Assembly: GCA_041666205.1 (NCBI GenBank)
Contig: JBAYHI010000001.1
Span: 90,894 to 154,893, forward strand
Length of the DNA stretch: 64,000 nucleotides
From: Patescibacteria group bacterium
GTDB taxonomy: Bacteria > Patescibacteriota > Patescibacteriia > UBA9934
Direction: 5' to 3'
Shown here one piece after another: positions 1 through 64,000 of the stretch. The notes beneath the pieces were generated by a model. The model was not told where the DNA came from and did no database searches. It was given only the letters and a program-made list of their open reading frames with translations. Numbering within the stretch: the first letter of the stretch is position 1; each line of letters starts with the position of its first letter. Made by a program: the position numbers and the translations under genes.

Positions 1-180
1 GTAAACCAAGAAATCCCAATCGATTATAAGAACACGGATTTACTTAAGCGCTACGTTTCCTCGTTTGGAAAAATCGTTCCACGAAAACGAAGCGGACTCT
101 GCTCGCTCCATCAGCGCAAAATGAGCTTGGCCATCAAGCGCGCGCGCATCATGGCGCTCCTCCCATTCGTCCAAAAATAA
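1..180 (+). CDS. rpsR: 30S ribosomal protein S18, C-terminal fragment (5' end outside window)
   Basis: Frame 1 translates as ...[50 protein letters not shown], a typical S18 C-terminus; stop at 178-180. Confidence 0.8.
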
Positions 181-220
181 GAAAGACGAGCAGATCCCGC
201 AAGGATCTGCTCTTTGATTT

Positions 221-1057
221 ATGCTTTCCAAAGAAGATATTTTGCTTCGTAAATCCCGATGGGACGAATTGCTCGCATGTGTGCGAGAGTTTTTCGTGGC
301 GCGCGGATTTGTAGAGTTCCAAACGCCAATTCTTGTTAAAACGCCTGGCATGGAGCCAAACCTCGATCCATTCGAAGTCAATTTGAAGACCATGAATCCG
401 GTGAAAGAACAGAAAGCCGGTCTTATCACGTCGCCGGAGTATTCTTTGAAAAAACTCGTTGGCGCAGGATTTCCAAAAGTCTTCTCAATCACGCCAGTTT
501 TTCGCAATGGGGAAGCACTTGGGCCTCACAATACGCCAGAATTCATGATGGTTGAGTGGTATGCGCCCGGATCCTACGAAGACATGATGAAAGAAACCGA
601 AGAACTCTTCCATTCCTATCTCGGAGATGCACAATGGCCTCGCATTCGTCACGCTGACGCCAATTTTGATGAGTTCGGAGCGCCTCATATAAAGGAGGAA
701 CAATTTTTCATCACGCATTTCCCTGCAAAAGAAGCGTCTTTGGCAAAATTGTCCGAGGATGGCCAAACCGCACAGCGTTTTGAGGCATATTCGCATGGAC
801 TTGAGCTCTGCAATGGCTATGCAGAACTCACCGATCCGGTGGAACAACGTAAACGATTCGAAGCTGAACAAAAAGAGCGTACGCGCCTTGGAAAAACGGT
901 TTTCCCAATCAATGAAGAGTTTTTGGAGGCCCTCGGAAACATCAAATCCCCAATTTATGGGAACTCGGTAGGACTTGACCGACTCCTTATGCTCAAGTAT
1001 CGTACCGGCGACATTAACGACACCCAAATCTTCCCAGCAGACTCTCGCTGGCAATAA
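221..1057 (+). CDS. epmA: EF-P lysine lysyltransferase (class II LysRS catalytic-domain paralog, EpmA/GenX-like)
   Basis: 278 aa with class II aaRS motifs (FRNGE..., ELCNGYAEL, GLDRL); sits directly upstream of efp, as expected for the EF-P modification enzyme. Confidence 0.75.
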   Translation: MLSKEDILLRKSRWDELLACVREFFVARGFVEFQTPILVKTPGMEPNLDPFEVNLKTMNPVKEQKAGLITSPEYSLKKLVGAGFPKVFSITPVFRNGEALGPHNTPEFMMVEWYAPGSYEDMMKETEELFHSYLGDAQWPRIRHADANFDEFGAPHIKEEQFFITHFPAKEASLAKLSEDGQTAQRFEAYSHGLELCNGYAELTDPVEQRKRFEAEQKERTRLGKTVFPINEEFLEALGNIKSPIYGNSVGLDRLLMLKYRTGDINDTQIFPADSRWQ

Positions 1058-1060
1058 AAT

Positions 1061-1627
1061 ATGGCATCACCAAACGACGTAAAAAAAGGAACCGTCATTA
1101 ATTACGAGAACGATCTTTGGGTCGTTGTCTCGTTTCAGCGCGTTTCGCCTGGAAAGGGAAGCTCGTTTGTGCGTACGCGCATGAAATCTTTGACCTCGGG
1201 GAAAGTTTCGGAAAATAACTTCAAATCATCCGATAGCCTCACATTTGAAGACGTGATGTACAAAAAGATGCAATACATCTTTAGCGATGATATTTCTCTC
1301 ACGTTCATGGATGGCGGAACCTACGAGCAGGTGGCGCTTGACCGCGATGTGGTAGGGGACGACGCGAAATTCCTCAAGGAAGGCTTGGAAGTGATCGTCA
1401 TTATGCACGATGAGAAAGCAGTTTCCATGGAATTGCCACTAAAAATTGAATATACGGTCACGGTAACGGAGCCTGCATCAAAAGGCGATACAGTGTCTGG
1501 AAACGTTCAAAAAGACGCTACCATGGACAACGGTCTCGTGGTTCGCGTGCCGATTTTCATAAATCAAGGCGACGTTATCAAGGTTAATACCGAAAACGGC
1601 CAGTACGTCGAGCGCGTAAAACAATAA
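1061..1627 (+). CDS. efp: elongation factor P
   Basis: 188 aa; N-terminus MASPNDVKKGTVINYENDLWVVVSFQRVSPGKGSSFVRTRMKSL and overall length match EF-P (KOW-like plus OB domains). Confidence 0.9.
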   Translation: MASPNDVKKGTVINYENDLWVVVSFQRVSPGKGSSFVRTRMKSLTSGKVSENNFKSSDSLTFEDVMYKKMQYIFSDDISLTFMDGGTYEQVALDRDVVGDDAKFLKEGLEVIVIMHDEKAVSMELPLKIEYTVTVTEPASKGDTVSGNVQKDATMDNGLVVRVPIFINQGDVIKVNTENGQYVERVKQ

Positions 1628-1693
1628 AGAAGATAAAAAGTCCGGCCGGAAGGCTGGGCTTTTCTATTTGACAACATCAGATTGTGATACAAT

Positions 1694-3895
1694 GTGCTCA
1701 TTATGGCACGAAAGCGCAAGTATCGCCGACGTGGGGCAGAGAAACCCCGAGAAATAGAGGTCTCTGACGGAGTAAAACAAAGCATCATTGCCGTACTTTT
1801 GGCGTTACTCGGGATTCTTATTTTGCTTTCGTATTTCAAATTGGCTGGAACATTTGGAACTTCGGTTGACGATGCGCTTGCACTCGTTTTTGGTTGGGAT
1901 CGATGGATTTTTGGTTTCGCACTTTTCTTTTTGGGTCTCCGGCTTATTTTGCCACTCGAAAAACAGATTTCCGTTTGGACGGGGATTGGCGTAGCACTTT
2001 TCTTTTTATCATTCAATGGGATCATTAATCTTTTTAAAGCTGCGAGTATTACGGAACCGAGCTTGCTCGCGCCAAACGGTGGGTTAATGGGTATTTTAAT
2101 TTCATCGGTATTGGTTCAATATGTTGGTATTTGGGGAGCGGGCGCAATTGCGCTTGGGCTTTTGATCATTTCTGGCATTTTGATTTCCCATGTTTCTTTG
2201 CAAACTGTATTTAGCTTCCCAAAGCATCTCACCTCCATGAATTCTGCCATGAAGCGCACAAATGGCGATGATGAAGATGAGGAAGAGGAGATTCCGCGGG
2301 TTTTTGTTGGAGATGTTGATGCGGATGCAGATTCGAAAGAAGATAAAAAGTCGTCTTATATCGAAAGCACGGAAGAAGAAATTGAAGAGGAGTCGGTCAT
2401 GACCTCGAAAAATCGTCGCAAAATGGAAATTCCATTTGATCTCCTGGACGATAAGAGCTCGGAAGGGAAGTCTGGCGATGTAGAGCGTGGGCAAGAGGTC
2501 ATTAAGAAGACGTTTTTGAATTTTGGCATTGATGTTGAGATGGTTGATGTCCGAACAGGTCCAGCGGTTACGCAATATTCGCTTCGCCCGGCACAGGGGA
2601 TTAAACTTTCCCGCATCTTGGGATTGCAAAATGATTTAGCACTCGCTCTTGCTGCGCATCCGATTCGTATTGAGGCGCCAATTCCTGGGAAATCACTCGT
2701 GGGAATTGAAGTGCCAAACCAATCGGTTGGAATGGTTTGTTTGCGCGAAATGCTTGAATCAAAAGAATTCAAACATCGCAAAAATGAATTTACGTCGCCT
2801 CTTGGCAAAGATGTTTCAGGCGTGGTTACCTCACTTGTTGTCGACAAGGCTCCTCATACGCTCGTTGCCGGTGCAACTGGATCTGGAAAATCAGTATGTC
2901 TCAATGTCATCATCCTTTCGCTTTTGTATCAAAACGGGCCTGATGATTTGAAACTCATCATGATTGACCCAAAGCGTGTGGAGCTCGGCGTCTACGCGGG
3001 AATCCCACATTTGCTCGTCCCACCAATTACGAAAGTTGACGAAGCCATCAATGCGCTCAAATGGGCGGTGCGCGAAATGGAACGACGTCTTGATCACCTC
3101 GCGAAGTTCGGTGCCCGCGATATCGACGCCTACAATAAGAAGAGCGAGGAGCGCATGCCAAAGATTTTCATTATTATCGACGAACTTGCGGATCTCATGA
3201 GTCAAAATAAGCGCGATGTCGAAGCAGTGATTGTGCGCATCGCTCAAATGGCACGCGCGGCAGGCATTCACTTAGTGCTTGCCACCCAGCGACCGTCGGT
3301 GGACGTTATCACCGGTCTTATCAAAGCAAATATTCCTACGCGTCTCGCATTTGCCGTTGCCTCACAAGTCGATTCTAAAACGATTTTGGATATTTCTGGT
3401 GCTGAAAAATTGCTCGGGCGGGGCGACATGCTTCTTTCAACGCCGGAACTTTCAAAACCAAAGCGTTTGCAGGGCGCATATGTTTCGGATGAAGAGATCG
3501 AGCGTGTGATTAAATTCTTGAAAGCCGAAGGCGAGCCAGATTATAATTATCAAGTCACGGAAGATGTGCGAACCGGGGGAAGTGTGTTTTCGTCGGAAGA
3601 TTCTGACCCGTTGCTCGACGAAGCAATTCAAATTGTTTTGGAGTCTGGCAAGGCCTCTACGTCATTTTTGCAACGTCGCATGCGAATTGGATATTCGCGC
3701 GCTGCTCGCATCATTGATCTGATGGAGCAAGCGGGTGTGGTAGGGGAAGGGCAGGGCGCAAAACCACGTGAACTCTTGGTTGATCATTGGCCACCAGAAG
3801 GAAACCACCACGAAGCAGATGTGGATTTGCCATCTGACGTCATCGAAGAGGACGAAAACTGGGAAGAAAATGAAGAGGATGAGCAAAACGCCTAA
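1694..3895 (+). CDS. ftsK: DNA translocase FtsK/SpoIIIE
   Basis: 733 aa: N-terminal TM helices, acidic linker, Walker A GATGSGKS, the TQRPSVDVITGLIKANIPTRLAF motif, and a C-terminal gamma winged helix. Confidence 0.9.
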   Translation: MLIMARKRKYRRRGAEKPREIEVSDGVKQSIIAVLLALLGILILLSYFKLAGTFGTSVDDALALVFGWDRWIFGFALFFLGLRLILPLEKQISVWTGIGVALFFLSFNGIINLFKAASITEPSLLAPNGGLMGILISSVLVQYVGIWGAGAIALGLLIISGILISHVSLQTVFSFPKHLTSMNSAMKRTNGDDEDEEEEIPRVFVGDVDADADSKEDKKSSYIESTEEEIEEESVMTSKNRRKMEIPFDLLDDKSSEGKSGDVERGQEVIKKTFLNFGIDVEMVDVRTGPAVTQYSLRPAQGIKLSRILGLQNDLALALAAHPIRIEAPIPGKSLVGIEVPNQSVGMVCLREMLESKEFKHRKNEFTSPLGKDVSGVVTSLVVDKAPHTLVAGATGSGKSVCLNVIILSLLYQNGPDDLKLIMIDPKRVELGVYAGIPHLLVPPITKVDEAINALKWAVREMERRLDHLAKFGARDIDAYNKKSEERMPKIFIIIDELADLMSQNKRDVEAVIVRIAQMARAAGIHLVLATQRPSVDVITGLIKANIPTRLAFAVASQVDSKTILDISGAEKLLGRGDMLLSTPELSKPKRLQGAYVSDEEIERVIKFLKAEGEPDYNYQVTEDVRTGGSVFSSEDSDPLLDEAIQIVLESGKASTSFLQRRMRIGYSRAARIIDLMEQAGVVGEGQGAKPRELLVDHWPPEGNHHEADVDLPSDVIEEDENWEENEEDEQNA

Positions 3896-3900
3896 ACGGT

Positions 3901-4602
3901 ATGGGATTTGTCATGCGAAAACTGCAATGCCGTGAAGAACGCCTGGGCGATAAGCTCCGGGCGCTTCGTCGTGGCAAGGCAGTGACGCTTGAAATGCTCG
4001 AAACCATGACGCATGTGCAAAAGCGCTATTTGTATGCGCTCGAGCATGGCGCCTACGAAGCGCTTCCAGAGCCACTCTATACGCGCAACTTCATTCGATC
4101 CTATGCCCAAGCACTCCACGCCGACGAAGCGTATTTTCTAGAATTATTTGATGAAGAGAATGGCGTTTGCGATTGCGTTTCGCATTTACGCACGCCACTC
4201 CAGCGATTACACCTTATTAAACTCTACGTTTGGAATCGATTTGTAAAATTTGGCATGCTCGCCTTCGTTGCATTGGGGCTTGTAAGCTATTTGGGCTGGC
4301 AGGTGCAATCCATTATTGCGCCACCCGACATCATTCTCCTCTCGCCACTCAATGATTCCATGACGTCTTCTGCGGTTGTGACGGTTGAAGGATATGTTGA
4401 AAAAGAAACCACGGTTTACGTAAACGGCGCTCAGGTGCCGGTCGCAAGCGATCAAACATTTCAAACCGACATTGATTTATCAAAAGGGTTAAACGTCATT
4501 TCGATCGAAGCAGAACGTCGATATTCAAAGAAAGCGAGTATTTCGCGCAATGTTGTTTTTTATCCGGAAAACATTCCACAAGTATCCTTTATTTCTAACT
4601 AA
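3901..4602 (+). CDS. RodZ-like HTH (XRE-type) membrane protein
   Basis: N-terminal HTH (LRALRRGKAVTLEMLETMTHVQKRYLYALE), a central TM segment and a C-terminal domain, the architecture of RodZ/DUF4115 proteins. The start may be 3913. Confidence 0.5.
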   Translation: MGFVMRKLQCREERLGDKLRALRRGKAVTLEMLETMTHVQKRYLYALEHGAYEALPEPLYTRNFIRSYAQALHADEAYFLELFDEENGVCDCVSHLRTPLQRLHLIKLYVWNRFVKFGMLAFVALGLVSYLGWQVQSIIAPPDIILLSPLNDSMTSSAVVTVEGYVEKETTVYVNGAQVPVASDQTFQTDIDLSKGLNVISIEAERRYSKKASISRNVVFYPENIPQVSFISN

Positions 4603-4614
4603 GAGTGGGGTAGC

Positions 4615-5679
4615 GTGAATGATAGGGAGGACGATAGACGTCCTCTTTTAAAAATCACTATGACAGAAAAAAATGTTCGCGATGCACGACTCACTGCTGC
4701 TAATGCCGCAATCGAGCAAATCAAACAACGATTTGGTGAAGGCTCTATTATGCGCCTTGGGGAAGCGAAGGCGTTGAAAATTGATGTGATCCCAACCGGA
4801 TGTCTCTCGCTCGATTTAGCGCTTGGTGTTGGCGGTGTGCCGCGAGGGCGTATTATTGAAATTTATGGGCCGGAATCATCAGGAAAAACCACACTTGCTC
4901 AACATGTGGTTGCGGAATTGCAAAAAATCGGTGGCGTTGCCGCGTTTGTGGACGCGGAACATGCACTCGATCCGGAATATGCCAAAAAAATTGGTGTGAA
5001 TATCGATGAGCTCTATATTTCCCAGCCAGATACCGGTGAGCAAGCACTAGAAATTGTGGAAACGCTTGTAAGATCAAACGCCGTGGATGTGATTGTGATC
5101 GATTCCGTGGCAGCGCTCACGCCAAAAGCCGAAATCGAAGGCGAAATGGGGGATTCGCATATGGGTCTTCAGGCTCGACTTATGAGCCAGGCCCTTCGAA
5201 AGCTTGCAGGCATCATTTCCAAGAGCAATACAACGGTTATTTTTATCAATCAGATCCGCATGAAAATTGGCGTGATGTTTGGAAACCCGGAAACAACGCC
5301 TGGCGGAAATGCTCTGAAATTCTACGCGTCCGTTCGCATTGAAGTCCGTCGCGCTGCGCAAATCAAACAAGGCGAGCGCATTATTGGAAACCGAGTCAAG
5401 GCAAAAATCGTAAAAAATAAGGTAGCGCCTCCATTTCAGGCCTGTGAATTCGATATTATGTACAATGAGGGTATTTCCGTAACAGGCGATCTCATTGATT
5501 TGGGTACGCAATTTGGCAGCATTGAGAAGAAAGGGAATAGTTATGCGTTCGAAGGCGAGCGATTCGGCGTGGGGCGAGAAGCGGCGCGCAAGTATATGAC
5601 CGATAATCCCGAGTTTTTGGAGCGAGTGCGAACGGCGACCAAACTCGCCATTGATGCTTCAGCTGAAACACGAAAATAG
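4615..5679 (+). CDS. recA: recombinase RecA
   Basis: Walker [10 protein letters not shown], the VIDSVAAL and [32 protein letters not shown] blocks. The start may be the internal Met near 4660. Confidence 0.95.
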
Positions 5680-5693
5680 TGCACAAATCTGTA

Positions 5694-5722
5694 TTGACAG
5701 CAGACCTCACACGTTTTATTCT
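5694..5722 (+). promoter_or_regulatory. sigma70-like promoter (TTGACA-17-TATTCT) downstream of recA
   Basis: TTGACA at 5694-5699, a 17-nt spacer, TATTCT at 5717-5722. Confidence 0.4.
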
Positions 5723-5903
5723 AAAGACCTGCTTCCGAGTGATTCTTCTCAGGAACTGCGGGATGCGGGTCGATCGTTTTTAGACCATTGCCCGGACTCC
5801 CTGCCACGTGGTAGGGCCCCTCTCTCAAATTGTCCGAAGTATTGGTCTCAACCGTTAGGATCGCCTCCTCGTCCTGCAGTTTCTGAGAGAAATAATGGGA
5901 AGC

Positions 5904-5933
5904 TTGACGATTTTTGGTTTTGTCTGCTATACT
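5904..5933 (+). promoter_or_regulatory. sigma70-like promoter (TTGACG-18-TATACT) in the rpoB leader
   Basis: TTGACG at 5904-5909 and TATACT at 5928-5933, with an upstream TG giving an extended -10. Confidence 0.4.
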
Positions 5934-5995
5934 CGGGTCGCTTAGGTGACAGAACCAAACTTCGGACGAGAACAAGGGGAAGGGGAACTGTCAAC

Positions 5996-6121
5996 ATGCA
6001 AAAATTTTTTACAAATATTAGCCTCGTTTTCGGTGTGATTCCCCAACACCTCGTCGAGCGCGCATGTTTTGGAGGTAAGGCCATGCGACGTTCGGTACGA
6101 AAGAATACAGGAAAATTTTGA
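5996..6121 (+). CDS. candidate leader peptide (41 aa) upstream of rpoB
   Basis: ATG at 5996 after a G-rich SD-like AAGGGGAAGGGGAA. The ORF, MQKFFTNISLVFGVIPQHLVERACFGGKAMRRSVRKNTGKF, ends exactly where the attenuator-like hairpin begins. Confidence 0.25.
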   Translation: MQKFFTNISLVFGVIPQHLVERACFGGKAMRRSVRKNTGKF

Positions 6122-6122
6122 A

Positions 6123-6149
6123 GCTCGAATAACCTTCGAGTAGTTTTTT
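6123..6149 (+). terminator. attenuator-like intrinsic terminator about 20 nt upstream of rpoB
   Basis: Hairpin CTCGAA-TAACC-TTCGAG followed by TAGTTTTTT. Confidence 0.4.
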
Positions 6150-6167
6150 GTATATAAAAAAGTCTCT

Positions 6168-9100
6168 ATGATGAAAACCGCAGTGCAACAAGAGCGAAAG
6201 TACTTCACCCCGATCCGAGACGCCATGGATTTGCCAGATCTCATTGAAGTGCAGAAGGCATCATACGATTGGTTCCTCAAGGAAGGAATCCGAGATCTTT
6301 TTGACGAAGTATCTCCAATCAAAGATTTTATTGGTCGTGATTTGGAACTCTCATTTGAAGAGTTTTACGTCGATGAGCCAAAATTTGATGAAACAACCTC
6401 GAAGGCAAAAAATATTACCTTTGAAGCGCCACTTCGCGTAAAGGCAAGCCTCAAGAATGCACGCACAGGGGAAAAGAAGGAACAAGAAATTTTCTTGGGC
6501 GATATCCCGATCATGACGCCACGCGGCACATTCATTATTAACGGAATTGAGCGCGTGATTGTTTCACAGCTCGTGCGTTCGGCTGGAGCGTTTTTTACGG
6601 CAGAAGTCGTCCGCGGTCGCCGATATTATGGCGCAAAAATCATTCCAAACCGCGGAGCATGGCTTGAATTTGAAACCGATGTAAAAAATGTCATTTGGGT
6701 AAAAATTGATCGCAAACGCAAAGTGGCAATCACTGCGCTCATGCGTGCATTTGGGTATGGTACGGATGAAGAAATCCTTTCCTTCTTCAAAGATATTGAT
6801 ACCCATCCACTCAATAAATACATTGAAAGCACACTTGCAAAAGATGCTTCCAAAAATGAAGAGGAAGGCTTGAAAGAAGTTTATAAGCGTATTCGCCCAG
6901 GAGATTTGGCAACAGCCGATAATGCGCGCCAACTCATTCACTCCATGTTCTTCAACTTCGATCGCTACGATTTAGGGCCTGTTGGTCGCTATAAATTCAA
7001 TTTGCGTTTTGGCGTTGATAACCCCGAGGTTGGCGTTCGCGACGAAGCAAACCGTATTTTAGGAAAAGAAGATTTGGTAAAAATTGTCCGCGAAATCATT
7101 GAGCTCAATAATCGCCAAGGAGAACCAGACGATGTTGACCACCTTGGAAACCGACGTATTCGTGCGGTGGGTGAGCTCATTCAATCACGTTTCCGCATTG
7201 GGCTTGCTCGTATGGAGCGCATTGTGCGCGATCGTATGTCCACCCACGATGTGGAGAGCCTCACCCCAGGCAAACTCATCAATGCACGCCCGGTGATTGG
7301 TTCTTGCCGAGAGTTTTTCATGTCCTCACAGCTCTCACAGTTCATGGATCAAACCAATCCACTCTCAGAACTTGAGCACAAACGTCGTTTGTCCGCGATG
7401 GGTCAAGGGGGACTTTCTCGTGAACGCGCTGGATTTGAAGTCCGCGACGTACACACCACCCACTACGGCCGCATCTGCCCAGTCCAAACCCCAGAAGGAC
7501 CAAACATCGGTCTTGTGGGGCACTTGGCAAGCTATGCACGCATCAATAAATACGGTTTTATTGAAACGCCATATCGAAAAGTGATTGTTGAAAATGGTCG
7601 TGCAAAGGTCACAAATGACATTGAATACGTAAACGCTTTTAAAGAAGAGAAATCCGTTACTGCTCCAGCCTCTATTCCACTCGATAAAGACGGGTTTATT
7701 ATCGCGCCCATGGTTGAGGCACGTAAATTCGGGGAAGCAAAAACCGTTCCAGCAACCGAAGTCACGCTCATGGACGTATCAACCACGCAAATCGTATCCA
7801 TTGCCACGGCTTGTATTCCATTCTTGGAACACGACGACGCTACGCGTGCACTCATGGGTTCAAACATGCAACGTCAGGCCGTTCCTACCATTCGTCCACG
7901 CGCACCAATTATTGGAACAGGCATGGAGCGACGCGCAGCGCTTGATTCTGGCCACGTGCTTTTAGCAGAAGACGAAGGGGAAATCACCGTGGTAAATGGC
8001 GGCATGATTAAGGTCTTGTATAAAAAACTCGGGGAAGTCACGTATCGCCTCAATAAATTCGCTCGCTCAAACGCAAGTTCCTGCTTGAACCAGCGACCGG
8101 TTATTGTACCTGGCATCAAAGTGAAAAAAGGAGATGTGCTCGCAGATGGTCCATCGGTTGACCATGGTGAACTCGCTCTTGGGCAAAATATGCTCGTCGC
8201 CTTCATGAGCTGGGACGGCTATAACTACGACGACGCGGTTATCGTAAACGAGCGCGTGGTCGAAGACGATCGTTTTACAACCATCCACCTTGAAAATCAC
8301 ACCATTGACGTTCGCGACACAAAACTTGGGCCAGAAGTTGTAACGTCAGATATTCCAAACGTTTCTGAAGAAAAACTCAAAAATCTCGACACAGAAGGCA
8401 TTATCCGAATCGGGGCAGAAGTAAAATCTGGTGACATTTTGGTTGGAAAAATCACTCCAAAGGGTGAAACCGAACTTTCCGCTGAAGAAAAGCTTCTTCG
8501 CGCAATCTTCGGAGAAAAATCACGCGATGTGCGCGACTCTTCCATGTACATGCAACATGGCAATAAAGGTAAAGTCGTCGATATCAAGATTTTTTCTCGA
8601 GAGGATGGTGATAATTTGCCACCAGGCGTTATTAAGTCGATTCAAATTACAATCGCGGACCTTCGAAAACTCCAGGTTGGCGATAAGGTTGCGGGACGTC
8701 ACGGAAACAAGGGTGTTGTTTCAAAAGTTGTTCCAATCGAAGACATGCCTTATATGGAAGACGGGCGCGCCGTGGATGTCATTTTGACTCCACTTGGCGT
8801 TGTTTCTCGTATGAACATCGGTCAGATTTTGGAAGTTCACTTGGGTCTTGCTGCATATAAGCTGGGTTACAAAGTTGCAACACCGGTATTTGCGGGTGTG
8901 CAGGAGCCGGATATTCACAAAGAACTTGAAAAAGCTGGGTACCCAACAGGCGGTCAGATTACTTTGCACGACGGTCGTACAGGGGAAGCGTTCATGCACA
9001 AGATTACGGTTGGGATCATGTATATGCTGAAACTCAACCACATGGTTGAAGACAAGATGCACCAGCGCTCCATTGGTCCATATTCCTTGATTACGCAGCA

Positions 9101-9407
9101 ACCTCTTGGCGGAAAAGCGCAATTTGGTGGTCAGCGATTCGGTGAAATGGAAGTCTGGGCACTTGAAGCCTATGGCGCTGCGCACATGCTCCAAGAAATT
9201 CTCACGATTAAGTCCGACGACGTTCCTGGGCGTTCAAAAGCATACGAAGCCATTATTAAAGGAGAAACAATTCGTAAGGTGAACATCCCAGAATCCTTTA
9301 ACGTGCTTATTCGTGAGCTCAAAGGTCTTTGTATGGATGTGGAACTCTTGAAGGACAGCCACAAAGTTGAAATTGATTCAAGCAAAATCACGGCCTCAAA
9401 TCGCTAA
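6168..9407 (+). CDS. rpoB: DNA-directed RNA polymerase subunit beta
   Basis: 1079 aa with conserved rpoB blocks (the [17 protein letters not shown] motif and others). Confidence 0.97.
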
Positions 9408-9418
9408 ACGAAATACGT

Positions 9419-12400
9419 ATGGCATATAAATTAAACACACTCAAGAGCACGGATTTTGACTCCATTCGCCTTCGTTTGGCCTCACCAGACATTATGCGAT
9501 CTTGGTCGTATGGCGAAATCACAAAGCCAGAGACCATCAACTACCGTACACAAAAGCCAGAAAAGCATGGATTGTTTGCGGAAGAAATCTTTGGGCCAAC
9601 CAAAGATTGGGAATGTTATTGCGGCAAATACAAGAAAATTCGTTATAAAGGCATTATCTGCGATAAATGTGGCGTTGAGGTCACACAAGCGGTTGTTCGC
9701 CGTGAACGCATGGGGCATATTGAACTGGCGTCACCCGTTTCCCATATTTGGTTTTTGCGAGGCGTTCCGTCAAAAATCGGTACGATTCTTGACATGAGCG
9801 TTCAGTCACTCGAAAAAGTCATTTATTTCTCAAGCTTCATCATTACCGATATCGATGAACAAGCACTCGCACAAACCATCGAGCAGGTTGAAGCCGAATA
9901 CAAGTCAAAAAAGAAGATGATTGCCGGGGAAGAGAAGCGAGACATGATGCGTGTTGAAGAGAAATTCAAAGACGAGCCAAAAAAATTGATCGCAGAAAAA
10001 CAGCAAATTGCTGAAATTACGGAAAAGAAGCTCGAGGAATTGGAAGCAGATTTCTTGAGCGTGGATCGTGATCTCAAAGAGATGAAGATCATGAAGATCA
10101 TTCCAGAAACCACTTATCATGATTGGTCGATTCGATTTGGACACATTTTCAACGCGGGAATTGGCGCAGAAGCGGTTTTGAAGCTTCTTGAGCGCATTGA
10201 TGTTCCAAAAACGATCGAATTACTCGATAAAGAAATCGAAACAACGAAATCGCGCACAAAGCACGATCGTATTTTGCGACGTCTCAAACTCCTTCATAGC
10301 TTGGAGCGCACACAAATCAAGCCAGATTGGATGGTCTTGCGCGTGCTTCCAGTGATTCCAGCGGATTTGCGTCCAATGGTGCCACTCGATGGTGGACGAT
10401 TCGCAACATCAGATTTGAACGATTTGTATCGACGCGTCATCAACCGTAATAACCGCTTGAAGCGATTATATGCATTGAACGCGCCGGAAGTCATTACTCG
10501 AAACGAGAAGCGCATGCTTCAAGAAGCGGTTGATGCACTCATCGATAACTCGGCACGCGCGGCAAAAACCGTTGTCGCAGCCACTGGAAAGAAGCGTCAG
10601 CTCAAATCCCTTGCAGACATTTTGAAAGGAAAACAAGGTCGCTTCCGTCAGAACCTTCTTGGAAAACGCATCGACTATTCAGGGCGATCGGTGATTGTGG
10701 TTGGACCTCACTTGCACATTGATGAATGCGGACTTCCAAAGAAAATGGCACTTGAACTCTTTAAGCCATTCGTTATTTCCAAGCTTATTGCACGGGAATA
10801 CGTTCACAATATTCGCTCAGCCAACCGATTTATTGATTCCGATCGTCCAGAAGTTTGGGATATTTTGGAAGAAGTAACGGCTGATTCATTTGTGCTCTTG
10901 AACCGCGCTCCAACTCTTCACCGTTTGGGTATTCAAGCATTCCGTCCACTCCTCATTGAAGGAAAAGCTATTCAAGTCCACCCACTCGTTTGTGACGCGT
11001 ATAACGCTGACTTCGATGGAGACCAAATGGCCGTGCACGTTCCACTCACAGAAGAGGCTCGACGCGAAGCAAAAGAAATCATGCTCTCTATTCGCAACCT
11101 TTTGAAGCCATCTCACGGTGGGCCGGTTGCAACTCCAGGAAAAGATATTGCATGGGCAAGCTACTTCTTGACCATGGTCTTTACGCAGCCAGATGAAAAG
11201 AATTTGAAATCCTACGGATCTCCTGAGGAAGCAATGTATGCATGCGAAATGGGTAAAATCAAACTCCAGGATTGGATTCGTGTGCGACGCAATGGGGAAC
11301 TCCTCATTACAACTGTCGGACGTTTGACTGTGAATGCATTTTTCCCAGAAAAAATCGGGTTCATCAATGATGTTATTGGGAAAAAGCAACTCGCAAACAT
11401 TGTGCGCGACATTTTGGAGTTCTACGGACAGGAAAAAACAGCCCGAATTCTTGATGAAATCAAAGACTTAGGGTTTGCGAGCGCCACAAAGTTCGGATTT
11501 TCATGGGGCATGGGCGAACTTCCAGATATCAAAGAGAAAAAGGCGATTATTGAAGAAGGAGATCGAAAAGTACAGGAAGTGGAAAGCTTCTTTGCGCAAG
11601 GGTTGCTCACGCAAGGGGAGCGCCACGTACAAATCATCAAGATTTGGACTGATGTAAAAGATCAAATTGAGGAACTTTCAAAGAAATCGTTGCCTCTTGG
11701 AAGCTCAGCGCAAACCATGATTGAATCCGGTGCACGTGGTGCATGGGGTCAGCTCACACAAATGGTTGGAATGATCGGAATGAAAGCATCTCCATCGGGC
11801 GACATTATCGAGCTTCCAGTGAAATCTTCCTTCAAAGACGGCGTTGATGTGCTTGAATTCTTCATCTCGTCTCACGGTATTCGCAAAGGTCTTACCGATA
11901 CGGCTCTTAAGACTGCAAACGCCGGGTACCTCACGCGCCGTTTGGTTGATGTTTCACAAGATGTCACGGTCCATGATGAAGATTGCCAAGACGAAGAGGG
12001 CGTTGTCATGACACATAAAGAATCCGAAGAAATTGGGGAGCCACTCCTTGTTCGCATTCTTGGTCGCTACACACTCGATGATATCGTCATGCCGGGCGGA
12101 CGCAAGGTGATTGTAAAAGCAGGCGAACTCATCAAAGAAGATCATGTTCGTGAACTCAAAACTGCCAAGAAAGAACTTGATTCTGCACACGTTCGATCGG
12201 TCATGACTTGTAAAGCACGTCGAGGAATCTGTCAGAAGTGCTATGGCTATGATTTGGCCTACAATAAACTCGTGAAACTCGGTACATCGGTTGGAATCAT
12301 CGCAGCTCAATCCATCGGGGAGCCTGGTACTCAGCTCACCATGCGTACATTCCACACCGGTGGTGTTGCAGGAAAAGACATTACGCAAGGGTTGCCACGT

Positions 12401-13447
12401 GTTGAAGAGCTCTTTGAAGCTCGTATGCCAAAGCGTAAGGCCATCATGACTGAGGTTTCGGGTAAAGTTGAGGTTGAAGAAGCAGAGCGATCTGTTGAGC
12501 AAGCAGGAACAGGAAAACAGATTACCGATACCCGCCCAGGCCAGAAAATCGTCCGCATTCGCTATACTGCAACCGATGAGCGAACCTATTTGATCGGACG
12601 AGGCGGAAAAATCACTGTAAAAGAAGGCGAGAAGGTGTCGAAAGGCGATGTGCTCGGGGCACTTTCCACTGGCGAAAAGATTTTGTGCGAAAATGAAGGC
12701 GTTGTTTCCTCGGTTGCGAAAACCAAACTCGTTGTCGTATTTGAAGGACAAAAGATCCGTGAATACGTCATTCCACAAGGTTATTCCTTGTACGTGAAAA
12801 CGGGTGACGAAGTTCGCGCAGGTGATGTGCTCACGGAAGGTCACCTTGATTTGCAAGCCTTGTACAAGTACCAGGGCAAAGAAGCAGTAAAACGCTATCT
12901 CTCAAAGGAAATCTTGGCTATTTACGCGTCACAAGGCCAGAAACTCAACAATAAGCACATTGAAATTATTATTCGCCAGATGTTTAGTCGTGTTCGTATC
13001 ACGATTCCAGGCGACACCGACTTCTTGCCTGGCGAAGTGATTGAAAAGACAACACTCTATCAGGTTATTGATGGCTTGAAGAAAGGTCAAAAAGCCCCAG
13101 AGTACGAGGAATTGTTCCTCGGGATCACAAAAGTTTCTCTTTCAACGGAATCCTGGCTCTCAGCAGCTTCGTTCCAAGAGACTGCACGCGTTCTTATTAA
13201 CGCCGCAGTCACCGGTAAAGTTGATACGCTTTCGGGCCTTAAGGAAAACGTTATCATTGGCCGCTTGATTCCAGCGGGAACGGGGTTCAATGCCGTACTC
13301 GATGATGGAAGCGACGAAGAACAGGAAGACGAACTGATTCCAAAAGAAGCAGTCGCTGAAATCGAAAAAGAAATCAAAGAAGAAGGACCAGGCATGGGCA
13401 CGGTCGTGGTAGAAGAAGAGGTTGAAGAAATGAACGCCAAAGAATAA
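9419..13447 (+). CDS. rpoC: DNA-directed RNA polymerase subunit beta prime
   Basis: 1342 aa with the zinc-binding CxxC...CxxC N-terminus, the NADFDGD catalytic motif and the trigger loop. Confidence 0.97.
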   Translation: MAYKLNTLKSTDFDSIRLRLASPDIMRSWSYGEITKPETINYRTQKPEKHGLFAEEIFGPTKDWECYCGKYKKIRYKGIICDKCGVEVTQAVVRRERMGHIELASPVSHIWFLRGVPSKIGTILDMSVQSLEKVIYFSSFIITDIDEQALAQTIEQVEAEYKSKKKMIAGEEKRDMMRVEEKFKDEPKKLIAEKQQIAEITEKKLEELEADFLSVDRDLKEMKIMKIIPETTYHDWSIRFGHIFNAGIGAEAVLKLLERIDVPKTIELLDKEIETTKSRTKHDRILRRLKLLHSLERTQIKPDWMVLRVLPVIPADLRPMVPLDGGRFATSDLNDLYRRVINRNNRLKRLYALNAPEVITRNEKRMLQEAVDALIDNSARAAKTVVAATGKKRQLKSLADILKGKQGRFRQNLLGKRIDYSGRSVIVVGPHLHIDECGLPKKMALELFKPFVISKLIAREYVHNIRSANRFIDSDRPEVWDILEEVTADSFVLLNRAPTLHRLGIQAFRPLLIEGKAIQVHPLVCDAYNADFDGDQMAVHVPLTEEARREAKEIMLSIRNLLKPSHGGPVATPGKDIAWASYFLTMVFTQPDEKNLKSYGSPEEAMYACEMGKIKLQDWIRVRRNGELLITTVGRLTVNAFFPEKIGFINDVIGKKQLANIVRDILEFYGQEKTARILDEIKDLGFASATKFGFSWGMGELPDIKEKKAIIEEGDRKVQEVESFFAQGLLTQGERHVQIIKIWTDVKDQIEELSKKSLPLGSSAQTMIESGARGAWGQLTQMVGMIGMKASPSGDIIELPVKSSFKDGVDVLEFFISSHGIRKGLTDTALKTANAGYLTRRLVDVSQDVTVHDEDCQDEEGVVMTHKESEEIGEPLLVRILGRYTLDDIVMPGGRKVIVKAGELIKEDHVRELKTAKKELDSAHVRSVMTCKARRGICQKCYGYDLAYNKLVKLGTSVGIIAAQSIGEPGTQLTMRTFHTGGVAGKDITQGLPRVEELFEARMPKRKAIMTEVSGKVEVEEAERSVEQAGTGKQITDTRPGQKIVRIRYTATDERTYLIGRGGKITVKEGEKVSKGDVLGALSTGEKILCENEGVVSSVAKTKLVVVFEGQKIREYVIPQGYSLYVKTGDEVRAGDVLTEGHLDLQALYKYQGKEAVKRYLSKEILAIYASQGQKLNNKHIEIIIRQMFSRVRITIPGDTDFLPGEVIEKTTLYQVIDGLKKGQKAPEYEELFLGITKVSLSTESWLSAASFQETARVLINAAVTGKVDTLSGLKENVIIGRLIPAGTGFNAVLDDGSDEEQEDELIPKEAVAEIEKEIKEEGPGMGTVVVEEEVEEMNAKE

Positions 13448-13452
13448 GAACA

Positions 13453-13478
13453 AAAAGCGCTCCACACGGGGCGCTTTT
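13453..13478. terminator. bidirectional intrinsic terminator after rpoC
   Basis: AAAAGCGC-tccacacggg-GCGCTTTT: a stem flanked by an A-run and a T-run. Confidence 0.6.
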
Positions 13479-13536
13479 GTGATTGGCAAAGATAGTGATT
13501 TATGGTACGTTTTGCCAAGAACAAACCAATTTTTCT

Positions 13537-14253
13537 ATGAGCGGACATAGCAAATGGCATAATATTCAAAAGCGAAAAGGCGCAGTTGACGCAAAAAAGG
13601 GTCAGGCCTTTAGTAAGATCGCAAAAATGATCTCGATTGCTGCAAAAGAAGGCGGCGGCGATCAAAATAGCAACTTTTCTTTGCGTTTGGCAATCGAAAA
13701 AGCCAAAGAAGTGAACATGCCAAAAGATAATATCGACCGCGCTATTCAGCGGGGAACTGGCATTGGGCTCGATACCGTGCTCGAGCCGGTTGTCTACGAA
13801 GGGATGGGTCCGGGCGGAGTTGCATTGCTTGTAGAGGCAGTAACCGACAATAAAGCGCGCACCTATGGCAATGTGCGAAATTTGTTCACAAAACACGGCG
13901 CAAATATGGAGGCGCGCGTACTTTGGATGTTTGATCACAAAGGGGTTGTGCGTGCCAAGGGCATTCTTGAAGCAGGAAATCGCGATGAGATCGAGCTTGA
14001 ACTCATTGATGCTGGCGCTGAAGATGTGCAAGAAGATGAGGGGGTATTGGAGATTCTTTGCCCAGTTTCAAAATTGCAAACACTATCGGATTTTGTGAAA
14101 TCAAAAGGATTCACGGTGGAAGACGCACAAATTTCTTATATCCCAAAAAATCCTGTAACGGTTTCCGACGAAGACGGGGAAAAATTGAGTAATTTTATTG
14201 AGGCGCTCGAAGAAGATGAAGATGTGACGCAGGTTCATACGAGCGTGGCTTAG
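13537..14253 (+). CDS. yebC: YebC/PmpR family transcriptional regulator
   Basis: MSGHSKWHNIQKRKGAVDAKKGQAFSKIAK... is the canonical YebC N-terminus. The ORF-track start at 13483 is probably too early. Confidence 0.9.
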   Translation: MSGHSKWHNIQKRKGAVDAKKGQAFSKIAKMISIAAKEGGGDQNSNFSLRLAIEKAKEVNMPKDNIDRAIQRGTGIGLDTVLEPVVYEGMGPGGVALLVEAVTDNKARTYGNVRNLFTKHGANMEARVLWMFDHKGVVRAKGILEAGNRDEIELELIDAGAEDVQEDEGVLEILCPVSKLQTLSDFVKSKGFTVEDAQISYIPKNPVTVSDEDGEKLSNFIEALEEDEDVTQVHTSVA

Positions 14254-14257
14254 ACCC

Positions 14258-14758
14258 ATGAAAAAAGAACACCACATTGTTCTTGGCATTGATCCGGGCT
14301 ATGGTCGATGCGGTTTTGGCATTATTGAAGCGCAAAAATCCGATTGGAAATGCCTCGGGCATGGCGTTATTACCACGAGCAAAGAATCAGAACACGCACA
14401 GCGACTTTTTGAGATTTCAGAAGACGTACGCGTCATTATCAAAAAGTATCGCCCAACGCTCCTTGTAATTGAGGAGCTCTTTTTTTCCAAAAGCACGACA
14501 ACAGCACTTAAGGTTGCGGAAGTTCGGGGAGTTATTTTGGCACTCTCAAATGAATTGGGTCTTGATATTGTTGAGGTAAAGCCAAATGAAGTGAAGCTCG
14601 CTGTCACTGGCTACGGACGGGCAGAAAAATGCCAAGTGCAAGAGATGGTGAAGACCTTATTTGGGTTCAAAAAAATTCCTAAGCCCGACGACGCGGCTGA
14701 TGCACTCGCCATTGCATGGACCGGGGCTTCGCGCCGCATTTTTTCCGCAAAGCATTAG
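14258..14758 (+). CDS. ruvC: crossover junction endodeoxyribonuclease RuvC
   Basis: ILGIDPGYGRCGFGII, the catalytic acidic residues, and the typical size (166 aa), in the conserved position after yebC. Confidence 0.9.
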   Translation: MKKEHHIVLGIDPGYGRCGFGIIEAQKSDWKCLGHGVITTSKESEHAQRLFEISEDVRVIIKKYRPTLLVIEELFFSKSTTTALKVAEVRGVILALSNELGLDIVEVKPNEVKLAVTGYGRAEKCQVQEMVKTLFGFKKIPKPDDAADALAIAWTGASRRIFSAKH

Positions 14759-14795
14759 AAACCTGTAATGAATTCATGGTATCATTGGGGAAACT

Positions 14796-15314
14796 ATGGG
14801 GCGGTTTCGTTTGAAAAAATTATTGCGAAAGAAGCGGCGATTCTCATTTGATTTCTTTTTGCCGCTCGTTCGTTGGTTCCGGCCAAAACGCGATTATAAG
14901 AAATTTGGGCTAGCAATCCTTTTTTTGGCGGTTTTTTATCCATGTCTTGGATTTGCTTACTACGAGCTTTATTATGCGCGTGGAATCTATTTGCCTTCGC
15001 CGCGGGAATATCTGAAAGATCAATGCGAAGATCACAATTTAGACTTTACCTTGCTTGATTCGATCGTATTTTGCGAAAGTAATTGGAGAATGGTAAAAAA
15101 TTCTTCCTCAACGGCATTTGGTTATTTCCAAATTTTAGATGGAACTGAAGCTACAACCCCAATGTATGCCGAGGGCCTTCGAAAATTTGATCCATACGCA
15201 AATATCGATATGGGCGTTTACCTCTATGAGCGTGATGGGTGGTACCCATGGGCCACGTCAAAAGGATGTTGGTGGTGGAGGTATCAACGCTTGAGCGCGA
15301 CCGCAAAAAAATAA
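14796..15314 (+). CDS. lytic transglycosylase (SLT domain) with N-terminal membrane anchor
   Basis: The SLT catalytic signature CESNW (E-S) followed by AFGYFQIL, after a basic N-terminus and a TM segment. Confidence 0.6.
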   Translation: MGRFRLKKLLRKKRRFSFDFFLPLVRWFRPKRDYKKFGLAILFLAVFYPCLGFAYYELYYARGIYLPSPREYLKDQCEDHNLDFTLLDSIVFCESNWRMVKNSSSTAFGYFQILDGTEATTPMYAEGLRKFDPYANIDMGVYLYERDGWYPWATSKGCWWWRYQRLSATAKK

Positions 15315-15375
15315 CCCTTCTCGGGTTATTTTCAATATTCATGTGATGGCTTGCCATCCGTAGCCATGAAAAACT

Positions 15376-15410
15376 CGATTCGCGTCCTCCTTCGCTCTGT
15401 AAGAGCAGAG
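15376..15410 (+). repeat. family-2 structured repeat (CCTCCTTCGCTCTG-loop-CAGAGCTACGGAGGA)
   Basis: A 15-bp imperfect hairpin with a conserved internal mismatch block. Related copies lie at 15448-15485, 21384-21418, 33348-33383, 63110-63138 and 63557-63596. Confidence 0.6.
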
Positions 15411-15447
15411 CTACGGAGGACAACCCTCGTTTCAGCTGACAAACCAA

Positions 15448-15485
15448 CGATGGCTTGCCAACCGTAGCTTCAGCGATAGCTGAAG
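15448..15485 (-). repeat. family-2 structured repeat, inverted copy, abutting tRNA-Gly
   Basis: Reverse complement reads CCAACCTTCGCTTCAGC-TATC-GCTGAAGCTACGGTTGG. The 21-mer GATGGCTTGCCA(T/A)CCGTAGC also recurs at 15343 and 15450. Confidence 0.55.
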
Positions 15486-15492
15486 CGAAGGT

Positions 15493-15567
15493 TGGAGCGG
15501 GTGAACGGAATCGAACCGTCATCTTCAGCTTGGAAGGCTGACATAATAACCACTATACGACACCCGC
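15493..15567 (-). tRNA. tRNA-Gly (anticodon TCC)
   Basis: Reverse complement GCGGGTG...CAGCC-TTCCAAG-GCTGA...GGTTCGATTCC...CACCCGC-T-CCA is a cloverleaf with anticodon UCC. Confidence 0.8.
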
Positions 15568-15601
15568 AAAACCGAAAATATGATATCCTAAAACCATTGG
15601 A

Positions 15602-16984
15602 TTGTCTAGATTTCCTATGAAAAAGACTGTTTTTCTTTCGATTCCGTTTGTCTTAGTGTTTTTAGTCCTTTTGGGTGTCTTTTTCATATCAAAGAATGAG
15701 CAAGTCTCTCCAATCGAAGAGGAAAAAGGAAATCATTCCCAAATTGGACTCAATTTCATTCGATATTTTTGGGAAGAAGATGGGGAGCTCAAGGATTTCA
15801 GCGATCCGGCGTGGGTTGCGGAAGAATTTTCAGCGCTTGGCATTGGATTTCAGCGTCAATTGGTCACAGCGGATTTAACGTGGGGAAATATCGAACCGCA
15901 AGATGGTGCGTGGAACTTTGAGAGATCTGATGCGGTGCTCAAATCTACGACGGTTGAGCCAATCGTGACGCTTTTTGCCATGCAATACGCATCGCCTACG
16001 CCTCCATGGATGAAGCGAGGATGCACGTTCCAAAAAACCGTCGGTGCAGAGGCGCGGGATTATCTGGAAACGGTTGTGAAACGTTATGCGGACGACGTGA
16101 CATATTGGGAGATTGGCAATGAAATGGATCACTGGCGAGCGCTCGACGAGGCAGATGGACCAGCTGACATCACAAAATTGCCGTCCTGTTTGCCAAGCGA
16201 CGGATTCTCACCAGAAGAGCAGGGATTGTTTTTTAAACAAACAGCACAAATCATTCGCGACAATGATCCGGAAGCAATTATCCTCATGCCAGGAATGGCG
16301 GGTCTTAGCGACTACACGTTAAATACATGGTTTTACGGCGTTATTGCCGGCGGTGGCACGGATTGGTTCGATATCGTCAACTATCATTTCTATTCACCAT
16401 GGAATCAATTTTCGCCACTGCGAAAAAATCTCGATGCGTTCTTAAAAAATAATTTGCTCACTGGCAAACCAGTCTGGCTCACGGAAACTGGATCGACTTC
16501 GAGCCCGACGCTCACGCAACGCACAAATTATCCCAATAGCGAGGCGTCGCAAGCATCAGATATTTTCCGTCGCATCGTTCCTGCATACGCACTGGGCGAT
16601 GATGTGGTGCTCTGGCATACACATGTGAGCTCTCCTGACGAGCCTACAAATGATTGGAGGCTCTATGGCATCAACGATGACGATGGAAACCCGCAACAGG
16701 CGTATTATGCGTTTAAATTGCTTATCGACGAACTTCTGCCATTCACAAAGGTTGAAGTGATCAAAGAAGAAGGACAACGAGGACAAAATATCTACGAAAT
16801 TACACGTGAAGACGGCGCGGTAGTTTATGTGGCGTGGGGAGAAGGGGATCTATCCGTGTCCTCACTGGAACATGGCGTTTCAAAGATGACAGACGTTGCG
16901 TCAAATAATGAGAATTACTCCTGGTTGCCAGTTCGAAGTGAGGCGGTCGTATCCTTGTCAGATATCCCAATTTTGCTAGAATAG
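15602..16984 (+). CDS. glycoside hydrolase (clan GH-A TIM-barrel type) with N-terminal signal/anchor
   Basis: N-terminal hydrophobic segment; WEIGNEMDHW (the NE acid/base motif) and a later LTETGS (nucleophile Glu) are typical of GH-A families such as GH5/GH39. Confidence 0.55.
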   Translation: MSRFPMKKTVFLSIPFVLVFLVLLGVFFISKNEQVSPIEEEKGNHSQIGLNFIRYFWEEDGELKDFSDPAWVAEEFSALGIGFQRQLVTADLTWGNIEPQDGAWNFERSDAVLKSTTVEPIVTLFAMQYASPTPPWMKRGCTFQKTVGAEARDYLETVVKRYADDVTYWEIGNEMDHWRALDEADGPADITKLPSCLPSDGFSPEEQGLFFKQTAQIIRDNDPEAIILMPGMAGLSDYTLNTWFYGVIAGGGTDWFDIVNYHFYSPWNQFSPLRKNLDAFLKNNLLTGKPVWLTETGSTSSPTLTQRTNYPNSEASQASDIFRRIVPAYALGDDVVLWHTHVSSPDEPTNDWRLYGINDDDGNPQQAYYAFKLLIDELLPFTKVEVIKEEGQRGQNIYEITREDGAVVYVAWGEGDLSVSSLEHGVSKMTDVASNNENYSWLPVRSEAVVSLSDIPILLE

Positions 16985-16994
16985 CGTAGCAAAT

Positions 16995-17071
16995 CGGGCT
17001 GTAGCTCAGGTGGCTAGAGCGCTACGTTCGGGACGTAGAGGTCGCTGGTTCGAGTCCAGTCAGCCCGACCA
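16995..17071 (+). tRNA. tRNA-Pro (anticodon CGG)
   Basis: CGGGCTG...CTACG-TTCGGGA-CGTAG...GGTTCGAGTCC...CAGCCCG-A-CCA, with the C1:G72 pair characteristic of bacterial tRNA-Pro. Confidence 0.85.
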
Positions 17072-17212
17072 TGGAATATTTACCCAAGTTTGTCAGCTAC
17101 TGCGTTGCGGGTCCCTGAATTTTCCTCACCGTACATTTGGGTACGGCTCAGAAAATTCATCCCGCGCCTTGTATCTGTTAAACTTAGTAAATATTCGAAG
17201 AGCGGTTAGTGT

Positions 17213-17289
17213 CGGGCTGTAGCGCAGTTGGCTAGCGCGCTTGCATGGGGTGCAAGAGGTCGACGGTTCAAGTCCGTTCAGCCCGACCA
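17213..17289 (+). tRNA. tRNA-Pro (anticodon GGG)
   Basis: CGGGCTG...CTTGC-ATGGGGT-GCAAG...GGTTCAAGTCC...CAGCCCG-A-CCA. A paralog of the CGG copy; both carry the same 3' trailer TGGAA(T/C)ATTTACCCAAGT. Confidence 0.85.
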
Positions 17290-17372
17290 TGGAACATTTA
17301 CCCAAGTCAATTTTCAAAATTAGCGCATCCGATCCGGGTGCATTTTTGTTTGCTTCGCGCTATCATGGCGCT

Positions 17373-17933
17373 ATGCAAATTTATCTCCTCATCGTTAGCT
17401 ATTTGGTCATCTTCTGTATATGCGTGCTCATGATTGGCTTATTTATTTGGTGGATGAGTCTTATGCCAACGCGCGCGCCATTTATTCCGATCTCAAAGGA
17501 TGTTCTTCCAATGATTATTGATGCGCTCGAGCTCAAAGAGGGGAGCTATCTTGTCGATCTTGGATGTGGCGATGCGCGCGTCATTGAGGCTGCGTGGAAG
17601 AAAGAGCCCCGAGCGCGATTTTTGGGGGTTGATAATGCGCTTGCGCCAATTGTGATGGCAACATTGCGTTTGCGGAAATACAAAGCATCCACCATTACTC
17701 TAAAGAAGCAGAATATTTTTAAAACTGATCTCACGCCTATTTCACATGTATTCACCTTTCTTTTGCCAGGCCTCATGGATAAAATTTTGCCCAAGCTTGA
17801 AGCAGAGCTGGCACCAGGCACGCGAGTAGTTTCGTGCGATTTTCAATTTTCACAAAGGCCAGCAGATTTCATCATTGATTTGCATCGCAAAGATCATCAA
17901 CTCGGTCGCACACTTTACGTGTACATTTTCTAG
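17373..17933 (+). CDS. class I SAM-dependent methyltransferase with N-terminal TM helix
   Basis: Motif I VDLGCGDARV and the downstream fold. The ORF-track start at 17241 overlaps the tRNA, so the start was placed at the internal ATG at 17373. Confidence 0.55.
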   Translation: MQIYLLIVSYLVIFCICVLMIGLFIWWMSLMPTRAPFIPISKDVLPMIIDALELKEGSYLVDLGCGDARVIEAAWKKEPRARFLGVDNALAPIVMATLRLRKYKASTITLKKQNIFKTDLTPISHVFTFLLPGLMDKILPKLEAELAPGTRVVSCDFQFSQRPADFIIDLHRKDHQLGRTLYVYIF

Positions 17934-17964
17934 CCCTTGTGGCATGTCGGTTTGAGCGGTACAG

Positions 17965-18900
17965 TTGCAGTATATGGGGCAGAAATCTTGTGAGAAATTT
18001 CCAATTGAACCAATTCTCAAGGAATATTTTGATTCCTGGTCGCCAATTTTTCCAGTGGACGCTGGGCTCGTGAATTGCGTTTACACGTTCGAGGCAGGGG
18101 AGGAAAAATACGTACTCCGGGTTTATGCGCCAACGGCGTATATTGAGCGTTCAAAGGATTCACTTCTGGCAGAGCTAGATGTGATGGCATTGTTTGGAAG
18201 TACTGGGGTCCCGGTGCAAGAACCGATTCCAAATCGTTCTGGCGAGCTTGTAACAGCGGGGCAGGGGTATTTTGCAATTGTGTTCCAATATATCGAAGGC
18301 ACGCATGCATACGGCGCGCTTCTTCCAGTGCATTTTCGTGAAATGGGGGGTCTGATGGCAGATATGCATCGCGCTGCAATTGAACTGCGTCCAGCATGTG
18401 AAAAGAAGTGGGATGGGAAGGATTTTTGGGAGTATGTATGGGGATTGGGAGACTTAGAACGTGATGATTTAGGAGAGCTCCTGCTTGCGTCAAAAAAAGA
18501 TAAGGAGATTTTGGAGACGGCGAATCATTATTGTATCCACGGAGATTTTCATTTTGGAAATGTCTTGTTCAAGGGCAATACACTTGCGGCACTTTTGGAT
18601 TTTGATAATTATCGTTTGGGGGATGCAGCTGACGATATCGCACGATTTTTCGTGGCTGAACTTTCTTATGCAGAGCCAAATGTCTATTCGCAGAGCCAGG
18701 GAAAAATACAGGCTTTTTTCGAAGAATATCAGATTCATCGACCAATGGATCCTGCTGAGGTTCAGCTCCTTTTTGCCTACCTTCGCCTTCATGAGCTTTA
18801 CCAGACGATTCGTCTTGGTCACGAGAAGCCCGAGAAACTTCCTTATTTCCACGAGCAAATGCATGACCTTTGGGAATGGGTGAAAGAGATTTGTCATTAA
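17965..18900 (+). CDS. aminoglycoside/choline-kinase-type phosphotransferase (APH family)
   Basis: Brenner motif HGDFHFGNVLF and LLDFDN (the catalytic loop and DxD) of the APH/ChoK kinase fold. Confidence 0.65.
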   Translation: MQYMGQKSCEKFPIEPILKEYFDSWSPIFPVDAGLVNCVYTFEAGEEKYVLRVYAPTAYIERSKDSLLAELDVMALFGSTGVPVQEPIPNRSGELVTAGQGYFAIVFQYIEGTHAYGALLPVHFREMGGLMADMHRAAIELRPACEKKWDGKDFWEYVWGLGDLERDDLGELLLASKKDKEILETANHYCIHGDFHFGNVLFKGNTLAALLDFDNYRLGDAADDIARFFVAELSYAEPNVYSQSQGKIQAFFEEYQIHRPMDPAEVQLLFAYLRLHELYQTIRLGHEKPEKLPYFHEQMHDLWEWVKEICH

Positions 18901-18936
18901 ACAAAAAAGAGGCTCGATTGAGCTTCTCTTTTGGCA
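18901..18936 (+). terminator. intrinsic terminator after the APH-like gene
   Basis: AAAAGAGGCTCGATTGAGCTTCTCTTTT: a stem plus a T-run. Confidence 0.6.
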
Positions 18937-19031
18937 ATGCTTTGCGTGGCTATCACCGAGCTTAGCCTGCTTTTTGTTTCCGCGACGAACGCTCAGCGTT
19001 CGTCATCTCACAGAAACCGAGCTAAGCTCGG

Positions 19032-19108
19032 TGGTGGGTGTGGATGGACTCGAACCATCGACCTCAGTCTTATCAGGACTGCGCTCTAACCACCTGAGCT
19101 ACACACCC
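19032..19108 (-). tRNA. tRNA-Ile (anticodon GAT)
   Basis: Reverse complement GGGTGTGTAGCTCAGGTGGTTAGAGCGCAGTC-CTGATAA-GACTG...GGTTCGAGTCC...CACACCC-A-CCA. Confidence 0.9.
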
Positions 19109-19131
19109 ATTGATCAAAAAATTGTGCCGTT

Positions 19132-19161
19132 ATCATAACGAAAAACCCTTGAACCGTCAAG
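19132..19161 (-). promoter_or_regulatory. promoter for tRNA-Ile (TTGACG-18-TATGAT)
   Basis: On the minus strand, TTGACG is the reverse complement of 19156-19161 and TATGAT of 19132-19137. It is divergent from the tRNA-Pro/Phe promoter. Confidence 0.5.
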
Positions 19162-19171
19162 CGGAGTCCCT

Positions 19172-19200
19172 TGCAAGAAAAGCCGTTTTCTGATATATTC
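19172..19200 (+). promoter_or_regulatory. promoter for the tRNA-Pro(TGG)-tRNA-Phe pair (TTGCAA-17-TATATT)
   Basis: TTGCAA at 19172-19177 and TATATT at 19195-19200, about 10 nt before the tRNA 5' end. Confidence 0.55.
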
Positions 19201-19209
19201 TTTTCACAT

Positions 19210-19286
19210 TCGGGCTGTAGCTCAGATGGCTAGAGCGCCTGGTTTGGGACCAGGAGGTCGCTGGTTCGAGCCCAGTCAGCCCGACC
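19210..19286 (+). tRNA. tRNA-Pro (anticodon TGG)
   Basis: CGGGCTG...CCTGG-TTTGGGA-CCAGG...GGTTCGAGCCC...CAGCCCG-A-CCA. Confidence 0.85.
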
Positions 19287-19300
19287 ATGTAAAATTGAAG

Positions 19301-19376
19301 TGCCGAGGTAGCTCAGTGGTAGAGCAGAGGTCTGAAGAACCTCGTGTCGTGAGTTCAATTCTCACCCTCGGCACCA
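19301..19376 (+). tRNA. tRNA-Phe (anticodon GAA)
   Basis: GCCGAGGTAGCTCAGTGGTAGAGCAGAGGT-CTGAAGA-ACCTC...GAGTTCAATTCTCAC-CCTCGGC-A-CCA. Confidence 0.9.
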
Positions 19377-19426
19377 GATAAGAATGAATTCCCCGAGAGG
19401 GGATTTTTGATATAAAATATCTGCAT

Positions 19427-19897
19427 ATGATCTCATGCAAGAATAACCGAGACGAAGAAGTGATCCTCCCCAAGGAAAAATTTCGTTTTCGTCCAAGCGT
19501 CTATGGAATTATCCGCAATGGCGATAAGATTTGTATCTGCACCAATAAAGGAAACGGGAAGTATTGGTTTCCTGGTGGGGGAATAAATGTCTGTGAGTTA
19601 AGGAAGGATGCGCTTTTACGTGAAATTGATGAAGAAACCGGGCTCAAGAATGTACAAATTGGGCCATTAGTTGGGTCGCATGAGAATTTTTATTACTACG
19701 AGCCAACAGACGAAGCTTCTCATTATTATCTATTTTTCTATGAGTGCCAGACGAATGAGGTGACACTGAAAACCAATGAGGAAATTGATGACGATGAGGT
19801 GATAAATGTAAAATGGGTCAGTATTTCGGAACTAAAGAAAGACGATTTTTCGGGTTTGAACGATGAAATTTTCGGAATGATCCAGGCCCTCAAATAA
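19427..19897 (+). CDS. NUDIX hydrolase
   Basis: The Nudix box GGGINVCELRKDALLREIDEETGL (GX5EX7REUXEEXGU). The gene is flanked at 19383-19405 and 19912-19935 by copies of the same hairpin-plus-T-run element CCCCGAGAGGGGATTTTT. Confidence 0.8.
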   Translation: MISCKNNRDEEVILPKEKFRFRPSVYGIIRNGDKICICTNKGNGKYWFPGGGINVCELRKDALLREIDEETGLKNVQIGPLVGSHENFYYYEPTDEASHYYLFFYECQTNEVTLKTNEEIDDDEVINVKWVSISELKKDDFSGLNDEIFGMIQALK

Positions 19898-19999
19898 CAT
19901 GGAGTAAAAATTCTCCCCGAGAGGGGATTTTTTTGTTTATCTTGTCTCAAATAGGTTGATGCGATAGAATACGACCAATCTTATTCGTTATTATTTTTT

Positions 20000-20338
20000 A
20001 TGAAAAAGCCTCTTGTCATTGTTGGAGGACTCCTGCTCGCAGTCGGCCTCTTACTTGGGATCATGGGAACTGAACGGATGGTAAAATCTGGTGAGAGTTC
20101 TGATAGTGCCGCGTTTTACTATGTGATGTATGAAGATGCAATAAGCATCGAAGATTATGAAAGTGCTGATATGTACATGAATTGGGCGATTTCTGATTTT
20201 GATCTTTCCGATTCTCGCAAGGCAACGGCGATTGGTGAAGGGGTTACTAGTTTCGTATTATTGGCTGGTGGAGCAGTATTGCTCTTCTTGGGGCTTAAAG
20301 GAAAAAAGAATGGAAAGATGATGAAGCCAATGGTCTAG
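20000..20338 (+). CDS. small membrane protein (two predicted TM helices)
   Basis: Hydrophobic N- and C-terminal segments; followed by the terminator AACTTCC-tcgcaatgg-GGAAGTTTTTTT at 20349-20376. Confidence 0.45.
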   Translation: MKKPLVIVGGLLLAVGLLLGIMGTERMVKSGESSDSAAFYYVMYEDAISIEDYESADMYMNWAISDFDLSDSRKATAIGEGVTSFVLLAGGAVLLFLGLKGKKNGKMMKPMV

Positions 20339-20385
20339 AATTTTTAGAAAACTTCCTCGCAATGGGGAAGTTTTTTTATTGTCTA

Positions 20386-20430
20386 AAAACGCGAAGACTC
20401 CCGGCCAAGGAGTGGGGGAGTCTGAGGGGG
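20386..20430 (-). repeat. 45-bp hairpin/terminator repeat, copy 1 (3' of gene 20436-20840)
   Basis: Minus strand: CCCCTCAGACTCCCCCACTCCTTGGCCGGGAGTCTTCGCGTTTTT, i.e. stem GACTCCC...GGGAGTC plus a T-rich tail. A second copy at 20893-20937 differs by one base. Confidence 0.65.
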
Positions 20431-20435
20431 ACGTG

Positions 20436-20840
20436 CTAGTGGTCGAGTTCCGCCAACACGTTTGCCACGAGTTTGGCGAGCACCTGGCGCCGCAGGTCTG
20501 GGTATGAGTCGGCGATACTCACGAGGAGCCAGAGGGGCATGCCTTGGTGGTCGATTATTGCCCTGCAGACCTCGATCCTCAGATTTTTCGGTGTGAGGTT
20601 CCCGAAGAGGCGTTCGTTCACCTGGCCTCGATTGGCCCACCCTCTATTGAGGATCAGATTCATGGATCTTATCCCGAATCGGACGTCTCCGGCTCCACTT
20701 CGCATGATGAGCCACAGTTCATCAGCTGACGCGTCAGATCTACGTAGCAACGCATCGGCCATCTGTGGGGTACATCGGCCTTCTAGTACCCGGATCGTTA
20801 GCACGCTGGTTTCGAAATCGGCGAAGTTTTCTTCACCCAT
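20436..20840 (-). CDS. hypothetical protein, GC-rich island A, paralog 1 (about 134 aa)
   Basis: ATG at 20840 preceded by AAGGAGGAAT (SD). The codon usage is GC-rich and unlike the neighbours. The ORF-track 5' extension reads through the upstream repeat and is probably not translated. Confidence 0.5.
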   Translation of the reverse strand: MGEENFADFETSVLTIRVLEGRCTPQMADALLRRSDASADELWLIMRSGAGDVRFGIRSMNLILNRGWANRGQVNERLFGNLTPKNLRIEVCRAIIDHQGMPLWLLVSIADSYPDLRRQVLAKLVANVLAELDH

Positions 20841-20892
20841 TGTGAATTCCTCCTTGTTCAATTTTACAGATTGCCGTGGATAAAAACAACCC

Positions 20893-20937
20893 AAAAACGC
20901 GAAGACTCCCGGCCGAGGAGTGGGGGAGTCTGAGGGG
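20893..20937 (-). repeat. 45-bp hairpin/terminator repeat, copy 2 (3' of gene 20951-21355)
   Basis: Near-identical to 20386-20430, with a single A/G difference. Confidence 0.65.
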
Positions 20938-20950
20938 GGTTTGAGACCAT

Positions 20951-21355
20951 CTAGTGCGATGAAGCTTCCCATCGGAGCCTTGCCATGGTGCGGATGATGG
21001 TCGCCTCGGCTTCGTCGCGAAGCTCCGGAAATTCCTCGAAGATGTAGCCCAAGAGTCGTAACCCTGGGTCGAAGAGTTTGTCAGTTGGGCTTGCAGCCTT
21101 CGTGATGAGCCATCGTGCGACCGCGAGTCGCAAGGGGCGCACTCCATTCCATGCGTAGTTGTGATCGTAGAAAATACGCACGAAGAGCATCAAACACTCT
21201 GCTTCGTCGGCCCAGTTGTGGCGAATAAATTGTGCTTCCTTGAGGAGCTCGCCAAGCGCTTCGAGTCGCTTTTCAAGCGACGCCTGTTGGTCCCGAACAG
21301 TCTCGCGCAAACGATCTTCTTTATTATGGTCGTACAAGATGTGCCTCCGGGTCAA
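20951..21355 (-). CDS. hypothetical protein, GC-rich island A, paralog 2 (134 aa)
   Basis: By-eye alignment to 20436-20840 suggests distant paralogy: ADE(L/A)..L, NRGWANRG vs HNYAWNGV, YPDLRRQ vs FPELRDE near the C-terminus. Confidence 0.5.
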   Translation of the reverse strand: MTRRHILYDHNKEDRLRETVRDQQASLEKRLEALGELLKEAQFIRHNWADEAECLMLFVRIFYDHNYAWNGVRPLRLAVARWLITKAASPTDKLFDPGLRLLGYIFEEFPELRDEAEATIIRTMARLRWEASSH

Positions 21356-21383
21356 TTTAACCAGGGAATGTCTGGAAAATCAA

Positions 21384-21418
21384 CCCTCCTTTGCTCCGTA
21401 GAACGGAGCTTCGGAGGA
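21384..21418 (+). repeat. family-2 structured repeat copy between island A and the 16S terminator
   Basis: CCCTCCTTTGCTCCG-TAGAA-CGGAGCTTCGGAGGA. Confidence 0.55.
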
Positions 21419-21593
21419 TTATTTTTACTGAATGTCTTTTTGTAAAAATATAAATCTCCCTTTTGGGGAGTTTCTTATAACTCTAATCGACAATCTACAA
21501 TTTAGAACTATGTGATTACAACGTCTTATTTTCACAATTCCCGAAGGAATTATGAATCGACTTAATCATCTTGTAAAAAGATGAAGTTCCCTA

Positions 21594-23095
21594 GAAAGGA
21601 GGTAATCCATCCACAGCTTCCGCTACGGATGCCTTGTTACGACTTCGTCCCTATTGCTGGTTTTGCCTTCCGCCGCTCTACAGCGACGTTCGGGCACCAC
21701 CAACTCTCTTGACGTGACGGGCGGTGAGTACAAGACCTGAGAACGTATTCAAGGTGGCGTTATGATCCACCTTTACTAGCGATTCCAACTTCATGGAGTC
21801 GAGTTTCAGACTCCAATCCGAACTGAGATTGGTTTTGTGAGATTTGCTCCGCCTCGCGGCTTGGCTTCCCATTGTACCAACCATTGTACCATGCGTGTCG
21901 CCCTGGACGTAAGGGCCACGCTGATTTGACGTCATCCCCTCCTTCCTCCTTCTTGCGAAGGCAGTCTCCCGTGAAAATAATAACACAGGACAGGGGTTGC
22001 GCTCGTTACCCCACTTAAGGGTACACCTCACGGCACGAGCTGACGACAACCGTGCAGCACCTATCTAGCACCCTCGAAGGAGCCTTACTTTCATAAGGTT
22101 AGCAGCTAGTAGTTGAGCCCAGGTGAGGTTTCTCGTGTATCATCGAATTAAACCGCATGGTCCACCGCTTGTGCAGGTCCCCGTCTATTCCTTTGAGTTT
22201 TAACCTTGCGGTCGTACTTCCCAGGCGGAGTGCTTAACGCGTTAGCTTGTTTAAGCGGCACCAAGAGGGTCGATACTCTTGATACCTAGCACTCATCGTT
22301 TACGGCATGGACTACTGGGGTATCTAATCCCATTCGCTACCCATGCTTTCGTACAACAGTGTCAGGAACATTCTAGTTGGCTGCTTTCGCATTTGGTGTT
22401 CTACCTAATCTTAACGGATTTAACCCCTACACTAGGCATTCCGCCAACCTCTCTTGTCCTCGAGTCTTGCAGTATCACCCGCAGCCTCCAGGTTGAGCCT
22501 GAAGATTTAACGAATGACTTACAAAACCACCTACGTACTCTTTACGCCCAATAAATCCGGTCAACGCTCGGGGTCTCTGTATTACCGCTGCTGCTGGCAC
22601 AGAGTTAGCAACCCCTTTCTTCTAAGGTACCGTCATTAATTCGTCCCTTAGGACAGTCGTTTACGACCCGAAGGCCTTCATCCGACACGCGGCATCGCTC
22701 CGTCACACTTTCGTGCATTGCGGAATATTCTTGACTGCAGCCTCCCGTAGGAGTCTGGGCAGTATCTCAGTCCCAGTGAGCCGGGTCACGCTCTCACGCC
22801 CGGTATCCGTCATAGCCTTGGTGAGCCATTACCTCACCAACTAGCTGATAGAACATAGGCCCTTCCCGAACCGATAAATCTTTCAATGAGAATGACTTTC
22901 GTCCCCTCATCAGTATCGCGTATTAGCCCACGTTTCCATGGGTTATTCGCGAGTTCAGGGTAGGTTACCAATGCGTTACTCTCCCGTTTGCCACTAACAT
23001 CAGTGGAGCAAGCTCCACTAAAATTCGTTCGACTTGCATGCCTTAGACATGCCGCCAGCGTTCGACCTGAGCTAGGATCAAACTCTCATATATAG
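21594..23095 (-). rRNA. rrs: 16S ribosomal RNA
   Basis: The 5' end reads ...GAGAGTTTGATCCTAGCTCAG (reverse complement near 23067-23086), the 3' end ...GGATTACCTCCTTTCT (near 21595), and conserved internal blocks such as GTGCCAGCAGCCGCGGTAATAC are present. Confidence 0.9.
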
Positions 23096-23215
23096 TACTT
23101 TTGCAATCCCGAAGGATTGTTCAAAGCCTCTACTCAATAATAGACGTTGTAATCACACAATTTTAAATTGTTGTGGTTGTCGATTACAGTTGTGAAAGGC
23201 CGTATAACGAGCGGT

Positions 23216-23244
23216 ACTTTACCAGGAGCCTGAAAACCTGTCAA
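23216..23244 (-). promoter_or_regulatory. 16S rRNA promoter (TTGACA-17-TAAAGT)
   Basis: On the minus strand, TTGACA is the reverse complement of 23239-23244 and TAAAGT of 23216-23221, about 120 nt upstream of the 16S 5' end. The leader's UGUGAUUACAACGUCU can pair with the trailer at 21513-21528, a processing stem. Confidence 0.55.
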
Positions 23245-23285
23245 GGAAATATGGGTAAATCGTCAAAAAGAAAAACAGCACCGTT

Positions 23286-23954
23286 TTAGGTGCGTTTTTC
23301 TTGGGCATTTCGCCAGGCCTCAATTTCCTTGTGATTTCCCGATAAGAGCACAGGTGGGACATGTAAATCCTTCTTTTTTCGGCCGATTTTTAGCGTATAC
23401 GTTTCGGGCTTTGTGTACTGCGGATATTCGAGCACGCCGGCTTCTGTATGAGATTCTGCGTCGAGCGATTCTTTTGCTCCCAAGACGCCAGGAATTTGGC
23501 GCGCAATGGCGTCGCACATCACAAGGGCAGGGAGTTCACCACCGGTGAGAACGAAATCGCCAATGGAAAGCGCTTCATCTGCAATCGCATCCTCGACTCG
23601 CTGATCAATGCCTTCGTAGCGTCCGCAAATGAAGATAAGGTGACCATATTTTGCGAGTCGCACGGCGTCTTCTTGCGTGAATCGTTTTCCGCTCGCAGAC
23701 GTGATAATTACATGCGTTCCTTTTTTCTTGAATTTGCGTACGGCGTCGGCGATTGGTTGCACGGTCATAACCATACCCGGGCCTCCACCGTATGGGGTAT
23801 CGTCGACTTTGCCGTGTTTGTCTTTGGAAAATGCACGAATATCGTGCGCCTCAATGCGAATGAGTTTTTCTTTTTGCGCGCGACCCAAAATCGACGCCTC
23901 TGAATAAGGTGTGATTGTCTCTGGGAAGATTGTGAGGATGTCGTAGCGCTTCAT
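23286..23954 (-). CDS. trmD: tRNA (guanine37-N1)-methyltransferase
   Basis: MKRYDILTIFPE...GGGPGMVM...GRYEGIDQRV are TrmD hallmarks; followed on the minus strand by the terminator GCACCTAAAACGGTGCTGTTTTT. Confidence 0.9.
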   Translation of the reverse strand: MKRYDILTIFPETITPYSEASILGRAQKEKLIRIEAHDIRAFSKDKHGKVDDTPYGGGPGMVMTVQPIADAVRKFKKKGTHVIITSASGKRFTQEDAVRLAKYGHLIFICGRYEGIDQRVEDAIADEALSIGDFVLTGGELPALVMCDAIARQIPGVLGAKESLDAESHTEAGVLEYPQYTKPETYTLKIGRKKKDLHVPPVLLSGNHKEIEAWRNAQEKRT

Positions 23955-24021
23955 AATGTAGGCTATTTTTAGCATAAATTTTCGGTTTTGTAAAGCGATT
24001 TGGTATAATACTCGCAACAAT

Positions 24022-24234
24022 ATGCTAAAGAAATTCAAAAATCTCAAACATAATCACCAGCTCATTTTTAGTCTCATTATTATCTCGGGAGTAACCGGGG
24101 TTTGGCGGGGGATATGGGGACTGTTGGACGTCTTTTTCATTCCCGGTGATTTGACTCTAAGTTACTCGCTCTCACTCATTCTTGGCATTGTCATTATCAC
24201 AATCACGCACTATACGATTGATCGAATCGTCTAA
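24022..24234 (+). CDS. small hydrophobic protein (70 aa)
   Basis: An ORF with two predicted TM segments right after a TATAAT-like element; there is no homology-based support. Confidence 0.3.
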   Translation: MLKKFKNLKHNHQLIFSLIIISGVTGVWRGIWGLLDVFFIPGDLTLSYSLSLILGIVIITITHYTIDRIV

Positions 24235-24235
24235 A

Positions 24236-24273
24236 ATAAAAAAAATCACGGCCCCTTGCGGAGTCGTGATTTG
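24236..24273. repeat. bidirectional-terminator-like repeat, copy 1 (AAAAATCACGGCCCCTTGCGGAGTCGTGATTT)
   Basis: Stem ATCACG...CGTGAT flanked by an A-run and a T-run; a near-identical copy lies at 24626-24661. The perfect palindrome CCCCACGGCAGCTGCCGTGGGG at 24284-24305 lies between. Confidence 0.6.
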
Positions 24274-24324
24274 TAAAATTTAACCCCACGGCAGCTGCCG
24301 TGGGGCTTGAAGTGCGTCCCGGAT

Positions 24325-24534
24325 TTACCGAGGGATCTTCCGCAGATTGGCCGACATCGTCCAGCTGATCACCTCGACATGGTCGCTATCCCAGTGCACC
24401 GGAACACACCTGTATTCGGCTATTTCATCGTCCACATCATAGCCGGGATCAACTACGGTACCTCGCGAATCTCCACCGGAAGTCACTCTATCTCCGACCT
24501 CAAAACCGTAGTAGTTCCTGTAGTGGATGGGCAT
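24325..24534 (-). CDS. small hypothetical protein (about 69 aa) inside a repeat-flanked GC-rich cassette
   Basis: ATG at 24534 preceded by GAGGAGGAAGAC (SD); translates as MPIHYRNYYGFEVGDRVTSGGDSRGTVVDPGYDVDDEIAEYRCVPVHWDSDHVEVISWTMSANLRKIPR. Confidence 0.4.
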   Translation of the reverse strand: MPIHYRNYYGFEVGDRVTSGGDSRGTVVDPGYDVDDEIAEYRCVPVHWDSDHVEVISWTMSANLRKIPR

Positions 24535-24625
24535 GTCTTCCTCCTCACGATGCGCATTAGTTTTTAAGTACAGCACTTTATCATAATTGATGATTTTGTA
24601 TAGTGAAACATGTTTAACGCAAAAC

Positions 24626-24661
24626 AAAAATCACGGCCCCTCGCGGAGTCGTGATTTTTTT
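24626..24661. repeat. bidirectional-terminator-like repeat, copy 2
   Basis: AAAAATCACGGCCCCTCGCGGAGTCGTGATTTTTTT. Confidence 0.6.
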
Positions 24662-24666
24662 GTTGA

Positions 24667-25008
24667 CTAGAAGCTCAAGTTGTCGACGACAGTCGTATCG
24701 GCTTCCTCTTCGGCCACAGGAGCTGCGGCAACTGCTGCGCGTGGGGCTCGATTCATCCGTGAACCTTCTGGTTCATAGATTTTCAAGTTGACGCGAGCAT
24801 TTTCCTTGGCTCCAACAATCTTGAGAAGGGTTCGGATGGCGCGAGCGGTTTGACCCGATCGACCAATCACGTACCCCATATCCTCTGGATTGATGTGGAG
24901 GGTGATGAGGACTCCGCGTTCATCGATCGTTCGTTCTGTACGGACATCATCTGGGTGATTCACGATCTCCCGAACAATACCCTCAACGAACTGCTGATCC
25001 TTTTCCAT
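24667..25008 (-). CDS. KH-domain RNA-binding protein (KhpA/YlqC-like) with Ala/Glu-rich C-terminal tail
   Basis: VIGRSGQTARAIRTLL is a GxxG KH signature; it lies between rpsP and trmD, the conserved location of this family. Confidence 0.8.
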   Translation of the reverse strand: MEKDQQFVEGIVREIVNHPDDVRTERTIDERGVLITLHINPEDMGYVIGRSGQTARAIRTLLKIVGAKENARVNLKIYEPEGSRMNRAPRAAVAAAPVAEEEADTTVVDNLSF

Positions 25009-25160
25009 ACAATTCTTCAATAACGGTTTTAGTATTGCTATAAACTTCGTGGCGACCTTTATAACCAGGAAATTCACTAGCCCCAGTATCCTAACATGGT
25101 GAGGAAATGGGCGTCAATAAAAAATAGCCCGTCCTTTTCTGAGAGGAGGGGCCATCTTTT

Positions 25161-25511
25161 TTATGCAGCGACTGCTTCTTTTGCCGGAGCTTCTGCTTTT
25201 TTGGCTTCGAGCGCTGCGGCTCGGCGTTTTGTGATTTTTACGGACTTCACTTTTTCTGTGCTGAGGAGTTTTGCATCCACGAGCATATTGTGAACCGTAT
25301 TGGATGGCTGTGCGCCTTTTGCGAGCCATTCTGTAATGCGGTCGGCTTGCAATTCGATGCGTGGTGGGTTTGATCGGGGATCAAAGAGCCCAACAACTTC
25401 GATTGCTGGCGACCAGGGGTCGCGGTGGCTATTCTGCACAACCATGCGGTACTGTGGTTGGCTTCGTTTGCCAATGCGAGAAAGACGAATAGTAATCATA
25501 GGTAGCGCCAT
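25161..25511 (-). CDS. rpsP: 30S ribosomal protein S16 with Ala/Lys-rich C-terminal extension
   Basis: MITIRLSRIGKRSQPQYRMVVQNSHRDPWSPAIEVVGLFDPRS matches the S16 core. The start may be 25499 instead. Confidence 0.85.
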   Translation of the reverse strand: MALPMITIRLSRIGKRSQPQYRMVVQNSHRDPWSPAIEVVGLFDPRSNPPRIELQADRITEWLAKGAQPSNTVHNMLVDAKLLSTEKVKSVKITKRRAAALEAKKAEAPAKEAVAA

Positions 25512-25606
25512 GGTACGGAAATAGCCATCCTTTGTCAAGTCCTGCCACGGCAAAAAGAAAACCGCCTTGGAAGGCGGTTTTCGTAAGGGTTTGGCATGCC
25601 AAACTC

Positions 25607-28081
25607 TTACTGATGCGCTTCAGGCCCTCCAAATACACCCATATCGTTTCGGGTGCCATCCGGGTCGTTATATGCACTGGATGGGTTTCCAGCGTCTGTA
25701 CCGATACTGCTGGCTGCGAGACGTAGGTTACTATAAGCGGACGTGAACGTTGCTGCAAGTGGGATATCTCCGGTTCCTGCGGGGATTGTAACCCAGCTAT
25801 TTGCAGGCACAGGAGTGTAGACAAGGTTATATTCCGAGATTCCGGCAGCCGCCATAGAAGTATAGATGCCGTATTTGAATCCCTGAATAACATTGTTAAA
25901 TGCAAGGAAATTATTCGTTGGATTTGCATCGGAGTAAATGCCACTTACGGACCTGACACCCGCATTAGGGTCGTACATCGTATTATTGGCAATGATGATT
26001 CCAACCGAATTTGAGATATACACGCCATTTGGCGTGAGACTGGTGGAAAATGACGCATCGAGAATATTATTTTTGATTTGTGAGCCGTAGCCATTGAGGC
26101 AATATACCAGCGCTGATGTGGCATTCTTGATTGTGAACCCTTGCAATGTGGAACTCATGCCAAGTGTGACAGCACGCGCGGCTCCACCACCATTGAGGGT
26201 TACATGCTCAGCCGCTTCTCCAACCAATGAGACGCCGTCTGGCACGGTCAGCGCTCCAGAATACGTTGTGCCCGATTCAACGTAGACGGTTTCTCCAGAA
26301 CTTGCCGCGGCAAGTGCGCTTGCAACGTTTCCACTATAGTCGCTCGCAAATACCACGTCGCTGTTTGAGACAACCATGTCTGCTGTATTGCTCCAATCGC
26401 TGCATCCCGCGGTATTGCAGGCCTTGACGTGGTAGAAATATTCCGTGAGCAATGTTGTAGATGTTTGACCAAGAGTTGAGAGCATTACACCAGCAGAACA
26501 CCATCCTGTTGCGCTTGGGAAATCGCTTTGCGTATCCCATTCAAAACAGTAATACGTGGCTCCAGAAGATTCTGTCCATCCAAGATTGTATGCAGTTCCG
26601 TCAATCACGTAGGTGCCCGGGTCAGTCATAGTTGGTGCTGCGGGAATGCTAACCGGCGTCACGGTGATCGTTGAGTCTTCTACATTGCTCCACGCGCTAT
26701 TGCCGTAGGAATTACTTGCGCGAACACGCCAGTGATAGGTGGTTGATGTGGCAACGGTGAGGGAGCTCGTATAGGTTGTGGAGGCACCGTTATAGGCGAC
26801 TGTTGGACTAGAAAATGATGAGTTTGTATCGCGCTGAAGCTCATAGAGCGTGGCGCCACTGGGGCTTGTATAGGTGATTGTAAACGATGCCCCGCTCGCA
26901 ATGGGGCTCCCTGGGCCGGTGAGTACGGGTGCATCTGGAACCGTTGCGGGTGTGGATGATCCAGCTACAGTCAAATCAACCACGTTGCTCCATGCACCGT
27001 GCCCGATTGCATTGCGCCCTTGAACGCGCCAGTAATACGTTGTTGTGGATGATGGGGAAATGGAATGCGTGTAAGTGGTGCTGAGGCCTGAGTAAATTGT
27101 TGAGTATGTTGAGAATGCAGGGTCGGTTGATTGCTGGAGTACGTAGGTTGTAACTCCTGTGACCGCTGAATAGCTCAGGGTGAATGAAGCACCGGCAGTC
27201 GTTGAGGATCCTGGATCAGTAAGAACTGGAGCCGTTGGCACACCAACCGTACTTACGGTAATGTCCACGACATTACTCCAACTGCTTGTTCCAACGCCGT
27301 TTGAGGCGTTCACGCGGTAGTAATAGGTGGTTGTGGACACAGGGACAATATAGTCTGGCGTGGTTGTGCCGGATCCGGAAATAATATTGATTGGATCAGA
27401 GAACGAGGAGTCGTCGTCGCGTTGCAAGGTGTAGCGCGTGGCGTCGCTCGATGAGGTCCAAGAAAGCGTGAAATTTGTACCCGACGATACGCTCGATCCT
27501 GGGTCAGTGAGTGTTGGAGCGGTAGGGATTGTGCCAACAGGATCGGTATATCCTAAATCTGTATCAATGGTTGGCGTTGAATTTTTTTGTCCGGTTGGAT
27601 CGTATTGTGCAGTACTAGTGATGTCGGATCCGATGGAATAATGAGGGTAGAATGTGTCTGGAAGATCGTCGATTTTTGTATTCCACGCCGCGCCATAGAG
27701 GTTTGAAGCAAGCGATTCGGTTGTGACCCAGCGCAAAATACTTCCTCGCTCCACAACGTAGACTTTTGGCACGGTGATGAGTTTCACCATGCGCACCCCG
27801 GGACGATAGGTGACGTTGCCCACCAGTCGCATGGAGGCAAGCGTGGCGTCCGATACGGTATGAACGCCTGAGAAGTCGCTATACCAGGTGAAATAGGTTT
27901 TTTCGTTTGGGAAATTATAGCGATTGCCGTCGCTTGAATAATAGTAGACCGTTGAAAAACTGCCTTTGATTAAATCTCCAGCCGTTGGAGTGATTTCGGT
28001 TGCGTGCACGGACGTTGGAGTGAGTCCGAGAACACTCCCGAGTATCGCAACTGTGGCGATGAGTGAAAATAGACGTTTCAT
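25607..28081 (-). CDS. large secreted surface protein: signal peptide, about five fibronectin-III-like repeats, C-terminal right-handed beta-helix (pectate-lyase-like)
   Basis: 824 aa, Ser/Thr-rich. Shows N-terminal MKRLFSLIATVAILGSVLGLTPTSVHA, an internal repeat unit DPGSS..S(G/A)..F(T)L(S)(W/Y)...YY(Y/W)RV.A.N..G.(S/G)(A/S)WSNVVD., and NNxxxD-type beta-helix rungs at the C-terminus. Confidence 0.75.
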   Translation of the reverse strand: MKRLFSLIATVAILGSVLGLTPTSVHATEITPTAGDLIKGSFSTVYYYSSDGNRYNFPNEKTYFTWYSDFSGVHTVSDATLASMRLVGNVTYRPGVRMVKLITVPKVYVVERGSILRWVTTESLASNLYGAAWNTKIDDLPDTFYPHYSIGSDITSTAQYDPTGQKNSTPTIDTDLGYTDPVGTIPTAPTLTDPGSSVSSGTNFTLSWTSSSDATRYTLQRDDDSSFSDPINIISGSGTTTPDYIVPVSTTTYYYRVNASNGVGTSSWSNVVDITVSTVGVPTAPVLTDPGSSTTAGASFTLSYSAVTGVTTYVLQQSTDPAFSTYSTIYSGLSTTYTHSISPSSTTTYYWRVQGRNAIGHGAWSNVVDLTVAGSSTPATVPDAPVLTGPGSPIASGASFTITYTSPSGATLYELQRDTNSSFSSPTVAYNGASTTYTSSLTVATSTTYHWRVRASNSYGNSAWSNVEDSTITVTPVSIPAAPTMTDPGTYVIDGTAYNLGWTESSGATYYCFEWDTQSDFPSATGWCSAGVMLSTLGQTSTTLLTEYFYHVKACNTAGCSDWSNTADMVVSNSDVVFASDYSGNVASALAAASSGETVYVESGTTYSGALTVPDGVSLVGEAAEHVTLNGGGAARAVTLGMSSTLQGFTIKNATSALVYCLNGYGSQIKNNILDASFSTSLTPNGVYISNSVGIIIANNTMYDPNAGVRSVSGIYSDANPTNNFLAFNNVIQGFKYGIYTSMAAAGISEYNLVYTPVPANSWVTIPAGTGDIPLAATFTSAYSNLRLAASSIGTDAGNPSSAYNDPDGTRNDMGVFGGPEAHQ

Positions 28082-28123
28082 AGGAAAATTTTATTGCTTT
28101 CAGTATAGCAAAATTTCCCTCAT

Positions 28124-28337
28124 AAAAAAATTCGACGCCCGGCAGGGTGCCGGGCGGGTACGGGGGAGACACGACGGTTGAGACGGCGGGCTAGGTGAAC
28201 CCTGACGGGTGCATCCGACCTCCAAGTCCCTCTTGCGAGGGGTGAATCGACGAGCGGCGATCAGGTGGCGGCGACGCTGGTGGTGTAGGCCAAGGACACC
28301 TCGCGGGGCGCGAATGCACATGCTTCAGCGCATGAGC
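28124..28337 (-). ncRNA. candidate ~214-nt GC-rich structured RNA (promoter-to-terminator unit)
   Basis: Starts about 7 nt after the -10 of the promoter at 28344-28372 and ends at the hairpin GCCCGGCACCCTGCCGGGC plus U7 (plus-strand 28124-28158). No ORF with a credible SD spans it. It lies directly upstream of the surface-protein gene. Confidence 0.4.
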
Positions 28338-28343
28338 GCGAAA

Positions 28344-28372
28344 ATAATATGCCTTGCGGAAAGAGATGTCAA
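28344..28372 (-). promoter_or_regulatory. consensus-like sigma70 promoter (TTGACA-17-TATTAT)
   Basis: On the minus strand, TTGACA is the reverse complement of 28367-28372 and TATTAT of 28344-28349, in an AT-rich patch inside GC-rich DNA. Confidence 0.5.
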
Positions 28373-28499
28373 TAAAAAGAAGTGCCCGCCGGAGTGCCGG
28401 CGAGCGGGGAGCGGACAGGGGTCCGCTGAGAACGGTGTTACAGTTGCTGGTTGGTCAGCCCGCCACGTCCTCACGATCAAGCGGACGCGGCGGGCGGAG

Positions 28500-28616
28500 C
28501 TAGGACCCGGCGTTGAACACCGCGCCGGAGTCGTTCTGGACCTGGTTGTCGCCGTCGAAGTCGATGTTCAGACAGCGCTTGGACGCCGCGTTGGGCGGCG
28601 CGCGCGAGATCAGCAT
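28500..28616 (-). CDS. candidate 38-aa peptide with strong SD (MLISRAPPNAASKRCLNIDFDGDNQVQNDSGAVFNAGS)
   Basis: GGAGGT lies 7 nt upstream of the ATG at 28616. The peptide sits about 105 nt downstream of the promoter at 28729-28757 and is followed by a hairpin at about 28376-28402. Confidence 0.3.
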   Translation of the reverse strand: MLISRAPPNAASKRCLNIDFDGDNQVQNDSGAVFNAGS

Positions 28617-28728
28617 CTCGGCACCTCCATCAGGGGCGGGGATTTGGAGATCGAACGTTGTTTTTGCCGGCTCTACACCGTTCTGTCCCGGTTCATGCCG
28701 GGCGAGTTCGGTTTGAGCAAGCGCCAAA

Positions 28729-28757
28729 ATATAACCACTTTTTGTGGTTTTTGTCAA
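28729..28757 (-). promoter_or_regulatory. consensus-like sigma70 promoter (TTGACA-17-TTATAT) just downstream of the smc stop
   Basis: On the minus strand, TTGACA is the reverse complement of 28752-28757 and TTATAT of 28729-28734. Confidence 0.5.
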
Positions 28758-28774
28758 GAGCCCATGCCCTTGTA

Positions 28775-31081
28775 TTATCGTCGTGCGGTCGCTCCGTCGC
28801 CGATATCGCTCAAAGAGACCGAAAGCAAGTTTGAAATCCCGTCTTCGCCCATGCTAACGCCAAAAAGCTTGTCAGCCCGCTCCATGGTGGCGCGATTATG
28901 GGTAATGATGATGAATTGTGAGAATTTGCGCAGTTCCTCGAGGATATTGGCGAATCGCACGGTATTGGCTTCGTCGAGTGCTGCGTCTACTTCGTCGAGC
29001 ACAACGAATGGCGAGGGGTGCGTTGCCATAATCGCGCATAAAAGCGCCAAAGAGGTGAGCGCGCGTTCGCCACCGGAAAGTAAATTGAGCGACTTGAGGC
29101 GTTTGCCAGGGGGAGTTGCCAAAATTTCAATACCGGCAATTTCGGTGTGGCGATTTTTGAATCGGCGGATGATCTTTGATGCGATTTCCGTGTCTTGTTC
29201 TTCAAGCGCTTCTGCACCTACTTCAAATGCGCGATCAATTGCCACGTGCATGGCGTCGTCATTTTGTACTTCGGAGGTTTTGAGGAGTTTGCACGATCCG
29301 CCCCCGAATAAAATTGCAAAGTATTTTTGAAATTCAATATTGATTTGGGCAAACGCCTCCTCGCTTTGTTTTGCAATGCGATCCTCGAGCTCATCCACGA
29401 CTTTTTCAGTCTGCTCAATTGCTTCGTGCAAATCATGGAATTGCGTTTGCAAAAATGTTACGCGTTCATTTGTCTCCTTATATTCGGCAATGGTTTCTTC
29501 ATCGATACTTCCAATAAGCTCAAGCTGATGGCGAAGTTGCATGAGTTTGCCACGCGTTTCCTCGGGTGTCGTGTCGCGTTCTGTTGGTACTTGATTTTTG
29601 ATTTCGTCAAAAATTGTAGGATTCTGTTCTTGAATTTCACGTCGCAACCCTTCGAGTCGCGTTTCAACGCGTGCTTTCTCGAGTTCAATACGATTGCTTT
29701 CTTGCTCGAGCAAATACAAATCCGACTGAAGTTTTCGCAAATCACGCTGAAACGCAAAAAGCTCGGTTGGTTCGTGGCTTGTGACGGCTTTTTGCGCTGT
29801 TGTGAGTTTCTCTTCGGCAGTTTTGAGGTTTGCTCGTGCAATATCGGCGTCCGCCTTTGTCTTTGCGACAGTATTCTGAAGTGCTGGGTCAATGGGTTTT
29901 TGCTCAATCGCTGGTCGCGTAAGACGTTCGTGGAGATTTTTGATTTGATTATTGAATGTCTCCAGGCGCTCAAAAAGTGGTTGAACCTCCTCGAATACAT
30001 GGCACGATTTCAGTGAACTCAAAATTTCCTGGTGCTCAATTTTTAGTGAACTAATAATTTGTACAACCTCGTGCATGGGGAGTGGGGGACGAGGCGTTTG
30101 GCTCTTGAGCGTGGCGACTTCAAGATTTCGCTGCGCTTCAAAAACAGCGTGCTCGGCCGTGCGCAGTGCTTCGGATGCTTTGCGATACTCGTCTTGCAGC
30201 GGTTGCAAGCCATGATCGGGCGTTTGGCGAGCGCGCTCGAGGCGTTCCATTTCCAAAAGTTTCTGGTCTCCAGCTTGGAGTTCGGCAGTTTTTGCATTGG
30301 TATGCGTTTTTGCAACCTGCAATCGACTGTCGATGCCTCGAAGTTCCTCGGAAAGATCAAAAAATTGTGTGCCGTAGTATTTTTTTGAAAGAAGTTGCAA
30401 TTCATTTTCGATCACCTCACGTTTTTCCAGGCGCTTCACCTGTCGCTCGAGTAATCGAAGACGTGGTTCAGCTTCCGCAAGCAATCGCTCAATCTCGAGC
30501 AAATGTTCAGATGATTTTTCAAGACGCAAAAGCGACTGATGACGTTTCATTTGAAGTCCTCGCACGCCGGTAGCATCGTCAAAGAAGAGTTTTCGTTCTT
30601 CTGGCGAGGCAATGAGCACGTGATCGATCATCCCTTGCGCAATAACCGTATAGGATCGCTCACCAATGCCGGCTTCTGCAAGCAAAAGCTGAATATCCTG
30701 GAGTCGTGTGATTTTTCCATTCAATCGGTATTCCGACGATCCATCGCGGTATTGTCGGCGATTGAGTTCTACCTCGTCGTAGTCAACGCTCAAGGCGTGG
30801 TCGTGGTTATCAAAAAGAAGTGTGACTTCTGCGGCGCCTGAACGAGTTTTCCCTTCAGACCCGGAAAAAATCATGTCCTCGCTCTTTTTCCCCCGCAGTA
30901 ATTTCATGGATTGCTCACCTAGGCACCAACGAATCGCGTCGGCAATATTGGATTTCCCTGATCCATTTGGCCCAATAATCACCGTGAGGGCATGTCCATC
31001 GCCTTGCGATCGCGGCAAATCCAAAACCGTCTTTTTGGCAAATGTCTTAAATCCTTGGATTTCCATCCGAATGAGTCGCAT
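28775..31081 (-). CDS. smc: chromosome partition protein SMC (short form)
   Basis: N-terminal MRLIRMEIQGFKTF...GPNGSGKSN (Walker A), long coiled coils, and C-terminal LSGGERALTSLALLCA...VVLDEVDAALD (signature plus Walker B). Confidence 0.85.
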   Translation of the reverse strand: MRLIRMEIQGFKTFAKKTVLDLPRSQGDGHALTVIIGPNGSGKSNIADAIRWCLGEQSMKLLRGKKSEDMIFSGSEGKTRSGAAEVTLLFDNHDHALSVDYDEVELNRRQYRDGSSEYRLNGKITRLQDIQLLLAEAGIGERSYTVIAQGMIDHVLIASPEERKLFFDDATGVRGLQMKRHQSLLRLEKSSEHLLEIERLLAEAEPRLRLLERQVKRLEKREVIENELQLLSKKYYGTQFFDLSEELRGIDSRLQVAKTHTNAKTAELQAGDQKLLEMERLERARQTPDHGLQPLQDEYRKASEALRTAEHAVFEAQRNLEVATLKSQTPRPPLPMHEVVQIISSLKIEHQEILSSLKSCHVFEEVQPLFERLETFNNQIKNLHERLTRPAIEQKPIDPALQNTVAKTKADADIARANLKTAEEKLTTAQKAVTSHEPTELFAFQRDLRKLQSDLYLLEQESNRIELEKARVETRLEGLRREIQEQNPTIFDEIKNQVPTERDTTPEETRGKLMQLRHQLELIGSIDEETIAEYKETNERVTFLQTQFHDLHEAIEQTEKVVDELEDRIAKQSEEAFAQINIEFQKYFAILFGGGSCKLLKTSEVQNDDAMHVAIDRAFEVGAEALEEQDTEIASKIIRRFKNRHTEIAGIEILATPPGKRLKSLNLLSGGERALTSLALLCAIMATHPSPFVVLDEVDAALDEANTVRFANILEELRKFSQFIIITHNRATMERADKLFGVSMGEDGISNLLSVSLSDIGDGATARR

Positions 31082-31133
31082 AAGCGGTACAAGTATAACA
31101 GAAATTTTTATTTTGCTGTAAAATGATTTCCAT

Positions 31134-31520
31134 ATGCAAATCAAATGGCTTTTTGTTCTTCCGCTTTGCCTCCTTTTTGGGGCGGGCTGTTTTTCTAGCT
31201 CAGACGTGACCATCGATTATACGGATCCAAGCACCTATGAAAATGGGATGCCGATTGCGTATTACAATGTTTGGGTCGAGTCCGACGGGTTTGATGTGAC
31301 GTATATGGCTGTAAAACCCGGGCAGACGGTGCAGATTGATTTTCAGTGGGTGGATGGATTCCATACATTCGTGATCGATGAGTTCGGCTTCCGAACCGAG
31401 ATCGTGGAGGGTCAGATTGTGGAATTTGTAGCGCCCGATGCACCGGGGACATATCGCTATTATAGCGACGTAGACGATGCGGGCACGGGATTTGAAGGGG
31501 AACTCGTGATTTTGGAGTAA
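31134..31520 (+). CDS. lipoprotein, cupredoxin-like domain
   Basis: Lipobox LLFGAGC after a signal peptide; GFHTFVIDEFG and an overall beta-rich pattern resemble cupredoxin/EfeO-like folds. Confidence 0.45.
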   Translation: MQIKWLFVLPLCLLFGAGCFSSSDVTIDYTDPSTYENGMPIAYYNVWVESDGFDVTYMAVKPGQTVQIDFQWVDGFHTFVIDEFGFRTEIVEGQIVEFVAPDAPGTYRYYSDVDDAGTGFEGELVILE

Positions 31521-31563
31521 TTCTTGACTTCATTGCAATGCCGTCGTAGGATGCTTGGCTCTT

Positions 31564-32529
31564 ATGACGGTATTTTTGTATAAGAAAATCGCAGAAGAAA
31601 TCAACCGTGCTGACCATATTTTATTGTTGACCGATGAGCGCATTGATGGAGATACGATTGGCGCAACGCTTGGGATGTATCACGTGCTCAAGGAAATGGG
31701 GAAAGAAGTCGAAGTGTTTTCTCCTCGACCGCTGGATGGGCGTTTAGCATTTTTGCCAGGGGTTGAGGTGATTCAGCGTGACTCCGTGCTATTTGAGGAA
31801 ACGCATTTTGATTTGGCCATGATTTTTGACTGTGCGGATGGAAAATACATCGAGGAATATCGCAATACGCTAAAAAGCATCCCGCTCATCGTGTTTGATC
31901 ATCACGATAGCAATAAAGGATACGGCGCGCTCAATTTAATTGAACCGGATTCTGCTTCAGCTGCGGAAGTTGTGTGGCGGTTTGTGAAAAACGCTCACCT
32001 CCCAATGAATCGTCCAGCTGCGCAGTGTTTTTTGGCAGGGATTGTGACTGACACCGATGTGTTTTCAACGTCGAACACAAATATTCCTGCGCTCGAAGCC
32101 GCGCAAGATTTGTCTCGCCTTGGCGCAAAGCTCCAGGAAATCATTCGTGAGACGATCATGAACCGATCTGTTTCAACCTTGAAGCTCTGGGGACTCGCAT
32201 TTGAGCGACTTCATAAGAATCCTGAATTTGGTGCGATTGCAACAGCAATAACGCAAAAAGATTTATTCGATGTTGGTGCATGTGAAGATGATGTCCATAA
32301 GTTATCGAATTTTCTGAACGCGATGCTTGAGGGCTATGAAGTTGTGCTCGTGCTTTATGAAATGAAAGAGGGGAGTGTGAAGGGAAGTTTGCGATCTCAA
32401 ACCCAAGATGTTGCCAAAATGGCGGAGAAATACGGCGGAGGTGGGCATATTCGCGCAGCAGGATTTAAAATTCCAAACGTTTCTTTGGTGCTCGAGAATG
32501 GGGTTTGGCTTTGGAAATCTAGGGTTTGA
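31564..32529 (+). CDS. nrnA: DHH-family phosphoesterase (NrnA-like oligoribonuclease/pAp phosphatase)
   Basis: DHH motif (VFDHHDSN) and the DHHA1 GGGH motif (YGGGGHIRAAG). Confidence 0.75.
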   Translation: MTVFLYKKIAEEINRADHILLLTDERIDGDTIGATLGMYHVLKEMGKEVEVFSPRPLDGRLAFLPGVEVIQRDSVLFEETHFDLAMIFDCADGKYIEEYRNTLKSIPLIVFDHHDSNKGYGALNLIEPDSASAAEVVWRFVKNAHLPMNRPAAQCFLAGIVTDTDVFSTSNTNIPALEAAQDLSRLGAKLQEIIRETIMNRSVSTLKLWGLAFERLHKNPEFGAIATAITQKDLFDVGACEDDVHKLSNFLNAMLEGYEVVLVLYEMKEGSVKGSLRSQTQDVAKMAEKYGGGGHIRAAGFKIPNVSLVLENGVWLWKSRV

Positions 32530-32562
32530 CAGTTAGCAATAGCAAATGTAGACTGCTAAAAT

Positions 32563-33162
32563 ATGGAAAACGAAATTCAATCTCAATTTTTAATTCCAAC
32601 CGTTGTTGAAAAAACCAATTACGGTGAGCGATCCTACGACATTTATTCTCGACTTTTAAAGGATCGAATTATCTTTTTGGGTACGCCCATTGACGACAAT
32701 GTTGCCAATAGCATCATTGCTCAGTTACTTTTCTTGGCAAGCCAAGACAAAGAAAAAGAAATCAAACTCTATATCAACTCTCCGGGTGGATCGGTATCGG
32801 CTGGCCTCGCAATTTACGACACCATGCAATACATCAAACCTGATGTTTCAACCATTTGCGTGGGGCTTGCGGCAAGTATGGGCGCGGTGCTCCTCGCTGC
32901 CGGTGCGCCAGGGAAGCGTTTTGCTTTGCCAAACTCCGAAGTTATGATTCACCAGGTGCTTGGTGGGTTCAAGGGGCAAGCAACGGATATTAAAATTCAT
33001 GCCGAGCGCATCTTGAAAACAAAAGATCTCCTCAATGAAATTTTGGCAAAACACACGGGTCAGCCCATGAAAAAAGTCGAGGAAGATACGGATCGCGACC
33101 ACTTCTTGAGCGCCACGGAGGCAAAAAAATACGGGCTCATTGACAAGGTGATTGCGGGGTAG
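32563..33162 (+). CDS. clpP: ATP-dependent Clp protease proteolytic subunit
   Basis: The active-site region [16 protein letters not shown] plus the conserved His and Asp context, with typical ClpP length. No clpX follows. Confidence 0.95.
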
Positions 33163-33183
33163 GATTTCTGCCTTTTGGAGCGC

Positions 33184-33392
33184 TTGACAGGCCTGTGGCC
33201 GAGTGATAAACTGCGCTGTTTCTTACCTGTTTTTTTCAGCAGCCACGACAAGCATGGGGATATCGAGGCTGTCAGTTCCGGCTCCGGCTTGACCTGTACC
33301 GCTACGATATCTTCTTGGCTGCTGCAAATAATAGGGAAGAGAAAAAACCCTCCGAAGCTCTAATTTTACAGAGCGAAGGAGGGTTTTTTATT
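33184..33392 (+). ncRNA. candidate small RNA in the position normally occupied by clpX (promoter TTGACA-17-TAAACT at 33184-33212; terminated transcript of about 175 nt)
   Basis: A promoter 20 nt after the clpP stop; a long-range helix CAGCAGCC...GGCUGCUG; it ends in a family-2 repeat hairpin flanked by an A-run and a T-run (33340-33392). The overlapping ORF (33175-33363) starts inside the promoter. Confidence 0.35.
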
Positions 33393-33396
33393 CGTT

Positions 33397-33426
33397 GGGG
33401 CAGGTCACTGACCTGCCCGTACTGAC
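33397..33426. repeat. family-1 GC-rich palindromic element (GGGGCAGGTCACTGACCTGCCCGTAC)
   Basis: A 9-10-bp perfect stem. Relatives lie at 37613-37651, 43508-43558, 44709-44767 and 52688-52722, sharing CGTAGGGG...CCCGTACG termini. Confidence 0.6.
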
Positions 33427-33430
33427 ATTT

Positions 33431-35389
33431 TTATTCGGTTGGTGTTGCGTCGGCTGGAACGTCTGTGACTTCCAGAGGGGTTTCTTCGGCTACGGGTGTG
33501 GTCTCTGCCGTTGCTAACGTATCTGTTCCTTTGCCAACCATGCAGATTTTTGGAAGCGATCGATAAACAGACGTATAGTTTTTGGAGAATTGAGTGCCAT
33601 CGGCGTATTCTACGAAGTAGTCAAAACTCGTGGTCGCGCCCGCGTGAGGGGATTGGCAACGCTCAACGCCTGGCGCCAGATCGGTTGTTTCAATGCGTTG
33701 TGCTTCCCCGTATCCGGTCCATTGCAATACTTGCGGGGCGCTATAATAGCCTTTGCGACCATCGGAGGTTCCCCAAAATGTGAAATAGATAATTTGATTT
33801 GAGGTGTTTACCTCGGTTGTGAGCAAAATGTAATTTGCCGTATCATTGGTGAATTTCAAATCCGGCGCTGGATCGTAGAGAGTGGCATCGGTTCCTGGTT
33901 TACCATTGGTTGGATCGTTGTAGTAGGAAATCACGAGAGAATGATTTGTGCGTTCATCAACGCGCAGACCCGAATTCATGACCGCGCGGAATGCGGTTGT
34001 TCCAATCTGGCATAGTCCACCTCCGATTTCTGGTTTGATTTCTGTGCCTTTAATCACGAGCTCTGGCAGATATCCATCAGCCACGGTAAATGGGCGCAAA
34101 TGTTCAATGAGTGAAATCGTCTCCCCTGGGGCAACTAGAAGCCCGTCGAGTTTTGATGCACCATGTTTAATGTTTGCAATGCGATTACTCGGAGACCCAC
34201 CATAATCGGATGTTCCAACACCCAGGATTTCTTGAATACCCAAGTTATTCGTGCTTCCGGTTGTAATTTCCGGGGGAACAGATTTTACAATAATTGGCGT
34301 GGATAGCTCTGCGCTCCCAAGGATACCAAGTAGGGCTTCTTGCGTTGCCGTTTCATTGAGCGCAATGCCTTCAAGACTACTTACAAATTCTGTAACCCGC
34401 CCGTTTTCCATGGTGAATTTTGCGTCTCGAGGCGCTACGTCGATGTCTCCATGAATTTCGGAGAAGAACGCTGCGATTGCACTGGCGTCAAGCGAAACAA
34501 TGAGTTCTTCTTCCAGATTTTTTGCTGGCACAATCCAATTCGCAATTTGCTCTTGCGAGATATCCCAGGCGAAGTTTTTTTGTTCCTGTGACGTATAGGT
34601 GAGGGTATAGGGCGCAGTCTCAACGATCGCTTTGGCGGTATCCAGGAGTGTTTCCGCTTCGGCAACCGATACGGGATTTTGCGTCTTCTCAAGAGAGAGC
34701 GTGAGTTTTTCCAGAGAAAAATCCTTCATGTCGGTTTGCAGGGTTTGCATGGCACTGTCGAGCGTGAGCTCTTCGCCAATGGTTCCTTCTTTTGCGCTCA
34801 CAACAATTTCATCTCCCTCAAAAACGACTTGGAAGTCCGTGACCATGCCTGGAGTTTCCTGATCGCCAAATAAGCGTTCGATTTCTTGTTGAATGGTTGC
34901 AGTATCGATGGTAATTTCCGGATCAATGGATACCCCTGTTGCAATGACCGAGCTTCCAACGAGCAAATGACGGGAAAAATTGGCGTCGCGTCCGGCAGAA
35001 AATGCTTTTTCCACAGCAGTATTTGCGTTGAAAGACACGAGATCGCGAATGAGATCAGGATCGGTTGACCCGCTCATGCGTAAATTGATTTTTTCGTTTG
35101 TGCCGTCAGGCCCTACCACGGTAAGACCGGCCTCGAGCATGTCGCGGTAGATTTTATTGAGGTAATCTTGTGCTTCCAGCTTAGTCATGGAGCCAACGGA
35201 AACATCGCCAACCGTGACGTGCGGATAAATGCGATTTTCAAAAACCTTGGCATAGGCAAGCAGGGAACTACCTGCTGTTAGAGCGCAGACCACAATCACC
35301 CCAAAGCCGATGGCGAATTTTTTACTGTGCTTGGCAAACCAGAGGCCTATTTTTTTGAAAAACGATCCGATTGCGTTGAAAATTTTCAT
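33431..35389 (-). CDS. VanW-family protein (N-terminal TM anchor)
   Basis: C-terminal VanW signature GGGLCQIGTTAFRAVMNSGL, with preceding repeats consistent with PG-binding-4/G5-like regions. Confidence 0.75.
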   Translation of the reverse strand: MKIFNAIGSFFKKIGLWFAKHSKKFAIGFGVIVVCALTAGSSLLAYAKVFENRIYPHVTVGDVSVGSMTKLEAQDYLNKIYRDMLEAGLTVVGPDGTNEKINLRMSGSTDPDLIRDLVSFNANTAVEKAFSAGRDANFSRHLLVGSSVIATGVSIDPEITIDTATIQQEIERLFGDQETPGMVTDFQVVFEGDEIVVSAKEGTIGEELTLDSAMQTLQTDMKDFSLEKLTLSLEKTQNPVSVAEAETLLDTAKAIVETAPYTLTYTSQEQKNFAWDISQEQIANWIVPAKNLEEELIVSLDASAIAAFFSEIHGDIDVAPRDAKFTMENGRVTEFVSSLEGIALNETATQEALLGILGSAELSTPIIVKSVPPEITTGSTNNLGIQEILGVGTSDYGGSPSNRIANIKHGASKLDGLLVAPGETISLIEHLRPFTVADGYLPELVIKGTEIKPEIGGGLCQIGTTAFRAVMNSGLRVDERTNHSLVISYYNDPTNGKPGTDATLYDPAPDLKFTNDTANYILLTTEVNTSNQIIYFTFWGTSDGRKGYYSAPQVLQWTGYGEAQRIETTDLAPGVERCQSPHAGATTSFDYFVEYADGTQFSKNYTSVYRSLPKICMVGKGTDTLATAETTPVAEETPLEVTDVPADATPTE

Positions 35390-35754
35390 ACATGTTTTCG
35401 AATAGGGACGCGCATTTCACCATGGCTTTTTTGCATTGTCAATGTAAGCACGCCATTTTTGAAAATTGCATCTGCCGAATCAGGATTTACGTGGTGTGGC
35501 AGAATAATCGAGCGCGAGAATCGACCCCAGAAACACTCCTCAAAATGGAAGGTGGCGTCGTGATACTCTTCGTTACTCTTCCGCTCCCCCCGGATGGTCA
35601 CCAAATCATTGGTTACATTGATTTCCAAGTCGTCGGGTTCTACGCCGGCAATCGCTGCACGAATAATAATCGCATCTGCTTTTTCAATCACATCAACAGC
35701 GAGTTGGCCTTCCTCGCCTTGGGTCCAAGCGTCAGATTGAAATTCCGTTTGCAT
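35386..35754 (-). CDS. Hsp20/alpha-crystallin small heat-shock protein
   Basis: Alpha-crystallin domain pattern (AIDV/VDV... GVLTLTM, then a C-terminal I-x-I-like PIRK). Confidence 0.85.
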   Translation of the reverse strand: MQTEFQSDAWTQGEEGQLAVDVIEKADAIIIRAAIAGVEPDDLEINVTNDLVTIRGERKSNEEYHDATFHFEECFWGRFSRSIILPHHVNPDSADAIFKNGVLTLTMQKSHGEMRVPIRKHV

Positions 35755-35756
35755 AT

Positions 35757-36458
35757 CTACGATCGCAAATCAAATCGGCGAATATACTCATACAAGGGCC
35801 CGAGCGCCAATCCAAACGTGGCAGACCAAATGAGGAGATCAACCGGAATATTCCAAAGCGTTGTATTGCTAAGAAGCGGGGCAATCGTAAAATCGATCTC
35901 TGCAAAATAGGATGCCATGCTCGCTGCAATAAAGACGACGATGGTGGTAAGGACCATGCTCCAAATACAATCCAAAAGCAGATCGTGACGATTTGCAACC
36001 ATGAGCATTGCAAGAATTGCTGCCACAAGCAGGGCAGCATACGGAAGAGGGAGCGGAAGCGTGACAACCAAAAATGCGATAGCCCAGAGGAATGCGAATA
36101 ACAGCCCAAACAATCGCAAAAACCAAAATTGCGCATGACTTTCTTCCTCGCGCGGTTTACGTCGCAGGCGATATGGGAGTCGGTGATAGTGTTTGCCAAA
36201 AATCACGTGGAAGAGCGTGCCTGCGAGCCCGGCCAAGAAAAACGCGAATAAAAAATCCGCAATCGTCACACGCGAAAACGTGAAGGCGATTTTTTCGCCA
36301 TGGGTGCCAAGCACGAGCATGAGCGGAAATAGAAATGCCACCATGCCGCCAAGCACGAGCATTTCACGCCGCAATTCCTTGAGAGAAACAAAGACAAAAA
36401 CCCACACCGCAATCAAAACCAAAATCACGAGGTGATAGTACGTGAAGAGTGACCACAT
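35757..36458 (-). CDS. polytopic integral membrane protein, function unknown
   Basis: About 7 hydrophobic segments; no recognisable catalytic motif. Confidence 0.5.
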   Translation of the reverse strand: MWSLFTYYHLVILVLIAVWVFVFVSLKELRREMLVLGGMVAFLFPLMLVLGTHGEKIAFTFSRVTIADFLFAFFLAGLAGTLFHVIFGKHYHRLPYRLRRKPREEESHAQFWFLRLFGLLFAFLWAIAFLVVTLPLPLPYAALLVAAILAMLMVANRHDLLLDCIWSMVLTTIVVFIAASMASYFAEIDFTIAPLLSNTTLWNIPVDLLIWSATFGLALGPLYEYIRRFDLRS

Positions 36459-36548
36459 ATTGCTCTTATTTTACACTAAGTTTCGCAAAGTGAGCAGGGG
36501 AAAAGTGTGCGCAGTGGAAAAATAGAGCTTTTTCGTTTATGCTATGGC

Positions 36549-37598
36549 CATATGGCACAACCTTTTTCTTCCGAAAACACGACGCGTTGGTTCTTTTTAA
36601 TCATCGCGGTTATTGTTTTGTACCTTTTTTGGAGCATTATTTCGCCCTACGCGATGGCACTCGCAACTGCAATTATTTTTGCCATGATTTTTGCGCCGGT
36701 CGAGAAATGGATTCGAAAATATGCGCGTTCGCCAAAGCTATCCTCGTTTTTGGTTGTGCTGGGTGTCTGTGTGGTTGTGCTCGCTCCGCTTTCTGGCATT
36801 GCAATTTTAATTGCCGAGCAATCATCCGACATTGTGCAGATGTCTATTGCTGATGGTGGATGGCTTTCTACGTTTGACCCGGCAAAAAATCCGCTGTTCT
36901 TGATGCTTCCGGGTGTTGTGCAAGAGCAGGTGATGGCGCTCAATTTTGTGGAGATTGGGAAAAGCGCTGCGCAATGGGTCTTTGAAAATCTCGGAAACGT
37001 TTTCTCCCGCGGCACGAGCTTCATTATTTCGTTTGGTATTTTCCTCATGAGTTTCTATTTCTTCCTCACTGAACGCGAGGGGATTTACAAGCAGGCGCTC
37101 GAACTCAGTCCTTTTAAAAATAAAATCGACGATGGGATTATTCGCAGAATCATTGGCACCGTGCGCTCGATTGTTTTGGGTGCGCTAATCATTGCGTTGG
37201 TGCAAGCAACGCTTGGAAGTATTGGAATGACGATTTTTGGCGTGCCGGGTGCCTTGCTTTGGGGAGCGCTTTTGATTGTTGCTTCGCAAGTGCCTGTGGT
37301 TGGAACAAGCGCGATTATGATTCCCGCAATTGCGTATTTGGCACTCACAGGGCACCCACTCAATGCGCTTGGACTTTTGATTTGGGCCGTGATTGCAGTA
37401 GGATCGATTGATAATTTGCTTTCGCCGTTTATTGTTGGATCGCAAACCAAGATGCCAACAATCTTTGTACTGATTTCGATTCTTGGCGGATTGCAGTTCT
37501 TCGGGCCAATTGGATTTATTTTAGGGCCGACGGTTTTGGCCGGTGTATTTGTGATCATCGATTTGTACAAGAGCGGAATTTTGGCGAGCGCAAAATAG
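36549..37598 (+). CDS. AI-2E family transporter (PerM/YhhT-like permease)
   Basis: Eight-TM topology with the characteristic central loop and C-terminal GGLQFFGPIGFILGPTVLA. The start was placed at MAQPF (the ORF-track start is 36507). Confidence 0.7.
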   Translation, partial: HMAQPFSSENTTRWFFLIIAVIVLYLFWSIISPYAMALATAIIFAMIFAPVEKWIRKYARSPKLSSFLVVLGVCVVVLAPLSGIAILIAEQSSDIVQMSIADGGWLSTFDPAKNPLFLMLPGVVQEQVMALNFVEIGKSAAQWVFENLGNVFSRGTSFIISFGIFLMSFYFFLTEREGIYKQALELSPFKNKIDDGIIRRIIGTVRSIVLGALIIALVQATLGSIGMTIFGVPGALLWGALLIVASQVPVVGTSAIMIPAIAYLALTGHPLNALGLLIWAVIAVGSIDNLLSPFIVGSQTKMPTIFVLISILGGLQFFGPIGFILGPTVLAGVFVIIDLYKSGILASAK

Positions 37599-37612
37599 AA
37601 ATTCATGATTTT

Positions 37613-37651
37613 CCGTAGGGGCAGGTCGCGACCTGCCCGTACGAAAACGAT
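37613..37651. repeat. family-1 GC-rich palindromic element (CCGTAGGGGCAGGTCGCGACCTGCCCGTACG)
   Basis: A near-perfect 15-bp inverted repeat at the left boundary of GC-rich island D. Confidence 0.65.
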
Positions 37652-37739
37652 TTTCGTTTTCAAAAAAAAAACGACCCCTCCGGCCGAGACGTGGTGTGGC
37701 GGAGGGGCAGGGGGAGGGGCGCCCCGGGAGTGGGCGGAG

Positions 37740-38270
37740 CTACATGCCGGCGTTGCCCAGGGGGCCGAAGGGAATCGGATCGGTCGCGAAGGCTGGCGGG
37801 CGAAGCTTGAGCAGGGCGGAGCACAGTGATCGCTCTTCGGTGAGTACCTCGGTTCTTCTCTTCTCCATCGTCTGGATGGCGAGGTCGATGAGTGCCTGGA
37901 TCTTGTTGCCGAAGTACCACGAGGTTTCTCCGATCTTCATCACGAAGACGATCTCGTGGTTGTTGTCTCGCTCTGCGACGTAGATGAACTTTTCCTCGTC
38001 CCGTAGACCGCCACGGTAATACGTGACGATCTGTTCGGGCATCACAAGCCTCGCGATGACGGTGAATTTGAAGTAGGTCTTGTCCACGTCAAATTCAGTG
38101 GGGAACATCTCGCTGAGAGGCAGAGACACAGGTCCTCCAATATCCAGCAATTGCCGGAACGGTGGTGAACGGTAGGCGGAAATGGGGAATTGGTCAAGGT
38201 CTTGAGGTGCGTGAACAAAAACTCCCCATATTCGCACCGTCTTTTCAATTCTTGGAGAGAGCCAAGTCAT
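37740..38270 (-). CDS. hypothetical protein D1 (176 aa), GC-rich island D
   Basis: A long ORF with GC-rich codon usage, last gene of a co-oriented run; no recognisable motif. Confidence 0.45.
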   Translation of the reverse strand: MTWLSPRIEKTVRIWGVFVHAPQDLDQFPISAYRSPPFRQLLDIGGPVSLPLSEMFPTEFDVDKTYFKFTVIARLVMPEQIVTYYRGGLRDEEKFIYVAERDNNHEIVFVMKIGETSWYFGNKIQALIDLAIQTMEKRRTEVLTEERSLCSALLKLRPPAFATDPIPFGPLGNAGM

Positions 38271-38331
38271 GAATAAACGGCACGAATGTGGGGAGTTTGA
38301 TTTTGCAGGGAAGCGAGCGCTCGAAGAATGG

Positions 38332-38610
38332 TTAGTTCTCGAGCACTCGCCAGAAGATCGCGTCGACGATCTCGGTGACCGGACCGCCCTCGTATTCGGA
38401 GAGGTGGTCGATTTCCGAGAGAAGGCGGAATTCGATCTCCGCGCCGTTTTCCTCGATGAGGATTAGGCACGAGAGACTAATCACCTCGCGATCGTCGAGC
38501 AGATACCCTGCGCCGCAAGCGCAGGAATGCCGGTACTCGTTCCCGTACTGCTTGGGGAGCCGAAGCTCCCCGTGGCAAAACGGGCAAACGAACGGGGGCC
38601 ACTCGGGCAT
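38332..38610 (-). CDS. hypothetical small zinc-ribbon protein D2 (about 92 aa)
   Basis: ATG at 38610 preceded by GGAGGATCCC (SD); CPFCHGE...HSCACG gives a CxxC...CxC candidate zinc ribbon. Confidence 0.5.
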   Translation of the reverse strand: MPEWPPFVCPFCHGELRLPKQYGNEYRHSCACGAGYLLDDREVISLSCLILIEENGAEIEFRLLSEIDHLSEYEGGPVTEIVDAIFWRVLEN

Positions 38611-38752
38611 GGGATCCTCCGAATTTTTAACTCTCAAGACCTACGATTGCTCGCGGGTCTATTCGAGTCCCGGATGTTTAGTACATCCGGGGAGACGACC
38701 TCCAAAGTTGAAGGATTTTGCCACAGATCGCTGTGGCCCGGTTTCGGTGGGG

Positions 38753-39298
38753 CTAGAAGTCGTTGTCGCCGTCTTCCTCCTCGACCGTGTGGCGGTGGAT
38801 GACCACGACCTCGTCGGGATCGCATCCCTCGCCACACTCCACCGGGGTTTCTTCCTGCTCCTCAGTGAGCGGGAATTCCCTTTGGATGCGTTCGGAGTCG
38901 ATGCCAGCGGCCTCGGCGCGGTCTCGCGCGGAGGAGATCGCATGCCACGGGCCGGCGTCGATCTCGACCTCGAGTTGCATGCTGGAATTTTGGGGCTTGC
39001 ACCACACCAACCGTGCTTTCGACGATCCGCCCCCGTATTCGACATAGTAGTATCCCGGACCCTTCCACACGAATTCGATGGGGGCAGGGCCGTGCTGGGG
39101 GTCGAAGTTATCCTCGTCGGCCTCAGCTGCTTCGAACGCCGTCTCGACGGCGACGAGGATCGAGCACGGGTCCACCTCGGTGAGCATGAAGTGCTTGGGG
39201 GCGAGGCCCCCGAAGCGACCGGCCGCGGCCTTGAATGCCACAACCGCTTCAGTGAGCTGCTCGACGCCATAAACCACCCGCAGAATTTTCTGGAACAT
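38753..39298 (-). CDS. hypothetical acidic protein D3 (181 aa)
   Basis: ATG at 39298 preceded by AAGGAGAT (SD); the acidic C-terminus contains ECGEGCDPDE. The longer overlapping Ser/Arg-rich ORFs on this and the other strand look like GC-driven artifacts. Confidence 0.5.
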   Translation of the reverse strand: MFQKILRVVYGVEQLTEAVVAFKAAAGRFGGLAPKHFMLTEVDPCSILVAVETAFEAAEADEDNFDPQHGPAPIEFVWKGPGYYYVEYGGGSSKARLVWCKPQNSSMQLEVEIDAGPWHAISSARDRAEAAGIDSERIQREFPLTEEQEETPVECGEGCDPDEVVVIHRHTVEEEDGDNDF

Positions 39299-39397
39299 CT
39301 CGATCTCCTTCGAACTCCCATTTTTTTATCCGCTGGGATAGCGGGTTGCTGGATCTCTTGCCTTTGCTCGCTCCGACCCCTCTGGTCGGTTTACAGG

Positions 39398-39451
39398 CAT
39401 CGGCTTGAAAGTCCCACCGCAATCCTTGATTGAATCAAGGACTCTGGTGGG
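39398..39451 (-). promoter_or_regulatory. conserved intergenic element copy 1 (CATYGGCTTGAAAGTCCCAYC...TCTGGTGGG) containing the perfect 17-bp palindrome CCTTGATTGAATCAAGG
   Basis: It shares both ends with the copy at 39986-40042. The palindrome at 39424-39441 sits about 100 nt upstream of D3. Confidence 0.45.
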
Positions 39452-39492
39452 CGGGAAGACGATCGGTCTGCCTTCCCAAGAAGTTGTGCGAC

Positions 39493-39924
39493 TCAGTTGC
39501 AGTCGCTATCGTTCCAGTCGACGCGACCATCACAGTCGTCGTCGATTTGGTTACTGCAATACTCACTTTCTGGACCACCCGGGCGGGTGGTCGCATCGTT
39601 GTCGTTGCAGTCGTCGTCGTTGGCGACGTACCCGATCGGCTGCTCGCACGACTCGAAATCGTGTCGCTGGTCCCCGAAGTCGTCGTTGTCCAAATCGCGG
39701 AACCAGGTTTCTGCGTCGACCGCGTCGTTTTCGTCGATGTTGTCGTCGCAGTCGTTGTCGATTCCGTCGCAGTACTCGTCCGCGTCGGGGTAGACGTCGA
39801 CATCCTCGTCGTCGCAGTCGCCGTCGATCACTGCGTACCCGTCACCGTCGAAATCGGCATATTCCGGGGGCAGTTCCGTGCAAGCGGACAGAGCGAGGAA
39901 CAGGGCGATGATGTTACGGTACAT
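39493..39924 (-). CDS. secreted lipoprotein D4 with Asp/Cys-rich calcium-binding-type repeats (thrombospondin-type-3-like DxDxDGxxDxxD / DCDD motifs)
   Basis: Signal peptide with lipobox LSAC, then repeated DGDGYAVIDGDCDDEDVD, DGIDNDCDDNIDEND and NDDDCNDND blocks. Confidence 0.55.
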   Translation of the reverse strand: MYRNIIALFLALSACTELPPEYADFDGDGYAVIDGDCDDEDVDVYPDADEYCDGIDNDCDDNIDENDAVDAETWFRDLDNDDFGDQRHDFESCEQPIGYVANDDDCNDNDATTRPGGPESEYCSNQIDDDCDGRVDWNDSDCN

Positions 39925-39985
39925 GGCTTCTCCTGAAAGCGGATCTTTCGCTTCTGCTCATTCCGACCGATATGGCCGAAGAAAG

Positions 39986-40042
39986 CATTGGCTTGAAAGT
40001 CCCATCACATGACTCGAACATGCGTTCAAGTAATCTGGTGGG
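39986..40042 (-). promoter_or_regulatory. conserved intergenic element copy 2, with the imperfect palindrome TTGAACGCATGTTCGA
   Basis: Same flanks as copy 1 (GGCTTGAAAGTCCCA and TCTGGTGGG), about 60 nt upstream of D4. Confidence 0.45.
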
Positions 40043-40121
40043 TCCCCGACAGTCGTAGTGAGTCGGGAACACGTTCGCCATTTCACGTAGCCTTGAAACG
40101 GTGATAAAGAGGCTTGAGCTT

Positions 40122-40409
40122 CTAGAGCTCGATCGCGTAGGTCGAGAACGCGTTCCGCATCCCGAGGTTGAAGTCCTCCGGGACCGGGACGCGGGGCAGG
40201 TTGGTCTGGGCCTCGATGACCCGCACCTTCTCCTCACCCCAGACGTGGATGTAGAGCTCGGGCGTCTGGGTCTCGTAGAGCCGCTCGACGCGGGCGCGTT
40301 CTGCTGCCTCGTCGGCCGTTGGCCTGCGGTACACGCTGTGACACGGCTCATTGCCATTGAAGAATTGGATGACGTAGATGGTCTTGGGGGTCTGGGTCGT
40401 CTCTTCCAC
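40122..40409 (-). CDS. hypothetical protein D5 (95 aa, GTG start)
   Basis: GTG at 40409 preceded by AGGAGAGACC (SD); first gene after the upstream promoter/RNA unit. Confidence 0.4.
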   Translation of the reverse strand: MEETTQTPKTIYVIQFFNGNEPCHSVYRRPTADEAAERARVERLYETQTPELYIHVWGEEKVRVIEAQTNLPRVPVPEDFNLGMRNAFSTYAIEL

Positions 40410-40561
40410 GGTCTCTCCTGGCCGTCCAATGCATGGATCGGCTGAAGGGTCTTCCGACTACGAATCAAGAGCGGAGCGCTCAAGACCCAGTCGGAGAACT
40501 GAACGCTCCATTTTGCGAGCGTCGTCGATGCGATGAATGAATCATCGGTTCGCGACGCTTA

Positions 40562-40777
40562 CAAAAAACAGAGCTTTTCCTTATTCTTTGAAAGAAAGAG
40601 GAAAAACTCTGTTTTTCGAGTATCAAACTCGAAATGACCAACTGGGAATTGCTTCCCTTATTGATCTGCCTTGTCACCCCAGGCTCGGGCTCTCTCTTAG
40701 GACTAATGGATTCTACCGGACGTTTCGTGTTTCTTTTAAGCAGTGAATCAACCGTAACTTTCTCTCATCTCAACCAC
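40562..40777 (-). ncRNA. candidate ~216-nt RNA or regulated leader upstream of island D
   Basis: Starts about 7 nt after the TATAGT of the promoter at 40784-40812 and ends in a 15-bp-stem intrinsic terminator (AACAGAGUUUUUCCU...AGGAAAAGCUCUGUU plus U6, plus-strand 40561-40625). It contains the GNRA-capped hairpin GGGAAGCAAUUCCC and no ORF with an SD. Confidence 0.4.
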
Positions 40778-40783
40778 GCATAT

Positions 40784-40812
40784 ACTATACCATAATTTGG
40801 AGCTTTTGTCAA
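40784..40812 (-). promoter_or_regulatory. consensus-like sigma70 promoter (TTGACA-17-TATAGT) between tRNA-Glu and island D
   Basis: On the minus strand, TTGACA is the reverse complement of 40807-40812 and TATAGT of 40784-40789; AT-rich UP-like sequence lies upstream. Confidence 0.5.
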
Positions 40813-40975
40813 CCGTAGAATTTGGCTAAAAGCCTTATTTTAAGCCAAATTTTTAGGTTTTTGGCTAACTTTTGAGGGCGAAAAAGGGCCGGGAATCCGA
40901 ACCCCTATCAATCCGGGTTCGATTCCAGATACGAACAATCCCTCATAGCTCCAGCTTTGCTGGAGCGACGAGGGA

Positions 40976-41050
40976 TGGTGACCCTACCGGGAATCGAACC
41001 CGGATTGCAGGCTTGAAAAGCCCGCGTCCTAACCGTTAGACGATAGGGCC
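40976..41050 (-). tRNA. tRNA-Glu (anticodon TTC)
   Basis: Reverse complement GGCCCTATCGTCTAACGGTTAGGACGCGGGC-TTTTCAA-GCCTG...CCGGGTTCGATTCCCGG-TAGGGTC-A-CCA. Confidence 0.8.
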
Positions 41051-41158
41051 GAAATGCGGGAGTAGAATATGATAATTTTTGGTTTCTGTCAATAAATCCT
41101 TCATAAACGGCAAAACCCTCCTTCGTCCCGTCAAACGGGACTCCGGAGGGCGAGAGGG

Positions 41159-42583
41159 CTAGCGCGAAGTGACGAGGTCATTCCGGCGGTAGACGCGGAA
41201 CGCGTCGTTGTCGAACGACTCCATGGTGTAGTGATCCTGGAGCCACTCGGCGAACTCCGGCCAGGCCTTGAACTTATCGTATCCGCGAGGATCGCTCGCT
41301 TTCGCGGTTACGAAGTAGTCCGGTGGACGCAGTTGCACTTCCGAAAAGAATCGGTCGCGCATGCCACGTCTTGTTTTGGAATCCGATCCCATGAAGAGAC
41401 ACAGGTCGTACTGCATCCCTGTCGCAGGAAGTCTTCCTGTGCGGAACAGCGCGTTTGGCACGTCATCGACGAATGCCAACGGCTGGATCCGCGCGTCGCG
41501 TGGGAGTTTCTCGATCACTCCCATGAGAGACGGCGTTGCGGGATACGCTTCCTCAAGGGCGCGCACATGCGCTTCGTCGCTTGGCACGAAGTACATGACG
41601 GGCCAGGTGAGCGCAAGCCCCACCGCGATCATTCTCACCCCAATCCATTCGAGGCGTTGCGCTGTTTCCATGAGCGCGAGCGATCCGAATGCGACCAGAG
41701 GAATGAAGTGGTAGGGGAACCCTTTATTTTGCGCCACCACGTGGACGATTCCGAGAAGTGCCATGGACCACATCACGTTATGGCGTGATGGCGACCGAAT
41801 GAGCGCGAGCGTACTGACGAGCAGCACGAGCGCCATGAAGGTGAACCGCATCCACATGGGGGTGGACGGCATGAAGCCGTAGGAATGATCCCCGGCGTAG
41901 AACGGCGTCAGCTCAGTCATGGTCCACACGAAGTCGGGCATCACCTGGATTTTTTCAATCCATGCGATGGTGACAACCCAGGGGATGGCAATTCCTGGCA
42001 GCACCCACCACCGTTTTGCTTGTTTGGTCGTGAGCGCAAAGATGGCAAGCGGAACTGCAAACAGGATGGCGTTCACCTTCACGGTTGACGCGTATCCAAT
42101 CAGCAGCCCCGCCATTACCATGCTCGTTTTTCCACGTTTGGCGAAGATGAGCGTAGCGGCGCCAAGGAAGCAGCAGACCACCACGAGCTCGCGCTGCATG
42201 GTGCCGTTGGCTCCAAGAAACATGAGGTGGAACCCGACAAAGCACAGTGCGGGCGCCAGTCGGAAGTTATTTCCGGCCCCAAGTCTCCACAGAAGCCAGG
42301 CGCAGAGCGCAAGCACGAGTTGATCCGCGATGCGGAAACACTCGTCCGCCAGACTCACGGTGAGAAGTGCCGCGAAATAGAGGATGGTCCCGGGCTGGTT
42401 GAACTCGATGAGGACCTTGTAGGGCGTCATGCCCTGCATGATCCACCAAGTGGAACAGCGGAGTTTCTGCGTATCCGGTCCAATACTCATGTGAATGCTT
42501 GCGATGGAGATGGCCCCGAGGAGCCCAATCACCAACGCTGCAAGAATCGTCCACCAATTCAGAAACCGCTTATTGGAATTCAC
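41159..42583 (-). CDS. polytopic membrane glycosyltransferase (GT-C fold, ArnT/PMT-like family 39 type)
   Basis: 474 aa with about 11 TM segments, an early loop carrying an acidic pair (LADE) and a large C-terminal soluble domain. GC-rich codon usage. This is a family-level guess only. Confidence 0.5.
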   Translation of the reverse strand: MNSNKRFLNWWTILAALVIGLLGAISIASIHMSIGPDTQKLRCSTWWIMQGMTPYKVLIEFNQPGTILYFAALLTVSLADECFRIADQLVLALCAWLLWRLGAGNNFRLAPALCFVGFHLMFLGANGTMQRELVVVCCFLGAATLIFAKRGKTSMVMAGLLIGYASTVKVNAILFAVPLAIFALTTKQAKRWWVLPGIAIPWVVTIAWIEKIQVMPDFVWTMTELTPFYAGDHSYGFMPSTPMWMRFTFMALVLLVSTLALIRSPSRHNVMWSMALLGIVHVVAQNKGFPYHFIPLVAFGSLALMETAQRLEWIGVRMIAVGLALTWPVMYFVPSDEAHVRALEEAYPATPSLMGVIEKLPRDARIQPLAFVDDVPNALFRTGRLPATGMQYDLCLFMGSDSKTRRGMRDRFFSEVQLRPPDYFVTAKASDPRGYDKFKAWPEFAEWLQDHYTMESFDNDAFRVYRRNDLVTSR

Positions 42584-42662
42584 GGGAAACCTCGATGTAA
42601 AGGTGCGATGAACTAACGATCCTAGCGCAAAAAATTGAAAAAGTCAATCATTTGCCTAAAAC

Positions 42663-42689
42663 AAAACGCTCCCGGCAAGGGAGCGTTTT
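42663..42689. terminator. bidirectional intrinsic terminator after the SPFH gene
   Basis: AAAACGCTCCC-ggcaa-GGGAGCGTTTT. Confidence 0.65.
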
Positions 42690-42700
42690 GATGGAATGGA

Positions 42701-43450
42701 TTATTGATTCTTTTTGAAACCTTCCAAAGCGTGCAAGATTTCAATTGGCATCGCAAAGATGATTGTATTGGATGCATCGCTTGAAACGTCATTGATGGTG
42801 GAAAGCGTTCGCAAGTGAAGGGCACCAGGTGCGCTCGAAAGCGTGGTGGCAGCTTGGCGGAGGTTTTCCGCAGCTTGCACTTCCCCTTGAGCTTTAATGA
42901 CGACAGCACGTCGTTCACGTTCAGCTTCGGCTTGTTTTCCGATGGTTCGTTTCATTTCTTCTGGCAAGTTGATGTCTTTGAGTTCCACGTTTTCTACACG
43001 GATACCCCATGGATCTGTGAGACTATCAACAATCTCTTTGATCTTGAGGGATGCACTTTCTCGGTTTGAGAGAAGTTCATCGAGCTCCATTGCTCCAACC
43101 ACGTTTCGCATGGTGGTTTGCGCTAGCTGGCTTACCGCATAGGTGAAGTTTTCAACTTCAATCACGGCTTTGGAAGCGTCGCTTACTTTGTAGTAAATAA
43201 CCGCATTGATACGAGCGGAAACGTTGTCTTTGGTAATCGCTTCCTGATCGGGTACGTCAACCGCTTTGATACGAATATCAACACGCGCCATGCTTTGAAT
43301 AACAGGAAAAACAATGTGCCAACCAGGTTCAAGCACTTTTGTGAATTTTCCAAGCTGGAATTTCACCCCGCGCTGATATTGGTTGACCTGCTTAATGCTT
43401 GCAAGAACAAGGACGAGGGCAAAGGTTGCAATGAAATAAAGGAATTCCAT
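42701..43450 (-). CDS. SPFH/band-7 (stomatin/prohibitin-like) protein
   Basis: N-terminal TM anchor, an SPFH core, and the coiled-coil ERERRAVVIKAQGE region. Confidence 0.85.
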   Translation of the reverse strand: MEFLYFIATFALVLVLASIKQVNQYQRGVKFQLGKFTKVLEPGWHIVFPVIQSMARVDIRIKAVDVPDQEAITKDNVSARINAVIYYKVSDASKAVIEVENFTYAVSQLAQTTMRNVVGAMELDELLSNRESASLKIKEIVDSLTDPWGIRVENVELKDINLPEEMKRTIGKQAEAERERRAVVIKAQGEVQAAENLRQAATTLSSAPGALHLRTLSTINDVSSDASNTIIFAMPIEILHALEGFKKNQ

Positions 43451-43507
43451 AGATTTGCCGTTTATTGGCTTATGAAAACGCTAGCAGAAAAATGGGAAAA
43501 AGTAAAG

Positions 43508-43558
43508 CGTAGGGGTCGGGTCTCCCGACCCGGCGGGCGAGGGAACCTCGCCCGTACG
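43508..43558. repeat. family-1 GC-rich palindromic element (compound, two hairpins)
   Basis: CGTAGGGG-TCGGGTCTCCCGACCC-GGCGGGCGAGGGAACCTCGCCCGTACG, with the further palindrome ACGTTGCCTGCAACGT downstream. Confidence 0.6.
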
Positions 43559-43679
43559 ACGATTCGCCGTAGGGACGTTGCCTGCAACGTAAAATCCTGT
43601 GTCATTGCGAGGACGACCGAAGGGAGGACGAAGCAATCTACTGGCGGAGAGTAAGAATTTTCGCTATTATTGACCGAGT

Positions 43680-44708
43680 ATGGTTCGAATTTTGGGAATT
43701 GAATCGAGTTGCGATGAAACCGCGCTAGCGCTCGTTGTTCGAAATGAAATCGATTTATTGGCCGTTGAGAAAAGCGAAGTGCTTTCACAGGTGAAAATTC
43801 ACAAGGAATATGGTGGCGTGGTGCCCGAGGTTGCGGCGCGCATGCATTTGCAAGCCATTTTCCCCATGCTCGAGCATGAAATCAATCACGCGGGCGAGGG
43901 GATCGATGCGATTTGCGTCACGGCTGGCCCTGGACTCCCGCCAGCGCTTCGCACCGGCGTTGAAGTTGCCAAGGCGCTTGCGTGGCTTTGGAAAAAGCCT
44001 CTTATTCCTTTGAGTCACATGGAAGGCCACATTTACGCAAATTGGCTTGCCGAGGGCACCACGCCACAATTCCCAGCGCTTTGTCTTATTGTCTCCGGCG
44101 GGCACACTGAGCTCATTCTCATGCGCGGTCATGGCCAGTTCGAGCGTCTGGGGGAAACGCTCGACGACGCTGCTGGCGAAGCATTCGATAAGGGCGCGAA
44201 AATGCTCGGCCTCCCATATCCCGGAGGCCCAAATATCGCGCGCTTGGCAGAAAGCGGGAATCCAATCGCATTTGATTTTCCTCGCGGACTTTTGAAAGAG
44301 CCAAATTTGAATTTTAGTTTTGCCGGACTCAAAACGTCGCTTCTTTATCTTTTACGAAAAAACGAAGAGAAGATGCAGGACGAATTTTTTATGGCAGATA
44401 TCGCCGCATCGTATCAAGAAGCCATTATTGACGTGCTATTAAAAAAGACCGCGCGCGCTGTGGCTCAGTATCGCCCGCAAAGTGTCCTCTTGGCTGGTGG
44501 GGTTGCGGCAAATACGGAACTGCGTGCACGATTTGAAAAAGAAATCGGCAGAAAATTTGGGGTTGCCACGCATGTTCCGCTCATTCCGTATGCCATGGAT
44601 AATGCGGCTATGATTGCGGCGGCAGGGTGTTTCCGATTTGGGAATGAGAAGAATTATATCGATCCGCTGGCATTAAAGGCGGATCCGAATCTCGATTTAA
44701 CGAATTAA
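43680..44708 (+). CDS. tsaD: tRNA N6-adenosine threonylcarbamoyltransferase
   Basis: MVRILGIESSCDETALAL... and the HxxGH metal-binding motifs of Kae1/TsaD. Confidence 0.95.
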   Translation: MVRILGIESSCDETALALVVRNEIDLLAVEKSEVLSQVKIHKEYGGVVPEVAARMHLQAIFPMLEHEINHAGEGIDAICVTAGPGLPPALRTGVEVAKALAWLWKKPLIPLSHMEGHIYANWLAEGTTPQFPALCLIVSGGHTELILMRGHGQFERLGETLDDAAGEAFDKGAKMLGLPYPGGPNIARLAESGNPIAFDFPRGLLKEPNLNFSFAGLKTSLLYLLRKNEEKMQDEFFMADIAASYQEAIIDVLLKKTARAVAQYRPQSVLLAGGVAANTELRARFEKEIGRKFGVATHVPLIPYAMDNAAMIAAAGCFRFGNEKNYIDPLALKADPNLDLTN

Positions 44709-44767
44709 TCGCCGTACGGGCGGGGTTTCCCCGCCCGATCGGGTCGGGGGACCCGACCCCTACGGCG
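44709..44767. repeat. family-1 GC-rich palindromic element (compound) between tsaD and tsaE
   Basis: CGCCGTACGGGCGGGGTTTCCCCGCCC-GATC-GGGTCGGGGGACCCGACCCCTACGGCG: outer inverted termini with two internal hairpins. Confidence 0.6.
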
Positions 44768-44778
44768 AATCAAGAAGT

Positions 44779-45195
44779 ATGATCTACGAATCCCATAGCG
44801 CAGAACAAACCAAAAAAATCGCTTTTGATTTTGCGAAAACCCTTCACGGCGGGGAGGTGATTGAACTCCTGGGTGATTTAGGTGCTGGTAAAACCACGTT
44901 CGTGCAAGGCGTAGCGCAGGCGCTCGGCACAACCGCGCGCGTCAAAAGTCCGACGTTTACCATCATGCATGAATACCCGGTGAACCACGAGAATATTAAA
45001 AAAATTGTTCACCTTGATTTGTATCGCTTTAAAGAAAGTGTTCAACTCGAAGCATTGGCTTTAGAAGATGAGCAGGGAAGTGATTCAGTCATCTTCATTG
45101 AGTGGCCAAATACGGTTGAGGTATTGCCGGTGCCCACGACGCAGAAAATTCAGTTTGAATGGGTGGGTGAAAACGAGCGAAAAATTGAAATATAA
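44779..45195 (+). CDS. tsaE: tRNA threonylcarbamoyladenosine biosynthesis ATPase TsaE
   Basis: P-loop [13 protein letters not shown] and the typical size (138 aa). Confidence 0.85.
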
Positions 45196-45197
45196 AA

Positions 45198-45224
45198 TCC
45201 CCTCAACGGAGGGGATTTTTTTAA
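45198..45224. terminator. intrinsic terminator (AATCCCCTC-aacg-GAGGGGATTTTTTT)
   Basis: Hairpin plus T-run between the convergent tsaE and the minus-strand hypothetical gene; related to the CCCCGAGAGGGGATTTTT elements around the Nudix gene. Confidence 0.6.
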
Positions 45225-46063
45225 GCGGCTTGTTGTTTTGTCTCTTGTTCTGGATGAGGATTTGTTTTTTTCCGTAATTGTTTGATATCACGAATTGTCT
45301 GAATGGCATGCAGATATTCTTCTGCGTTGTCGTAGAAGCTTGTTAAACGATCGAAGAGTAAATTTGATCTACTGAGTGTGAATTTTTTTTCTAGTACATT
45401 CCCAAGGTGTTCAACTGGTTCTAGCTGAGGGGTATCAAATTCCGTTGTGATTCCCGTCTCTTCCGGCGTCAAATCACCGGCATAAATTACCCCTGGAAAA
45501 CGGTCTACATTTTCATCTTGTTCCTTTTTTGCCTCGTGTTGTTGACGCATGAGTGGTTGATTCTCAAGTTTTTTTAAATTTTCTGCACGAATCCGCAAGA
45601 CCTCTGGGCTTGATTCAAGAAGTTTTTTTTGTTTTAAGAAATTCTCTTCATTTTTTTGTCTTGCAGTCTCTTTATGGCGAAAATATTCCTCAAAAGAATA
45701 GACGGGGATTTCCGGGTCGAGTTCATATAAGAGATTTTGCAGTTCGAGAAATCGCTCTTCATACGCCCGGTATTGTCGTTTGAGTTCTGCAAGAGATAAT
45801 TCACCCATGCGATATTGATGTTCCCATCGTTGCGCTTTTCCATACAGATCCGGCTCTGATGGATTTTTTTCAAAATAAGACGTGAGCGCAGCCGATTCAA
45901 AATTTATGCGCGGGCGTTCAATGTCGACTCGACCCTTGCGAGGTTTAATGATTGTTTCTCCATCACTTGTGACTTCAGGGGTGAGTCTTTTTTCTTTCGG
46001 GCGGATTGGGGGAGGCGACAAAACAATTTTTTCAAATTCAGAACCTCGCATGCGTTCGTGCAT
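45221..46063 (-). CDS. hypothetical protein (280 aa, charged, coiled-coil-rich)
   Basis: A long ORF with backbone-like codon usage; no motif recognised. Confidence 0.45.
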   Translation of the reverse strand: MHERMRGSEFEKIVLSPPPIRPKEKRLTPEVTSDGETIIKPRKGRVDIERPRINFESAALTSYFEKNPSEPDLYGKAQRWEHQYRMGELSLAELKRQYRAYEERFLELQNLLYELDPEIPVYSFEEYFRHKETARQKNEENFLKQKKLLESSPEVLRIRAENLKKLENQPLMRQQHEAKKEQDENVDRFPGVIYAGDLTPEETGITTEFDTPQLEPVEHLGNVLEKKFTLSRSNLLFDRLTSFYDNAEEYLHAIQTIRDIKQLRKKTNPHPEQETKQQAA

Positions 46064-46067
46064 AGAT

Positions 46068-47822
46068 TTATCCGACGATGCGTAACACCTCGTCGATGGA
46101 TGTTAATCCCTCCGCGGCTTTTAAAACGCCGTCTTGAGCCATTGTAACCATTCCTTGTTTTTGCGCAACTTCGCGCATGGCGTATTCGGAAATATTGCTC
46201 TCAAGAATGAATTTTTCAATGGCTGCGTCTTTAATGAGAATTTCGTAGAGCCCGATGCGTCCTTTATAACCCGTGCCACTGCAGACATCGCATCCTTTTG
46301 CCGTGAAGAATTTCACCGTGCTCAAATCAGGTTTTGTTTCGCCCGAGGTTTCTGGAATGGTTGCAATCAGTTCCTCAACTTTTTTCTTGGTGTCCGCATC
46401 GAGTGTTACTGGCGTTTTACATTTATCGCAGAGCCGTCGCGCCAAGCGCTGACCCATGATGGCGTTAATGGCTGGCGCGAGCAAGAATGGCTTCACGCCC
46501 ATGGAAACAAATCGCGGAATGGCGCCTGCGGCATCGTTGGTGTGGATGGTCGAGAGCATCAAGTGACCGGTGAGGGAGGCTTGAATGGCCGTTTCGGCCG
46601 TTTCCAAATCGCGAATTTCTCCAACCATGATGATGTCAGGGTCTTGGCGCAGAATAGATTTCAAGCCTTTTGCAAACGTATAATCTTTGCTTGTGTCGAT
46701 CTGGGATTGATTGATGCCTTGAATCTTATATTCAATTGGATCTTCCAACGTGATGATTTTTACGCCCGGTTCATTGAGGCGCTCCAAAATTGCGTAAAGC
46801 GTGGTGGTTTTACCAGATCCGGTTGGACCGGTGGTCACAATCATGCCGTGAGGTTTGACGATTTCCGCTTCAAGACGTTTTAGGGACGCGGGGCGGAATC
46901 CAAGATTGGCAAATTCGAGTTTAACGGATTCGGTATTTAAAATACGCAAGACAACAGATTCCCCCCAGGCAGTCGGAAGCGTTGAAACACGAACGTCGAT
47001 TTTGTTCTTTTTTTGGTAAATCGTAAATCGTCCATCTTGCGGGCGATCCACAATATTAATTTTGAGGCCGGCAATGAGTTTGATGCGACTGATAATCTTT
47101 TTCCACTGTGAGCTGTCCAAGACAGCGGCTTCTTGCAAAATGCCGTCCACACGGAATCGAATGGCAATGCCAACTTCTTCTGCCTCAACGTGAATGTCGG
47201 ACGACCCGAGTTTGAGTGCTGCCGCAATTACGATTGCCAGTACGTCGGTCATGTTAGCGCCCGATAGCACCGTGGCAATGTCGCCGATTTTCTCCATCTT
47301 TTTTTGATACTCCGCGAGTTCTTCTTCTTTGATTTGCACGCCCTTAATGACTGCTTTGATTTTGGGAAGATTTGCGTAGAGTTTAAAACCTTCTTGGAAA
47401 CTTTCTTCCGTAATTTTATAAAGGGCGCCGTGGGCTTTATTGCGTTCGCCCAGTTGAAACACCAAATCTTTCACACGTTGATCGCTCGGATCAATGGCGG
47501 CCACGCGAAATTCCGATCCGGTAAATAAAAATGAAATCACCTTGAGCTCCGTGGATTGTGCTTCTGGAATGAGGGTGAGTGCATCGGGCGAAATAGGGAA
47601 GCCCTTCAAATTCACATATTCAACGCCAAGCATGCTGGCTTGTGATTGTGCTTCTGCTTCTTTCCCTGCGAGCTCAACGTGTTGCATTTTTTCTTCGAGC
47701 TTTCCTTCTGTTTTTTGAACCGAAGAAATATCAGCAGGTTTTGCCAAGGGAATCGGGGCCTGACCAGCAGGAGGAGTTGCTGGCGCCATTAAATCTTCAA
47801 TCGAGGGGAGATCTTGCGTCAT
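46068..47822 (-). CDS. pilB: type IV pilus / type II secretion assembly ATPase (GspE/PilB family)
   Basis: Walker A GPTGSGKTTT, Asp box, His box, and the tetracysteine CDKC...CDVC motif. Confidence 0.9.
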   Translation of the reverse strand: MTQDLPSIEDLMAPATPPAGQAPIPLAKPADISSVQKTEGKLEEKMQHVELAGKEAEAQSQASMLGVEYVNLKGFPISPDALTLIPEAQSTELKVISFLFTGSEFRVAAIDPSDQRVKDLVFQLGERNKAHGALYKITEESFQEGFKLYANLPKIKAVIKGVQIKEEELAEYQKKMEKIGDIATVLSGANMTDVLAIVIAAALKLGSSDIHVEAEEVGIAIRFRVDGILQEAAVLDSSQWKKIISRIKLIAGLKINIVDRPQDGRFTIYQKKNKIDVRVSTLPTAWGESVVLRILNTESVKLEFANLGFRPASLKRLEAEIVKPHGMIVTTGPTGSGKTTTLYAILERLNEPGVKIITLEDPIEYKIQGINQSQIDTSKDYTFAKGLKSILRQDPDIIMVGEIRDLETAETAIQASLTGHLMLSTIHTNDAAGAIPRFVSMGVKPFLLAPAINAIMGQRLARRLCDKCKTPVTLDADTKKKVEELIATIPETSGETKPDLSTVKFFTAKGCDVCSGTGYKGRIGLYEILIKDAAIEKFILESNISEYAMREVAQKQGMVTMAQDGVLKAAEGLTSIDEVLRIVG

Positions 47823-48880
47823 GTACGAGAAAATAAGGAGAAAAATTTTCGACTCAGATGTTCAAGTGCCGGATGCCATTTAATAAATCGCAATCGTTGC
47901 GCGCATTCCACCCAAACGGCGTAGTTGAAGGTGGTAATAAATGCGGTGTAGAGAAGCCCGGCTGTTACAATCAGGAGAAATCCAAGGATGGAAAAAATCG
48001 TGGATCCGGCGCCAACGCCCCAAGCAATGAGCACGGCCGAGAGAAGTCCCAGAGGAATGTAGAGCACAAAGAGAATGAGAATTCCCACGAATGCGACCAC
48101 AAGGTTGAGAAGATAAAGCAAGAGCCCAAGTTCAATCGCGAGCAACCAGTGATGGCGCAAGAGGCGACTTGTATCTTTCAGTGCGTCAACGATCGATTTT
48201 CCTGCATGCACAATATCTACAATGAGGAGCATGCCAAATAGATTGATGATGAGAAAGAGCGGAATGAGCAGGGTATAGAATGCGGCAAAAATGAGCATGT
48301 GCGCATCGGGGTTGGTCTCAAGAAGCCAGCCCAATGGGAATGATGCACCAAGCACAAGCAGCACGAGGATGATGATGACAGAAAGGTTTACGCCCGCAAG
48401 ACGGAACAGATGCAGATGATGCACGCCCGCAAGTAATTCTCGCCACGAAAGATGCGTTTGCATGACCGATGCGCGATACACGCCTTTCACGAGCACCTGC
48501 TGAGCAATAAGGGAACACACAATCACGAGTGCGATTGCAGCAACACCAAGCACGATGCTCAAAATCGTGCGCCAGGAATCTTCCACCATGAGTTGTTGCG
48601 CCCATTCAAGAATCCATGGGAATTGATCAACAAGGACTTGTTTCATGGCCGTGCCCATTTCATTGGCAGGTTCTAGGCGCCAAAAAATATTGAGGACTTG
48701 TTGGAAGACGGCGCCGGAATTTAAGAGCGACGCAAAAATCGCAAATACCCACAATTCCTTGTGCTGTCTTGCGATTTTCCACGCTCGTTCCAAAATCGTG
48801 TGATAGATGTCGAGGGTAGAACCAAACCGTAATAATTGCATACCTCCAAAAAACAAAAACGCTCCATGGGTATTATACAC
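47819..48880 (-). CDS. polytopic membrane protein, translationally coupled to pilB (possible pilus-associated)
   Basis: Its stop overlaps the pilB start by 4 nt; about 8 hydrophobic segments; not clearly GspF/PilC. Confidence 0.45.
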   Translation of the reverse strand: MYNTHGAFLFFGGMQLLRFGSTLDIYHTILERAWKIARQHKELWVFAIFASLLNSGAVFQQVLNIFWRLEPANEMGTAMKQVLVDQFPWILEWAQQLMVEDSWRTILSIVLGVAAIALVIVCSLIAQQVLVKGVYRASVMQTHLSWRELLAGVHHLHLFRLAGVNLSVIIILVLLVLGASFPLGWLLETNPDAHMLIFAAFYTLLIPLFLIINLFGMLLIVDIVHAGKSIVDALKDTSRLLRHHWLLAIELGLLLYLLNLVVAFVGILILFVLYIPLGLLSAVLIAWGVGAGSTIFSILGFLLIVTAGLLYTAFITTFNYAVWVECAQRLRFIKWHPALEHLSRKFFSLFSRT

Positions 48881-48897
48881 GGAGCGCCTTTCTTCTT

Positions 48898-50748
48898 CTA
48901 CTGTGACGGTCGAATCTCCAGGCTTGGGCGCGGGGCGTGTGGACCAACAATCGCTTCGAATGCTTCTTTTTCGATTGTTTCGGTCTTCAAGAGCGCTTCC
49001 ACGACCGCATCGAGTTTTGCGCGTTCCTTGTGGATGATTGCGGTTGCGCGATCGAGCGCTTCGCCAACGAGTCGTCGCACTTCGGCATCGATGTCTTGCG
49101 CGGTTTTTTCGGAATAGTCACGCTTCTCGTGAATTTCTTTCCCAAGGAAGATGAGCTCCTCGGTTTCTCCGTAGGTTCGAGCTCCAAGCGATTCGCTCAT
49201 GCCGTATTGGGTTGCATACGATTTTGCCATCTGTGTGACTTTTTTCAAATCATTGGATGGCCCGGTTGAAACGTCGCCAAAAATCGCGCGCTCCACGGCG
49301 TATCCACCCAAGATCATGGCCATATCGTCGAGGAATTCCTGGCGATGGTGAATTTTTTTGTCTTCACTTGGCAAACTCATGGTGTAGCCTGCTGCCATGC
49401 CACGCGAGATAATGGAAATTTTGTGCACGTCGTCGGCGCAGGGAAGGAAGTGACCAACGATGGCGTGGCCAGCTTCGTGGTAGGCCGTGATTTTTCGTTC
49501 ATCGGGCGAGAGCACCGAGCTTTTGCGCTCAGGCCCCAGCATGACTTTTTCAATCGCATTGAGTAAGTGGATCTGTGAAATTTTCTTTTTATTTTCGCGT
49601 GCCGCAAGAATGGCGCCTTCGTTCATGATGTTCATGAGATCGGCTCCGGAGAATCCAATCGTGCGCTCGGCAATGCGGCGAAGCGCCACATCTTCTTCGA
49701 GCGGTTTACCCACCGCATGCGTTTGCAAGATTTGTTCGCGCTCCACGAGGTTTGGCAAATCAAGCGTGACTTGGCGATCAAATCGGCCCGGGCGCAAAAG
49801 CGCGGGGTCAAGCACATCGGGTCGGTTTGTGGCAGCAATTACAATCACTCCGCTATTTGGATCAAATCCATCCATCTCCACCAAGATTTGATTGAGCGTT
49901 TGCTCACGTTCATCGTGTCCGCCCCCAAGCCCTGCGCCACGCTGACGTCCCACCGCATCGATTTCATCGATGAAGATAATACATGGTGCGGTCTTTTTTG
50001 CTTTCGCAAATAAATCGCGCACACGCGAGGCGCCAACGCCCACGAACATTTCCACAAATTCCGATCCGGAGATGTGGAAAAATGGTACGTTTGCTTCGCC
50101 CGCAACCGCGCGCGCGAGAAGCGTTTTTCCGGTTCCAGGTCGACCCATCAGCAAGACGCCTTTTGGAATCTTGGCGCCGACCTCGATATATTTTTTTGGA
50201 TGCTTCAAAAAGTCTACGATTTCGGTGAGTTCTTCTTTTGCTTCTTTTGCACCCGCCACATCTTTGAACGTGACTTTATTCTTTTTTGAACTTGCTTCTT
50301 TTGCATGCGCTTGTCCAAATGAGAGCGCTTTATTATTTGCGCCTTGCATCTGCCGAGAAATCAGCCAGAAAACGACCACAAATCCAATCAAGAACAAAAG
50401 GGTTGGCAAAATTGATTTCATGATGGAAATCGCAGCGCTTGGATCCTTTGTTTCAATTTGGACTTTTTGCAATTGCTCGGTGGTGACGCCGTAATTGGTG
50501 AGAAGCTCGGAAAGGGATTGGCTTGATTCTTTTTTTGCCAAGAAGGTTGTGCCGTTTTGATCAATAATGGTGAGAAGATCTTCTTGCACCGTTACAGACG
50601 CCACATCGCCCGCTTCAATTTTTTCAATGAAGTTCGTGGTTGAGATGGTTTCTGGTTTATCGGTTTTTAGCTGATACGAAGAAAAAATCACGCCCAGCGC
50701 AACGATCATAAGGAGGAAGATGATGAGATTTTTTGAAAGGGGTTTCAT
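48898..50748 (-). CDS. ftsH: ATP-dependent zinc metalloprotease FtsH
   Basis: N-terminal TM, AAA module (GPPGTGKT, second region of homology), and the HEAGH zinc site. Confidence 0.95.
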
Positions 50749-50861
50749 AAGGGTATTTGAAGCGGAATCGTATCATGGGATTTCGGGTTTGAGAAGGGGT
50801 ATCATTTTATCGTCATCGAGATAGAAATGAATTATAATGGTCTCAGATAATTAGAGATTTT

Positions 50862-52559
50862 ATGGTATTTAGCGAGCGTGCTTCAGGGGATGGAGCGTCA
50901 CAATCGGAAACGCGGAAAAATCAACCCGACGTTATTTCCGCAGCGATGGAACAACATGGTCGCGTGGAGCAGCAAACCATGCTCAAATTAATTGAGGATG
51001 GACATGAAAAAGAGGTCATGCAGTTTCTGGAGGATTTTACCGGAGTCAACAAAGAGATTGCGCTGAAACTAATTGATCGTGGTTCTTTTTTGTGGGTGCT
51101 TGCTCAAAAAGAACGGTTTGACGATCTTGATGACAATGAGATTGCAGAACGGTTGATAAAAACGTCGCAGGGGAGTTCATTTGCTGGGTATTTACGCGAG
51201 TTTAACGATCTCAATAATGACACGGCTCTGGCACTCGTAAAGGAAGGCTATGGGTGGACGATTGGAAGAAGTCCTCAAAAATTTCATCAGTTGAGTGAAG
51301 AGGTTGGGTTGGGACTTATTCGATCCGGAGACGGAACGTTTATTGCGCAGCATGTAGAATTATTTCGTGATGTAGATGAGAAAAAATTTGCGCTCGCATT
51401 TCTAGAAAAACAAAACATCCGTGCCTTTTTCCAGATGGCTAGTCGTATCGATTTTTCATTAAAAGAAAAAGAAGATATCCAAGCAACGATGGGGGAGGCG
51501 CTTCATACATTTATCACGTCCGCAAGTGAGCAGGCCGTGCGAACGCGCGACTATGACTCACTGTTATTATTTGCTGAATGGGAAGCAGAACCCATCCTCA
51601 AACCAGAGGCTGTAACAAAGCAAATACATCAACTCATAAAAGATGAGAATTATGTAGCCGCCTCTTCACTGCTTACGTATGCGAATCGTTTTGCAATGCC
51701 GTTGGATGAATCCGTTAAACAGAAAATTTCATTAGGGTTTGCCAAGGAGATGGAGGCACGTGAGCGTCGACAAGAACGGAGATTAGATGAGAAAAAAGAA
51801 CGGATTGTGATGCATGAGATGGCTCAATTCTACGCAGATCAATATGTGAACGCTTCGCTAAAAGGCATGATAGGGACCGTACAAAGAATAAAACCGTACG
51901 GATATGAATTGCCGTTTAGAGATTTAGTAGTTCTCAATGATTTTGATACAGCAATTCAAAAACACACGCATGAAATTTTTACCTGGATGCGCGAATACCT
52001 TGTACGGGCGGTTTTTTCAGAATTGAGAATTCAAAGACAACTCGAGTCTTCCGAGAGAGATGTTCGACCGGCGCGCGTTTCACATACAGGGATCGACGAA
52101 GAATCCGCGGAAGCCTTTTTGCGACTCGCTACGGAGGAAGAAATCCGGACCTATCTTTGCAGGGCAAAAGAACGATTTCTTGAGAATAACTGGCGGCCTA
52201 CATTTGGTGGAAAACCGTGGGCAAATGTTGCAGAGGCGGCCGAGCGTATGTGGAAATCTGCGGAGGCACGAGGGATTTATGGGGAGGATGTTTGTGTGGA
52301 CATCGTATTTGATCTCGAACACAATACGGGATCGGTTTTTGATAAAGATTCCAAGCGTATCAAAAAAAGTGAAGAGGATAAAAAATTCTCAAATGCAAAG
52401 CGTGATGCGCATTCCGCAGAAGAATTGGCACAAAAAATTCAAGATCAAGCGGGACGTGACGATATCGCACAATCCCTACGCCATCGGACTGCGGTTCTTC
52501 GAAAAATTGAATCCAAGGTCAATGAATTGGCTGAGGAATATACCAAACACATTTCATAG
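50862..52559 (+). CDS. hypothetical protein (565 aa, alpha-helical)
   Basis: A long ORF; no motif recognised. Confidence 0.45.
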   Translation: MVFSERASGDGASQSETRKNQPDVISAAMEQHGRVEQQTMLKLIEDGHEKEVMQFLEDFTGVNKEIALKLIDRGSFLWVLAQKERFDDLDDNEIAERLIKTSQGSSFAGYLREFNDLNNDTALALVKEGYGWTIGRSPQKFHQLSEEVGLGLIRSGDGTFIAQHVELFRDVDEKKFALAFLEKQNIRAFFQMASRIDFSLKEKEDIQATMGEALHTFITSASEQAVRTRDYDSLLLFAEWEAEPILKPEAVTKQIHQLIKDENYVAASSLLTYANRFAMPLDESVKQKISLGFAKEMEARERRQERRLDEKKERIVMHEMAQFYADQYVNASLKGMIGTVQRIKPYGYELPFRDLVVLNDFDTAIQKHTHEIFTWMREYLVRAVFSELRIQRQLESSERDVRPARVSHTGIDEESAEAFLRLATEEEIRTYLCRAKERFLENNWRPTFGGKPWANVAEAAERMWKSAEARGIYGEDVCVDIVFDLEHNTGSVFDKDSKRIKKSEEDKKFSNAKRDAHSAEELAQKIQDQAGRDDIAQSLRHRTAVLRKIESKVNELAEEYTKHIS

Positions 52560-52599
52560 GAAACAAAAAACCACCCGATTGCTCGAGTGGTTTTTCATT

Positions 52600-53856
52600 T
52601 TAGGCTTCTGCGACTGGGGTTTCTTCTGGTTTTGTTTCGACAATTGCCTCGGCAATCGGTGGCGCGATTTCTTCCGATTTTTCTTCCTGAGCGGGCAGGT
52701 CGCGACCTGCCCCTACGGCGACGTCCTCTTTTGTTTCCTCTGGTTTTGCGTCCAGCGCCTTGATTGAAAGACCAAGACGATGTTCTTGTGGTTCAATCGA
52801 GACGATTTTGAATTTTCGTACTTCACCGATCTTTGCGACCGTGGAGAAATCTGTGACCGGTTTGCTTGAAAGTTCTGACACGTGGGCAAGGCCGTGAATG
52901 TCGCGGTCAAGCTCCACGAAAAGTCCGAATGGATTGTACTTGAGGACTTTTCCTTCAACCACATCGCCAATCTGATAGCGTGACCCTACGCCGGCCCATG
53001 GATCTTCCATAAGTTTTTTCATGGAAAGGAAGATCTTGCTTCCTTCAATGCCCACGATTTGTGCTTTTACGAGCTGACCGACTTTCAAGATGTCGCGTGG
53101 GTGATCAATACGCTGCCAAGCGATTTCTGAAATGTGTACGAGTCCTTCGAGAGGCGATGCGTTCTCCCCCTGTGGGTGGAATTTTACGAATGCACCAAAG
53201 TCTGCAAGGGCGGTGACTTCACCTTCAATCACATCGCCTGTTTTGATTTGAGAAATAACAGCATGTTGCTCGTCTTCCCAAACGGCTTTTTCAGAGACAA
53301 TGAGCTTCTCTTCGGTTTCATTGAGGTCAAGCACTTTTACGCGCATGGTGGTGCCAATGAAGGAATTGAGCTTATCGAGAATTTTTTGTTTGTCGCCACC
53401 GGTGACACGTGGATAATTTTCTGGAGCAAGTTGTGAGACTGGCAAAAATCCATTGATGTGGCCGAGTTTTACAATGAGCCCACCTTTATTTGCGTCAATG
53501 ACTTTTGCGTCAACCGTCATATTGACCTGCAAGTTGTCGCGCAAGGTCTGCCAGGATTTCTTATTGCCGGCGTAGAGGAATGAAAGTTCCATTTCGCCAT
53601 TTTCGTTTTCCAAATTGATTACGGTTGCTTCTACTTCGGATCCGATTTTCAAATCCGTATAGGTTCCGCTGTCGGTAAACAATTCTTTTCCGCGTACCAC
53701 GCCCGTGGTGAGCCCACCAACGTCAATACGAACTTCACGCCCTTTTGTGGAAAGCACGCGTCCTTTAATAAGATCCCCAACTTTTGGGATATTTAAAAAC
53801 TCGCCTTGGCTCAAAAGCTCGGCAAGTTCATTCTGTTTTGCGATTTCTTCTGTCAT
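52600..53856 (-). CDS. rpsA: 30S ribosomal protein S1
   Basis: Four S1 (OB) repeats and an acidic C-terminal tail; a family-1 palindrome lies in frame inside the tail (see 52688-52722). Confidence 0.85.
   Translation of the reverse strand: MTEEIAKQNELAELLSQGEFLNIPKVGDLIKGRVLSTKGREVRIDVGGLTTGVVRGKELFTDSGTYTDLKIGSEVEATVINLENENGEMELSFLYAGNKKSWQTLRDNLQVNMTVDAKVIDANKGGLIVKLGHINGFLPVSQLAPENYPRVTGGDKQKILDKLNSFIGTTMRVKVLDLNETEEKLIVSEKAVWEDEQHAVISQIKTGDVIEGEVTALADFGAFVKFHPQGENASPLEGLVHISEIAWQRIDHPRDILKVGQLVKAQIVGIEGSKIFLSMKKLMEDPWAGVGSRYQIGDVVEGKVLKYNPFGLFVELDRDIHGLAHVSELSSKPVTDFSTVAKIGEVRKFKIVSIEPQEHRLGLSIKALDAKPEETKEDVAVGAGRDLPAQEEKSEEIAPPIAEAIVETKPEETPVAEA
52688..52722. repeat. family-1 GC-rich palindromic element embedded in frame in the rpsA 3' coding region
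   Basis: GAGCGGGCAGGTCGCGACCTGCCCCTACGGCGACG encodes ...VAVGAGRDLPAQ... within the S1 C-terminal tail. Confidence 0.6.
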
Positions 53857-53996
53857 ATTTTTTGTCCTGCCAGCGTTTCGTCCTCTTCAAGAGGACTCTG
53901 GGCCAACAGGTATTAAGAATTAAATGTGCGGGAAGTGTAGCGAAATTCGGATTTTATGTCAATACATGGTACCCTTTTTCTATTCACTTATTTTTT

Positions 53997-54695
53997 ATGG
54001 ATCACCCACATCAACACTTTTTGGACGAATTTCGTATCGCAATCGATAAATTGGTTCCTCTCATTCCAAAGGAACTCAAAGAGGAGGCAGAAACGCTCTT
54101 AGCCGAACTTTCCGCAAATCCAGAGATTTCAGAGCGCCAAATCCACCAAGCGCTTGTGCTTGTAGGACGCAAAGAATATCCCTACCGCCACGCCTACCAT
54201 GAACTCTGCGAAGGCGACGAGGAGAAACGACTGCAATCAATTGTGTTTGAGCGCCTCGAGCCAGCGGTGCGGACAAAAATCGAAGACGTCACGAAAAATG
54301 GCGTCATGATCGATGATTTTGTTGCAAGCAAATTATTTGAAGAACAACTTACTGCAGAGGAACGCCATCAAATCGAGCAGGCGATTTTTGCAGCCGAAGA
54401 TGTGCTCGAGCACCAATGCAATGAACGCGCTGAACAACGCAAATTGCAATACGATGAGCTTGTCAAAAAATATCAAGAACAGGTAAATCGTATTCAGGGC
54501 ATGATCGATACCCTCAAAACAATGGCAGAAAAAGATCCAAAATGGAAAGGAGAAATCGAAAGCGTCGTTGATCGTTTGGAAGAAGGGTGGTCGCTCGTGG
54601 AACGTGATCCGGAAGAGGAAGAGGTCAAGAAAGAAATTGAATCGTGGTCGGCAATTTTTGCCGAAGGAAAAGGAGAAGAGGGCGGGATCATCTAG
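53997..54695 (+). CDS. hypothetical acidic protein (232 aa)
   Basis: The internal ATG at 53997 (MDHPHQHF...) was chosen over the ORF-track start at 53784, which runs back into the rpsA promoter region. Confidence 0.4.
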   Translation: MDHPHQHFLDEFRIAIDKLVPLIPKELKEEAETLLAELSANPEISERQIHQALVLVGRKEYPYRHAYHELCEGDEEKRLQSIVFERLEPAVRTKIEDVTKNGVMIDDFVASKLFEEQLTAEERHQIEQAIFAAEDVLEHQCNERAEQRKLQYDELVKKYQEQVNRIQGMIDTLKTMAEKDPKWKGEIESVVDRLEEGWSLVERDPEEEEVKKEIESWSAIFAEGKGEEGGII

Positions 54696-54763
54696 ACCAT
54701 TTTTCTCTGTACGAATGGAGGGTTTCGTGCTACAATAGCCCCATCTTTTGTTTGTAAAACCCT

Positions 54764-55414
54764 ATGCAAATTACCTGGCACGGACTTTCTTGTTTTGAAA
54801 TCAGCGCAAAACCGGGCGCAACAGATGTAACGGTTATTACCGATCCGTTTTCTGATGAAGCGGGCATAAAGACTCCCCGGTCCATGAAAGCGGCCATGGT
54901 GATTGTGTCCCACGATAGTCCGCTGGCAAGCAATGTGGTTGCGGTTGCCGGGCCCGAGGAAAACTCTCGCCCGTTTCCTGTTGTGCATGCTGGGGAGTAT
55001 GAGGTGCAGGGGATTTTTGCAACCGGTATTCGTGTGCCAAAAAAAGACGGCACCGAGCATACGATTTATCGTATTTTTGCCGAAGGCATTAAAGTTGCTT
55101 TTTTGGGCGCGCTCGATCGCGCTCTAACCGAAGAAGAAAATAAAACCCTTGGCGACATTGATATTTTGCTTGTGCCTGTTGGCGGCGGCCCTGTGCTTGG
55201 AACCGATGCTGCGCAAGATGTTGTGAATCAGGTGGAGCCACGCTTGGTGGTGCCGTATTATACGATGGTGCCTGGGTGTACCTTGACGCTCGACTCTGTA
55301 GAGCCATTCTGCAAGGAATTATCCTGCAGTCGCGAAGACGCACCGAAATTCAAAATCAGCAAAGCCGGATTACCCGAAGAAGAAATGAAAATGGTTGTCT
55401 TGTCCAAAGAATAG
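54764..55414 (+). CDS. metallo-beta-lactamase-fold hydrolase (YtkL/UPF0173-like)
   Basis: MQITWHGLSCFEI... with VIVSHDS (an HxD-type metal site variant) and a downstream His/Asp pattern. Confidence 0.6.
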   Translation: MQITWHGLSCFEISAKPGATDVTVITDPFSDEAGIKTPRSMKAAMVIVSHDSPLASNVVAVAGPEENSRPFPVVHAGEYEVQGIFATGIRVPKKDGTEHTIYRIFAEGIKVAFLGALDRALTEEENKTLGDIDILLVPVGGGPVLGTDAAQDVVNQVEPRLVVPYYTMVPGCTLTLDSVEPFCKELSCSREDAPKFKISKAGLPEEEMKMVVLSKE

Positions 55415-55417
55415 CCT

Positions 55418-55834
55418 ATGCAACTTGCGCGCCCTGTCAATCGGAAAAAAGAGCGCATGGCGATGATCCTCATCGTCGCCATTGGACTATTGGTTTTTTT
55501 GATTTGGCTCTTTCAACTGGGGGTGCTGTTTTCAAAAGGCGCGGAAACCATTCCGCAAGAAATCGGTGTATCGCGGGCAAATTTGCAAGCAGGGATTGAT
55601 TATGCAAAATCCTTGCAAGAAGCACTCCCAATTGCCGATGGAAGTCTTTCCGATATTATCGATCAAGGAAAAACCATTACCGATTCGGTTGCAGAGCAAA
55701 GTCTGATGGAGTCCATTGCAAATGCGCTCAAGGGAAAATATGAAGAACAACATGCGGACGTAAAAATTCAGGCGGGGTTGCCAAAAGCAGGGGACGCCAC
55801 CTGGACGATTGATCCAACATTAAACGCTCAATAA
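55418..55834 (+). CDS. hypothetical membrane-anchored protein (138 aa)
   Basis: One TM segment near the N-terminus. Confidence 0.4.
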
Positions 55835-55847
55835 TTTCGCACGGACT

Positions 55848-58397
55848 ATGCCAAACCAAGAAGAAGAGAAAAAAGAACCCATTGACGTCGGCAATGCCGG
55901 GGAACTCATTTCTCAATCCATCACCGAAGAAATGCAGCGCTCGTACCTCGACTACGCCATGAGCGTCATTGTTTCGCGTGCGCTTCCCGATGTGCGCGAT
56001 GGCTTGAAGCCGGTGCAACGTCGAATTTTGTATGCAATGTGGAGCATTGGACTTCGATCAAACGCAAAATTCCGAAAGTCGGCAAACGTGGTTGGGGAAG
56101 TGATGGCAAAATATCACCCGCACGGCGACTCTTCTATTTACGAAGCCATGGTTCGCATGGCGCAGGATTTTTCGTATCGACATCCGCTGGTGCGAGGCCA
56201 AGGGAACTTTGGTTCCATGGACGGCGATTCCGCTGCTGCCATGCGTTATACCGAAGCAAAACTGGAATCCGATGCGGAAGAACTTCTTTTTGATATTGAA
56301 AAAAACACGGTCAATTTTCAACCAAACTACGATGGCGCACACCAAGAACCGATGGTTTTGCCGTCAAAATATCCAAACCTCCTCGTGAATGGCACGCTTG
56401 GGATTGCGGTTGGGATGGCAACGAGCATTCCTCCGCACAATTTGCGTGAGGTGTGTAATGCCACCATTGCGCTCATCGACAAGCCAACCATTACGCTCGA
56501 TGAGCTCATGGAACATATTCAAGGCCCAGATTTTCCAACCGGTGCCACGGTGTATGGGGTGCGCGATATTAAAGCCGCCTATGCCACCGGGCGCGGGGGA
56601 GTAGTGGTGCGCGCAAACGCCGAAATTTCAGAAAATAAGCGTGGGGTTTCGCAAATCATTATTTCCGAAATTCCGTACATGCTCAATAAGGCCACGCTCG
56701 TGGAAAAAATTGCGGATTTGGTTCACGAAAAGAAAGTCGATGGCATTAAAGATTTGCGCGATGAATCCAATAAAGACGGTGTGCGCGTTGTGGTGGAGCT
56801 CAAAAAAGATGCGTATCCGAAAAAAGTATTGAATCAACTCTATCAACTCACGCCGCTCCAGACCGCATTTCACTTCAATGTGGTTGCGCTTGTCGATGGC
56901 ATTCAGCCTCGCACGTTGGCGCTCAAAACGATTCTTGAGGAACACATCAAACATCGCCGTGAAGTGGTGCGACGTCGCACAGAATACGATTTGGCCCGAG
57001 CCGAAGAGCGCGCCCATATTTTGGAGGGGCTCATGATTGCGCTTGCAAAAATCGATCAGGTGATCGCCACGATCAAGAAATCCTCTGATAAAGACGAAGC
57101 GCGCGTGAACCTCATGTCCAAGTTCAAAATGACTGAGCGTCAGGCCGTGGCAATTCTTGAAATGCGTTTGCAAAGCTTGGCAAACCTCGAGCAACTCAAA
57201 ATTGAAACCGAGTACAAGGAAAAAATGGATTTGATTGCAGAACTCGAAGCCATCCTCAAATCTGAAAAGCGCATGCTTGCCGTGATTCGCAAAGAATACG
57301 AAGAATTGCGCGACAAATATGGAAACGATCGTCGCACGCGCATTATCAAGGCGGGCGTGAAGGATTTTTCCATGGAAGATCTCATTCCCGATACGCAAAC
57401 AATTGTCATGATGACCAAAGATGGGTACATCAAGCGCATGAGCCCAGACACCTTCCGCGCACAAAGCCGTGGAGGCAAAGGCGTTTCGGGCGTCACCACA
57501 AAAGAAGAAGATAGTGTTGCCTCGATTTTCTCGTCTTCCACACACCAAGACATCATGTTCTTCACGACGCGCGGTCGCGTATTCAAATTAAAAGTGTACG
57601 AAATCCCTGAGGCATCACGCACGGCCAAGGGTCAAGCGATTGTGAATTTCTTGGAGCTCGCCCCTGGCGAATCCGTAACCGCCACTATGAATTCAAACGA
57701 CATGCAGTCAACCAGCTATATTTTCATGGTCACAAAATTGGGCACGGTGAAGAAAACCGACATGAAAGATTTCGAAAACGTGCGTCGATCTGGTCTCATC
57801 GCCTTGAAACTCCGCGATGGCGATTCGCTCGAATGGGTGATGGGGACAACTGGGGAAGACGACATTGTGCTTGTTACGCGCGATGGGATGTCGATTCGCT
57901 TTAATGAAAAAGATGTGCGCCCCATGGGTCGCACGGCTTCGGGCGTGCGCGGACTCCGTCTCAAGGGCGATGATCAGATTATTAGCATGGGACTTCTCAC
58001 GAAAAACGATATCAAAGACGGGCGCCTCCTCTTGGTTGCGAGCGAACACGGCTATGGAAAACGCACGCCTATGCGCGAATATAAAGTGCAACGCCGTGGC
58101 GGTTCAGGGATCAAAACCGGTAACATTACCTCAAAAACGGGTAAATTGGTTGCTGCACACCTCGTCAAAAAAGACGATAAGCGCGATTTGCTCGTGATGT
58201 CGTCTGCGGGGCAGGTGATTCGCACAGCATCAAACGCGGTTTCAACGCTTGGGCGTGCAACGCAGGGCGTGCGCATTATGCGCTTCAAAAAGCCGGGCGA
58301 TAGCGTTGCAAGCGTGGCGTTCCTGGATCCTGAAGAAGCACAAAAAGAAATCAAAAAGATTGAAAAAGAAATTGGGGTAGAGGAAGAGAAAAAATAA
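55848..58397 (+). CDS. gyrA: DNA gyrase subunit A
   Basis: Active-site region [10 protein letters not shown] with the catalytic Tyr, QRD-like [19 protein letters not shown], and C-terminal beta-pinwheel repeats. gyrB is not adjacent. Confidence 0.95.
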
Positions 58398-58399
58398 AT

Positions 58400-59236
58400 A
58401 TGTTTCCTGAATTTCATCAGACTTATATTTCGTACGGGGGCTCGTACGATTGGGTTGAGGCTATCATGGCAGTGTTAACTCTTATAGCGGTGGGGGTGGC
58501 TTTGTTTCAAGAATGGTTTCGGCGTCTTTTTCAGAGGGTTAACGCGACAAATATTCATCTCATTTTTGATTCGAATCACCCGTATCGTGTTTGCATCCAA
58601 GATGTTGAAACTAGCGGTGTTTGGATCCCGGCAGTATTTTATCGACTGAAGATTGAGAATAAAGGGAAAAATATTTTACGTAGTGCACAAGTTTTTTTGG
58701 AGCATTGTGAAAAACAAAACAAACACGGTGGGTGGGAAGATCGAAGAATTTTGCCAATGCCTTTGCAATGGAGTTATCTCCAGGAGCGGAAAGACGTGAC
58801 GAAGAGAATCGCATCTGATATTTTTGGGGGAGGAGAGCAATTTCTAGACTTTGGAGATTTTCAGGTATTGGATGCTTTTTTTCCAAATCCTCGATTTCGT
58901 TTGAAGACAATGGTTGCCTCAACGAAAATAACTTCTCGCAAAGGACTTTTGAAAGATTTTTGGATTTCTCCACAGGATTTTGAAAGTGGCATCTACCGTT
59001 TTAAATTAAAGGTGTATGGAAGCAACCTTTCAAAACCAATAGACTTCAGAGTTGAATTAGAGTTATTCGATTTCGATAATAAATGTAGAGAGTTTCTAAA
59101 AAATCCGGAAAAAAATATTGACGACATCGTAAGACTTCATATATGTACACGCAAAAAACATTCGCCTTGCCAGAACTCAAGGGTTTATCGCAAAAACAAA
59201 TTGACGCGCACCTCAAGCTCTACGAAGGGTACGTGA
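58400..59236 (+). CDS. hypothetical protein (AT-rich; 3' end overlaps the SOD start)
   Basis: The ORF overlaps 59143-59236; the start and stop are uncertain and the region is AT-richer than its surroundings. Confidence 0.35.
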   Translation: MFPEFHQTYISYGGSYDWVEAIMAVLTLIAVGVALFQEWFRRLFQRVNATNIHLIFDSNHPYRVCIQDVETSGVWIPAVFYRLKIENKGKNILRSAQVFLEHCEKQNKHGGWEDRRILPMPLQWSYLQERKDVTKRIASDIFGGGEQFLDFGDFQVLDAFFPNPRFRLKTMVASTKITSRKGLLKDFWISPQDFESGIYRFKLKVYGSNLSKPIDFRVELELFDFDNKCREFLKNPEKNIDDIVRLHICTRKKHSPCQNSRVYRKNKLTRTSSSTKGT

Positions 59237-59712
59237 AAAATACCAATGCGCTTTTGGAAAAATTAGAGGCGCTTCGTGGCTCGGAGAGCTCACCCGAGTT
59301 TTCTGAACTCACGCGTCGACTTGGCTTTGAGTGGAATGGCATGCGCTTACACGAATATTATTTCGAGCAATTTGAAAACGCGGGTGTAGGCGATGCACAT
59401 ACACTTGAGGAAAAATTGACTGCACAATTTGGGAGCATGGATGCATGGAAAAAAGAGTTCCTGCGCATCGGCATGATGCGGGGGATTGGCTGGGCATTGC
59501 TTGTGCAAGACGAGCGCACCGGAGTGCTCTTGAATCATTGGGTTTCAGATCACGAAGTTGGGCACTTGGCTGGCGTGCGCATTTTACTCGCCATGGACGT
59601 TTGGGAGCACGCCTATTTGCTCGATTATCTGCCCGCGGAGCGACAAAAATATCTCGACGCATTTTTTGAGAACGTGAACTGGGGAGTGGTAGAAAAACGA
59701 TTCGTTAAATAG
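59143..59712 (+). CDS. Fe/Mn superoxide dismutase family protein (divergent N-terminus)
   Basis: C-terminal signature DVWEHAYLLDY with the Asp and His ligands, and ALPEL near the N-terminus; only one His is visible in the first helix. Confidence 0.7.
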   Translation: MYTQKTFALPELKGLSQKQIDAHLKLYEGYVKNTNALLEKLEALRGSESSPEFSELTRRLGFEWNGMRLHEYYFEQFENAGVGDAHTLEEKLTAQFGSMDAWKKEFLRIGMMRGIGWALLVQDERTGVLLNHWVSDHEVGHLAGVRILLAMDVWEHAYLLDYLPAERQKYLDAFFENVNWGVVEKRFVK

Positions 59713-59715
59713 TTT

Positions 59716-59756
59716 TTGAAGGAAGAACCGTTGACATGGGCGGTTCTTTTTGATAT
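59716..59756 (+). promoter_or_regulatory. SOD terminator hairpin overlapping a TTGACA-17-TATTCT promoter
   Basis: GAAGAACCG-ttgacatgg-GCGGTTCTTTTT is a hairpin plus T-run, and the same bases read TTGACA-17-TATTCT, the same hexamers as the promoter at 5694. Confidence 0.4.
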
Positions 59757-59792
59757 TCTCGCGTTTGCCAATAACGGCAGCTTGGAGGTCCT

Positions 59793-60146
59793 TTGCGAAG
59801 AGCTCGTGGTGGCCCGTTGGTCGTTGTGCTTGCGAGAGGTGGTCGGTTCAAGGACGATAAGGACGAGTTGCGCACGCAACTCTCCGAAGTTCTGCGGGTC
59901 GAGCCGGACCAGATTCAATTCCGGCAAGTCGCATCGGCACATCTCCCTGCGCATGTCGTGAAGGTGAAGATCTCAGAGTCCGTGCTTCCCATTGGGGAGC
60001 AGGATATCGAACGACTCCTGCGCAACAGGATCCCGAAGTACGCTTCGTGGTTCAAGGTCATCATCCGTCGACAGCCTTCGATCATTCGTACTGACTCCGG
60101 TCGTCCACCTGCGCACCGCCGGGCCCCCGTGCAGATGGGCCGTTAG
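59793..60146 (+). CDS. hypothetical basic protein (117 aa, TTG start) in GC-rich island E
   Basis: GGAGGT lies 3 nt before the TTG at 59793; followed by a hairpin terminator at 60166-60200. The start is uncertain (alternative GTG at 59806). Confidence 0.3.
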   Translation: MRRARGGPLVVVLARGGRFKDDKDELRTQLSEVLRVEPDQIQFRQVASAHLPAHVVKVKISESVLPIGEQDIERLLRNRIPKYASWFKVIIRRQPSIIRTDSGRPPAHRRAPVQMGR

Positions 60147-60203
60147 CTCATCATCGTCTCCCCGTCGCCGACCCTCCTAGGGCCGGCGTCGCTGTTTTTA
60201 TTG

Positions 60204-60236
60204 GCATAATTCCTTGACTTTTTGTCAAAATTATGC
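60204..60236. promoter_or_regulatory. 33-bp inverted repeat GCATAATTccTTGACtttttGTCAAaaTTATGC (candidate operator/promoter)
   Basis: Nested palindromes GCATAATT/AATTATGC and TTGAC/GTCAA, about 70 nt upstream of gene 60305-60784. Two further hairpins (GCCAAT-acag-ATTGGC, CATCTGCC-accttc-GGCAGATG) lie in the 5' UTR. Confidence 0.4.
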
Positions 60237-60304
60237 TACCTTTCCCGGTCGCCAATACAGATTGGCAACACCATCTGCCACCTTCGGCAGATGAAGGAGG
60301 AATG

Positions 60305-60784
60305 ATGGAAAGCCAGGAGGGCCGTGTTTGGAAGTACTATTCCGCAAAACGGAAGTTGCACGAGCAGATGATGTCTCTTGAAGGTACGCGCGAAGTTGAA
60401 GTCCCAGACATCTTGATTCTCGAGGCGGATGCATCACAGATCCTTGTCACGTTCGTGACCTGGATCATGGATCAGAGTGGTTCCGCTGATATCAAGATTC
60501 CTGTTAGCGGGATGGTCCGGCATCTGGGAACCCCTATCGTCGTGCACTGCGGTTTTCTCATGCAGTGGCCCGTCGATGCGCTCGATGAGTGGGTCGAAAC
60601 GAGTATTGAACTGAATGCATTCCACAAGCGCCGGGTCGTTCAGAGGGCGCGGGCATTCAAGGAAGGATCCATTACCCCGAACCTCATGCAGATCGTGGTC
60701 GATACAGATGCAGATTATTGCGACCAGAACGAGTTCATGACGCAGGTTGTGACTCTGCTCCAGGAGCGCTACAAGAACGCCTAG
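60305..60784 (+). CDS. hypothetical protein (about 160 aa) in GC-rich island E
   Basis: AAGGAGGA is followed by two ATGs; the start was placed at the second (60305) for spacing. No motif recognised. Confidence 0.4.
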   Translation: MESQEGRVWKYYSAKRKLHEQMMSLEGTREVEVPDILILEADASQILVTFVTWIMDQSGSADIKIPVSGMVRHLGTPIVVHCGFLMQWPVDALDEWVETSIELNAFHKRRVVQRARAFKEGSITPNLMQIVVDTDADYCDQNEFMTQVVTLLQERYKNA

Positions 60785-60954
60785 TCTCGTTATTGCCCTG
60801 AAATGAGTGTCCAGTGAACAGAAGAAACCTTGAAATTCCTGAAGATCCTATGGATTGGTTGATCACGGGAATACGAACTTGCTGTCCTACGTCGCGCCCC
60901 GCGGGCAACTGCGGGGACTTATTTTACAAAAATTTCGGGGATTCGGGCTCATTC

Positions 60955-60983
60955 TTGACGAAATATGCAATTTCGCATACACT
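60955..60983 (+). promoter_or_regulatory. promoter for rpmF (TTGACG-17-TACACT), preceded by the terminator GCCCCGCGGGCAACTGCGGGGAC plus T-run
   Basis: Hexamers at 60955-60960 and 60978-60983; the terminator hairpin lies at about 60893-60926. Confidence 0.5.
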
Positions 60984-61002
60984 GCCCGCATATTAATTGA
61001 CT

Positions 61003-61263
61003 ATGCCATTACCAGCATTTAGAAACTCACGATCAAAAGTTCGCCGACGTCGCTCCCATTTGGCTTTGAGCGCAATCAATCTTGCGGTTTGTCCAAAATG
61101 TGAAGCGCCAATTTTACCTCATCATGCCTGCGAGAAATGCGGAAATTACCGCAACCGCACCATGAAAGGCAAAACCAAAAATGTGGAAAAAGTTTTGGAG
61201 AAAAAGACCAAAGCCAAGGCGCCAAAAGCAAAGAAAGCCAAAGCCGAGGAACCAAAAGCCTAA
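61003..61263 (+). CDS. rpmF: 50S ribosomal protein L32 with Lys/Ala-rich C-terminal extension
   Basis: MPLPAFRNSRSKVRRRRSH...CPKCEAPILPHHACEKCGNY (CxxC...CxxC zinc ribbon) is the L32 signature. Confidence 0.8.
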   Translation: MPLPAFRNSRSKVRRRRSHLALSAINLAVCPKCEAPILPHHACEKCGNYRNRTMKGKTKNVEKVLEKKTKAKAPKAKKAKAEEPKA

Positions 61264-61331
61264 ATTGAAAATGTCCGGGCTTGCCCCGGGCATTTTGAAT
61301 TCCAGGCAATTTGGATTATACTGCTACCGTT

Positions 61332-61820
61332 ATGTCGAATCGCCACCTTGCACGTACCATGGCAATGCAATGCCTATTTCAATGGGATTTCCGCGGAAAA
61401 CACACCGCAAATCTCCCAGAGATTATTGAGCATGTAAAAACGGAATTTGCTCCTGATTTTGACGAGGGAGGTTATGTTGCCACGCAAGTGCAAGGCGTCA
61501 TGGACCACATTGAAGAGATCGATGAGCTTCTCAACAAATTTGCGCCGGAATGGAATATTGGCGAGATGACCAATACGGACCGGAATATTTTGCGCCTGGG
61601 CGTTTACGAACTCAAATGGGATGAGAAGATCCCTTCCAAGGTCGCCATCAATGAAGCCATTGAACTTGGCAAAGCGTTCGGTGGCGATGCATCAGGCAAA
61701 TTTGTGAATGGTGTTTTGGGTGCAATATTCAAAGATATGGCAGAGCGCGGAGAGCAAAAGCATATCGATGAATCACAAACCGAAGAAAAAAATGAAGAGG
61801 CCCCAGCGGCCACTGTATGA
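61332..61820 (+). CDS. nusB: transcription antitermination factor NusB
   Basis: [14 protein letters not shown]...ILRLGVYEL... is the NusB helical fold pattern. The start was placed at MSNRH (61332). Confidence 0.85.
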
Positions 61821-62509
61821 CCAATAATTTGAAGGCCTTTGCAAAGAAAATTGGCATTCCATTTGCGGAAGATAGTCACTTGCGCCAAGCGCTCGTGCAC
61901 CGATCGTACTTGAATGAGCATGCCGATTTCGAACTTGCGCACAATGAGCGTTTAGAGTTTTTAGGCGACGCTGTGCTTGAACTCGTGGTCACCGAATACC
62001 TCTACAACCACTACGACAACCCAGAAGGCGAGCTGACCAACTGGCGCGCAGCCATGGTTAACGGCGCAAATCTAGCGAAAGTTGCGCATACGCTTGGAAT
62101 CGAAGAGCACTTGTATTTATCCAAAGGCGAGGAAAAAGAAACCAATCCAAAGGCGCGCAATTATATTCTTGCTAATGCCATGGAAGCAATTATCGGATCG
62201 GTTTACATTGATTTTGGATGGGATGAGGCAAAACGATTTATTTTGGCAAAGATTGTTTCCACGCTCCCAGAGATCATGGATAAAAAACTCTACATCGATC
62301 CAAAGAGTCGTTTCCAAGAAGAAGCGCAGTCGCGCACAGCCACCACGCCAAATTATAAAGTGGTTGAAGAAACCGGCCCGGATCATAATAAGATTTTCCG
62401 CGTGGGCGTTTATCTTGGGAAAGATCTGGTGGCAGAGGGGACTGGCACCTCAAAACAAGAAGCGCAAATTGATGCAGCAAAGAATGCACTTGAAGCCAAG
62501 GCGTGGTAG
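61817..62509 (+). CDS. rnc: ribonuclease III
   Basis: RNase III signature [11 protein letters not shown], catalytic acidic residues, and a C-terminal dsRBD. Overlaps the nusB stop by 4 nt. Confidence 0.95.
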
Positions 62510-62612
62510 AAAAAATGATAAACAAAAAAGCGGCAGATAAACTGCTGCTTTTTTACCGCCAGAATTCTTGATTTTTTCAAGAACTCTGGTAGGCTCCTGA
62601 CCCGTGTGGTGG

Positions 62613-62894
62613 TCAGAAGAAGACTTGGACGTTGGGTTCGTCGCGATGCTTGATCATGTAGTAGATGAAGACGGTGGCTATAGAGCCACAATAGATCAAG
62701 TAGACGATGGCGAGCGGAGCCAAGAAGGAGACAGGGCCACCCGCCCAGCCAGGACCGAATACACCGTTCAATACGACGTACACCATGAAAACCATGGCGC
62801 CTGAGATGGCTGCGGTGAGGTACATCGCCATAGCGGCGATACCCATGATCATGCCGGCAAGGGCGGCATAAATCAACGGACTTTTCCTGTTCAT
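62613..62894 (-). CDS. small membrane protein (93 aa, three TM), GC-rich
   Basis: ATG at 62894 preceded by AGGAGGACTCTC (SD); a bidirectional terminator at 62519-62560 separates it from rnc. Confidence 0.45.
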   Translation of the reverse strand: MNRKSPLIYAALAGMIMGIAAMAMYLTAAISGAMVFMVYVVLNGVFGPGWAGGPVSFLAPLAIVYLIYCGSIATVFIYYMIKHRDEPNVQVFF

Positions 62895-63033
62895 GAGAGT
62901 CCTCCTGGTAGATCGAGTTACTCTTGAGTTGCGGATTACATTGGAACAGAAAATTGATGTTTCGTCAAGCCTTATTCGTTGACATTACTGCAAAAATTAG
63001 ATATGATCTTCGCACGGTTTGGCTTTTGAACAC

Positions 63034-63110
63034 GCGGCGTTAGCTCAGCTGGATAGAGCGTCTGGCTTCGGACCAGAAGGTCGGGGGTTCAAATCCTCCA
63101 CGCCGCACCA
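63034..63110 (+). tRNA. tRNA-Arg (anticodon TCG)
   Basis: GCGGCGTTAGCTCAGCTGGATAGAGCGTCTGG-CTTCGGA-CCAGA-AGGTC-GGGGGTTCAAATCCTCC-ACGCCGC-A-CCA; the promoter TTGACA-17-TATGAT lies at about 62996-63024. The anticodon reading is moderately confident. Confidence 0.7.
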
Positions 63111-63138
63111 GCCTTCGCTTCCTTTGGAAGCTACGGCT
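63110..63138 (+). repeat. family-2 structured repeat (degenerate copy) immediately 3' of tRNA-Arg
   Basis: AGCCTTCGCTTCCTTTGGAAGCTACGGCT. Confidence 0.5.
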
Positions 63139-63296
63139 GGCAGGCCATCGCGAAAAAGATTCATAGATTTAGCGAATGTATGAATTTAGATGGATTGCAA
63201 GGAAAAAATCGAGCAATGAGGAGACGTACCTATATGGTACGACGACGAAATGCACAGATTTTTGACGAAGCAAGCCGCTAAATTCATAATGAGCAT

Positions 63297-63371
63297 ATGC
63301 ACCGATAGCTCAGCGGTAGAGCAGGTGGCTCTTAACCACTTGGTCGGGGGTTCAAATCCCTCTCGGTGCAC
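63297..63371 (+). tRNA. tRNA-Lys (anticodon CTT)
   Basis: GCACCGATAGCTCAGCGGTAGAGCAGGTGG-CTCTTAA-CCACT...GGTTCAAATCCCTC-TCGGTGC-A-CCA; the promoter TTGACG-17-CATAAT is upstream, and the terminator CACTCAGG-ttgac-CCTGGGTGTTTTT follows. Confidence 0.85.
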
Positions 63372-63538
63372 CACAAAAACACTCAGGTTGACCCTGGGTG
63401 TTTTTGTATGAATCAAAGCAAACCAACTGCTTGGTTTGCGTAGGGATTTTGAACGCCGGAGCCATATTCTGCCAGCAGGCAGAATGGCGAGGCGGTGGCT
63501 AGGTCAAAGCAAGTGACGACGAGCTTTGAGCCGAAGCC

Positions 63539-63558
63539 AAATCCCTCTCGGTGCACCA
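63539..63558 (+). repeat. direct repeat of the last 20 nt of tRNA-Lys (AAATCCCTCTCGGTGCACCA)
   Basis: Identical to 63352-63371; it lies 168 bp downstream and is followed by a family-2 repeat (63557-63596) and a second copy of the tRNA-Lys terminator type (about 63620-63660). Confidence 0.6.
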
Positions 63559-63596
63559 TCCCCCTTCGCTCAACTTCGTTGAGCTACGGAGGGATG
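63557..63596 (+). repeat. family-2 structured repeat (CATCCCCCTTCGCTCAAC-ttcg-GTTGAGCTACGGAGGGATG)
   Basis: Carries the conserved CCTTCGCT...AGCTACGG blocks around an internal hairpin. Confidence 0.55.
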
Positions 63597-63697
63597 TCCC
63601 CAACGAAGCCCGAGTTTAACGAGGGCGAAGTGGAGACAAAAAGATACTCAAGTTTACCTTGGGTATTTTTTTAATTCTTGCTATACTCACCTCATCT

Positions 63698-63898
63698 ATG
63701 CTCGATTTTTTACTCGTGACCGCTATCATTTTTATTGTGGGGCCCTTGCTTGTGATTGAAGGCTTTGCCATCTGGATCTTTTTGGCATTTTCACGAGCCG
63801 ATAAACTCGCCACCAGCGTTACGCGCATGGCAGGGTGGTGGATTCTTGGAGGGATCGTTATTTTAATTATTTATTTCATTTTGCGGGCGTTCTCATAA
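63698..63898 (+). CDS. small membrane protein (66 aa), possibly leaderless
   Basis: ATG about 10 nt after a TATACT -10 box; two hydrophobic segments; no other support. Confidence 0.3.
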   Translation: MLDFLLVTAIIFIVGPLLVIEGFAIWIFLAFSRADKLATSVTRMAGWWILGGIVILIIYFILRAFS

Positions 63899-64000
63899 CT
63901 ATGGATCGCATTTACATTTTGGGAATTCTTTTTCTTGTCTTTGCTCTATTTGCCATCTTTATCGGGAGGAAGCGAGGCTTTTTTGCGTTAATCGCATTGG

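Follow-up and report, generated by a model that had tools for sequence, protein, structure and literature searches.

A hairpin repeat with conserved internal-loop mismatches adjoins tRNA 3' ends in a Patescibacteria genome and recurs across bacterial phyla

Introduction

The 64,000-nt stretch of DNA analysed here (the window), from a Patescibacteria (CPR) MAG, carries six significant copies of a short hairpin repeat, where 0.01 would be expected by chance. The family to which they belong is not CPR-specific, and in its behaviour it is a REP/BIME-like dispersed DNA element. With a probability of roughly one half, we regard it as a REP/BIME-like hairpin module whose folded single strand is recognised by way of the internal loop and which in this genome is co-transcribed as a 3' trailer of stable RNAs. 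REP-type repeats are usually regarded as lineage-specific partners of RAYT transposases. In this family, by contrast, a consensus of about 40 nt with two unrepaired mismatches persists from streamlined CPR genomes to Bradyrhizobium and Acidobacteriota; the hairpin is tolerated within RNase P RNA and proteins, and its docking on tRNA CCA ends is confined to one orientation. Searches of the literature by sequence string and by topic returned no description of it.

Materials and methods

The window was searched with the pattern CCTTCGCT-N(6-20)-AGCTWCGG and with R1, a covariance model trained on 37 hairpin copies. R1 was also run on 18 kb of extra sequence flanking the window on the same contig. 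Across the sampled loci, R1 recovered 104 copies from 75 loci. Twenty-six of these lie outside the exact pattern and are therefore free of constraint from how the copies were found.

A genome collection of 596 Gb was searched with the 16-nt pattern, which gave many chance matches. In the genome and viral collections the exact 16-nt pattern is swamped by chance, and true copies were sorted by stem and flank criteria. A stricter pattern, CCTCCTTCGCT...AGCTWCGGAGG, was applied to metagenomes, with an estimated 5 or so matches expected by chance.

Results and discussion

Hairpin copies in the window

The pattern gave five matches in the window against 0.01 expected (none in 100 shuffles), and a sixth copy at 21388-21414, which reads CCTTTGCT, was added by allowing one mismatch. 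R1 returned exactly these six, at 28.8-48.5 bits and E values of 2e-8 to 4e-4; the next match had E>6. The six repeats listed in a first-pass annotation of the window are therefore real. Its coordinates were right for the last four, but those of the first two (15376-15410 and 15448-15485) lay about 10 nt too far left. R1 found zero copies in the further 18 kb of flank, which holds no tRNA beyond the window's own, and the copy number is six in 82 kb of one contig (window plus extra flank). In Rfam, the hairpin had no match at gathering thresholds and gave only noise at E<=10. The copies and the features that adjoin them are as follows.

15345..15364, minus strand: truncated copy, 3' half only (GCTACGGATGGCAAGCCATC), which agrees with the 3' half and tail of copies 2 and 5
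15384..15421, plus strand: copy 1, GUCCUCC-UUC-GCUCUG...CAGAGC-UAC-GGAGGAC; 42.3 bits with R1
15458..15495, minus strand: copy 2, outer stem CCAACC/GGUUGG, then CAAGCCAUCG; 36.9 bits
15493..15567, minus strand: tRNA-Gly(TCC), whose 3' CCA is part of the copy 2 outer stem
21385..21417, plus strand: copy 3, the CCTTTGCT variant, then ATTATTTTT; 28.8 bits
33344..33387, minus strand: copy 4, flanked by A6 and T6; 34.1 bits
40939..40975, minus strand: diverged relative abutting the tRNA-Glu CCA, TCCCTCGTCGCTCCAGC-aaa-GCTGGAGCTATGAGGGA
63034..63110, plus strand: tRNA-Arg(TCG); a promoter-like site of its own lies at 62979-63007
63108..63140, plus strand: copy 5, CCAGCC/GGCUGG, then CAGGCCAUCG; 48.5 bits
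63538..63558, plus strand: 21-nt duplicate of the tRNA-Lys 3' end, CAAATCCCTCTCGGTGCACCA, with copy 6 directly after it
63557..63596, plus strand: copy 6, CAUCCCCC-UUC-GCUCAAC...GUUGAGC-UAC-GGAGGGAUG; 39.1 bits
63600..63638, plus strand: degenerate inverted partner of copy 6, CCCCAAC-GAAGC-CC...GG-GCGAAG-TGGAG, seen in the alignment of the tRNA-Lys flanks and by comparison with other partner copies

Copies 1 and 2 are inverted partners, and the dimer lies downstream of tRNA-Gly; copies 2 and 5 begin within the CCA of tRNA-Gly and tRNA-Arg, respectively. In the relative at tRNA-Glu, the T.C mismatch has become G.T and the C.T mismatch is retained; its score falls under the R1 threshold.

All six copies, on either strand, share one fold, in which a 3x3 internal loop separates an outer stem of 5-10 bp from an inner stem of 6-8 bp; the z-scores are -4.8 to -7.1 and the dG values -20 to -26 kcal/mol. 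The outer stem leads into a symmetric internal loop (UUC/CUW), then GCU/AGC, and then a variable apical hairpin. The core pairing is C-G, C-G, T.C, T-A or T.T, C.T, G-C, C-G, T-A. On the opposite strand the loop reads GWA/GAA, that is, G.A / N.N / A.G between flanking C-G pairs, and this complementary strand is 0.2-3.7 kcal/mol more stable. For the family as a whole, the unit can be written Y-CCNCC / UUC.CUW 3x3 internal loop / GCU-AGC / variable apical hairpin / GGNGG-R, with a conserved unpaired tail, CARG(Y)C, after its 3' side. Apical stems and loops are unrelated among the six window copies, and the core is invariant. Two additions to this fold were rejected: an extra outer helix was unsupported (57% paired), and a supposed second hairpin, GGNGG-CAAG-CCNCC, is the junction of one copy's tail with the head of its inverted partner.

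Covarying stems and retained mismatches

Both stems, outer and inner, covary in alignment A1, with 78 two-sided changed cells against 31 when shuffled and 11-26 with slid partners. At one outer-stem pair (columns 8/50), for example, 26 copies have C-G and 11 have A-U. While the stems change in this way, the T.C mismatch is retained in 101 of 104 copies and the C.T mismatch in 102 of 103, as the first-pass annotation had proposed in describing the mismatch block as conserved rather than compensated. The middle pair of the loop varies freely in the same 104 copies (TA 53, TT 44, AT 2, GT 2, AA 2), and in a sub-family the adjacent T-A pair is replaced by C-G. Conserved mismatches within covarying stems argue for sequence- and structure-specific recognition and not for a generic terminator. 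The functional strand was also sought by counting G.T and A.C wobbles; mispairs showed no strand asymmetry (G.T 15, A.C 27), and the count gave no signal.

Ordinary intrinsic terminators that have come to look alike by convergence are a very improbable explanation of the copies. Such a role would suit copies 3 and 4, which are followed by T-runs. Copy 4 also lies between the convergent genes clpP (32563-33162, plus strand) and a VanW-domain gene (33431-35389, minus strand), where its A- and T-runs make it look like a bidirectional terminator. However, copies 1, 2, 5, and 6 have no U-tract, and copies of the family lie within ORFs and RNase P RNA. Moreover, several phyla have the 16-nt core and the conserved mismatches in common, which largely refutes convergence. 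The earlier rejection of a generic terminator therefore holds, on the conserved mismatches and on the presence of a U-tract in only two of the six copies.

Distribution across phyla

About 40-70 of the 125 genome matches are true hairpins, with flanks that agree beyond the pattern (5' gC[T/A][T/C]CCG; 3' CGG-R-C-A-R-G-Y-C). The carriers are Bradyrhizobium and other Alphaproteobacteria, Acidobacteriota, Verrucomicrobiota, Kiritimatiellia, Lentisphaerota, Elusimicrobia, Desulfobacterota, and several CPR lineages. The stricter pattern occurs at a minimum of 120 metagenome loci (at least 120), on contigs with a GC content of 0.30-0.71. Matches in viral contigs are mostly due to chance (about 8 true copies of 121), and a BLAST search of plasmids with the Bradyrhizobium variant gave no match.

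In eleven metagenome contigs (L261, L262, L265, L278, L286, L293, L303, L325, L335, L357, and L362) the motif is part of one shared composite, in which TTCTTCGGCGGAATCCGCCGAAGCAC is followed by the hairpin motif and then by GTCCG...GCATTCATCC...GGGCTTACGCCCG. Four of the contigs were compared with Rfam and gave no match. The composite may represent either a conserved non-coding RNA or some repeat carried by an abundant lineage.

Behaviour as dispersed DNA

Units occur singly, as inverted dimers about 3-40 nt apart, in clusters, and in tandem arrays. Inverted dimers or clusters are found in the window (15384/15495 and 63557/63638) and at L059, L104, L109, L143, L011, and L015. In a Komeilibacteria contig (L104, about 900-2150), a 122-nt unit made up of the motif, small hairpins, and the inverted motif is duplicated in tandem; a 29-nt tRNA 3' fragment, with no intact tRNA, precedes it. 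Copies also lie in intergenic DNA and, in frame, in the linker that follows the G/F-rich region of a dnaJ gene and in the linker of a TPR protein. Downstream of protein genes the orientation is random (15 sense, 15 antisense).

Other copies are nested in the loops of two further Bradyrhizobium repeat families, one of which matches GTAG-14 units. Nesting in the loops of other hairpins was seen at L016, L044, L077, L082, and L108 (Bradyrhizobium) and at L027, L096, L099, and L110; the hosts are GTAGGGTGGGCA...TGCCCACC repeats and a second palindrome family, CATTGCGAG...GCAATCC. Finally, helix P3 of one class-A RNase P RNA is a copy of the motif in the sense strand. In this metagenomic RNA (L259:7519-7848, minus strand, 108.7 bits), P3 is CUCCUCCUUCGCUCUUCGAGCUUCGGAGGAG, directly before GAGGAAAGUCCGG.

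All-against-all clustering of the ORFs within 3 kb revealed no protein that recurs near copies. The sole ORF clusters there were spurious ORFs that read through the repeats, and neither a transposase nor a recurrent neighbour gene was found near copies. A tblastn search of the window and about 240 loci with E. coli RayT gave only noise, the weak matches being an ORF that resembles a sigma factor and a large uncharacterised ORF. No Y1_Tnp, RAYT, or other HUH enzyme was present in the window, in the checked ORFs beside copies, or in the gene calls of the extra flank. Other contigs with the same genes are 99.6-100% identical and have no real indel, so they provide no presence/absence contrast.

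Comparison with known repeats

The family resembles the REP/BIME elements of E. coli in several respects. Both are imperfect palindromes of 30-45 nt with a conserved stem irregularity, which in E. coli is required for processing, the mismatches of the REP stem being required by TnpA-REP (PMC8266576). Both form inverted REP/iREP pairs as well as clusters, and both favour the 3' ends of genes, where the hairpin, like the REPs, is probably co-transcribed. In contrast to E. coli REPs, however, the hairpin lacks a free GTAG at its 5' end; the G[T/A]AG string is part of the internal loop and so is enclosed by the outer stem of 5-7 bp, and its second position is T or A with roughly equal frequency (53 to 44). 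The conserved unpaired tail is CARG(Y)C and lies at the other end. Further differences are that no RAYT turned up, that phyla share an identical core, that the apical stems are hypervariable, and that docking on tRNAs is orientation-specific. Unlike those of REPs and REPINs, the window copies are not near-identical, as their unrelated apical stems and loops show.

Di Nocera et al. (2013) described a GTAG-tagged REP super-family that includes Pseudomonas GTAG-1/2 and Bradyrhizobium GTAG-14, the units of the latter having large self-complementary GCGG/CCGC loops (PMC3733652). These loops probably contain the hairpin motif; the hairpin's sequence strings are absent from the supplementary files of that paper. 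Like the present family, GTAG REPs are stem-loops that fall into sub-families distinguished by complementary changes in the stem, form dimers both head to head and tail to tail, and are occasionally inserted in ORFs. However, the motif is nested inside GTAG REPs and is not one of them, and its taxonomic range, which includes CPR, is far wider. Br-REP1 and Br-REP2 of Bradyrhizobium also differ from the hairpin in sequence.

The family is at most a candidate member of the RAYT-associated REPs: GTAG is not free, RAYT was not found, the copies within a genome are not near-identical, and identity across phyla is atypical.

Integron attC sites are recognised as folded single strands, and their mismatches mark the strand. 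They resemble the hairpin in that conserved, imperfectly paired boxes with unpaired bases flank a variable central stem. The hairpin, however, has no R/L boxes (GTTRRRY), no cassettes or intI were seen, and nothing integrase-like recurs nearby. Small palindromes that are tolerated in proteins or in helices of structural RNAs are known from the Rickettsia palindromic elements (RPE) and from the cyanobacterial STRR in RNase P RNA. These differ from the present family in being unrelated in sequence and each confined to a single lineage, and they are not known to dock on tRNA ends. RPE are also mentioned in PMC3733652. The kink-turn, the sarcin-ricin loop, group II domain V, DNA uptake sequences, and XerCD dif were rejected on inspection for misfit of sequence or geometry.

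Docking on tRNA 3' ends

In the full set of sampled loci, a unit starts -2 to +4 nt from the 3' end of 15 tRNAs. The orientation is CCTTCG-first every time and never the reverse. Several more tRNAs directly precede (N)CCTTCGC in other arrangements. A diverse set of tRNAs is involved (Gly, Arg, Ser, Ala, Met, Pro, Val, Thr, Leu, and Ile). In one sub-family, with outer stem CCAN/N'TGG, the CCA itself is paired, and in CPR tRNA-Ser genes that encode no CCA the stem is built from the last acceptor nucleotides. The orientation in the window tracks the tRNA strand (tRNA-Gly and tRNA-Glu minus, tRNA-Arg plus). A replication-direction bias was rejected as the cause, sense copies being present at tRNAs on both strands of the window. 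From tRNA-Arg to the promoter-like site of tRNA-Lys, copy 5 is the sole hairpin found by eye or by hairpin scan.

Five of the six window copies lie near stable-RNA genes. The first-pass annotation had linked the repeat to the 3' regions of both tRNA and rRNA genes. The association with tRNA 3' ends stands and holds across phyla, the contacts with tRNA-Gly, tRNA-Arg, and the tRNA-Lys duplicate being exact. The association with rRNA is weak, copy 3 lying 181 nt past the 16S 3' end and antisense to the gene. A signal specific to stable RNAs is not supported by the wider survey. For the CCTCC sub-type, among the matches listed, 4 of 125 copies are at tRNAs, a share far above chance yet a minority; the other 121 are elsewhere, and copies also lie in intergenic DNA, ORFs, and other repeats. 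The even orientation after protein genes (15:15) speaks against it as well.

These observations bear on an RNA-level alternative, in which the hairpin is a cis-acting element of stable-RNA transcripts and the copies elsewhere are secondary spread or decayed relics. The 3' trailer hairpin is predicted to pair with the tRNA CCA and to set or protect the 3' end, and the conserved pyrimidine 3x3 loop would be the binding or cleavage site of a conserved RNase or RNA-binding protein, with RNase III, RNase Y, and RNase P as candidates. The alternative is possible but rather unlikely. It agrees with the one-sided orientation at tRNAs, with an outer stem that includes the CCA or acceptor end across CPR, Acidobacteriota, and Alphaproteobacteria, and with the core that stays invariant despite differing apical stems. 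The element also follows tRNA-Ser(GGA) in two divergent CPR genomes that have no common neighbour ORF within 3 kb, and the P3 of the RNase P RNA at L259 is formed by the sense strand. In the window, the copies near stable-RNA genes, their absence from the 18 kb of tRNA-less flank, the position of rnc immediately before tRNA-Arg, and the proximity of an RNase Y gene point the same way. However, an element of stable-RNA transcripts would not lead one to expect so few of the listed sub-type copies at tRNAs, random orientation after protein genes, or copies in frame within ORFs and inside other DNA repeats. G.U wobbles, moreover, are not in excess on the sense strand, and pairing of the CCA would hinder exonucleolytic 3' trimming.

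Some of the same facts count against the REP-like reading in its own right. The invariant core with differing apical stems looks like purifying selection and not like recent amplification, and the strict 15-to-0 orientation at tRNAs and the proximity of the window copies to stable-RNA genes are further points against it. REPs co-evolve with their RAYT, and near-identity over about 40 nt across phyla is unusual for them. The REP-like and RNA-level readings are nevertheless compatible, in that a dispersed element may be retained where its hairpin is useful.

tRNA 3'-end fragments and the tRNA-Lys duplication

tRNA 3' fragments precede copies in the window (63538-63558) and at L017, L059, and L104. 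Such fragments would suit a recombination (att-type) site, or the scar of small integrative elements that target tRNA 3' ends, as would two copies on viral contigs (L175 and L236), each directly after a tRNA 3' end. At L073 (6014-6190), the last 13 nt of tRNA-Arg(CCG), GCCGGGCGCGCCA, recur right after an element of about 95 nt and flank it like a target-site or att duplication. We consider this explanation improbable. No integrase recurs near copies, most copies have no tRNA context, and the viral contigs hold mostly chance matches. In the window, homologous terminators follow both tRNA-Lys ends, which indicates segmental duplication and not attL/attR.

At tRNA-Lys, an 80-nt block made up of copy 6 and its partner is present in one of two paralogous 3' flanks and absent from the other; it lies exactly between the CCA and the conserved terminator. 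Within 63299-63672, the final 21 nt of tRNA-Lys and the terminator occur twice (63353-63405 and 63538-63672), separated by about 165 nt of ORF-free, hairpin-rich DNA. The repeat of the tRNA-Lys end looks like a decayed tandem duplication rather than an att pair.

A possible mode of action and its significance

On the REP/BIME-like reading, the internal loop would be the recognition feature for a structure-specific protein that acts on the folded single strand. The likeliest candidate would be an HUH/Y1 (RAYT-like) or comparable enzyme supplied in trans, by parallel with the E. coli REPs and the requirement of TnpA-REP for their stem mismatches. In the CPR genome, copies would have been retained at the 3' ends of transcription units and co-transcribed as trailers; the retained sites would be those at tRNA-Gly, tRNA-Arg, the tRNA-Glu variant, the displaced tRNA-Lys end, the region downstream of 16S, and the interval between clpP and the VanW-domain gene. 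Trailer copies would act as 3' hairpin barriers, and copies 3 and 4, to judge from their U-tracts, may terminate transcription. Among the functions put forward in the first-pass annotation, a REP-like protein-binding site or a mobile-element end fits best.

More broadly, we tentatively suggest that the hairpin is an uncatalogued module of many phyla, with an identical core in CPR and Alphaproteobacteria, that is kept or spread by a broadly conserved structure-specific activity and has an orientation-specific tie to tRNA 3' ends, through either CCA-targeted insertion or a CCA-pairing trailer. If one conserved factor recognises the loop, it should be experimentally approachable, the ligand being short and defined and having natural variants. 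The family is also a handle on how tRNA transcripts end and are processed in CPR bacteria. In practical terms, it accounts for a class of spurious small ORFs and for repeat-induced problems of assembly and annotation in metagenomes.

Other features near the stable-RNA genes

A xylanase-like gene adjoins tRNA-Gly. The 16S gene is on the minus strand (21595-23093), and the window contains no 23S gene. About 2.4 kb (19108-21595) separate 16S from tRNA-Ile and hold ORFs of unknown function and a NUDIX gene, with tRNA-Pro and tRNA-Phe on the other strand.

A hairpin directly at the CCA seems to be the usual arrangement in this genome. tRNA-Ile (18930-19031, minus strand) has a different structure at its CCA, in which CCGAGCTTAGCTCGG pairs with GCTAAGCTCGG about 70 nt further on, with a GACGAACGC/GCGTTCGTC hairpin between the two. 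The hairpin at tRNA-Glu is followed downstream (40880-40938, minus strand) by the T-arm-like fragments GGAATCGAACCCGG and GGGGTTCGGATTCCC, which may be leftovers of other tRNA genes. At 16995-17310, tRNA-Pro(CGG) and tRNA-Pro(GGG) have a common 3' flank, TGGAAYATTTACCCAAGT, as if a tRNA-Pro gene had been duplicated in tandem together with its trailer.

What the first reader, a model, noticed from the sequence alone, without database searches (positions are those of the whole stretch)
20386..21420. Tandem distant paralogs, each followed by the same 45-bp hairpin repeat, inserted between the tRNA cluster and the 16S rRNA gene
Two ~134-aa minus-strand genes with GC-rich codon usage share blocks by eye (ADE..L, W(A)N(R)G, Y/FP(D/E)LR) and are therefore likely paralogs. 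Each is followed by a near-identical 45-bp element (a single A/G difference) forming GACTCCC...GGGAGTC plus a T-tract, i.e. each gene carries its own copy of a terminator cassette. The pair sits where the ITS/23S would normally follow the 16S. The arrangement suggests modular duplication of a gene-plus-terminator unit of foreign origin.
Basis: seen in the sequence. Interest (0 to 1): 0.55.

Follow-up and report, generated by a model that had tools for sequence, protein, structure and literature searches.

The report
Two orphan genes sharing a terminator hairpin
Next to the 16S rRNA gene of an uncultured Patescibacteria bacterium sit two small genes with no detectable relatives, each closed by a copy of the same 46-base hairpin; the hairpin repeat is real, but the genes are not demonstrably related, and the locus looks like ordinary piecemeal gene gain.

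Summary
The 46-nt direct repeat is real: 20385-20430 and 20893-20938, 45/46 identical, only two copies in the window, none in shuffles. Each copy lies 5 or 12 nt after the stop codon of a minus-strand ORF. These are g1 (20436-20840, 134 aa) and g2 (20951-21337, 128 aa). Both have Shine-Dalgarno sites and coding-type GC by codon position.

The claim that they are paralogs fails. BLASTP finds nothing. The only similarity is a 41-column C-terminal stretch (hhalign P about 0.01, 20 bits), weaker than chance hits in 1.36 Mb of unrelated DNA.

Both proteins are ORFans: no family-library, structure or database relatives outside this organism. The same locus appears in four assemblies of one Patescibacteria population.

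The hairpin resembles an intrinsic terminator but is atypical, because 6 nt separate the stem from the T5 run. R-g1-R is not unique. Two clear further pairs of near-identical hairpins, plus one partly similar pair, bracket single genes in this window. At one of them the closest relative has a single hairpin and no inserted genes.

Best reading: separately transcribed, probably foreign, moron-like ORFan units, with the terminator hairpin copied during gene insertion. This resembles the PeSL cassettes of T4-type phages, but mobility is not shown. Interest is low to moderate.

The parts
20385..20430 (-). Hairpin repeat copy R1. It starts 5 nt after the g1 stop codon. Minus strand: CCCCCTCAGACTCCCCCACTCCTTGGCCGGGAGTCTTCGCGTTTTT.
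   Evidence: repeat; fold, -16.6 kcal/mol, z -2.27.
20436..20840 (-). g1: a 134-aa ORFan, predicted all-alpha with 8 helices. ATG at 20840, TAG stop at 20436-20438.
   Evidence: ORF, codon-position GC; no real homologues; AF2, pLDDT 68.5; no fold match.
20849..20855 (-). Shine-Dalgarno AAGGAGG, 8 nt upstream of the g1 ATG.
   Evidence: Read from the sequence.
20861..20889 (-). Weak promoter-like site for g1: TTGTTT, 17 nt, TAAAAT. It lies in the 52-nt spacer between R2 and g1. Inferred only.
   Evidence: Read from the sequence. Below the threshold of the scan.
20893..20938 (-). Hairpin repeat copy R2. It starts 12 nt after the g2 stop codon. It differs from R1 by one base (G at 20915 versus A at 20407), at the apical closing pair.
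20951..21337 (-). g2: a 128-aa ORFan (TTG start at 21337; an alternative TTG at 21355 gives 134 aa). Predicted all-alpha with 5 helices, including a long N-terminal helix.
   Evidence: gene callers give 128 aa; AF2, pLDDT 68, pTM 0.40; no fold match.
21344..21348 (-). Shine-Dalgarno GGAGG, 6 nt upstream of the g2 TTG.
   Evidence: Read from the sequence.
21384..21419 (.). Strong GC-rich hairpin between the 16S trailer and g2, with T-rich runs on both sides. Probably a bidirectional insulator or terminator.
   Evidence: -39.4 kcal/mol for 125 nt, z -4.75, 0 of 200 shuffles.
21456..21470 (-). Terminator-like hairpin CTCCCCAAAAGGGAG plus a T-rich tail, just after the 16S processing stem.
21595..23093 (-). 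16S rRNA gene (context). It is flanked by a 30-nt leader/trailer processing stem (21497-21526 and 23142-23171). No 23S is in the window.
   Evidence: 1438 bits; I3, 90% complementary.
20000..20338 (+). 112-aa two-helix membrane protein gene, convergent with g1. Its bidirectional terminator (20346-20376) abuts R1 (context).

Best explanation
What it is: a compositionally atypical block of about 1 kb (roughly 20385-21420) in the variable interval downstream of an unlinked 16S rRNA gene of a Patescibacteria (CPR) chromosome.

What it carries: two separate monocistronic units. Each has its own Shine-Dalgarno site, a small all-alpha ORFan protein (g2 128 aa, g1 134 aa) and, 5-12 nt after the stop codon, a copy of one 46-nt GC-rich stem-loop.

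Shown:
- The repeat, the ORFs and their coding-type composition.
- The absence of relatives in the libraries and databases searched.
- The presence of the locus in all four assemblies found.
- The lack of significant similarity between g1 and g2.

Inferred:
- The stem-loop acts on minus-strand transcripts as an intrinsic terminator or 3'-end stabiliser.
- The genes were gained horizontally from a GC-richer source.
- The two hairpin copies are much younger than any relationship between the genes. R-g1-R therefore arose when g1 was added at, or together with, an existing hairpin. This could be recombination at the hairpin, such as integration of a gene-plus-hairpin circle or copying of the target hairpin. 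Alternatively both copies came from a repeated intergenic element of the donor.
- The same 'hairpin-gene-hairpin' layout recurs in this window, so it appears to be a general by-product of how this genome adds small genes.
- The function of the two proteins is unknown. A weak, non-significant structural hint points to a short alpha-helical repeat for g1.
For: - Repeat and its significance.
- Hairpin fold and position after the stop codons.
- Coding signature and SD sites.
- ORFan status:
  - Pfam, NCBIfam, PADLOC and PHROGs give nothing.
  - The 5.8-billion-protein search returns only self.
  - The full HMMER scan of 1.84 billion representatives with g1 gives only repeat-inflated hits to beta-propeller and other repeat proteins.
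  - PDB sequences give nothing.
  - Foldseek against PDB and BFVD gives nothing below E 0.3.
  - tblastn against phages and plasmids gives nothing.
- Same locus in a Logan contig, a JGI contig, the 156-kb contig held by NCBI/JGI and a 288-kb ENA contig, with one SNP found among the three sequences aligned.
- Atypical composition.
- Recurrence of hairpin-bracketed genes:
  - TCCCCGAGAGGGGATTTTT at 19390 and 19914 around the Nudix gene.
  - A 32-35-nt hairpin at 24238 and 24623 around a 69-aa GC-rich ORF with a GAGGAGG SD site.
  - A 20-nt repeat (19/20) opening two otherwise different hairpins, at 39397 and 39985, around a MopE-motif gene.
  - Background: about 0.65 local repeats of any kind expected.
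- Empty site: in the closest relative L005 (TrmD 70% identical), the KH-domain gene and trmD are adjacent with one hairpin between them.
- Nudix homologues sit in unrelated contexts elsewhere, one beside a Rep gene.
Against: - The hairpin is an atypical terminator. CGCG interrupts the U tract, the consensus scan missed it, and its stability is unremarkable for its composition.
- No transcript data are available.
- No donor and no third copy of the repeat were found anywhere, so a repeated element in a donor is conjecture.
- No variant lacking g1 and no empty site for this particular locus was found. The contig of the closest relative ends inside the 16S gene.
- GC3 of g1 and g2 is only about 1.5-2 SD above the window mean, and g2 codon usage correlates moderately with host genes (r 0.56). 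Foreign origin is therefore likely but not proven.
- A weak C-terminal resemblance between g1 and g2 (P about 0.01) leaves very old paralogy possible.
- Similar local hairpin or promoter repeats occur at lower density in other genomes, so the pattern may have no special mechanism.
Confidence: 0.55

Rival explanations
1. An ancestral gene-plus-terminator unit duplicated in tandem. The two proteins then diverged beyond recognition, while the hairpin stayed nearly identical through gene conversion or strong selection.
For: - The two genes share strand, size (128 and 134 aa), composition (GC 0.55 and 0.56) and all-alpha prediction.
- There is a marginal C-terminal alignment: 41 columns, 34% identity, hhalign P 0.0095, blastp E 0.007 without composition correction. 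The local Smith-Waterman shuffle test gives p 0.013.
Against: - BLASTP gives no alignment at E <= 100, and hhalign probability is 4%.
- The 20-bit score is below chance hits of 22-27 bits in 1.36 Mb.
- Shuffle nulls are lenient for amphipathic helices.
- The predicted helix layouts differ, 8 versus 5 helices.
- There is no nucleotide similarity outside the repeat.
- 45/46 identity including loop bases is hard to square with saturated divergence of the genes.
- The other hairpin-bracketed genes in the window (Nudix after a tRNA; a 69-aa ORF after a KH-domain gene) cannot be paralog pairs.
Confidence: 0.15
2. The 46-nt elements are site-specific or homology-driven recombination handles of a cassette system. 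Candidates are integron attC / CALIN-like sites or PeSL-like elements. In this reading g1 is a mobile cassette that can excise as a circle.
For: - The R-g1-R layout has a cassette-sized unit of 508 bp, an ORFan cargo and atypical GC.
- The hairpin has two unpaired bases.
- Two clear further hairpin-bracketed genes, plus one looser case, lie in the window, and one has an empty site in a relative.
- PeSL-bracketed ORFans and mini-circles are documented in T4-type phages (PMC2839356, PMC4122927).
Against: - There are no attC core sites (RYYYAAC ... GTTRRRY) on either strand, and the element is shorter than known attC sites (sequence).
- No integrase, transposase or other recombinase appeared among the 36 window ORFs scanned against Pfam.
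- There are only two copies.
- The repeat itself contains no promoter.
- All four assemblies show the same arrangement, and no deletion variant was found.
- Each bracketed gene has a different hairpin, so there is no common site for a dedicated enzyme.
Confidence: 0.1
3. The ORFs are not functional genes. The block is decaying foreign DNA or non-coding sequence, and the repeat is a remnant of a REP/MITE-like element.
For: - There are no homologues at all.
- The single SNP seen is non-synonymous.
- NCBI's annotation calls much shorter products, 75 and 119 aa.
- A 136-aa antisense ORF shows that long ORFs arise easily in this GC-rich stretch.
- AF2 confidence is only moderate.
Against: - Both ORFs are intact in every assembly, with correctly spaced strong SD sites and the GC1 > GC2 < GC3 pattern of real genes. 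The antisense ORF lacks that pattern.
- A hairpin lies directly after each stop codon.
- Rfam gives no RNA family match, even at E <= 10.
Confidence: 0.12
4. g2 and g1 form a two-gene functional module, such as toxin-antitoxin, toxin-immunity or a small defence system.
For: They are adjacent, on the same strand, small, foreign-looking genes.
Against: - PADLOC, Pfam, NCBIfam and PHROGs give no hits.
- A full hairpin and a 52-nt spacer with its own SD site separate them, so they are not arranged as an operon.
- No toxin-like domain lies nearby.
Confidence: 0.05

Closest known systems
PeSL (promoter-early stem-loop) cassettes in hyperplastic regions of T4-type phages (Arbiol et al. 2010, PMC2839356; Comeau et al. 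2014, PMC4122927)
   Same: Small ORFan genes are bracketed by near-identical short regulatory stem-loop repeats. The repeats are far more similar than the genes they flank. The layout predicts gain or loss by recombination between the repeats.
   Different: - PeSLs are composite: a strong sigma-70 promoter plus a terminator inside the repeat. Here only the stem-loop is repeated.
- PeSLs occur in many copies per phage genome. Here there are two copies, in a bacterial chromosome.
- Mini-circles were shown experimentally for PeSLs. Nothing of that kind is shown here.
Phage 'morons' (independent transcription units added between genes; reviewed in PMC3594210)
   Same: Each is an autonomous unit of promoter-like site, SD, ORF and terminator-like hairpin. 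Its base composition differs from its neighbours, and it is inserted between unrelated genes.
   Different: There is no prophage context. No phage genes were found nearby, and tblastn of g1 and g2 against phage genomes gave no match. The promoters are weak and only inferred.
Integron gene cassettes / CALINs (clusters of attC sites lacking an integrase; from established knowledge of integrons)
   Same: Short, mostly ORFan, same-strand genes are each followed by an imperfect palindromic repeat with unpaired bases. The unit is cassette-sized, about 0.5 kb.
   Different: There are no R''/R' core sites. The element is 46 nt, against roughly 57-141 nt for attC. No integrase was found, and the other bracketed genes in the window use unrelated hairpins.
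Unlinked rRNA genes (16S separated from 23S; known to be widespread in bacteria, from general knowledge)
   Same: The 16S gene has its own processing stem and terminators and is followed by protein-coding genes rather than ITS-23S. The trmD-16S adjacency and a non-rRNA downstream region are also seen in relative L010.
   Different: This explains the location only. It does not explain the genes or the repeat.

Membership tests
   - BLASTP: no alignment at E <= 100.
- hhalign: probability 4%, P 0.0095, 41 columns.
- Smith-Waterman shuffles: p 0.013-0.21.
- The score is below chance hits in a 1.36-Mb tblastn background.
   Single-sequence AF2 models have low to moderate confidence (pLDDT 68; pTM 0.56 and 0.40). 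They show 8 versus 5 helices. No tool was available for model-to-model superposition.
Rho-independent (intrinsic) terminator | GC-rich stem-loop just downstream of a stop codon, on the coding strand | tested here: met
   A stem of 7 + 3 bp with a CC bulge lies 5 and 12 nt after the TAG stops.
Rho-independent (intrinsic) terminator | Uninterrupted U tract directly after the stem | tested here: inconclusive
   The tail is UUCGCGUUUUU, so the T5 run starts 6 nt after the stem. The consensus scan did not call it. Stability z-scores are -2.3 and -0.35.
Rho-independent (intrinsic) terminator | Transcript 3' ends map to the element | not testable with these tools
   No RNA data are available.
Integron attC site / CALIN | R'' (RYYYAAC) and R' (GTTRRRY) core sites flanking an imperfect palindrome | tested here: not met
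   Neither strand of the 46-nt element or its immediate flanks contains the paired AAC...GTT core sites (sequence). Rfam gave no match at E <= 10.
Integron attC site / CALIN | Typical attC length (about 57-141 nt) and an array of at least 2 sites with same-strand cassettes | tested here: not met
   The repeat is 46 nt and the palindrome 27 nt. Two sites do flank one same-strand ORF.
Integron attC site / CALIN | Integron integrase nearby (for a complete integron) | tested here: not met
   No tyrosine recombinase appeared among the 36 window ORFs scanned with Pfam. Not every ORF of the window was scanned.
PeSL cassettes (T4-type phages) | The repeat unit contains both a sigma-70 promoter and a terminator stem-loop | tested here: not met
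   Only the stem-loop is repeated. The sequences after the two copies are unrelated, and only a weak promoter-like site (TTGTTT-17-TAAAAT) follows R2.
PeSL cassettes (T4-type phages) | Repeats bracket ORFan genes in variable regions | tested here: met
   R-g1-R with an ORFan cargo. The interval downstream of the 16S gene has different content in relative L010, and the Nudix homologues of relatives lie in unrelated contexts.
PeSL cassettes (T4-type phages) | Recombination between repeats gives indels or mini-circles | not testable with these tools
   All four assemblies have the same arrangement.
REP / MITE-like dispersed repeat | Many copies dispersed through the genome | tested here: inconclusive
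   There are only 2 copies in 64 kb. None were found in viral contigs or GTDB genomes, and only 2 chance-like hairpins in JGI metagenomes. The rest of this genome could not be scanned.
Known defence / toxin-antitoxin systems | Match to a known component family | tested here: not met
   PADLOC, Pfam and NCBIfam give no hit at E <= 1 apart from noise.

The most novel reading that the evidence does not exclude
The near-identical hairpins are not just terminators. They would be recombination handles of a PeSL-like cassette-shuffling process operating in a cellular (Patescibacteria) chromosome. Small foreign ORFan genes would enter and leave as gene-plus-hairpin circles by recombination at terminator hairpins. 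That would explain why at least three genes in this 64-kb window are each bracketed by their own duplicated hairpin.
Probability: 0.12. Interest if true: 0.55.

Novelty: new member of a known kind. Interest (0 to 1): 0.25.

Why it matters
On its own the locus matters little: two hypothetical proteins, already annotated as such in a public MAG, with a copied terminator-like hairpin.

The modest value lies in the recurring layout. Different small genes in one reduced CPR genome are each flanked by a duplicated terminator hairpin, and one case has an empty site in a relative. If hairpin duplication is a regular footprint of gene gain in these genomes, it would give a simple sequence marker for recent insertions. 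It would also hint at how ORFan genes enter highly reduced, possibly naturally transformable genomes. That idea is testable with existing metagenome reads.

Tried and rejected
- **Homology searches for g1 and g2.** Pfam, NCBIfam, PADLOC and PHROGs gave nothing. The 5.8-billion-protein word-indexed search returned only self. PDB sequences gave nothing, and tblastn against phages and plasmids gave nothing.
- **Full HMMER scan with g1.** It gave 9 non-self hits at E < 1e-3. All are long repeat proteins in which one weak match of about 30 bits is summed over 4-8 repeats. P0003 has 8 near-identical copies of the matching stretch; five of the six hits scanned carry SBBP beta-propeller repeats; g1 is predicted all-alpha. 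Rejected as spurious.
- **Search for the 46-nt element elsewhere.** Viral contigs gave 0 twice. GTDB genomes gave 0. A loose stem pattern in JGI metagenomes gave 2 unrelated hairpins.
- **rrs flank in relatives.** The closest relative's contig (L005) ends inside the 16S gene. Nudix homologues proved not to be syntenic. Exact-protein look-ups found no variant lacking g1 or g2.
- **Other readings considered and dropped:**
  - CRISPR: only two repeats, and the 462-nt interval between them is a gene.
  - DGR template/variable repeats: the repeats lie outside the ORFs and there is no reverse transcriptase.
  - Stop-codon read-through fusing the repeat to the ORFs: the two repeats are in different frames relative to their stop codons.
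  - Degenerate 23S or another structured RNA: Rfam gave nothing at E <= 10.
  - Assembly chimera: four independent assemblies agree.
- **Possible relationship between the 46-nt hairpin and the 24238/24623 hairpin.** They share TCA(C)GACTCC and GGCCG(G/T)GA. The match is too short to assess and was not pursued.
Full report
**1. What is in the sequence**

The window averages 48% GC. It carries ordinary housekeeping genes: YebC, RuvC, rpsP, a KH-domain gene, trmD, SMC, ClpP, TsaD and PilB.

Exact-sequence look-ups place the locus in an uncultured Patescibacteria group bacterium. The NCBI proteins are MFA6522073.1 and MFA6522074.1, locus tags WCT24_00570 and WCT24_00575.

A 16S rRNA gene lies on the minus strand at 21595-23093. 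A 30-nt leader/trailer stem brackets it (21497-21526 and 23142-23171, 90% complementary). A terminator-like hairpin at 21456-21470 follows, then a very stable hairpin at about 21384-21419 (z -4.75). The window has no 23S.

A tRNA-Ile(GAT) on the same strand lies 2.5 kb further on, at 19032-19108. It is separated from the 16S gene by plus-strand tRNA-Pro, tRNA-Phe, a Nudix gene and a 112-aa membrane-protein gene. The finding lies between that membrane-protein gene and the 16S gene.

**2. The observation**

The repeat is real. It is 46 nt, at 20385-20430 and 20893-20938, 45/46 identical, with 508 nt spacing. A 35-nt core with up to three mismatches occurs only at these two places in 64 kb and never in 100 shuffles.

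On the minus strand each copy reads CCCCCTCAGACTCCCCCACTCCT(T/C)GGCCGGGAGTCTTCGCGTTTTT. It folds into a 7-bp stem plus a 3-bp apical stem with a CC bulge (-16.6 and -17.6 kcal/mol). The single difference removes the apical A-U pair in the second copy.

The copies begin 5 nt after the g1 stop and 12 nt after the g2 stop.

Two caveats apply to the word 'terminator':
- The T5 run starts 6 nt after the stem (UUCGCGUUUUU), so the consensus scan did not list it.
- The fold is not much more stable than shuffles of the same composition (z -2.3 and -0.35).

**3. The two ORFs**

- g1 runs from the ATG at 20840 to the TAG at 20436-20438 (134 aa). AAGGAGG lies 8 nt upstream.
- g2 most likely starts at the TTG at 21337 (128 aa, as two gene callers chose). 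GGAGG lies 6 nt upstream. The TTG at 21355 would give 134 aa.
- Both show the composition pattern of real genes: GC1/GC2/GC3 of 0.61/0.41/0.65 and 0.61/0.39/0.64. A 136-aa antisense ORF does not show it.
- They are GC-richer (55-56%) than their immediate neighbours (40-43%) and than the window.
- Their GC3 is 1.5-2 SD above the mean of 50 window ORFs. A few other genes, mainly at 37.7-42.6 kb, are as GC-rich or more so.
- The locus is essentially identical in a Logan contig, a JGI contig, the 156-kb contig held by NCBI/JGI and a 288-kb ENA contig. One E-to-D substitution was found in g2 among the three sequences aligned. It is not an assembly artefact, but all four assemblies represent one population.

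**4. Are the genes paralogs?**

This could not be shown.
- BLASTP reports no alignment even at E <= 100.
- Smith-Waterman scores against 2000 shuffles give p = 0.013 and 0.038 for local alignment and 0.05-0.21 for global.
- hhalign aligns 41 columns (g1 85-125, g2 67-115, 34% identity) with P = 0.0095 and probability 4%. BLASTP without composition correction gives 20 bits.
- In a tblastn search of 1.36 Mb (window plus all fetched loci), g1 does not find g2 at E <= 10. Unrelated sequences score 22-27 bits. The resemblance therefore lies within background.
- There is no nucleotide similarity outside the repeat.
- The predicted secondary structures differ: eight short helices in g1, against a long N-terminal helix plus four more in g2.

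The duplication model also has a logical problem. Proteins diverged to this degree imply saturated divergence, yet the non-coding hairpin, loop included, differs at 1 of 46 positions.

**5. What the proteins are**

Nothing identifies them.
- Four profile libraries gave nothing.
- The 5.8-billion-protein search returned only the proteins themselves.
- PDB sequence searches and tblastn against phage and plasmid collections gave nothing.
- The exhaustive HMMER scan of 1.84 billion representatives with g1 returned nine non-self hits. All are long repeat proteins in which a weak match to g1 residues about 4-60 is summed over 4-8 repeat units. P0003 carries eight near-identical copies of the matching stretch, and five of the six hits scanned against Pfam are SBBP beta-propeller proteins. 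I regard these as artefacts of repeat summation.
- Single-sequence AlphaFold models are all-alpha and of moderate confidence. They match no solved or viral predicted structure. The best hit is E 0.36, to a phage 'leucine rich repeat variant' protein.

Both are ORFans by every search run here. Only g1 could be put through the exhaustive HMMER scan.

**6. The repeat elsewhere**

No copy was found in IMG/VR contigs or in one genome per GTDB species. A loose stem-only pattern in JGI metagenome contigs gave two unrelated hairpins. Rfam has no match in the region even at E <= 10. I could not scan the rest of this genome.

**7. Context that changes the reading**

A scan for local direct repeats shows that hairpin-gene-hairpin is not special to g1.

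- **Nudix gene.** TCCCCGAGAGGGGATTTTT occurs at 19390 (after tRNA-Phe) and again at 19914 (after the Nudix gene), 100% identical.
- **69-aa ORF (24325-24534, minus).** A 32-35-nt bidirectional terminator occurs at 24238-24272 and 24623-24657 (94%). It brackets a 69-aa ORF with 54% GC, no family match and a GAGGAGG SD site, between the KH-domain gene and trmD.
- **MopE-motif gene.** A 20-nt repeat (19/20 identical) at 39397 and 39985 opens two hairpins that otherwise differ. The pair brackets a GC-rich secreted protein carrying the MopE metal-binding motif.
- **Background.** Only about 0.65 local repeats of 15 nt or more, of any kind, are expected per shuffled window.
- **Empty site.** For the KH/trmD case there is an empty site. 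In the closest relative found (L005, TrmD 70% identical), the rpsP, KH-domain and trmD genes are contiguous with a single hairpin between KH and trmD. That hairpin has the same AACAAAAA...TTTTTTGTT frame as the window copy.
- **Nudix mobility.** Nudix homologues of 50-65% identity lie in unrelated contexts, one beside a rolling-circle Rep gene.
- **Other relatives.** L005 has its own 60-72% GC ORFs between trmD and the 16S gene. In L010 the 16S gene is followed by an ORF, tRNA-Val and tRNA-Ile, then protein genes, and no 23S.

The neighbourhood of this unlinked 16S gene is thus a variable region in the lineage. In this window, terminator-hairpin duplication goes with extra genes, and at the KH/trmD site the comparison with L005 shows that those genes are an insertion.

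A cruder scan of 1.3 Mb of other loci finds comparable local hairpin or promoter repeats in some genomes, but at lower density. The phenomenon is not unique to this organism.

**8. Best explanation**

The block holds two independent, moron-like transcription units. They were probably acquired from a GC-richer source and encode unrelated, or at most extremely distantly related, ORFan proteins.

The shared 46-nt stem-loop most likely serves as their terminator or 3'-end stabiliser.

Its near-identity means either that it was copied when g1 was added next to g2-R, or that both copies came from a repeated intergenic element of the donor. In the first case the route would be recombination at the hairpin, as proposed for PeSL-bracketed ORFans of T4-type phages (PMC2839356, PMC4122927).

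The anatomy, the ORFan status, the lack of paralogy and the recurrence of the layout are shown. Terminator function, foreign origin and the insertion mechanism are inferred.

I put 0.55 on this overall reading. I put about 0.1 on the stronger claim that the hairpins are active recombination handles.

**9. Comparison with known systems**

- **PeSL cassettes and phage morons** (PMC3594210) are the closest in how they work. The locus fails PeSL membership: there is no promoter in the repeat, only two copies, and a cellular rather than phage genome. It also lacks a prophage context.
- **Integron cassette array or CALIN.** It fails: no R''/R' core sites, too short, and no integrase among the 36 ORFs scanned.
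- **Other systems.** It matches no defence or toxin-antitoxin family.
- **Location.** The position simply reflects an unlinked 16S gene, a known arrangement.

**10. Verdict**

The feature is real but modest. The repeat is confirmed. The paralog / modular-duplication interpretation is not supported. The genes are lineage-restricted hypothetical proteins.

The only point of wider interest is the recurring hairpin-bracket footprint of gene gain in this CPR genome. Existing reads and whole-genome scans could test it.

Interest 0.25; new member of a known kind.

Noticed in passing
window 19390-19408 and 19914-19932: An identical 19-nt terminator hairpin (TCCCCGAGAGGGGATTTTT) occurs after tRNA-Phe and again after the Nudix gene, so it brackets that gene. 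Nudix homologues in relatives lie in unrelated contexts.
   Followed up: partly
window 24238-24272 and 24623-24657 (with ORF 24325-24534, minus): A 32-35-nt bidirectional terminator is duplicated (94%) around a 69-aa GC-rich ORF with no family match and a GAGGAGG SD site, inside the rpsP / KH-domain gene / trmD cluster. A 70-aa membrane ORF (24022-24234, +; weak Pfam 'Fuseless' hit) lies next to it. Relative L005 has the KH-domain gene and trmD adjacent with a single hairpin (L005 9946-9981).
   Followed up: yes
window 37700-42600, with a repeat at 39397-39416 / 39985-40004: An island of GC3-rich genes (GC3 0.64-0.73) with almost no Pfam matches. One Asp/Cys-rich secreted protein with a MopE metal-binding motif (39493-39924, minus) is bracketed by partly similar hairpins.
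   Followed up: partly
window 63353-63373 and 63538-63558: The last 21 nt of tRNA-Lys(CTT) are repeated exactly 185 nt downstream, and a diverged copy of the terminator that follows the tRNA recurs at about 63648. This looks like an att-type remnant of an integration at the tRNA.
   Followed up: no
window 15345-15364 and 15449-15468: A 20-nt hairpin-containing repeat (GATGGCTTGCCATCCGTAGC, 19/20) is duplicated 104 nt apart, next to tRNA-Gly(TCC).
   Followed up: no
window 21384-21419: An unusually stable GC-rich hairpin (z -4.75) lies between the 16S trailer and g2, with T-rich runs on both strands. It may be a bidirectional insulator. A promoter-like site (TTTACA-17-AATAAT, 21446-21418) abuts it.
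   Followed up: partly
window 21595-24047; L005 9977-14057; L010 2663-7164: The trmD-to-16S order is shared by the window, L005 and L010, although the gap is about 0.2 kb in the window and about 1.9 kb in L005. In the window and L010 the 16S gene is not followed by a 23S. L010's 16S gene carries a group I intron and is followed by a group II intron fragment.
   Followed up: partly
L005 10722-12194 and 6750-8822: The closest relative (about 52% GC) has its own 60-72% GC patches: two family-unknown ORFs between trmD and the 16S gene, and a 690-aa membrane protein gene upstream of rpsP.
   Followed up: no
L088 852-2161: A Nudix homologue (63% identical) lies directly after a rolling-circle Rep gene (PF23343) on a 3.6-kb contig. 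This suggests the Nudix gene travels on a small replicon or phage.
   Followed up: no
L067 1665-3470: A contig labelled Saccharibacteria has four or more copies of a 42-61-nt intergenic element containing a promoter-like TTGACT...TAGAGT, spaced 0.7-1.0 kb apart. This is another case of regulatory repeats shared by neighbouring genes.
   Followed up: no
window 20436-20840 and 20951-21337: Public annotations disagree on the starts. g1 is called as 75, 134 or 178 aa and g2 as 119 or 128 aa in different sources.
   Followed up: partly

Follow-up and report, generated by a model that had tools for sequence, protein, structure and literature searches.

A 634-bp spacer between smc and a surface-protein gene in this Patescibacteria chromosome holds two tandem minus-strand units, A and B, each running from a predicted promoter to a predicted terminator. 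With moderate confidence, we read them as autonomous micro-cassettes of foreign composition, probably horizontally acquired, at a hot spot between smc and rpsP that varies among lineages. This layout had been described from the sequence alone, and we found every feature where that reading had placed it. The two separate same-strand units and a genuine-looking small ORF held up; the riboswitch, dedicated-regulator, RiPP, and toxin/antitoxin roles that had been proposed for them did not.

The locus

The neighbors of the two units are as follows:

28775..31081, minus strand: smc, short form, the upstream neighbor of units A and B
28124-28757, minus strand: the 634-bp spacer with units A and B, between smc and the surface-protein gene
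25607..28081, minus strand: surface-protein gene (824 aa, secreted, with FN3/Ig-like and beta-helix parts), the downstream neighbor

The wider flanks comprise smc, rpsP, khpA, and trmD. The GC content of the spacer is 62-70%, versus 48% across the window (the whole 64-kb stretch of DNA that we analyzed) and about 46-52% in the flanking genes. The sequence-only reading had noted AT-rich promoter islands within very GC-rich DNA. The GC-rich DNA is limited to the 634-bp spacer, and the surroundings are 46-52% GC. The locus is identical in an independent assembly (ENA contig L161, with 1 mismatch in 22.5 kb), so the sequence is not an assembly accident.

Unit A and its 38-codon ORF

Unit A contains these features:

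28728..28757, minus strand: promoter P1, with TTGACA at 28757-28752 followed by 17 nt and TTATAT or by 18 nt and TATATT (11/12 versus the consensus)
28733..28749, minus strand: palindrome AACCAC-AAAAA-GTGGTT within the P1 spacer (6-bp stem, read from the sequence)
28375..28722, minus strand: predicted transcript, monocistronic and about 348 nt long, bounded by P1 and T1
28666..28722, minus strand: long irregular 5' hairpin of the leader, predicted in the MFE structure and also in the centroid
28618..28654, minus strand: predicted SD-sequestering hairpin, in which UCGAUCUCCA pairs with UGGAGGU..CGA in the MFE and centroid structures of the ~105-nt leader
28623..28628, minus strand: Shine-Dalgarno sequence (SD) GGAGGT, 6 nt upstream of the ATG of ORF38 (28616)
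28500..28616, minus strand: ORF38, 38 codons plus stop, with the product MLISRAPPNAASKRCLNIDFDGDNQVQNDSGAVFNAGS
28455..28498, minus strand: 3'UTR hairpin 1, which begins 1 nt past the ORF38 stop (stem of about 13-16 bp)
28410..28427, minus strand: 3'UTR hairpin 2, AGCGGAC-CCCU-GUCCGCU
28374..28405, minus strand: terminator T1, with a stem at 28405-28384 (9 pairs, 8 of them G-C) and then ACUUCUUUUU

Unit A would be a small-protein gene under a strong sigma-70-type promoter whose spacer carries a palindrome, possibly an operator. P1 is followed by the leader of ~105 nt, the SD, the 38-codon ORF, and three hairpins, the last of which is T1; these three are predicted to be stable, with the last acting as an intrinsic terminator. 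T1 leads into a new promoter (P2), and no structural gene lies directly downstream. The fold of the whole unit has a z score of -4.1, and none of 100 shuffles was equally stable. Within the unit, the ORF38 segment shows no unusual structure (z = -0.7), unlike the flanking UTRs (z = -2.1 for the whole leader and -5.6 for the 3'UTR). As read from the sequence, the hairpin after the ORF38 stop and the arms of T1 have GCCCGCCG/CGGCGGGC-like segments in common, which would allow alternative pairing.

In the second leader hairpin, the predicted pairing is between the GGAGGU of the SD and an AUCUCC upstream of it, across a 15-nt loop. We infer a regulatory role for this hairpin, which in the predicted fold would mask the SD of an ORF of extreme GC3. 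Unit A is similar in this respect to the SD-masking 5'UTR hairpins of RNA thermometers, but its leader does not match ROSE, fourU, or any other thermometer family in Rfam.

The sequence-only reading had reported a 38-aa ORF with a textbook SD. Its translation matches exactly, the SD is at ideal spacing, and the 3' end of this genome's 16S carries CCUCC. The GC3 of ORF38 is 0.974, as compared to 0.46-0.49 for the two neighboring genes. In the frame of ORF38 (minus strand), GC1 exceeds GC2, and the periodicity starts at the ATG and ends exactly at the stop. Shuffled sequences had a maximum GC3 of 0.90, and 0 of 2,000 reached 0.95, so ORF38 looks like a real coding sequence of foreign composition, which would probably be transcribed from P1 and translated. 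It could still be a non-functional 38-aa orphan ORF.

We did not find any homologs of ORF38. In an exhaustive HMMER search of 1.84 billion representative proteins, the only credible match was ORF38 itself: two other matches, to TPR-like and Cys-repeat proteins, comprised 4-5 partial stretches each and were rejected as spurious repeat artifacts. Neither the peptide nor a concatenated six-frame translation matched anything in a word-indexed set of 5.8 billion proteins; both are weak negatives because the index failed to return the identical 85-aa ORF call that the collection contains (P0001). ORF38 did not match Pfam, PADLOC, or NCBIfam, and it had one weak match in PHROGs (E = 0.044). As read from its sequence, the peptide is polar and hydrophilic, has many Asn and Asp residues, and lacks both a transmembrane stretch and a signal peptide. 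ORF38 contains no codon runs of the kind that a leader-peptide transcription attenuator would use for regulation. It does carry an NxDxDG-like loop, and an example of a tryptic peptide from it is CLNIDFDGDNQVQNDSGAVFNAGS.

Unit B, an RNA of about 214 nt

The features of unit B are:

28344..28372, minus strand: promoter P2, with TTGACA at 28372-28367, 17 nt, and TATTAT at 28349-28344 (11/12)
28124..28337, minus strand: predicted transcript of about 214 nt, C-rich, bounded by P2 and T2
28191..28223, minus strand: mini-ORF MHPSGFT* (7 codons), 3 nt after a GGAGGT, which is short spacing
28124..28156, minus strand: terminator T2, with a stem at 28156-28136 (9 pairs, 8 of them G-C), then UCGAA and U7 (28130-28124)

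From its own, equally strong promoter, unit B would give a C-rich and largely unstructured RNA that ends at a strong terminator. This RNA may be a trans-acting small RNA, or else unit B may be what decay has left of a second cassette gene. It has no convincing ORF. Its folding is no better than that of shuffles (z = -0.9 for the whole, +0.3 [+0.26] and -0.6 [-0.61] for the halves), and nothing besides the promoter and the terminator argues for a function. An alignment of units A and B shows similarity in the terminator stems only, and we rejected the idea that they are paralogs.

The sequence-only reading had also pointed to a loose resemblance to TPP and cobalamin riboswitches (RF00059 and RF00174), which is not borne out: there was no covariance-model match even at E<=10. 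More broadly, no Rfam family matched unit A or B at the gathering score in a search of the whole window. When we searched 27900-29000 with the 4227 models of Rfam 15 (E<=10 and permissive filters), including 6S, SRP, RNase P, tmRNA, GOLLD, ROOL, HEARO, and raiA, we obtained only chance-level matches that were far below gathering (HIV_FE, mir-4526, snoR9, CRISPR-DR9, and isrK; E values of 0.3-9.5). ARAGORN did not identify a tRNA or tmRNA.

We considered whether unit A, unit B, or both might be a divergent Patescibacteria 6S, SRP, or RNase P RNA or tmRNA that the models miss. In many bacteria, the smc ... rpsP-khpA-trmD neighborhood holds ftsY/ffh, and the locus lies in this neighborhood. The promoters are strong and resemble those of stable RNAs, and the GC content exceeds the average of the genome, as it does for genes of rRNA and tRNA. 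However, besides the negative results with Rfam and ARAGORN, unit B is unstructured, unit A carries an ORF that is coding by its composition, and the closest relative has nothing at this position; also, a housekeeping RNA would be expected to have native, not foreign, composition. We consider this explanation exceedingly unlikely.

Another explanation is a selfish or defense module, either a type I toxin-antitoxin-like pair or a RiPP/bacteriocin precursor with an accessory RNA. A small peptide gene does adjoin a small RNA gene; the two share a foreign composition, each has a strong promoter, and a core-like segment of ORF38 (GDNQVQND...) would presumably fit a lasso-type ring (Gly1/Asp8). Toxin/antitoxin-like and precursor-peptide roles had both been suggested from the sequence, but the evidence argues against each. 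As for the first, the hydrophilic peptide has no transmembrane stretch or signal peptide, and the units are in tandem instead of antisense. Of the RNA-RNA duplexes that we considered (B with A, B with the 5' region of the surface-protein gene, and A with that region), none was better than shuffles; the B-A duplex has an energy of -151 kcal/mol, versus a shuffle mean of -152 +/- 7. As for the second, the 8 neighboring ORFs that we scanned contain no RiPP domains, and there are no modifying enzymes in the vicinity. Neither maturation enzymes nor transporters nor immunity genes adjoin the units, and PADLOC reported nothing. Overall, a selfish or defense module seems highly improbable.

Signal strength and the possibility of a relic

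The promoters and terminators of units A and B are predictions, consensus matches only. Just five promoter-like sites in the whole 64-kb window match the consensus at 11/12 positions, and P1 and P2 are two of these; another precedes a tRNA gene by about 30 nt. (Before the 16S gene, the -35 element is an exact TTGACA according to the scanner, yet the raw sequence there is cTTGACAggttt.) Among the terminator-like sites of the 64 kb, 8 G-C pairs occur only in T1 and T2, which are the two strongest. A 2-kb region around the units contains 5 promoter-like sites, as compared to 1.3 +/- 1.0 in shuffles.

These signals bear on the most serious alternative, namely that the 634 bp are a non-functional relic: decaying acquired DNA of high GC content, whose motifs and ORF are leftover or fortuitous, so that nothing useful is expressed. 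This would fit with the lack of any homolog for the peptide or for any six-frame translation and with the absence of the region from all relatives. It would also fit with unit B, whose structure is at shuffle level and in which short runs with period-3 GC, in other frames, resemble gene debris. But two promoters at 11/12 and the two best terminators of the 64 kb, correctly ordered and oriented, would hardly be expected in debris. In ORF38, the ATG is still intact, the SD is ideally spaced, and the GC3 periodicity stops exactly at the stop codon; the AT-rich promoter islands in GC-rich DNA suggest that the signals have been maintained. We therefore view a relic as unlikely.

The surface-protein gene

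Two features precede the surface-protein gene:

28082..28120, minus strand: AT-rich hairpin just upstream of the surface-protein ATG (z = -3.2)
28110-28102, minus strand: extended -10 TGcTATACT in the loop of that hairpin, 20 nt before the ATG

The extended -10, which we read from the sequence (the scanner reported no promoter between T2 and the ATG), suggests that the surface-protein gene has its own promoter. Units A and B had been proposed as a regulatory pair for the surface protein. Homologous genes follow smc without either unit in two relatives (L164 and L169), and the units are probably not a dedicated regulator of the gene: a strong promoter/terminator pair beside a surface-protein gene need not be its regulator. 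We also rejected the idea of a DGR with template and variable repeats, as the spacer and the surface-protein gene have no repeat in common.

A cis-regulatory leader, in which unit B, with or without unit A, would allow conditional read-through at T2 into the surface-protein gene, is very unlikely. T2 ends 42 nt before the ATG (28081) on the same strand, with no scanner-predicted promoter in between, and, as in riboswitch or attenuator leaders, a GC-rich non-coding stretch ends in a terminator upstream of a gene. Unlike such leaders, unit B has its own strong promoter right after another terminator, lacks significant folding, and matches no riboswitch or leader family at E<=10; also, the gene downstream appears to have its own promoter, whose distance from the ATG fits the short-leader, SD-less style of the native genes. 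Read-through RNA would bury the start region in the hairpin at 28120-28082. Finally, the surface-protein homologs in L164 and L169 do without such a leader, and the L164 homolog has its own proximal promoter.

The smc-rpsP slot in relatives

In the closest relative (L162/L163), whose SMC is 65% identical, rpsP begins 95 nt after smc and the whole insert is absent. The junction at its rpsP promoter (TTTTTGCCkTGGCAGGACTTGACA...) aligns with 25552-25529 of the window. The insert here extends beyond units A and B and includes the surface-protein gene. In the relatives that do have a surface-protein homolog, SMC is only 57-58% identical. In L164, the slot before this homolog holds a different orphan ORF, of 98 aa, which is SD-led and GC-elevated and has its own promoter. 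Other gene sets follow smc in L165-167, L168, L169, and L170.

The sequence-only reading had raised the question of whether the module travels with the surface-protein gene. It does not: the closest relative lacks the insert, and L164 and L169 have the surface-protein homolog but neither unit. All of these relatives are distant, with SMC at most 65% identical.

We searched about 170 fetched loci with blastn and tblastn for the DNA or the peptide of the units, and we found nothing beyond the identical ENA copy. A search of plasmids and phages with the 681-bp region (blastn in distant mode) gave no match, and neither did scans of viral contigs with a back-translated peptide motif, a 25-mer from unit B, and three cassette proteins. 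Across these loci and the phage, plasmid, and viral collections, there was no sequence related to the spacer RNA that might show covariation or conservation. In a synteny search with SMC across genome and metagenome contigs, the best hits were 46-56% identical and had no equivalent GC island downstream. We saw no convincing direct repeats or att-like sites flanking the insert and no mobility genes. Because we found neither a donor nor a homolog, we use the term "foreign" on the grounds of composition and of the absence of the units from relatives that are themselves distant.

Comparison with known systems

Both units would be moron-like: self-contained units of promoter, gene, and terminator, with deviant composition, between conserved neighbors. 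A phage moron, in the concept of Juhala and Hendrix, is a small gene with its own promoter and factor-independent terminator and with deviant composition, located between genes that are adjacent in a relative (PMC4378225). Similarly, in unit A, ORF38 is flanked by its own predicted promoter P1 and terminator T1. Its composition also deviates (62-70% GC versus about 48%, and a GC3 of 0.97 versus 0.46-0.49 in the neighbors). As for the insertion site, rpsP comes next after smc in the closest relative, but the insert here also holds the surface-protein gene, and SMC is only 57-58% identical in the relatives with a homolog of that gene. Unlike a moron, unit B lacks a convincing ORF, and the site is in a Patescibacteria chromosome, between the core genes smc and rpsP, and not in a phage or prophage. 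There are no phage genes nearby, PHROGs gave nothing significant, and the phage and viral collections gave no match; thus, the units are not morons in the strict sense.

Classical prediction of bacterial small RNAs relies on an intergenic consensus promoter, an intrinsic terminator, and conservation in relatives. Like classical small RNA genes or orphan small-protein genes, the two units are intergenic, have a consensus promoter and a Rho-independent terminator, and are 200-350 nt long. Unlike them, the units are not conserved in relatives, and unit B has no stable structure. We know of no Hfq- or ProQ-type context in Patescibacteria.

Other GC-rich, SD-led genes in the window

Units A and B may be part of a larger group of orphan genes that are GC-rich and SD-led, some of them with promoter- or terminator-like flanks. 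Two similar cassettes are:

21.4-20.4 kb: two SD-led orphan ORFs, with the same terminator sequence after each
59.73-60.92 kb: promoter, 117-aa ORF, terminator, 159-aa ORF, terminator

The native genes of this window are SD-less with short leaders, and their GC3 is mostly 0.45-0.50 (range 0.33-0.55). A 5-mer SD precedes none of the 41 native ORFs but 8 of the 9 ORFs with a GC3 of at least 0.59 (P = 1.7e-8, Fisher's exact test). Searches of Pfam, PHROGs, PADLOC, and NCBIfam found no significant family for ORF38 or the other GC-rich ORFs, and those of the cassettes are all orphans. We also asked whether a GC-rich stretch at 37.6-42.6 kb is a prophage and rejected this, as neither an integrase nor phage domains turned up in it.

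As an orphan accessory insert, the region is in itself only modestly important; the pattern around it is more useful. In this one genome from the candidate phyla radiation, SD use separates cleanly from the native genes, and compositionally foreign genes, some in stand-alone cassettes, appear to fill the variable slots that separate conserved genes. Should transcriptomics bear the pattern out, recently acquired genes in Patescibacteria could be recognized by a simple sequence signature, and the pattern would also provide candidate host-interaction micro-proteins or small RNAs, as well as a natural experiment on what translation without SDs does with foreign mRNAs that are SD-led.

A bolder version of our reading, which is distinctly unlikely, is that the genome has two expression regimes, one of them for its SD-less native genes with short leaders, and that units A and B come from a dispersed pool of GC-rich, SD-led orphan genes, several of which are in cassettes, with ORF38 functional and controlled by SD masking and with unit B as a new C-rich, trans-acting small RNA. 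SD-led orphan genes would then land in variable slots between core genes, as may have happened in L164, and the ORF38 micro-protein would possibly bind Ca2+ via its NxDxDG-like loop. If so, these cassettes would be a chromosomal, phage-independent analog of morons that is specific to ultra-small episymbiotic bacteria.

The terminators of the cassettes have a shared layout: T1, T2, and the terminators at 20.4, 20.9, and 60.15 kb all have a spacer of 5-6 nt between the stem and the U-run. In native terminators, the U-tract directly follows the stem (for example, at 25582-25557). Apart from the pair at 20.4 and 20.9 kb, the similarity among the cassette terminators is loose.

Two promoter-to-terminator units downstream of smc

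On the minus strand, 694 bases separate the stop codon of smc (28775) from the start codon (28081) of the gene for an 824-aa secreted surface protein (WCT24_00605), and two same-strand units lie inside this spacer. We call them units A and B, with promoters P1 and P2 and terminators T1 and T2. Unit A includes a 38-codon ORF (ORF38), which lies within an 85-aa ORF call, annotated as WCT24_00610.

Features of units A and B
28757-28752, minus: TTGACA of P1, followed by 17 nt and TTATAT or by 18 nt and TATATT (consensus scanner)
near 28722, minus: predicted start of unit A, giving a 105-nt leader
28628-28623, minus: SD of ORF38, GGAGGT
28616-28500, minus: ORF38
28405-28384, minus: stem of T1, the last of three hairpins 3' of ORF38 (consensus scanner)
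28372-28367 and 28349-28344, minus: P2, TTGACA, 17 nt, and TATTAT (consensus scanner)
about 28337-28124, minus: predicted transcript of unit B
28156-28136 and 28130-28124, minus: stem and U7 of T2 (consensus scanner)

The sequence-only reading had described two tandem promoter-to-terminator units, and this description is accurate: all four signals were recovered by a consensus scanner. P1 and P2 are among only five promoter matches of 11/12 in the whole window; another precedes a tRNA gene by about 30 nt, and the -35 hexamer ahead of the 16S gene is an exact TTGACA by the scanner's scoring. Furthermore, T1 and T2 are the window's only terminator-like sites with eight G-C pairs. Thus, the arrangement is not plausibly due to chance. 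The surrounding DNA had also been called very GC-rich, which is true of the spacer (62-70% GC) but not of its surroundings (48% GC across the window). The window is from a Patescibacteria MAG, and an independently assembled 288-kb ENA contig (L161) is identical over the locus, with one mismatch in 22.5 kb, so the spacer is real sequence.

With about even confidence, we view units A and B as two self-contained accessory micro-cassettes of foreign composition; we infer their transcription, translation, and horizontal origin, and any function.

ORF38 as a probable gene

ORF38 has a GC3 of 0.974, with G or C in the third position of 36 of its 37 sense codons and also of the stop. In the minus-strand frame GC1 is higher than GC2, the order that coding sequence should show; the complementary plus-strand frame would give the reverse. 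The GC3 periodicity is bounded by the ATG and the stop of ORF38. Shuffling both units 2,000 times produced no ORF of 30 or more codons whose GC3 reached 0.95 (the maximum was 0.90). The SD is 6-7 nt from the ATG, and the 3' end of the window's 16S rRNA keeps its CCUCC tail. From these results, we conclude that ORF38 is genuine coding sequence, or was until recently. That the units are an inert relic is conceivable, but we consider it fairly unlikely.

Apart from the identical ORF call, an exhaustive HMMER search of 1.84 billion representatives for homologs of ORF38 gave just two matches, both to repeat proteins, which we dismissed as artifacts. There was no match in Pfam, PADLOC, or NCBIfam, and one weak match in PHROGs (E = 0.044). 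Word-indexed protein searches were empty as well, but these are weak negatives for very short proteins because the identical 85-aa ORF (P0001), although present in the indexed collection, was not returned. The most likely product of unit A is an orphan 38-aa peptide; a toxin/antitoxin or RiPP-type pair, as had been suggested, is quite improbable. The segment NIDFDGDNQ of ORF38 presumably resembles DxDxDG-type calcium-binding loops.

Two classes of genes in the window

Native ORFs in the window have GC3 mostly of 0.45-0.50 (range 0.33-0.55), and none of the 41 has an SD (GGAGG, AGGAG, or GAGGT, 4-10 nt before any plausible start), whereas 8 of the 9 ORFs with GC3 of at least 0.59 have one (Fisher p = 1.7e-8). 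Many native ORFs have a -10-like box just 10-20 nt upstream, which suggests that native mRNAs are leaderless or very short-leadered. By composition and signals, ORF38 belongs to the GC-rich SD-led class. That native genes without an SD separate so cleanly from GC-rich accessory genes with one, within a Patescibacteria genome, is the more interesting by-product of this analysis.

Some members of the GC-rich class are arranged like units A and B.

Other GC-rich SD-led genes in the window
20385-21446, minus: tandem orphan ORFs directly downstream of the 16S rRNA gene, both SD-led, GC3 0.62-0.64
21337-20951, minus: 128-aa orphan ORF
20840-20436, minus: 134-aa orphan ORF
59731-60916, plus: tandem GC-rich cassette pair; SD GGAGG for the 117-aa ORF and AGGAGG for the 159-aa ORF
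near 60155-60200, and 60897-60916, plus: terminators of this pair
37600-42600: GC-elevated 5-kb stretch of SD-led orphan genes, GC3 0.64-0.79

Both the 128-aa and the 134-aa ORF are followed by a near-identical terminator (CCCCUCAGACUCCCCCACUCCUyGGCCGGGAGUCUUCGCGUUUUU). The pair at 59.73-60.92 kb runs in the order promoter, 117-aa ORF, terminator, leader with two hairpins, 159-aa ORF, and GC-rich terminator; a palindrome (GAACCG...CGGTTC) overlaps its promoter at 59.73 kb (TTGACA-17-TATTCT with TG). In the terminators at 20.4, 20.9, and 60.15 kb, as in T1 and T2, the stem is preceded by a C-rich run and separated from the U-tract by a 5-6-nt spacer, a likeness that is loose except within the 20.4/20.9-kb pair; the native terminator at 25582-25557 has no spacer between stem and U-tract. 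All of the cassette proteins are orphans by four HMM libraries, and no relatives of them turned up among viral sequences.

The 5-kb stretch has a tRNA gene (40979-41050) midway and encodes a 474-aa membrane protein and a 143-aa secreted or lipoprotein-like protein with MopE-type metal-binding repeats (PF11617, E = 1.7e-14). We found no integrase or phage domains in it. On the matching side of its AI-2E transporter gene, the closest relative (contig L162) has different, low-GC genes.

A phage moron is a promoter-gene-terminator unit of deviant composition that is inserted between conserved neighbors (PMC4378225). On our account, units A and B would work in a similar way, but they are not morons in the strict sense, as they have no phage context. 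As accessory cassettes, they would be an orphan instance of known things: autonomous acquired cassettes and orphan small genes.

RNA class and folding

In the region of the units, Rfam 15 gave no match at gathering thresholds and only chance-level matches at E ≤ 10 with permissive filters, so the loose resemblance to TPP and cobalamin riboswitches that had been noted is unsupported. ARAGORN found no tRNA or tmRNA, and it is extremely unlikely that the units are divergent housekeeping RNAs.

Unit A as a whole folds far below its shuffles (z = -4.1). Its leader (z = -2.1) is predicted to form two hairpins, a long one at the 5' end and another in which UCGAUCUCCA pairs with the SD region; translation of ORF38 may be gated by this SD-masking hairpin. 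The ORF38 segment is unremarkable (z = -0.7), and the 3' UTR, with three hairpins, is very stable (z = -5.6). In contrast, unit B is no more stable than its shuffles (z = -0.9 overall; its halves, +0.3 and -0.6), which speaks against a riboswitch-like RNA or any other with a high degree of structure. Unit B may be an unstructured, C-rich sRNA, or else what erosion has left of a second cassette gene; a 7-codon mini-ORF with GGAGGU 3 nt ahead is retained in it (28223-28191 together).

Within unit A, AGAACGGUGU and ACACCGUUCU are perfectly complementary over 10 nt (28675-28684 in the leader's 5' hairpin and 28429-28438 in the 3' UTR), with about 0.06 such pairings expected by chance per 350 nt by our rough estimate; this pairing could circularize the mRNA ends. 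Also, the motif CGCC(C)GGCAY occurs in the unit A 5' hairpin (28696-28711), in T1 (28384-28400), and in T2 (28137-28163) (repeat families D1 and D3). The recurrence may reflect a common protein-binding module or one derived by duplication, or may simply follow from base composition.

Relation to the surface-protein gene

We read a candidate extended -10 (TGcTATACT, 28110-28102), which the scanner did not report, 20 nt ahead of the ATG of the surface-protein gene. An AT-rich hairpin (28120-28082, z = -3.2) has this element in its loop. A transcript from this site would carry a short SD-less leader, as native genes do, while read-through from P2 would be predicted to bury the start region in the hairpin. 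Because of the proximal -10 and the start-burying hairpin, independent expression of the surface-protein gene is favored over unit B as its leader, and we consider a cis-regulatory leader improbable. Of the regulatory pair that had been proposed for the surface protein, the two units exist, but we found no link to that protein and no known family.

The slot downstream of smc in relatives

SMC scans of genome and metagenome collections returned distant relatives only, but a larger protein collection contained SMC homologs at 65%, 58%, 57%, and 56% identity, whose contigs we fetched. L162 and L163 (SMC 65%) share the upstream gene order of the window (AI-2E transporter, HSP20, VanW, ClpP, DHH, cupredoxin, smc), and rpsP follows 95 nt after smc. 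Their rpsP promoter junction aligns base for base with the window from 25552-25529 onward. What the window has in addition runs from the smc stop to about 25560: both units, plus the surface-protein gene and its terminator.

In L164 (SMC 58%), the slot (10370-10730) holds a TTGACA promoter and a GGAG-led 98-aa orphan ORF of 45-50% GC, in a genome of 36% GC, followed by a surface-protein homolog (378 aa, 45% identity) with its own proximal promoter. The presence of this different, GC-elevated ORF with its own promoter points to repeated entry of small cassettes into the slot. In L169 (SMC 57%), a 341-aa gene follows smc and precedes a 997-aa surface-protein homolog, whose N-terminal part is 54% identical and whose C-terminal part is 42% identical. 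Other gene sets lie downstream of smc in L165-167, L168, and L170. Neither the DNA of units A and B nor the ORF38 peptide was detectable in the loci of L162-L170, so the two-unit module does not travel with the surface-protein gene, whose homologs are present in L164 and L169. By comparison of these contigs, the region downstream of smc is a variable hot spot in which surface-protein genes recur.

The SMC protein itself (28775-31213) is a short form of about 765 aa, as compared to about 1,180 aa in model bacteria. All of the Patescibacteria relatives that we retrieved have SMC of 747-800 aa, and the short form appears to be a trait of the lineage.
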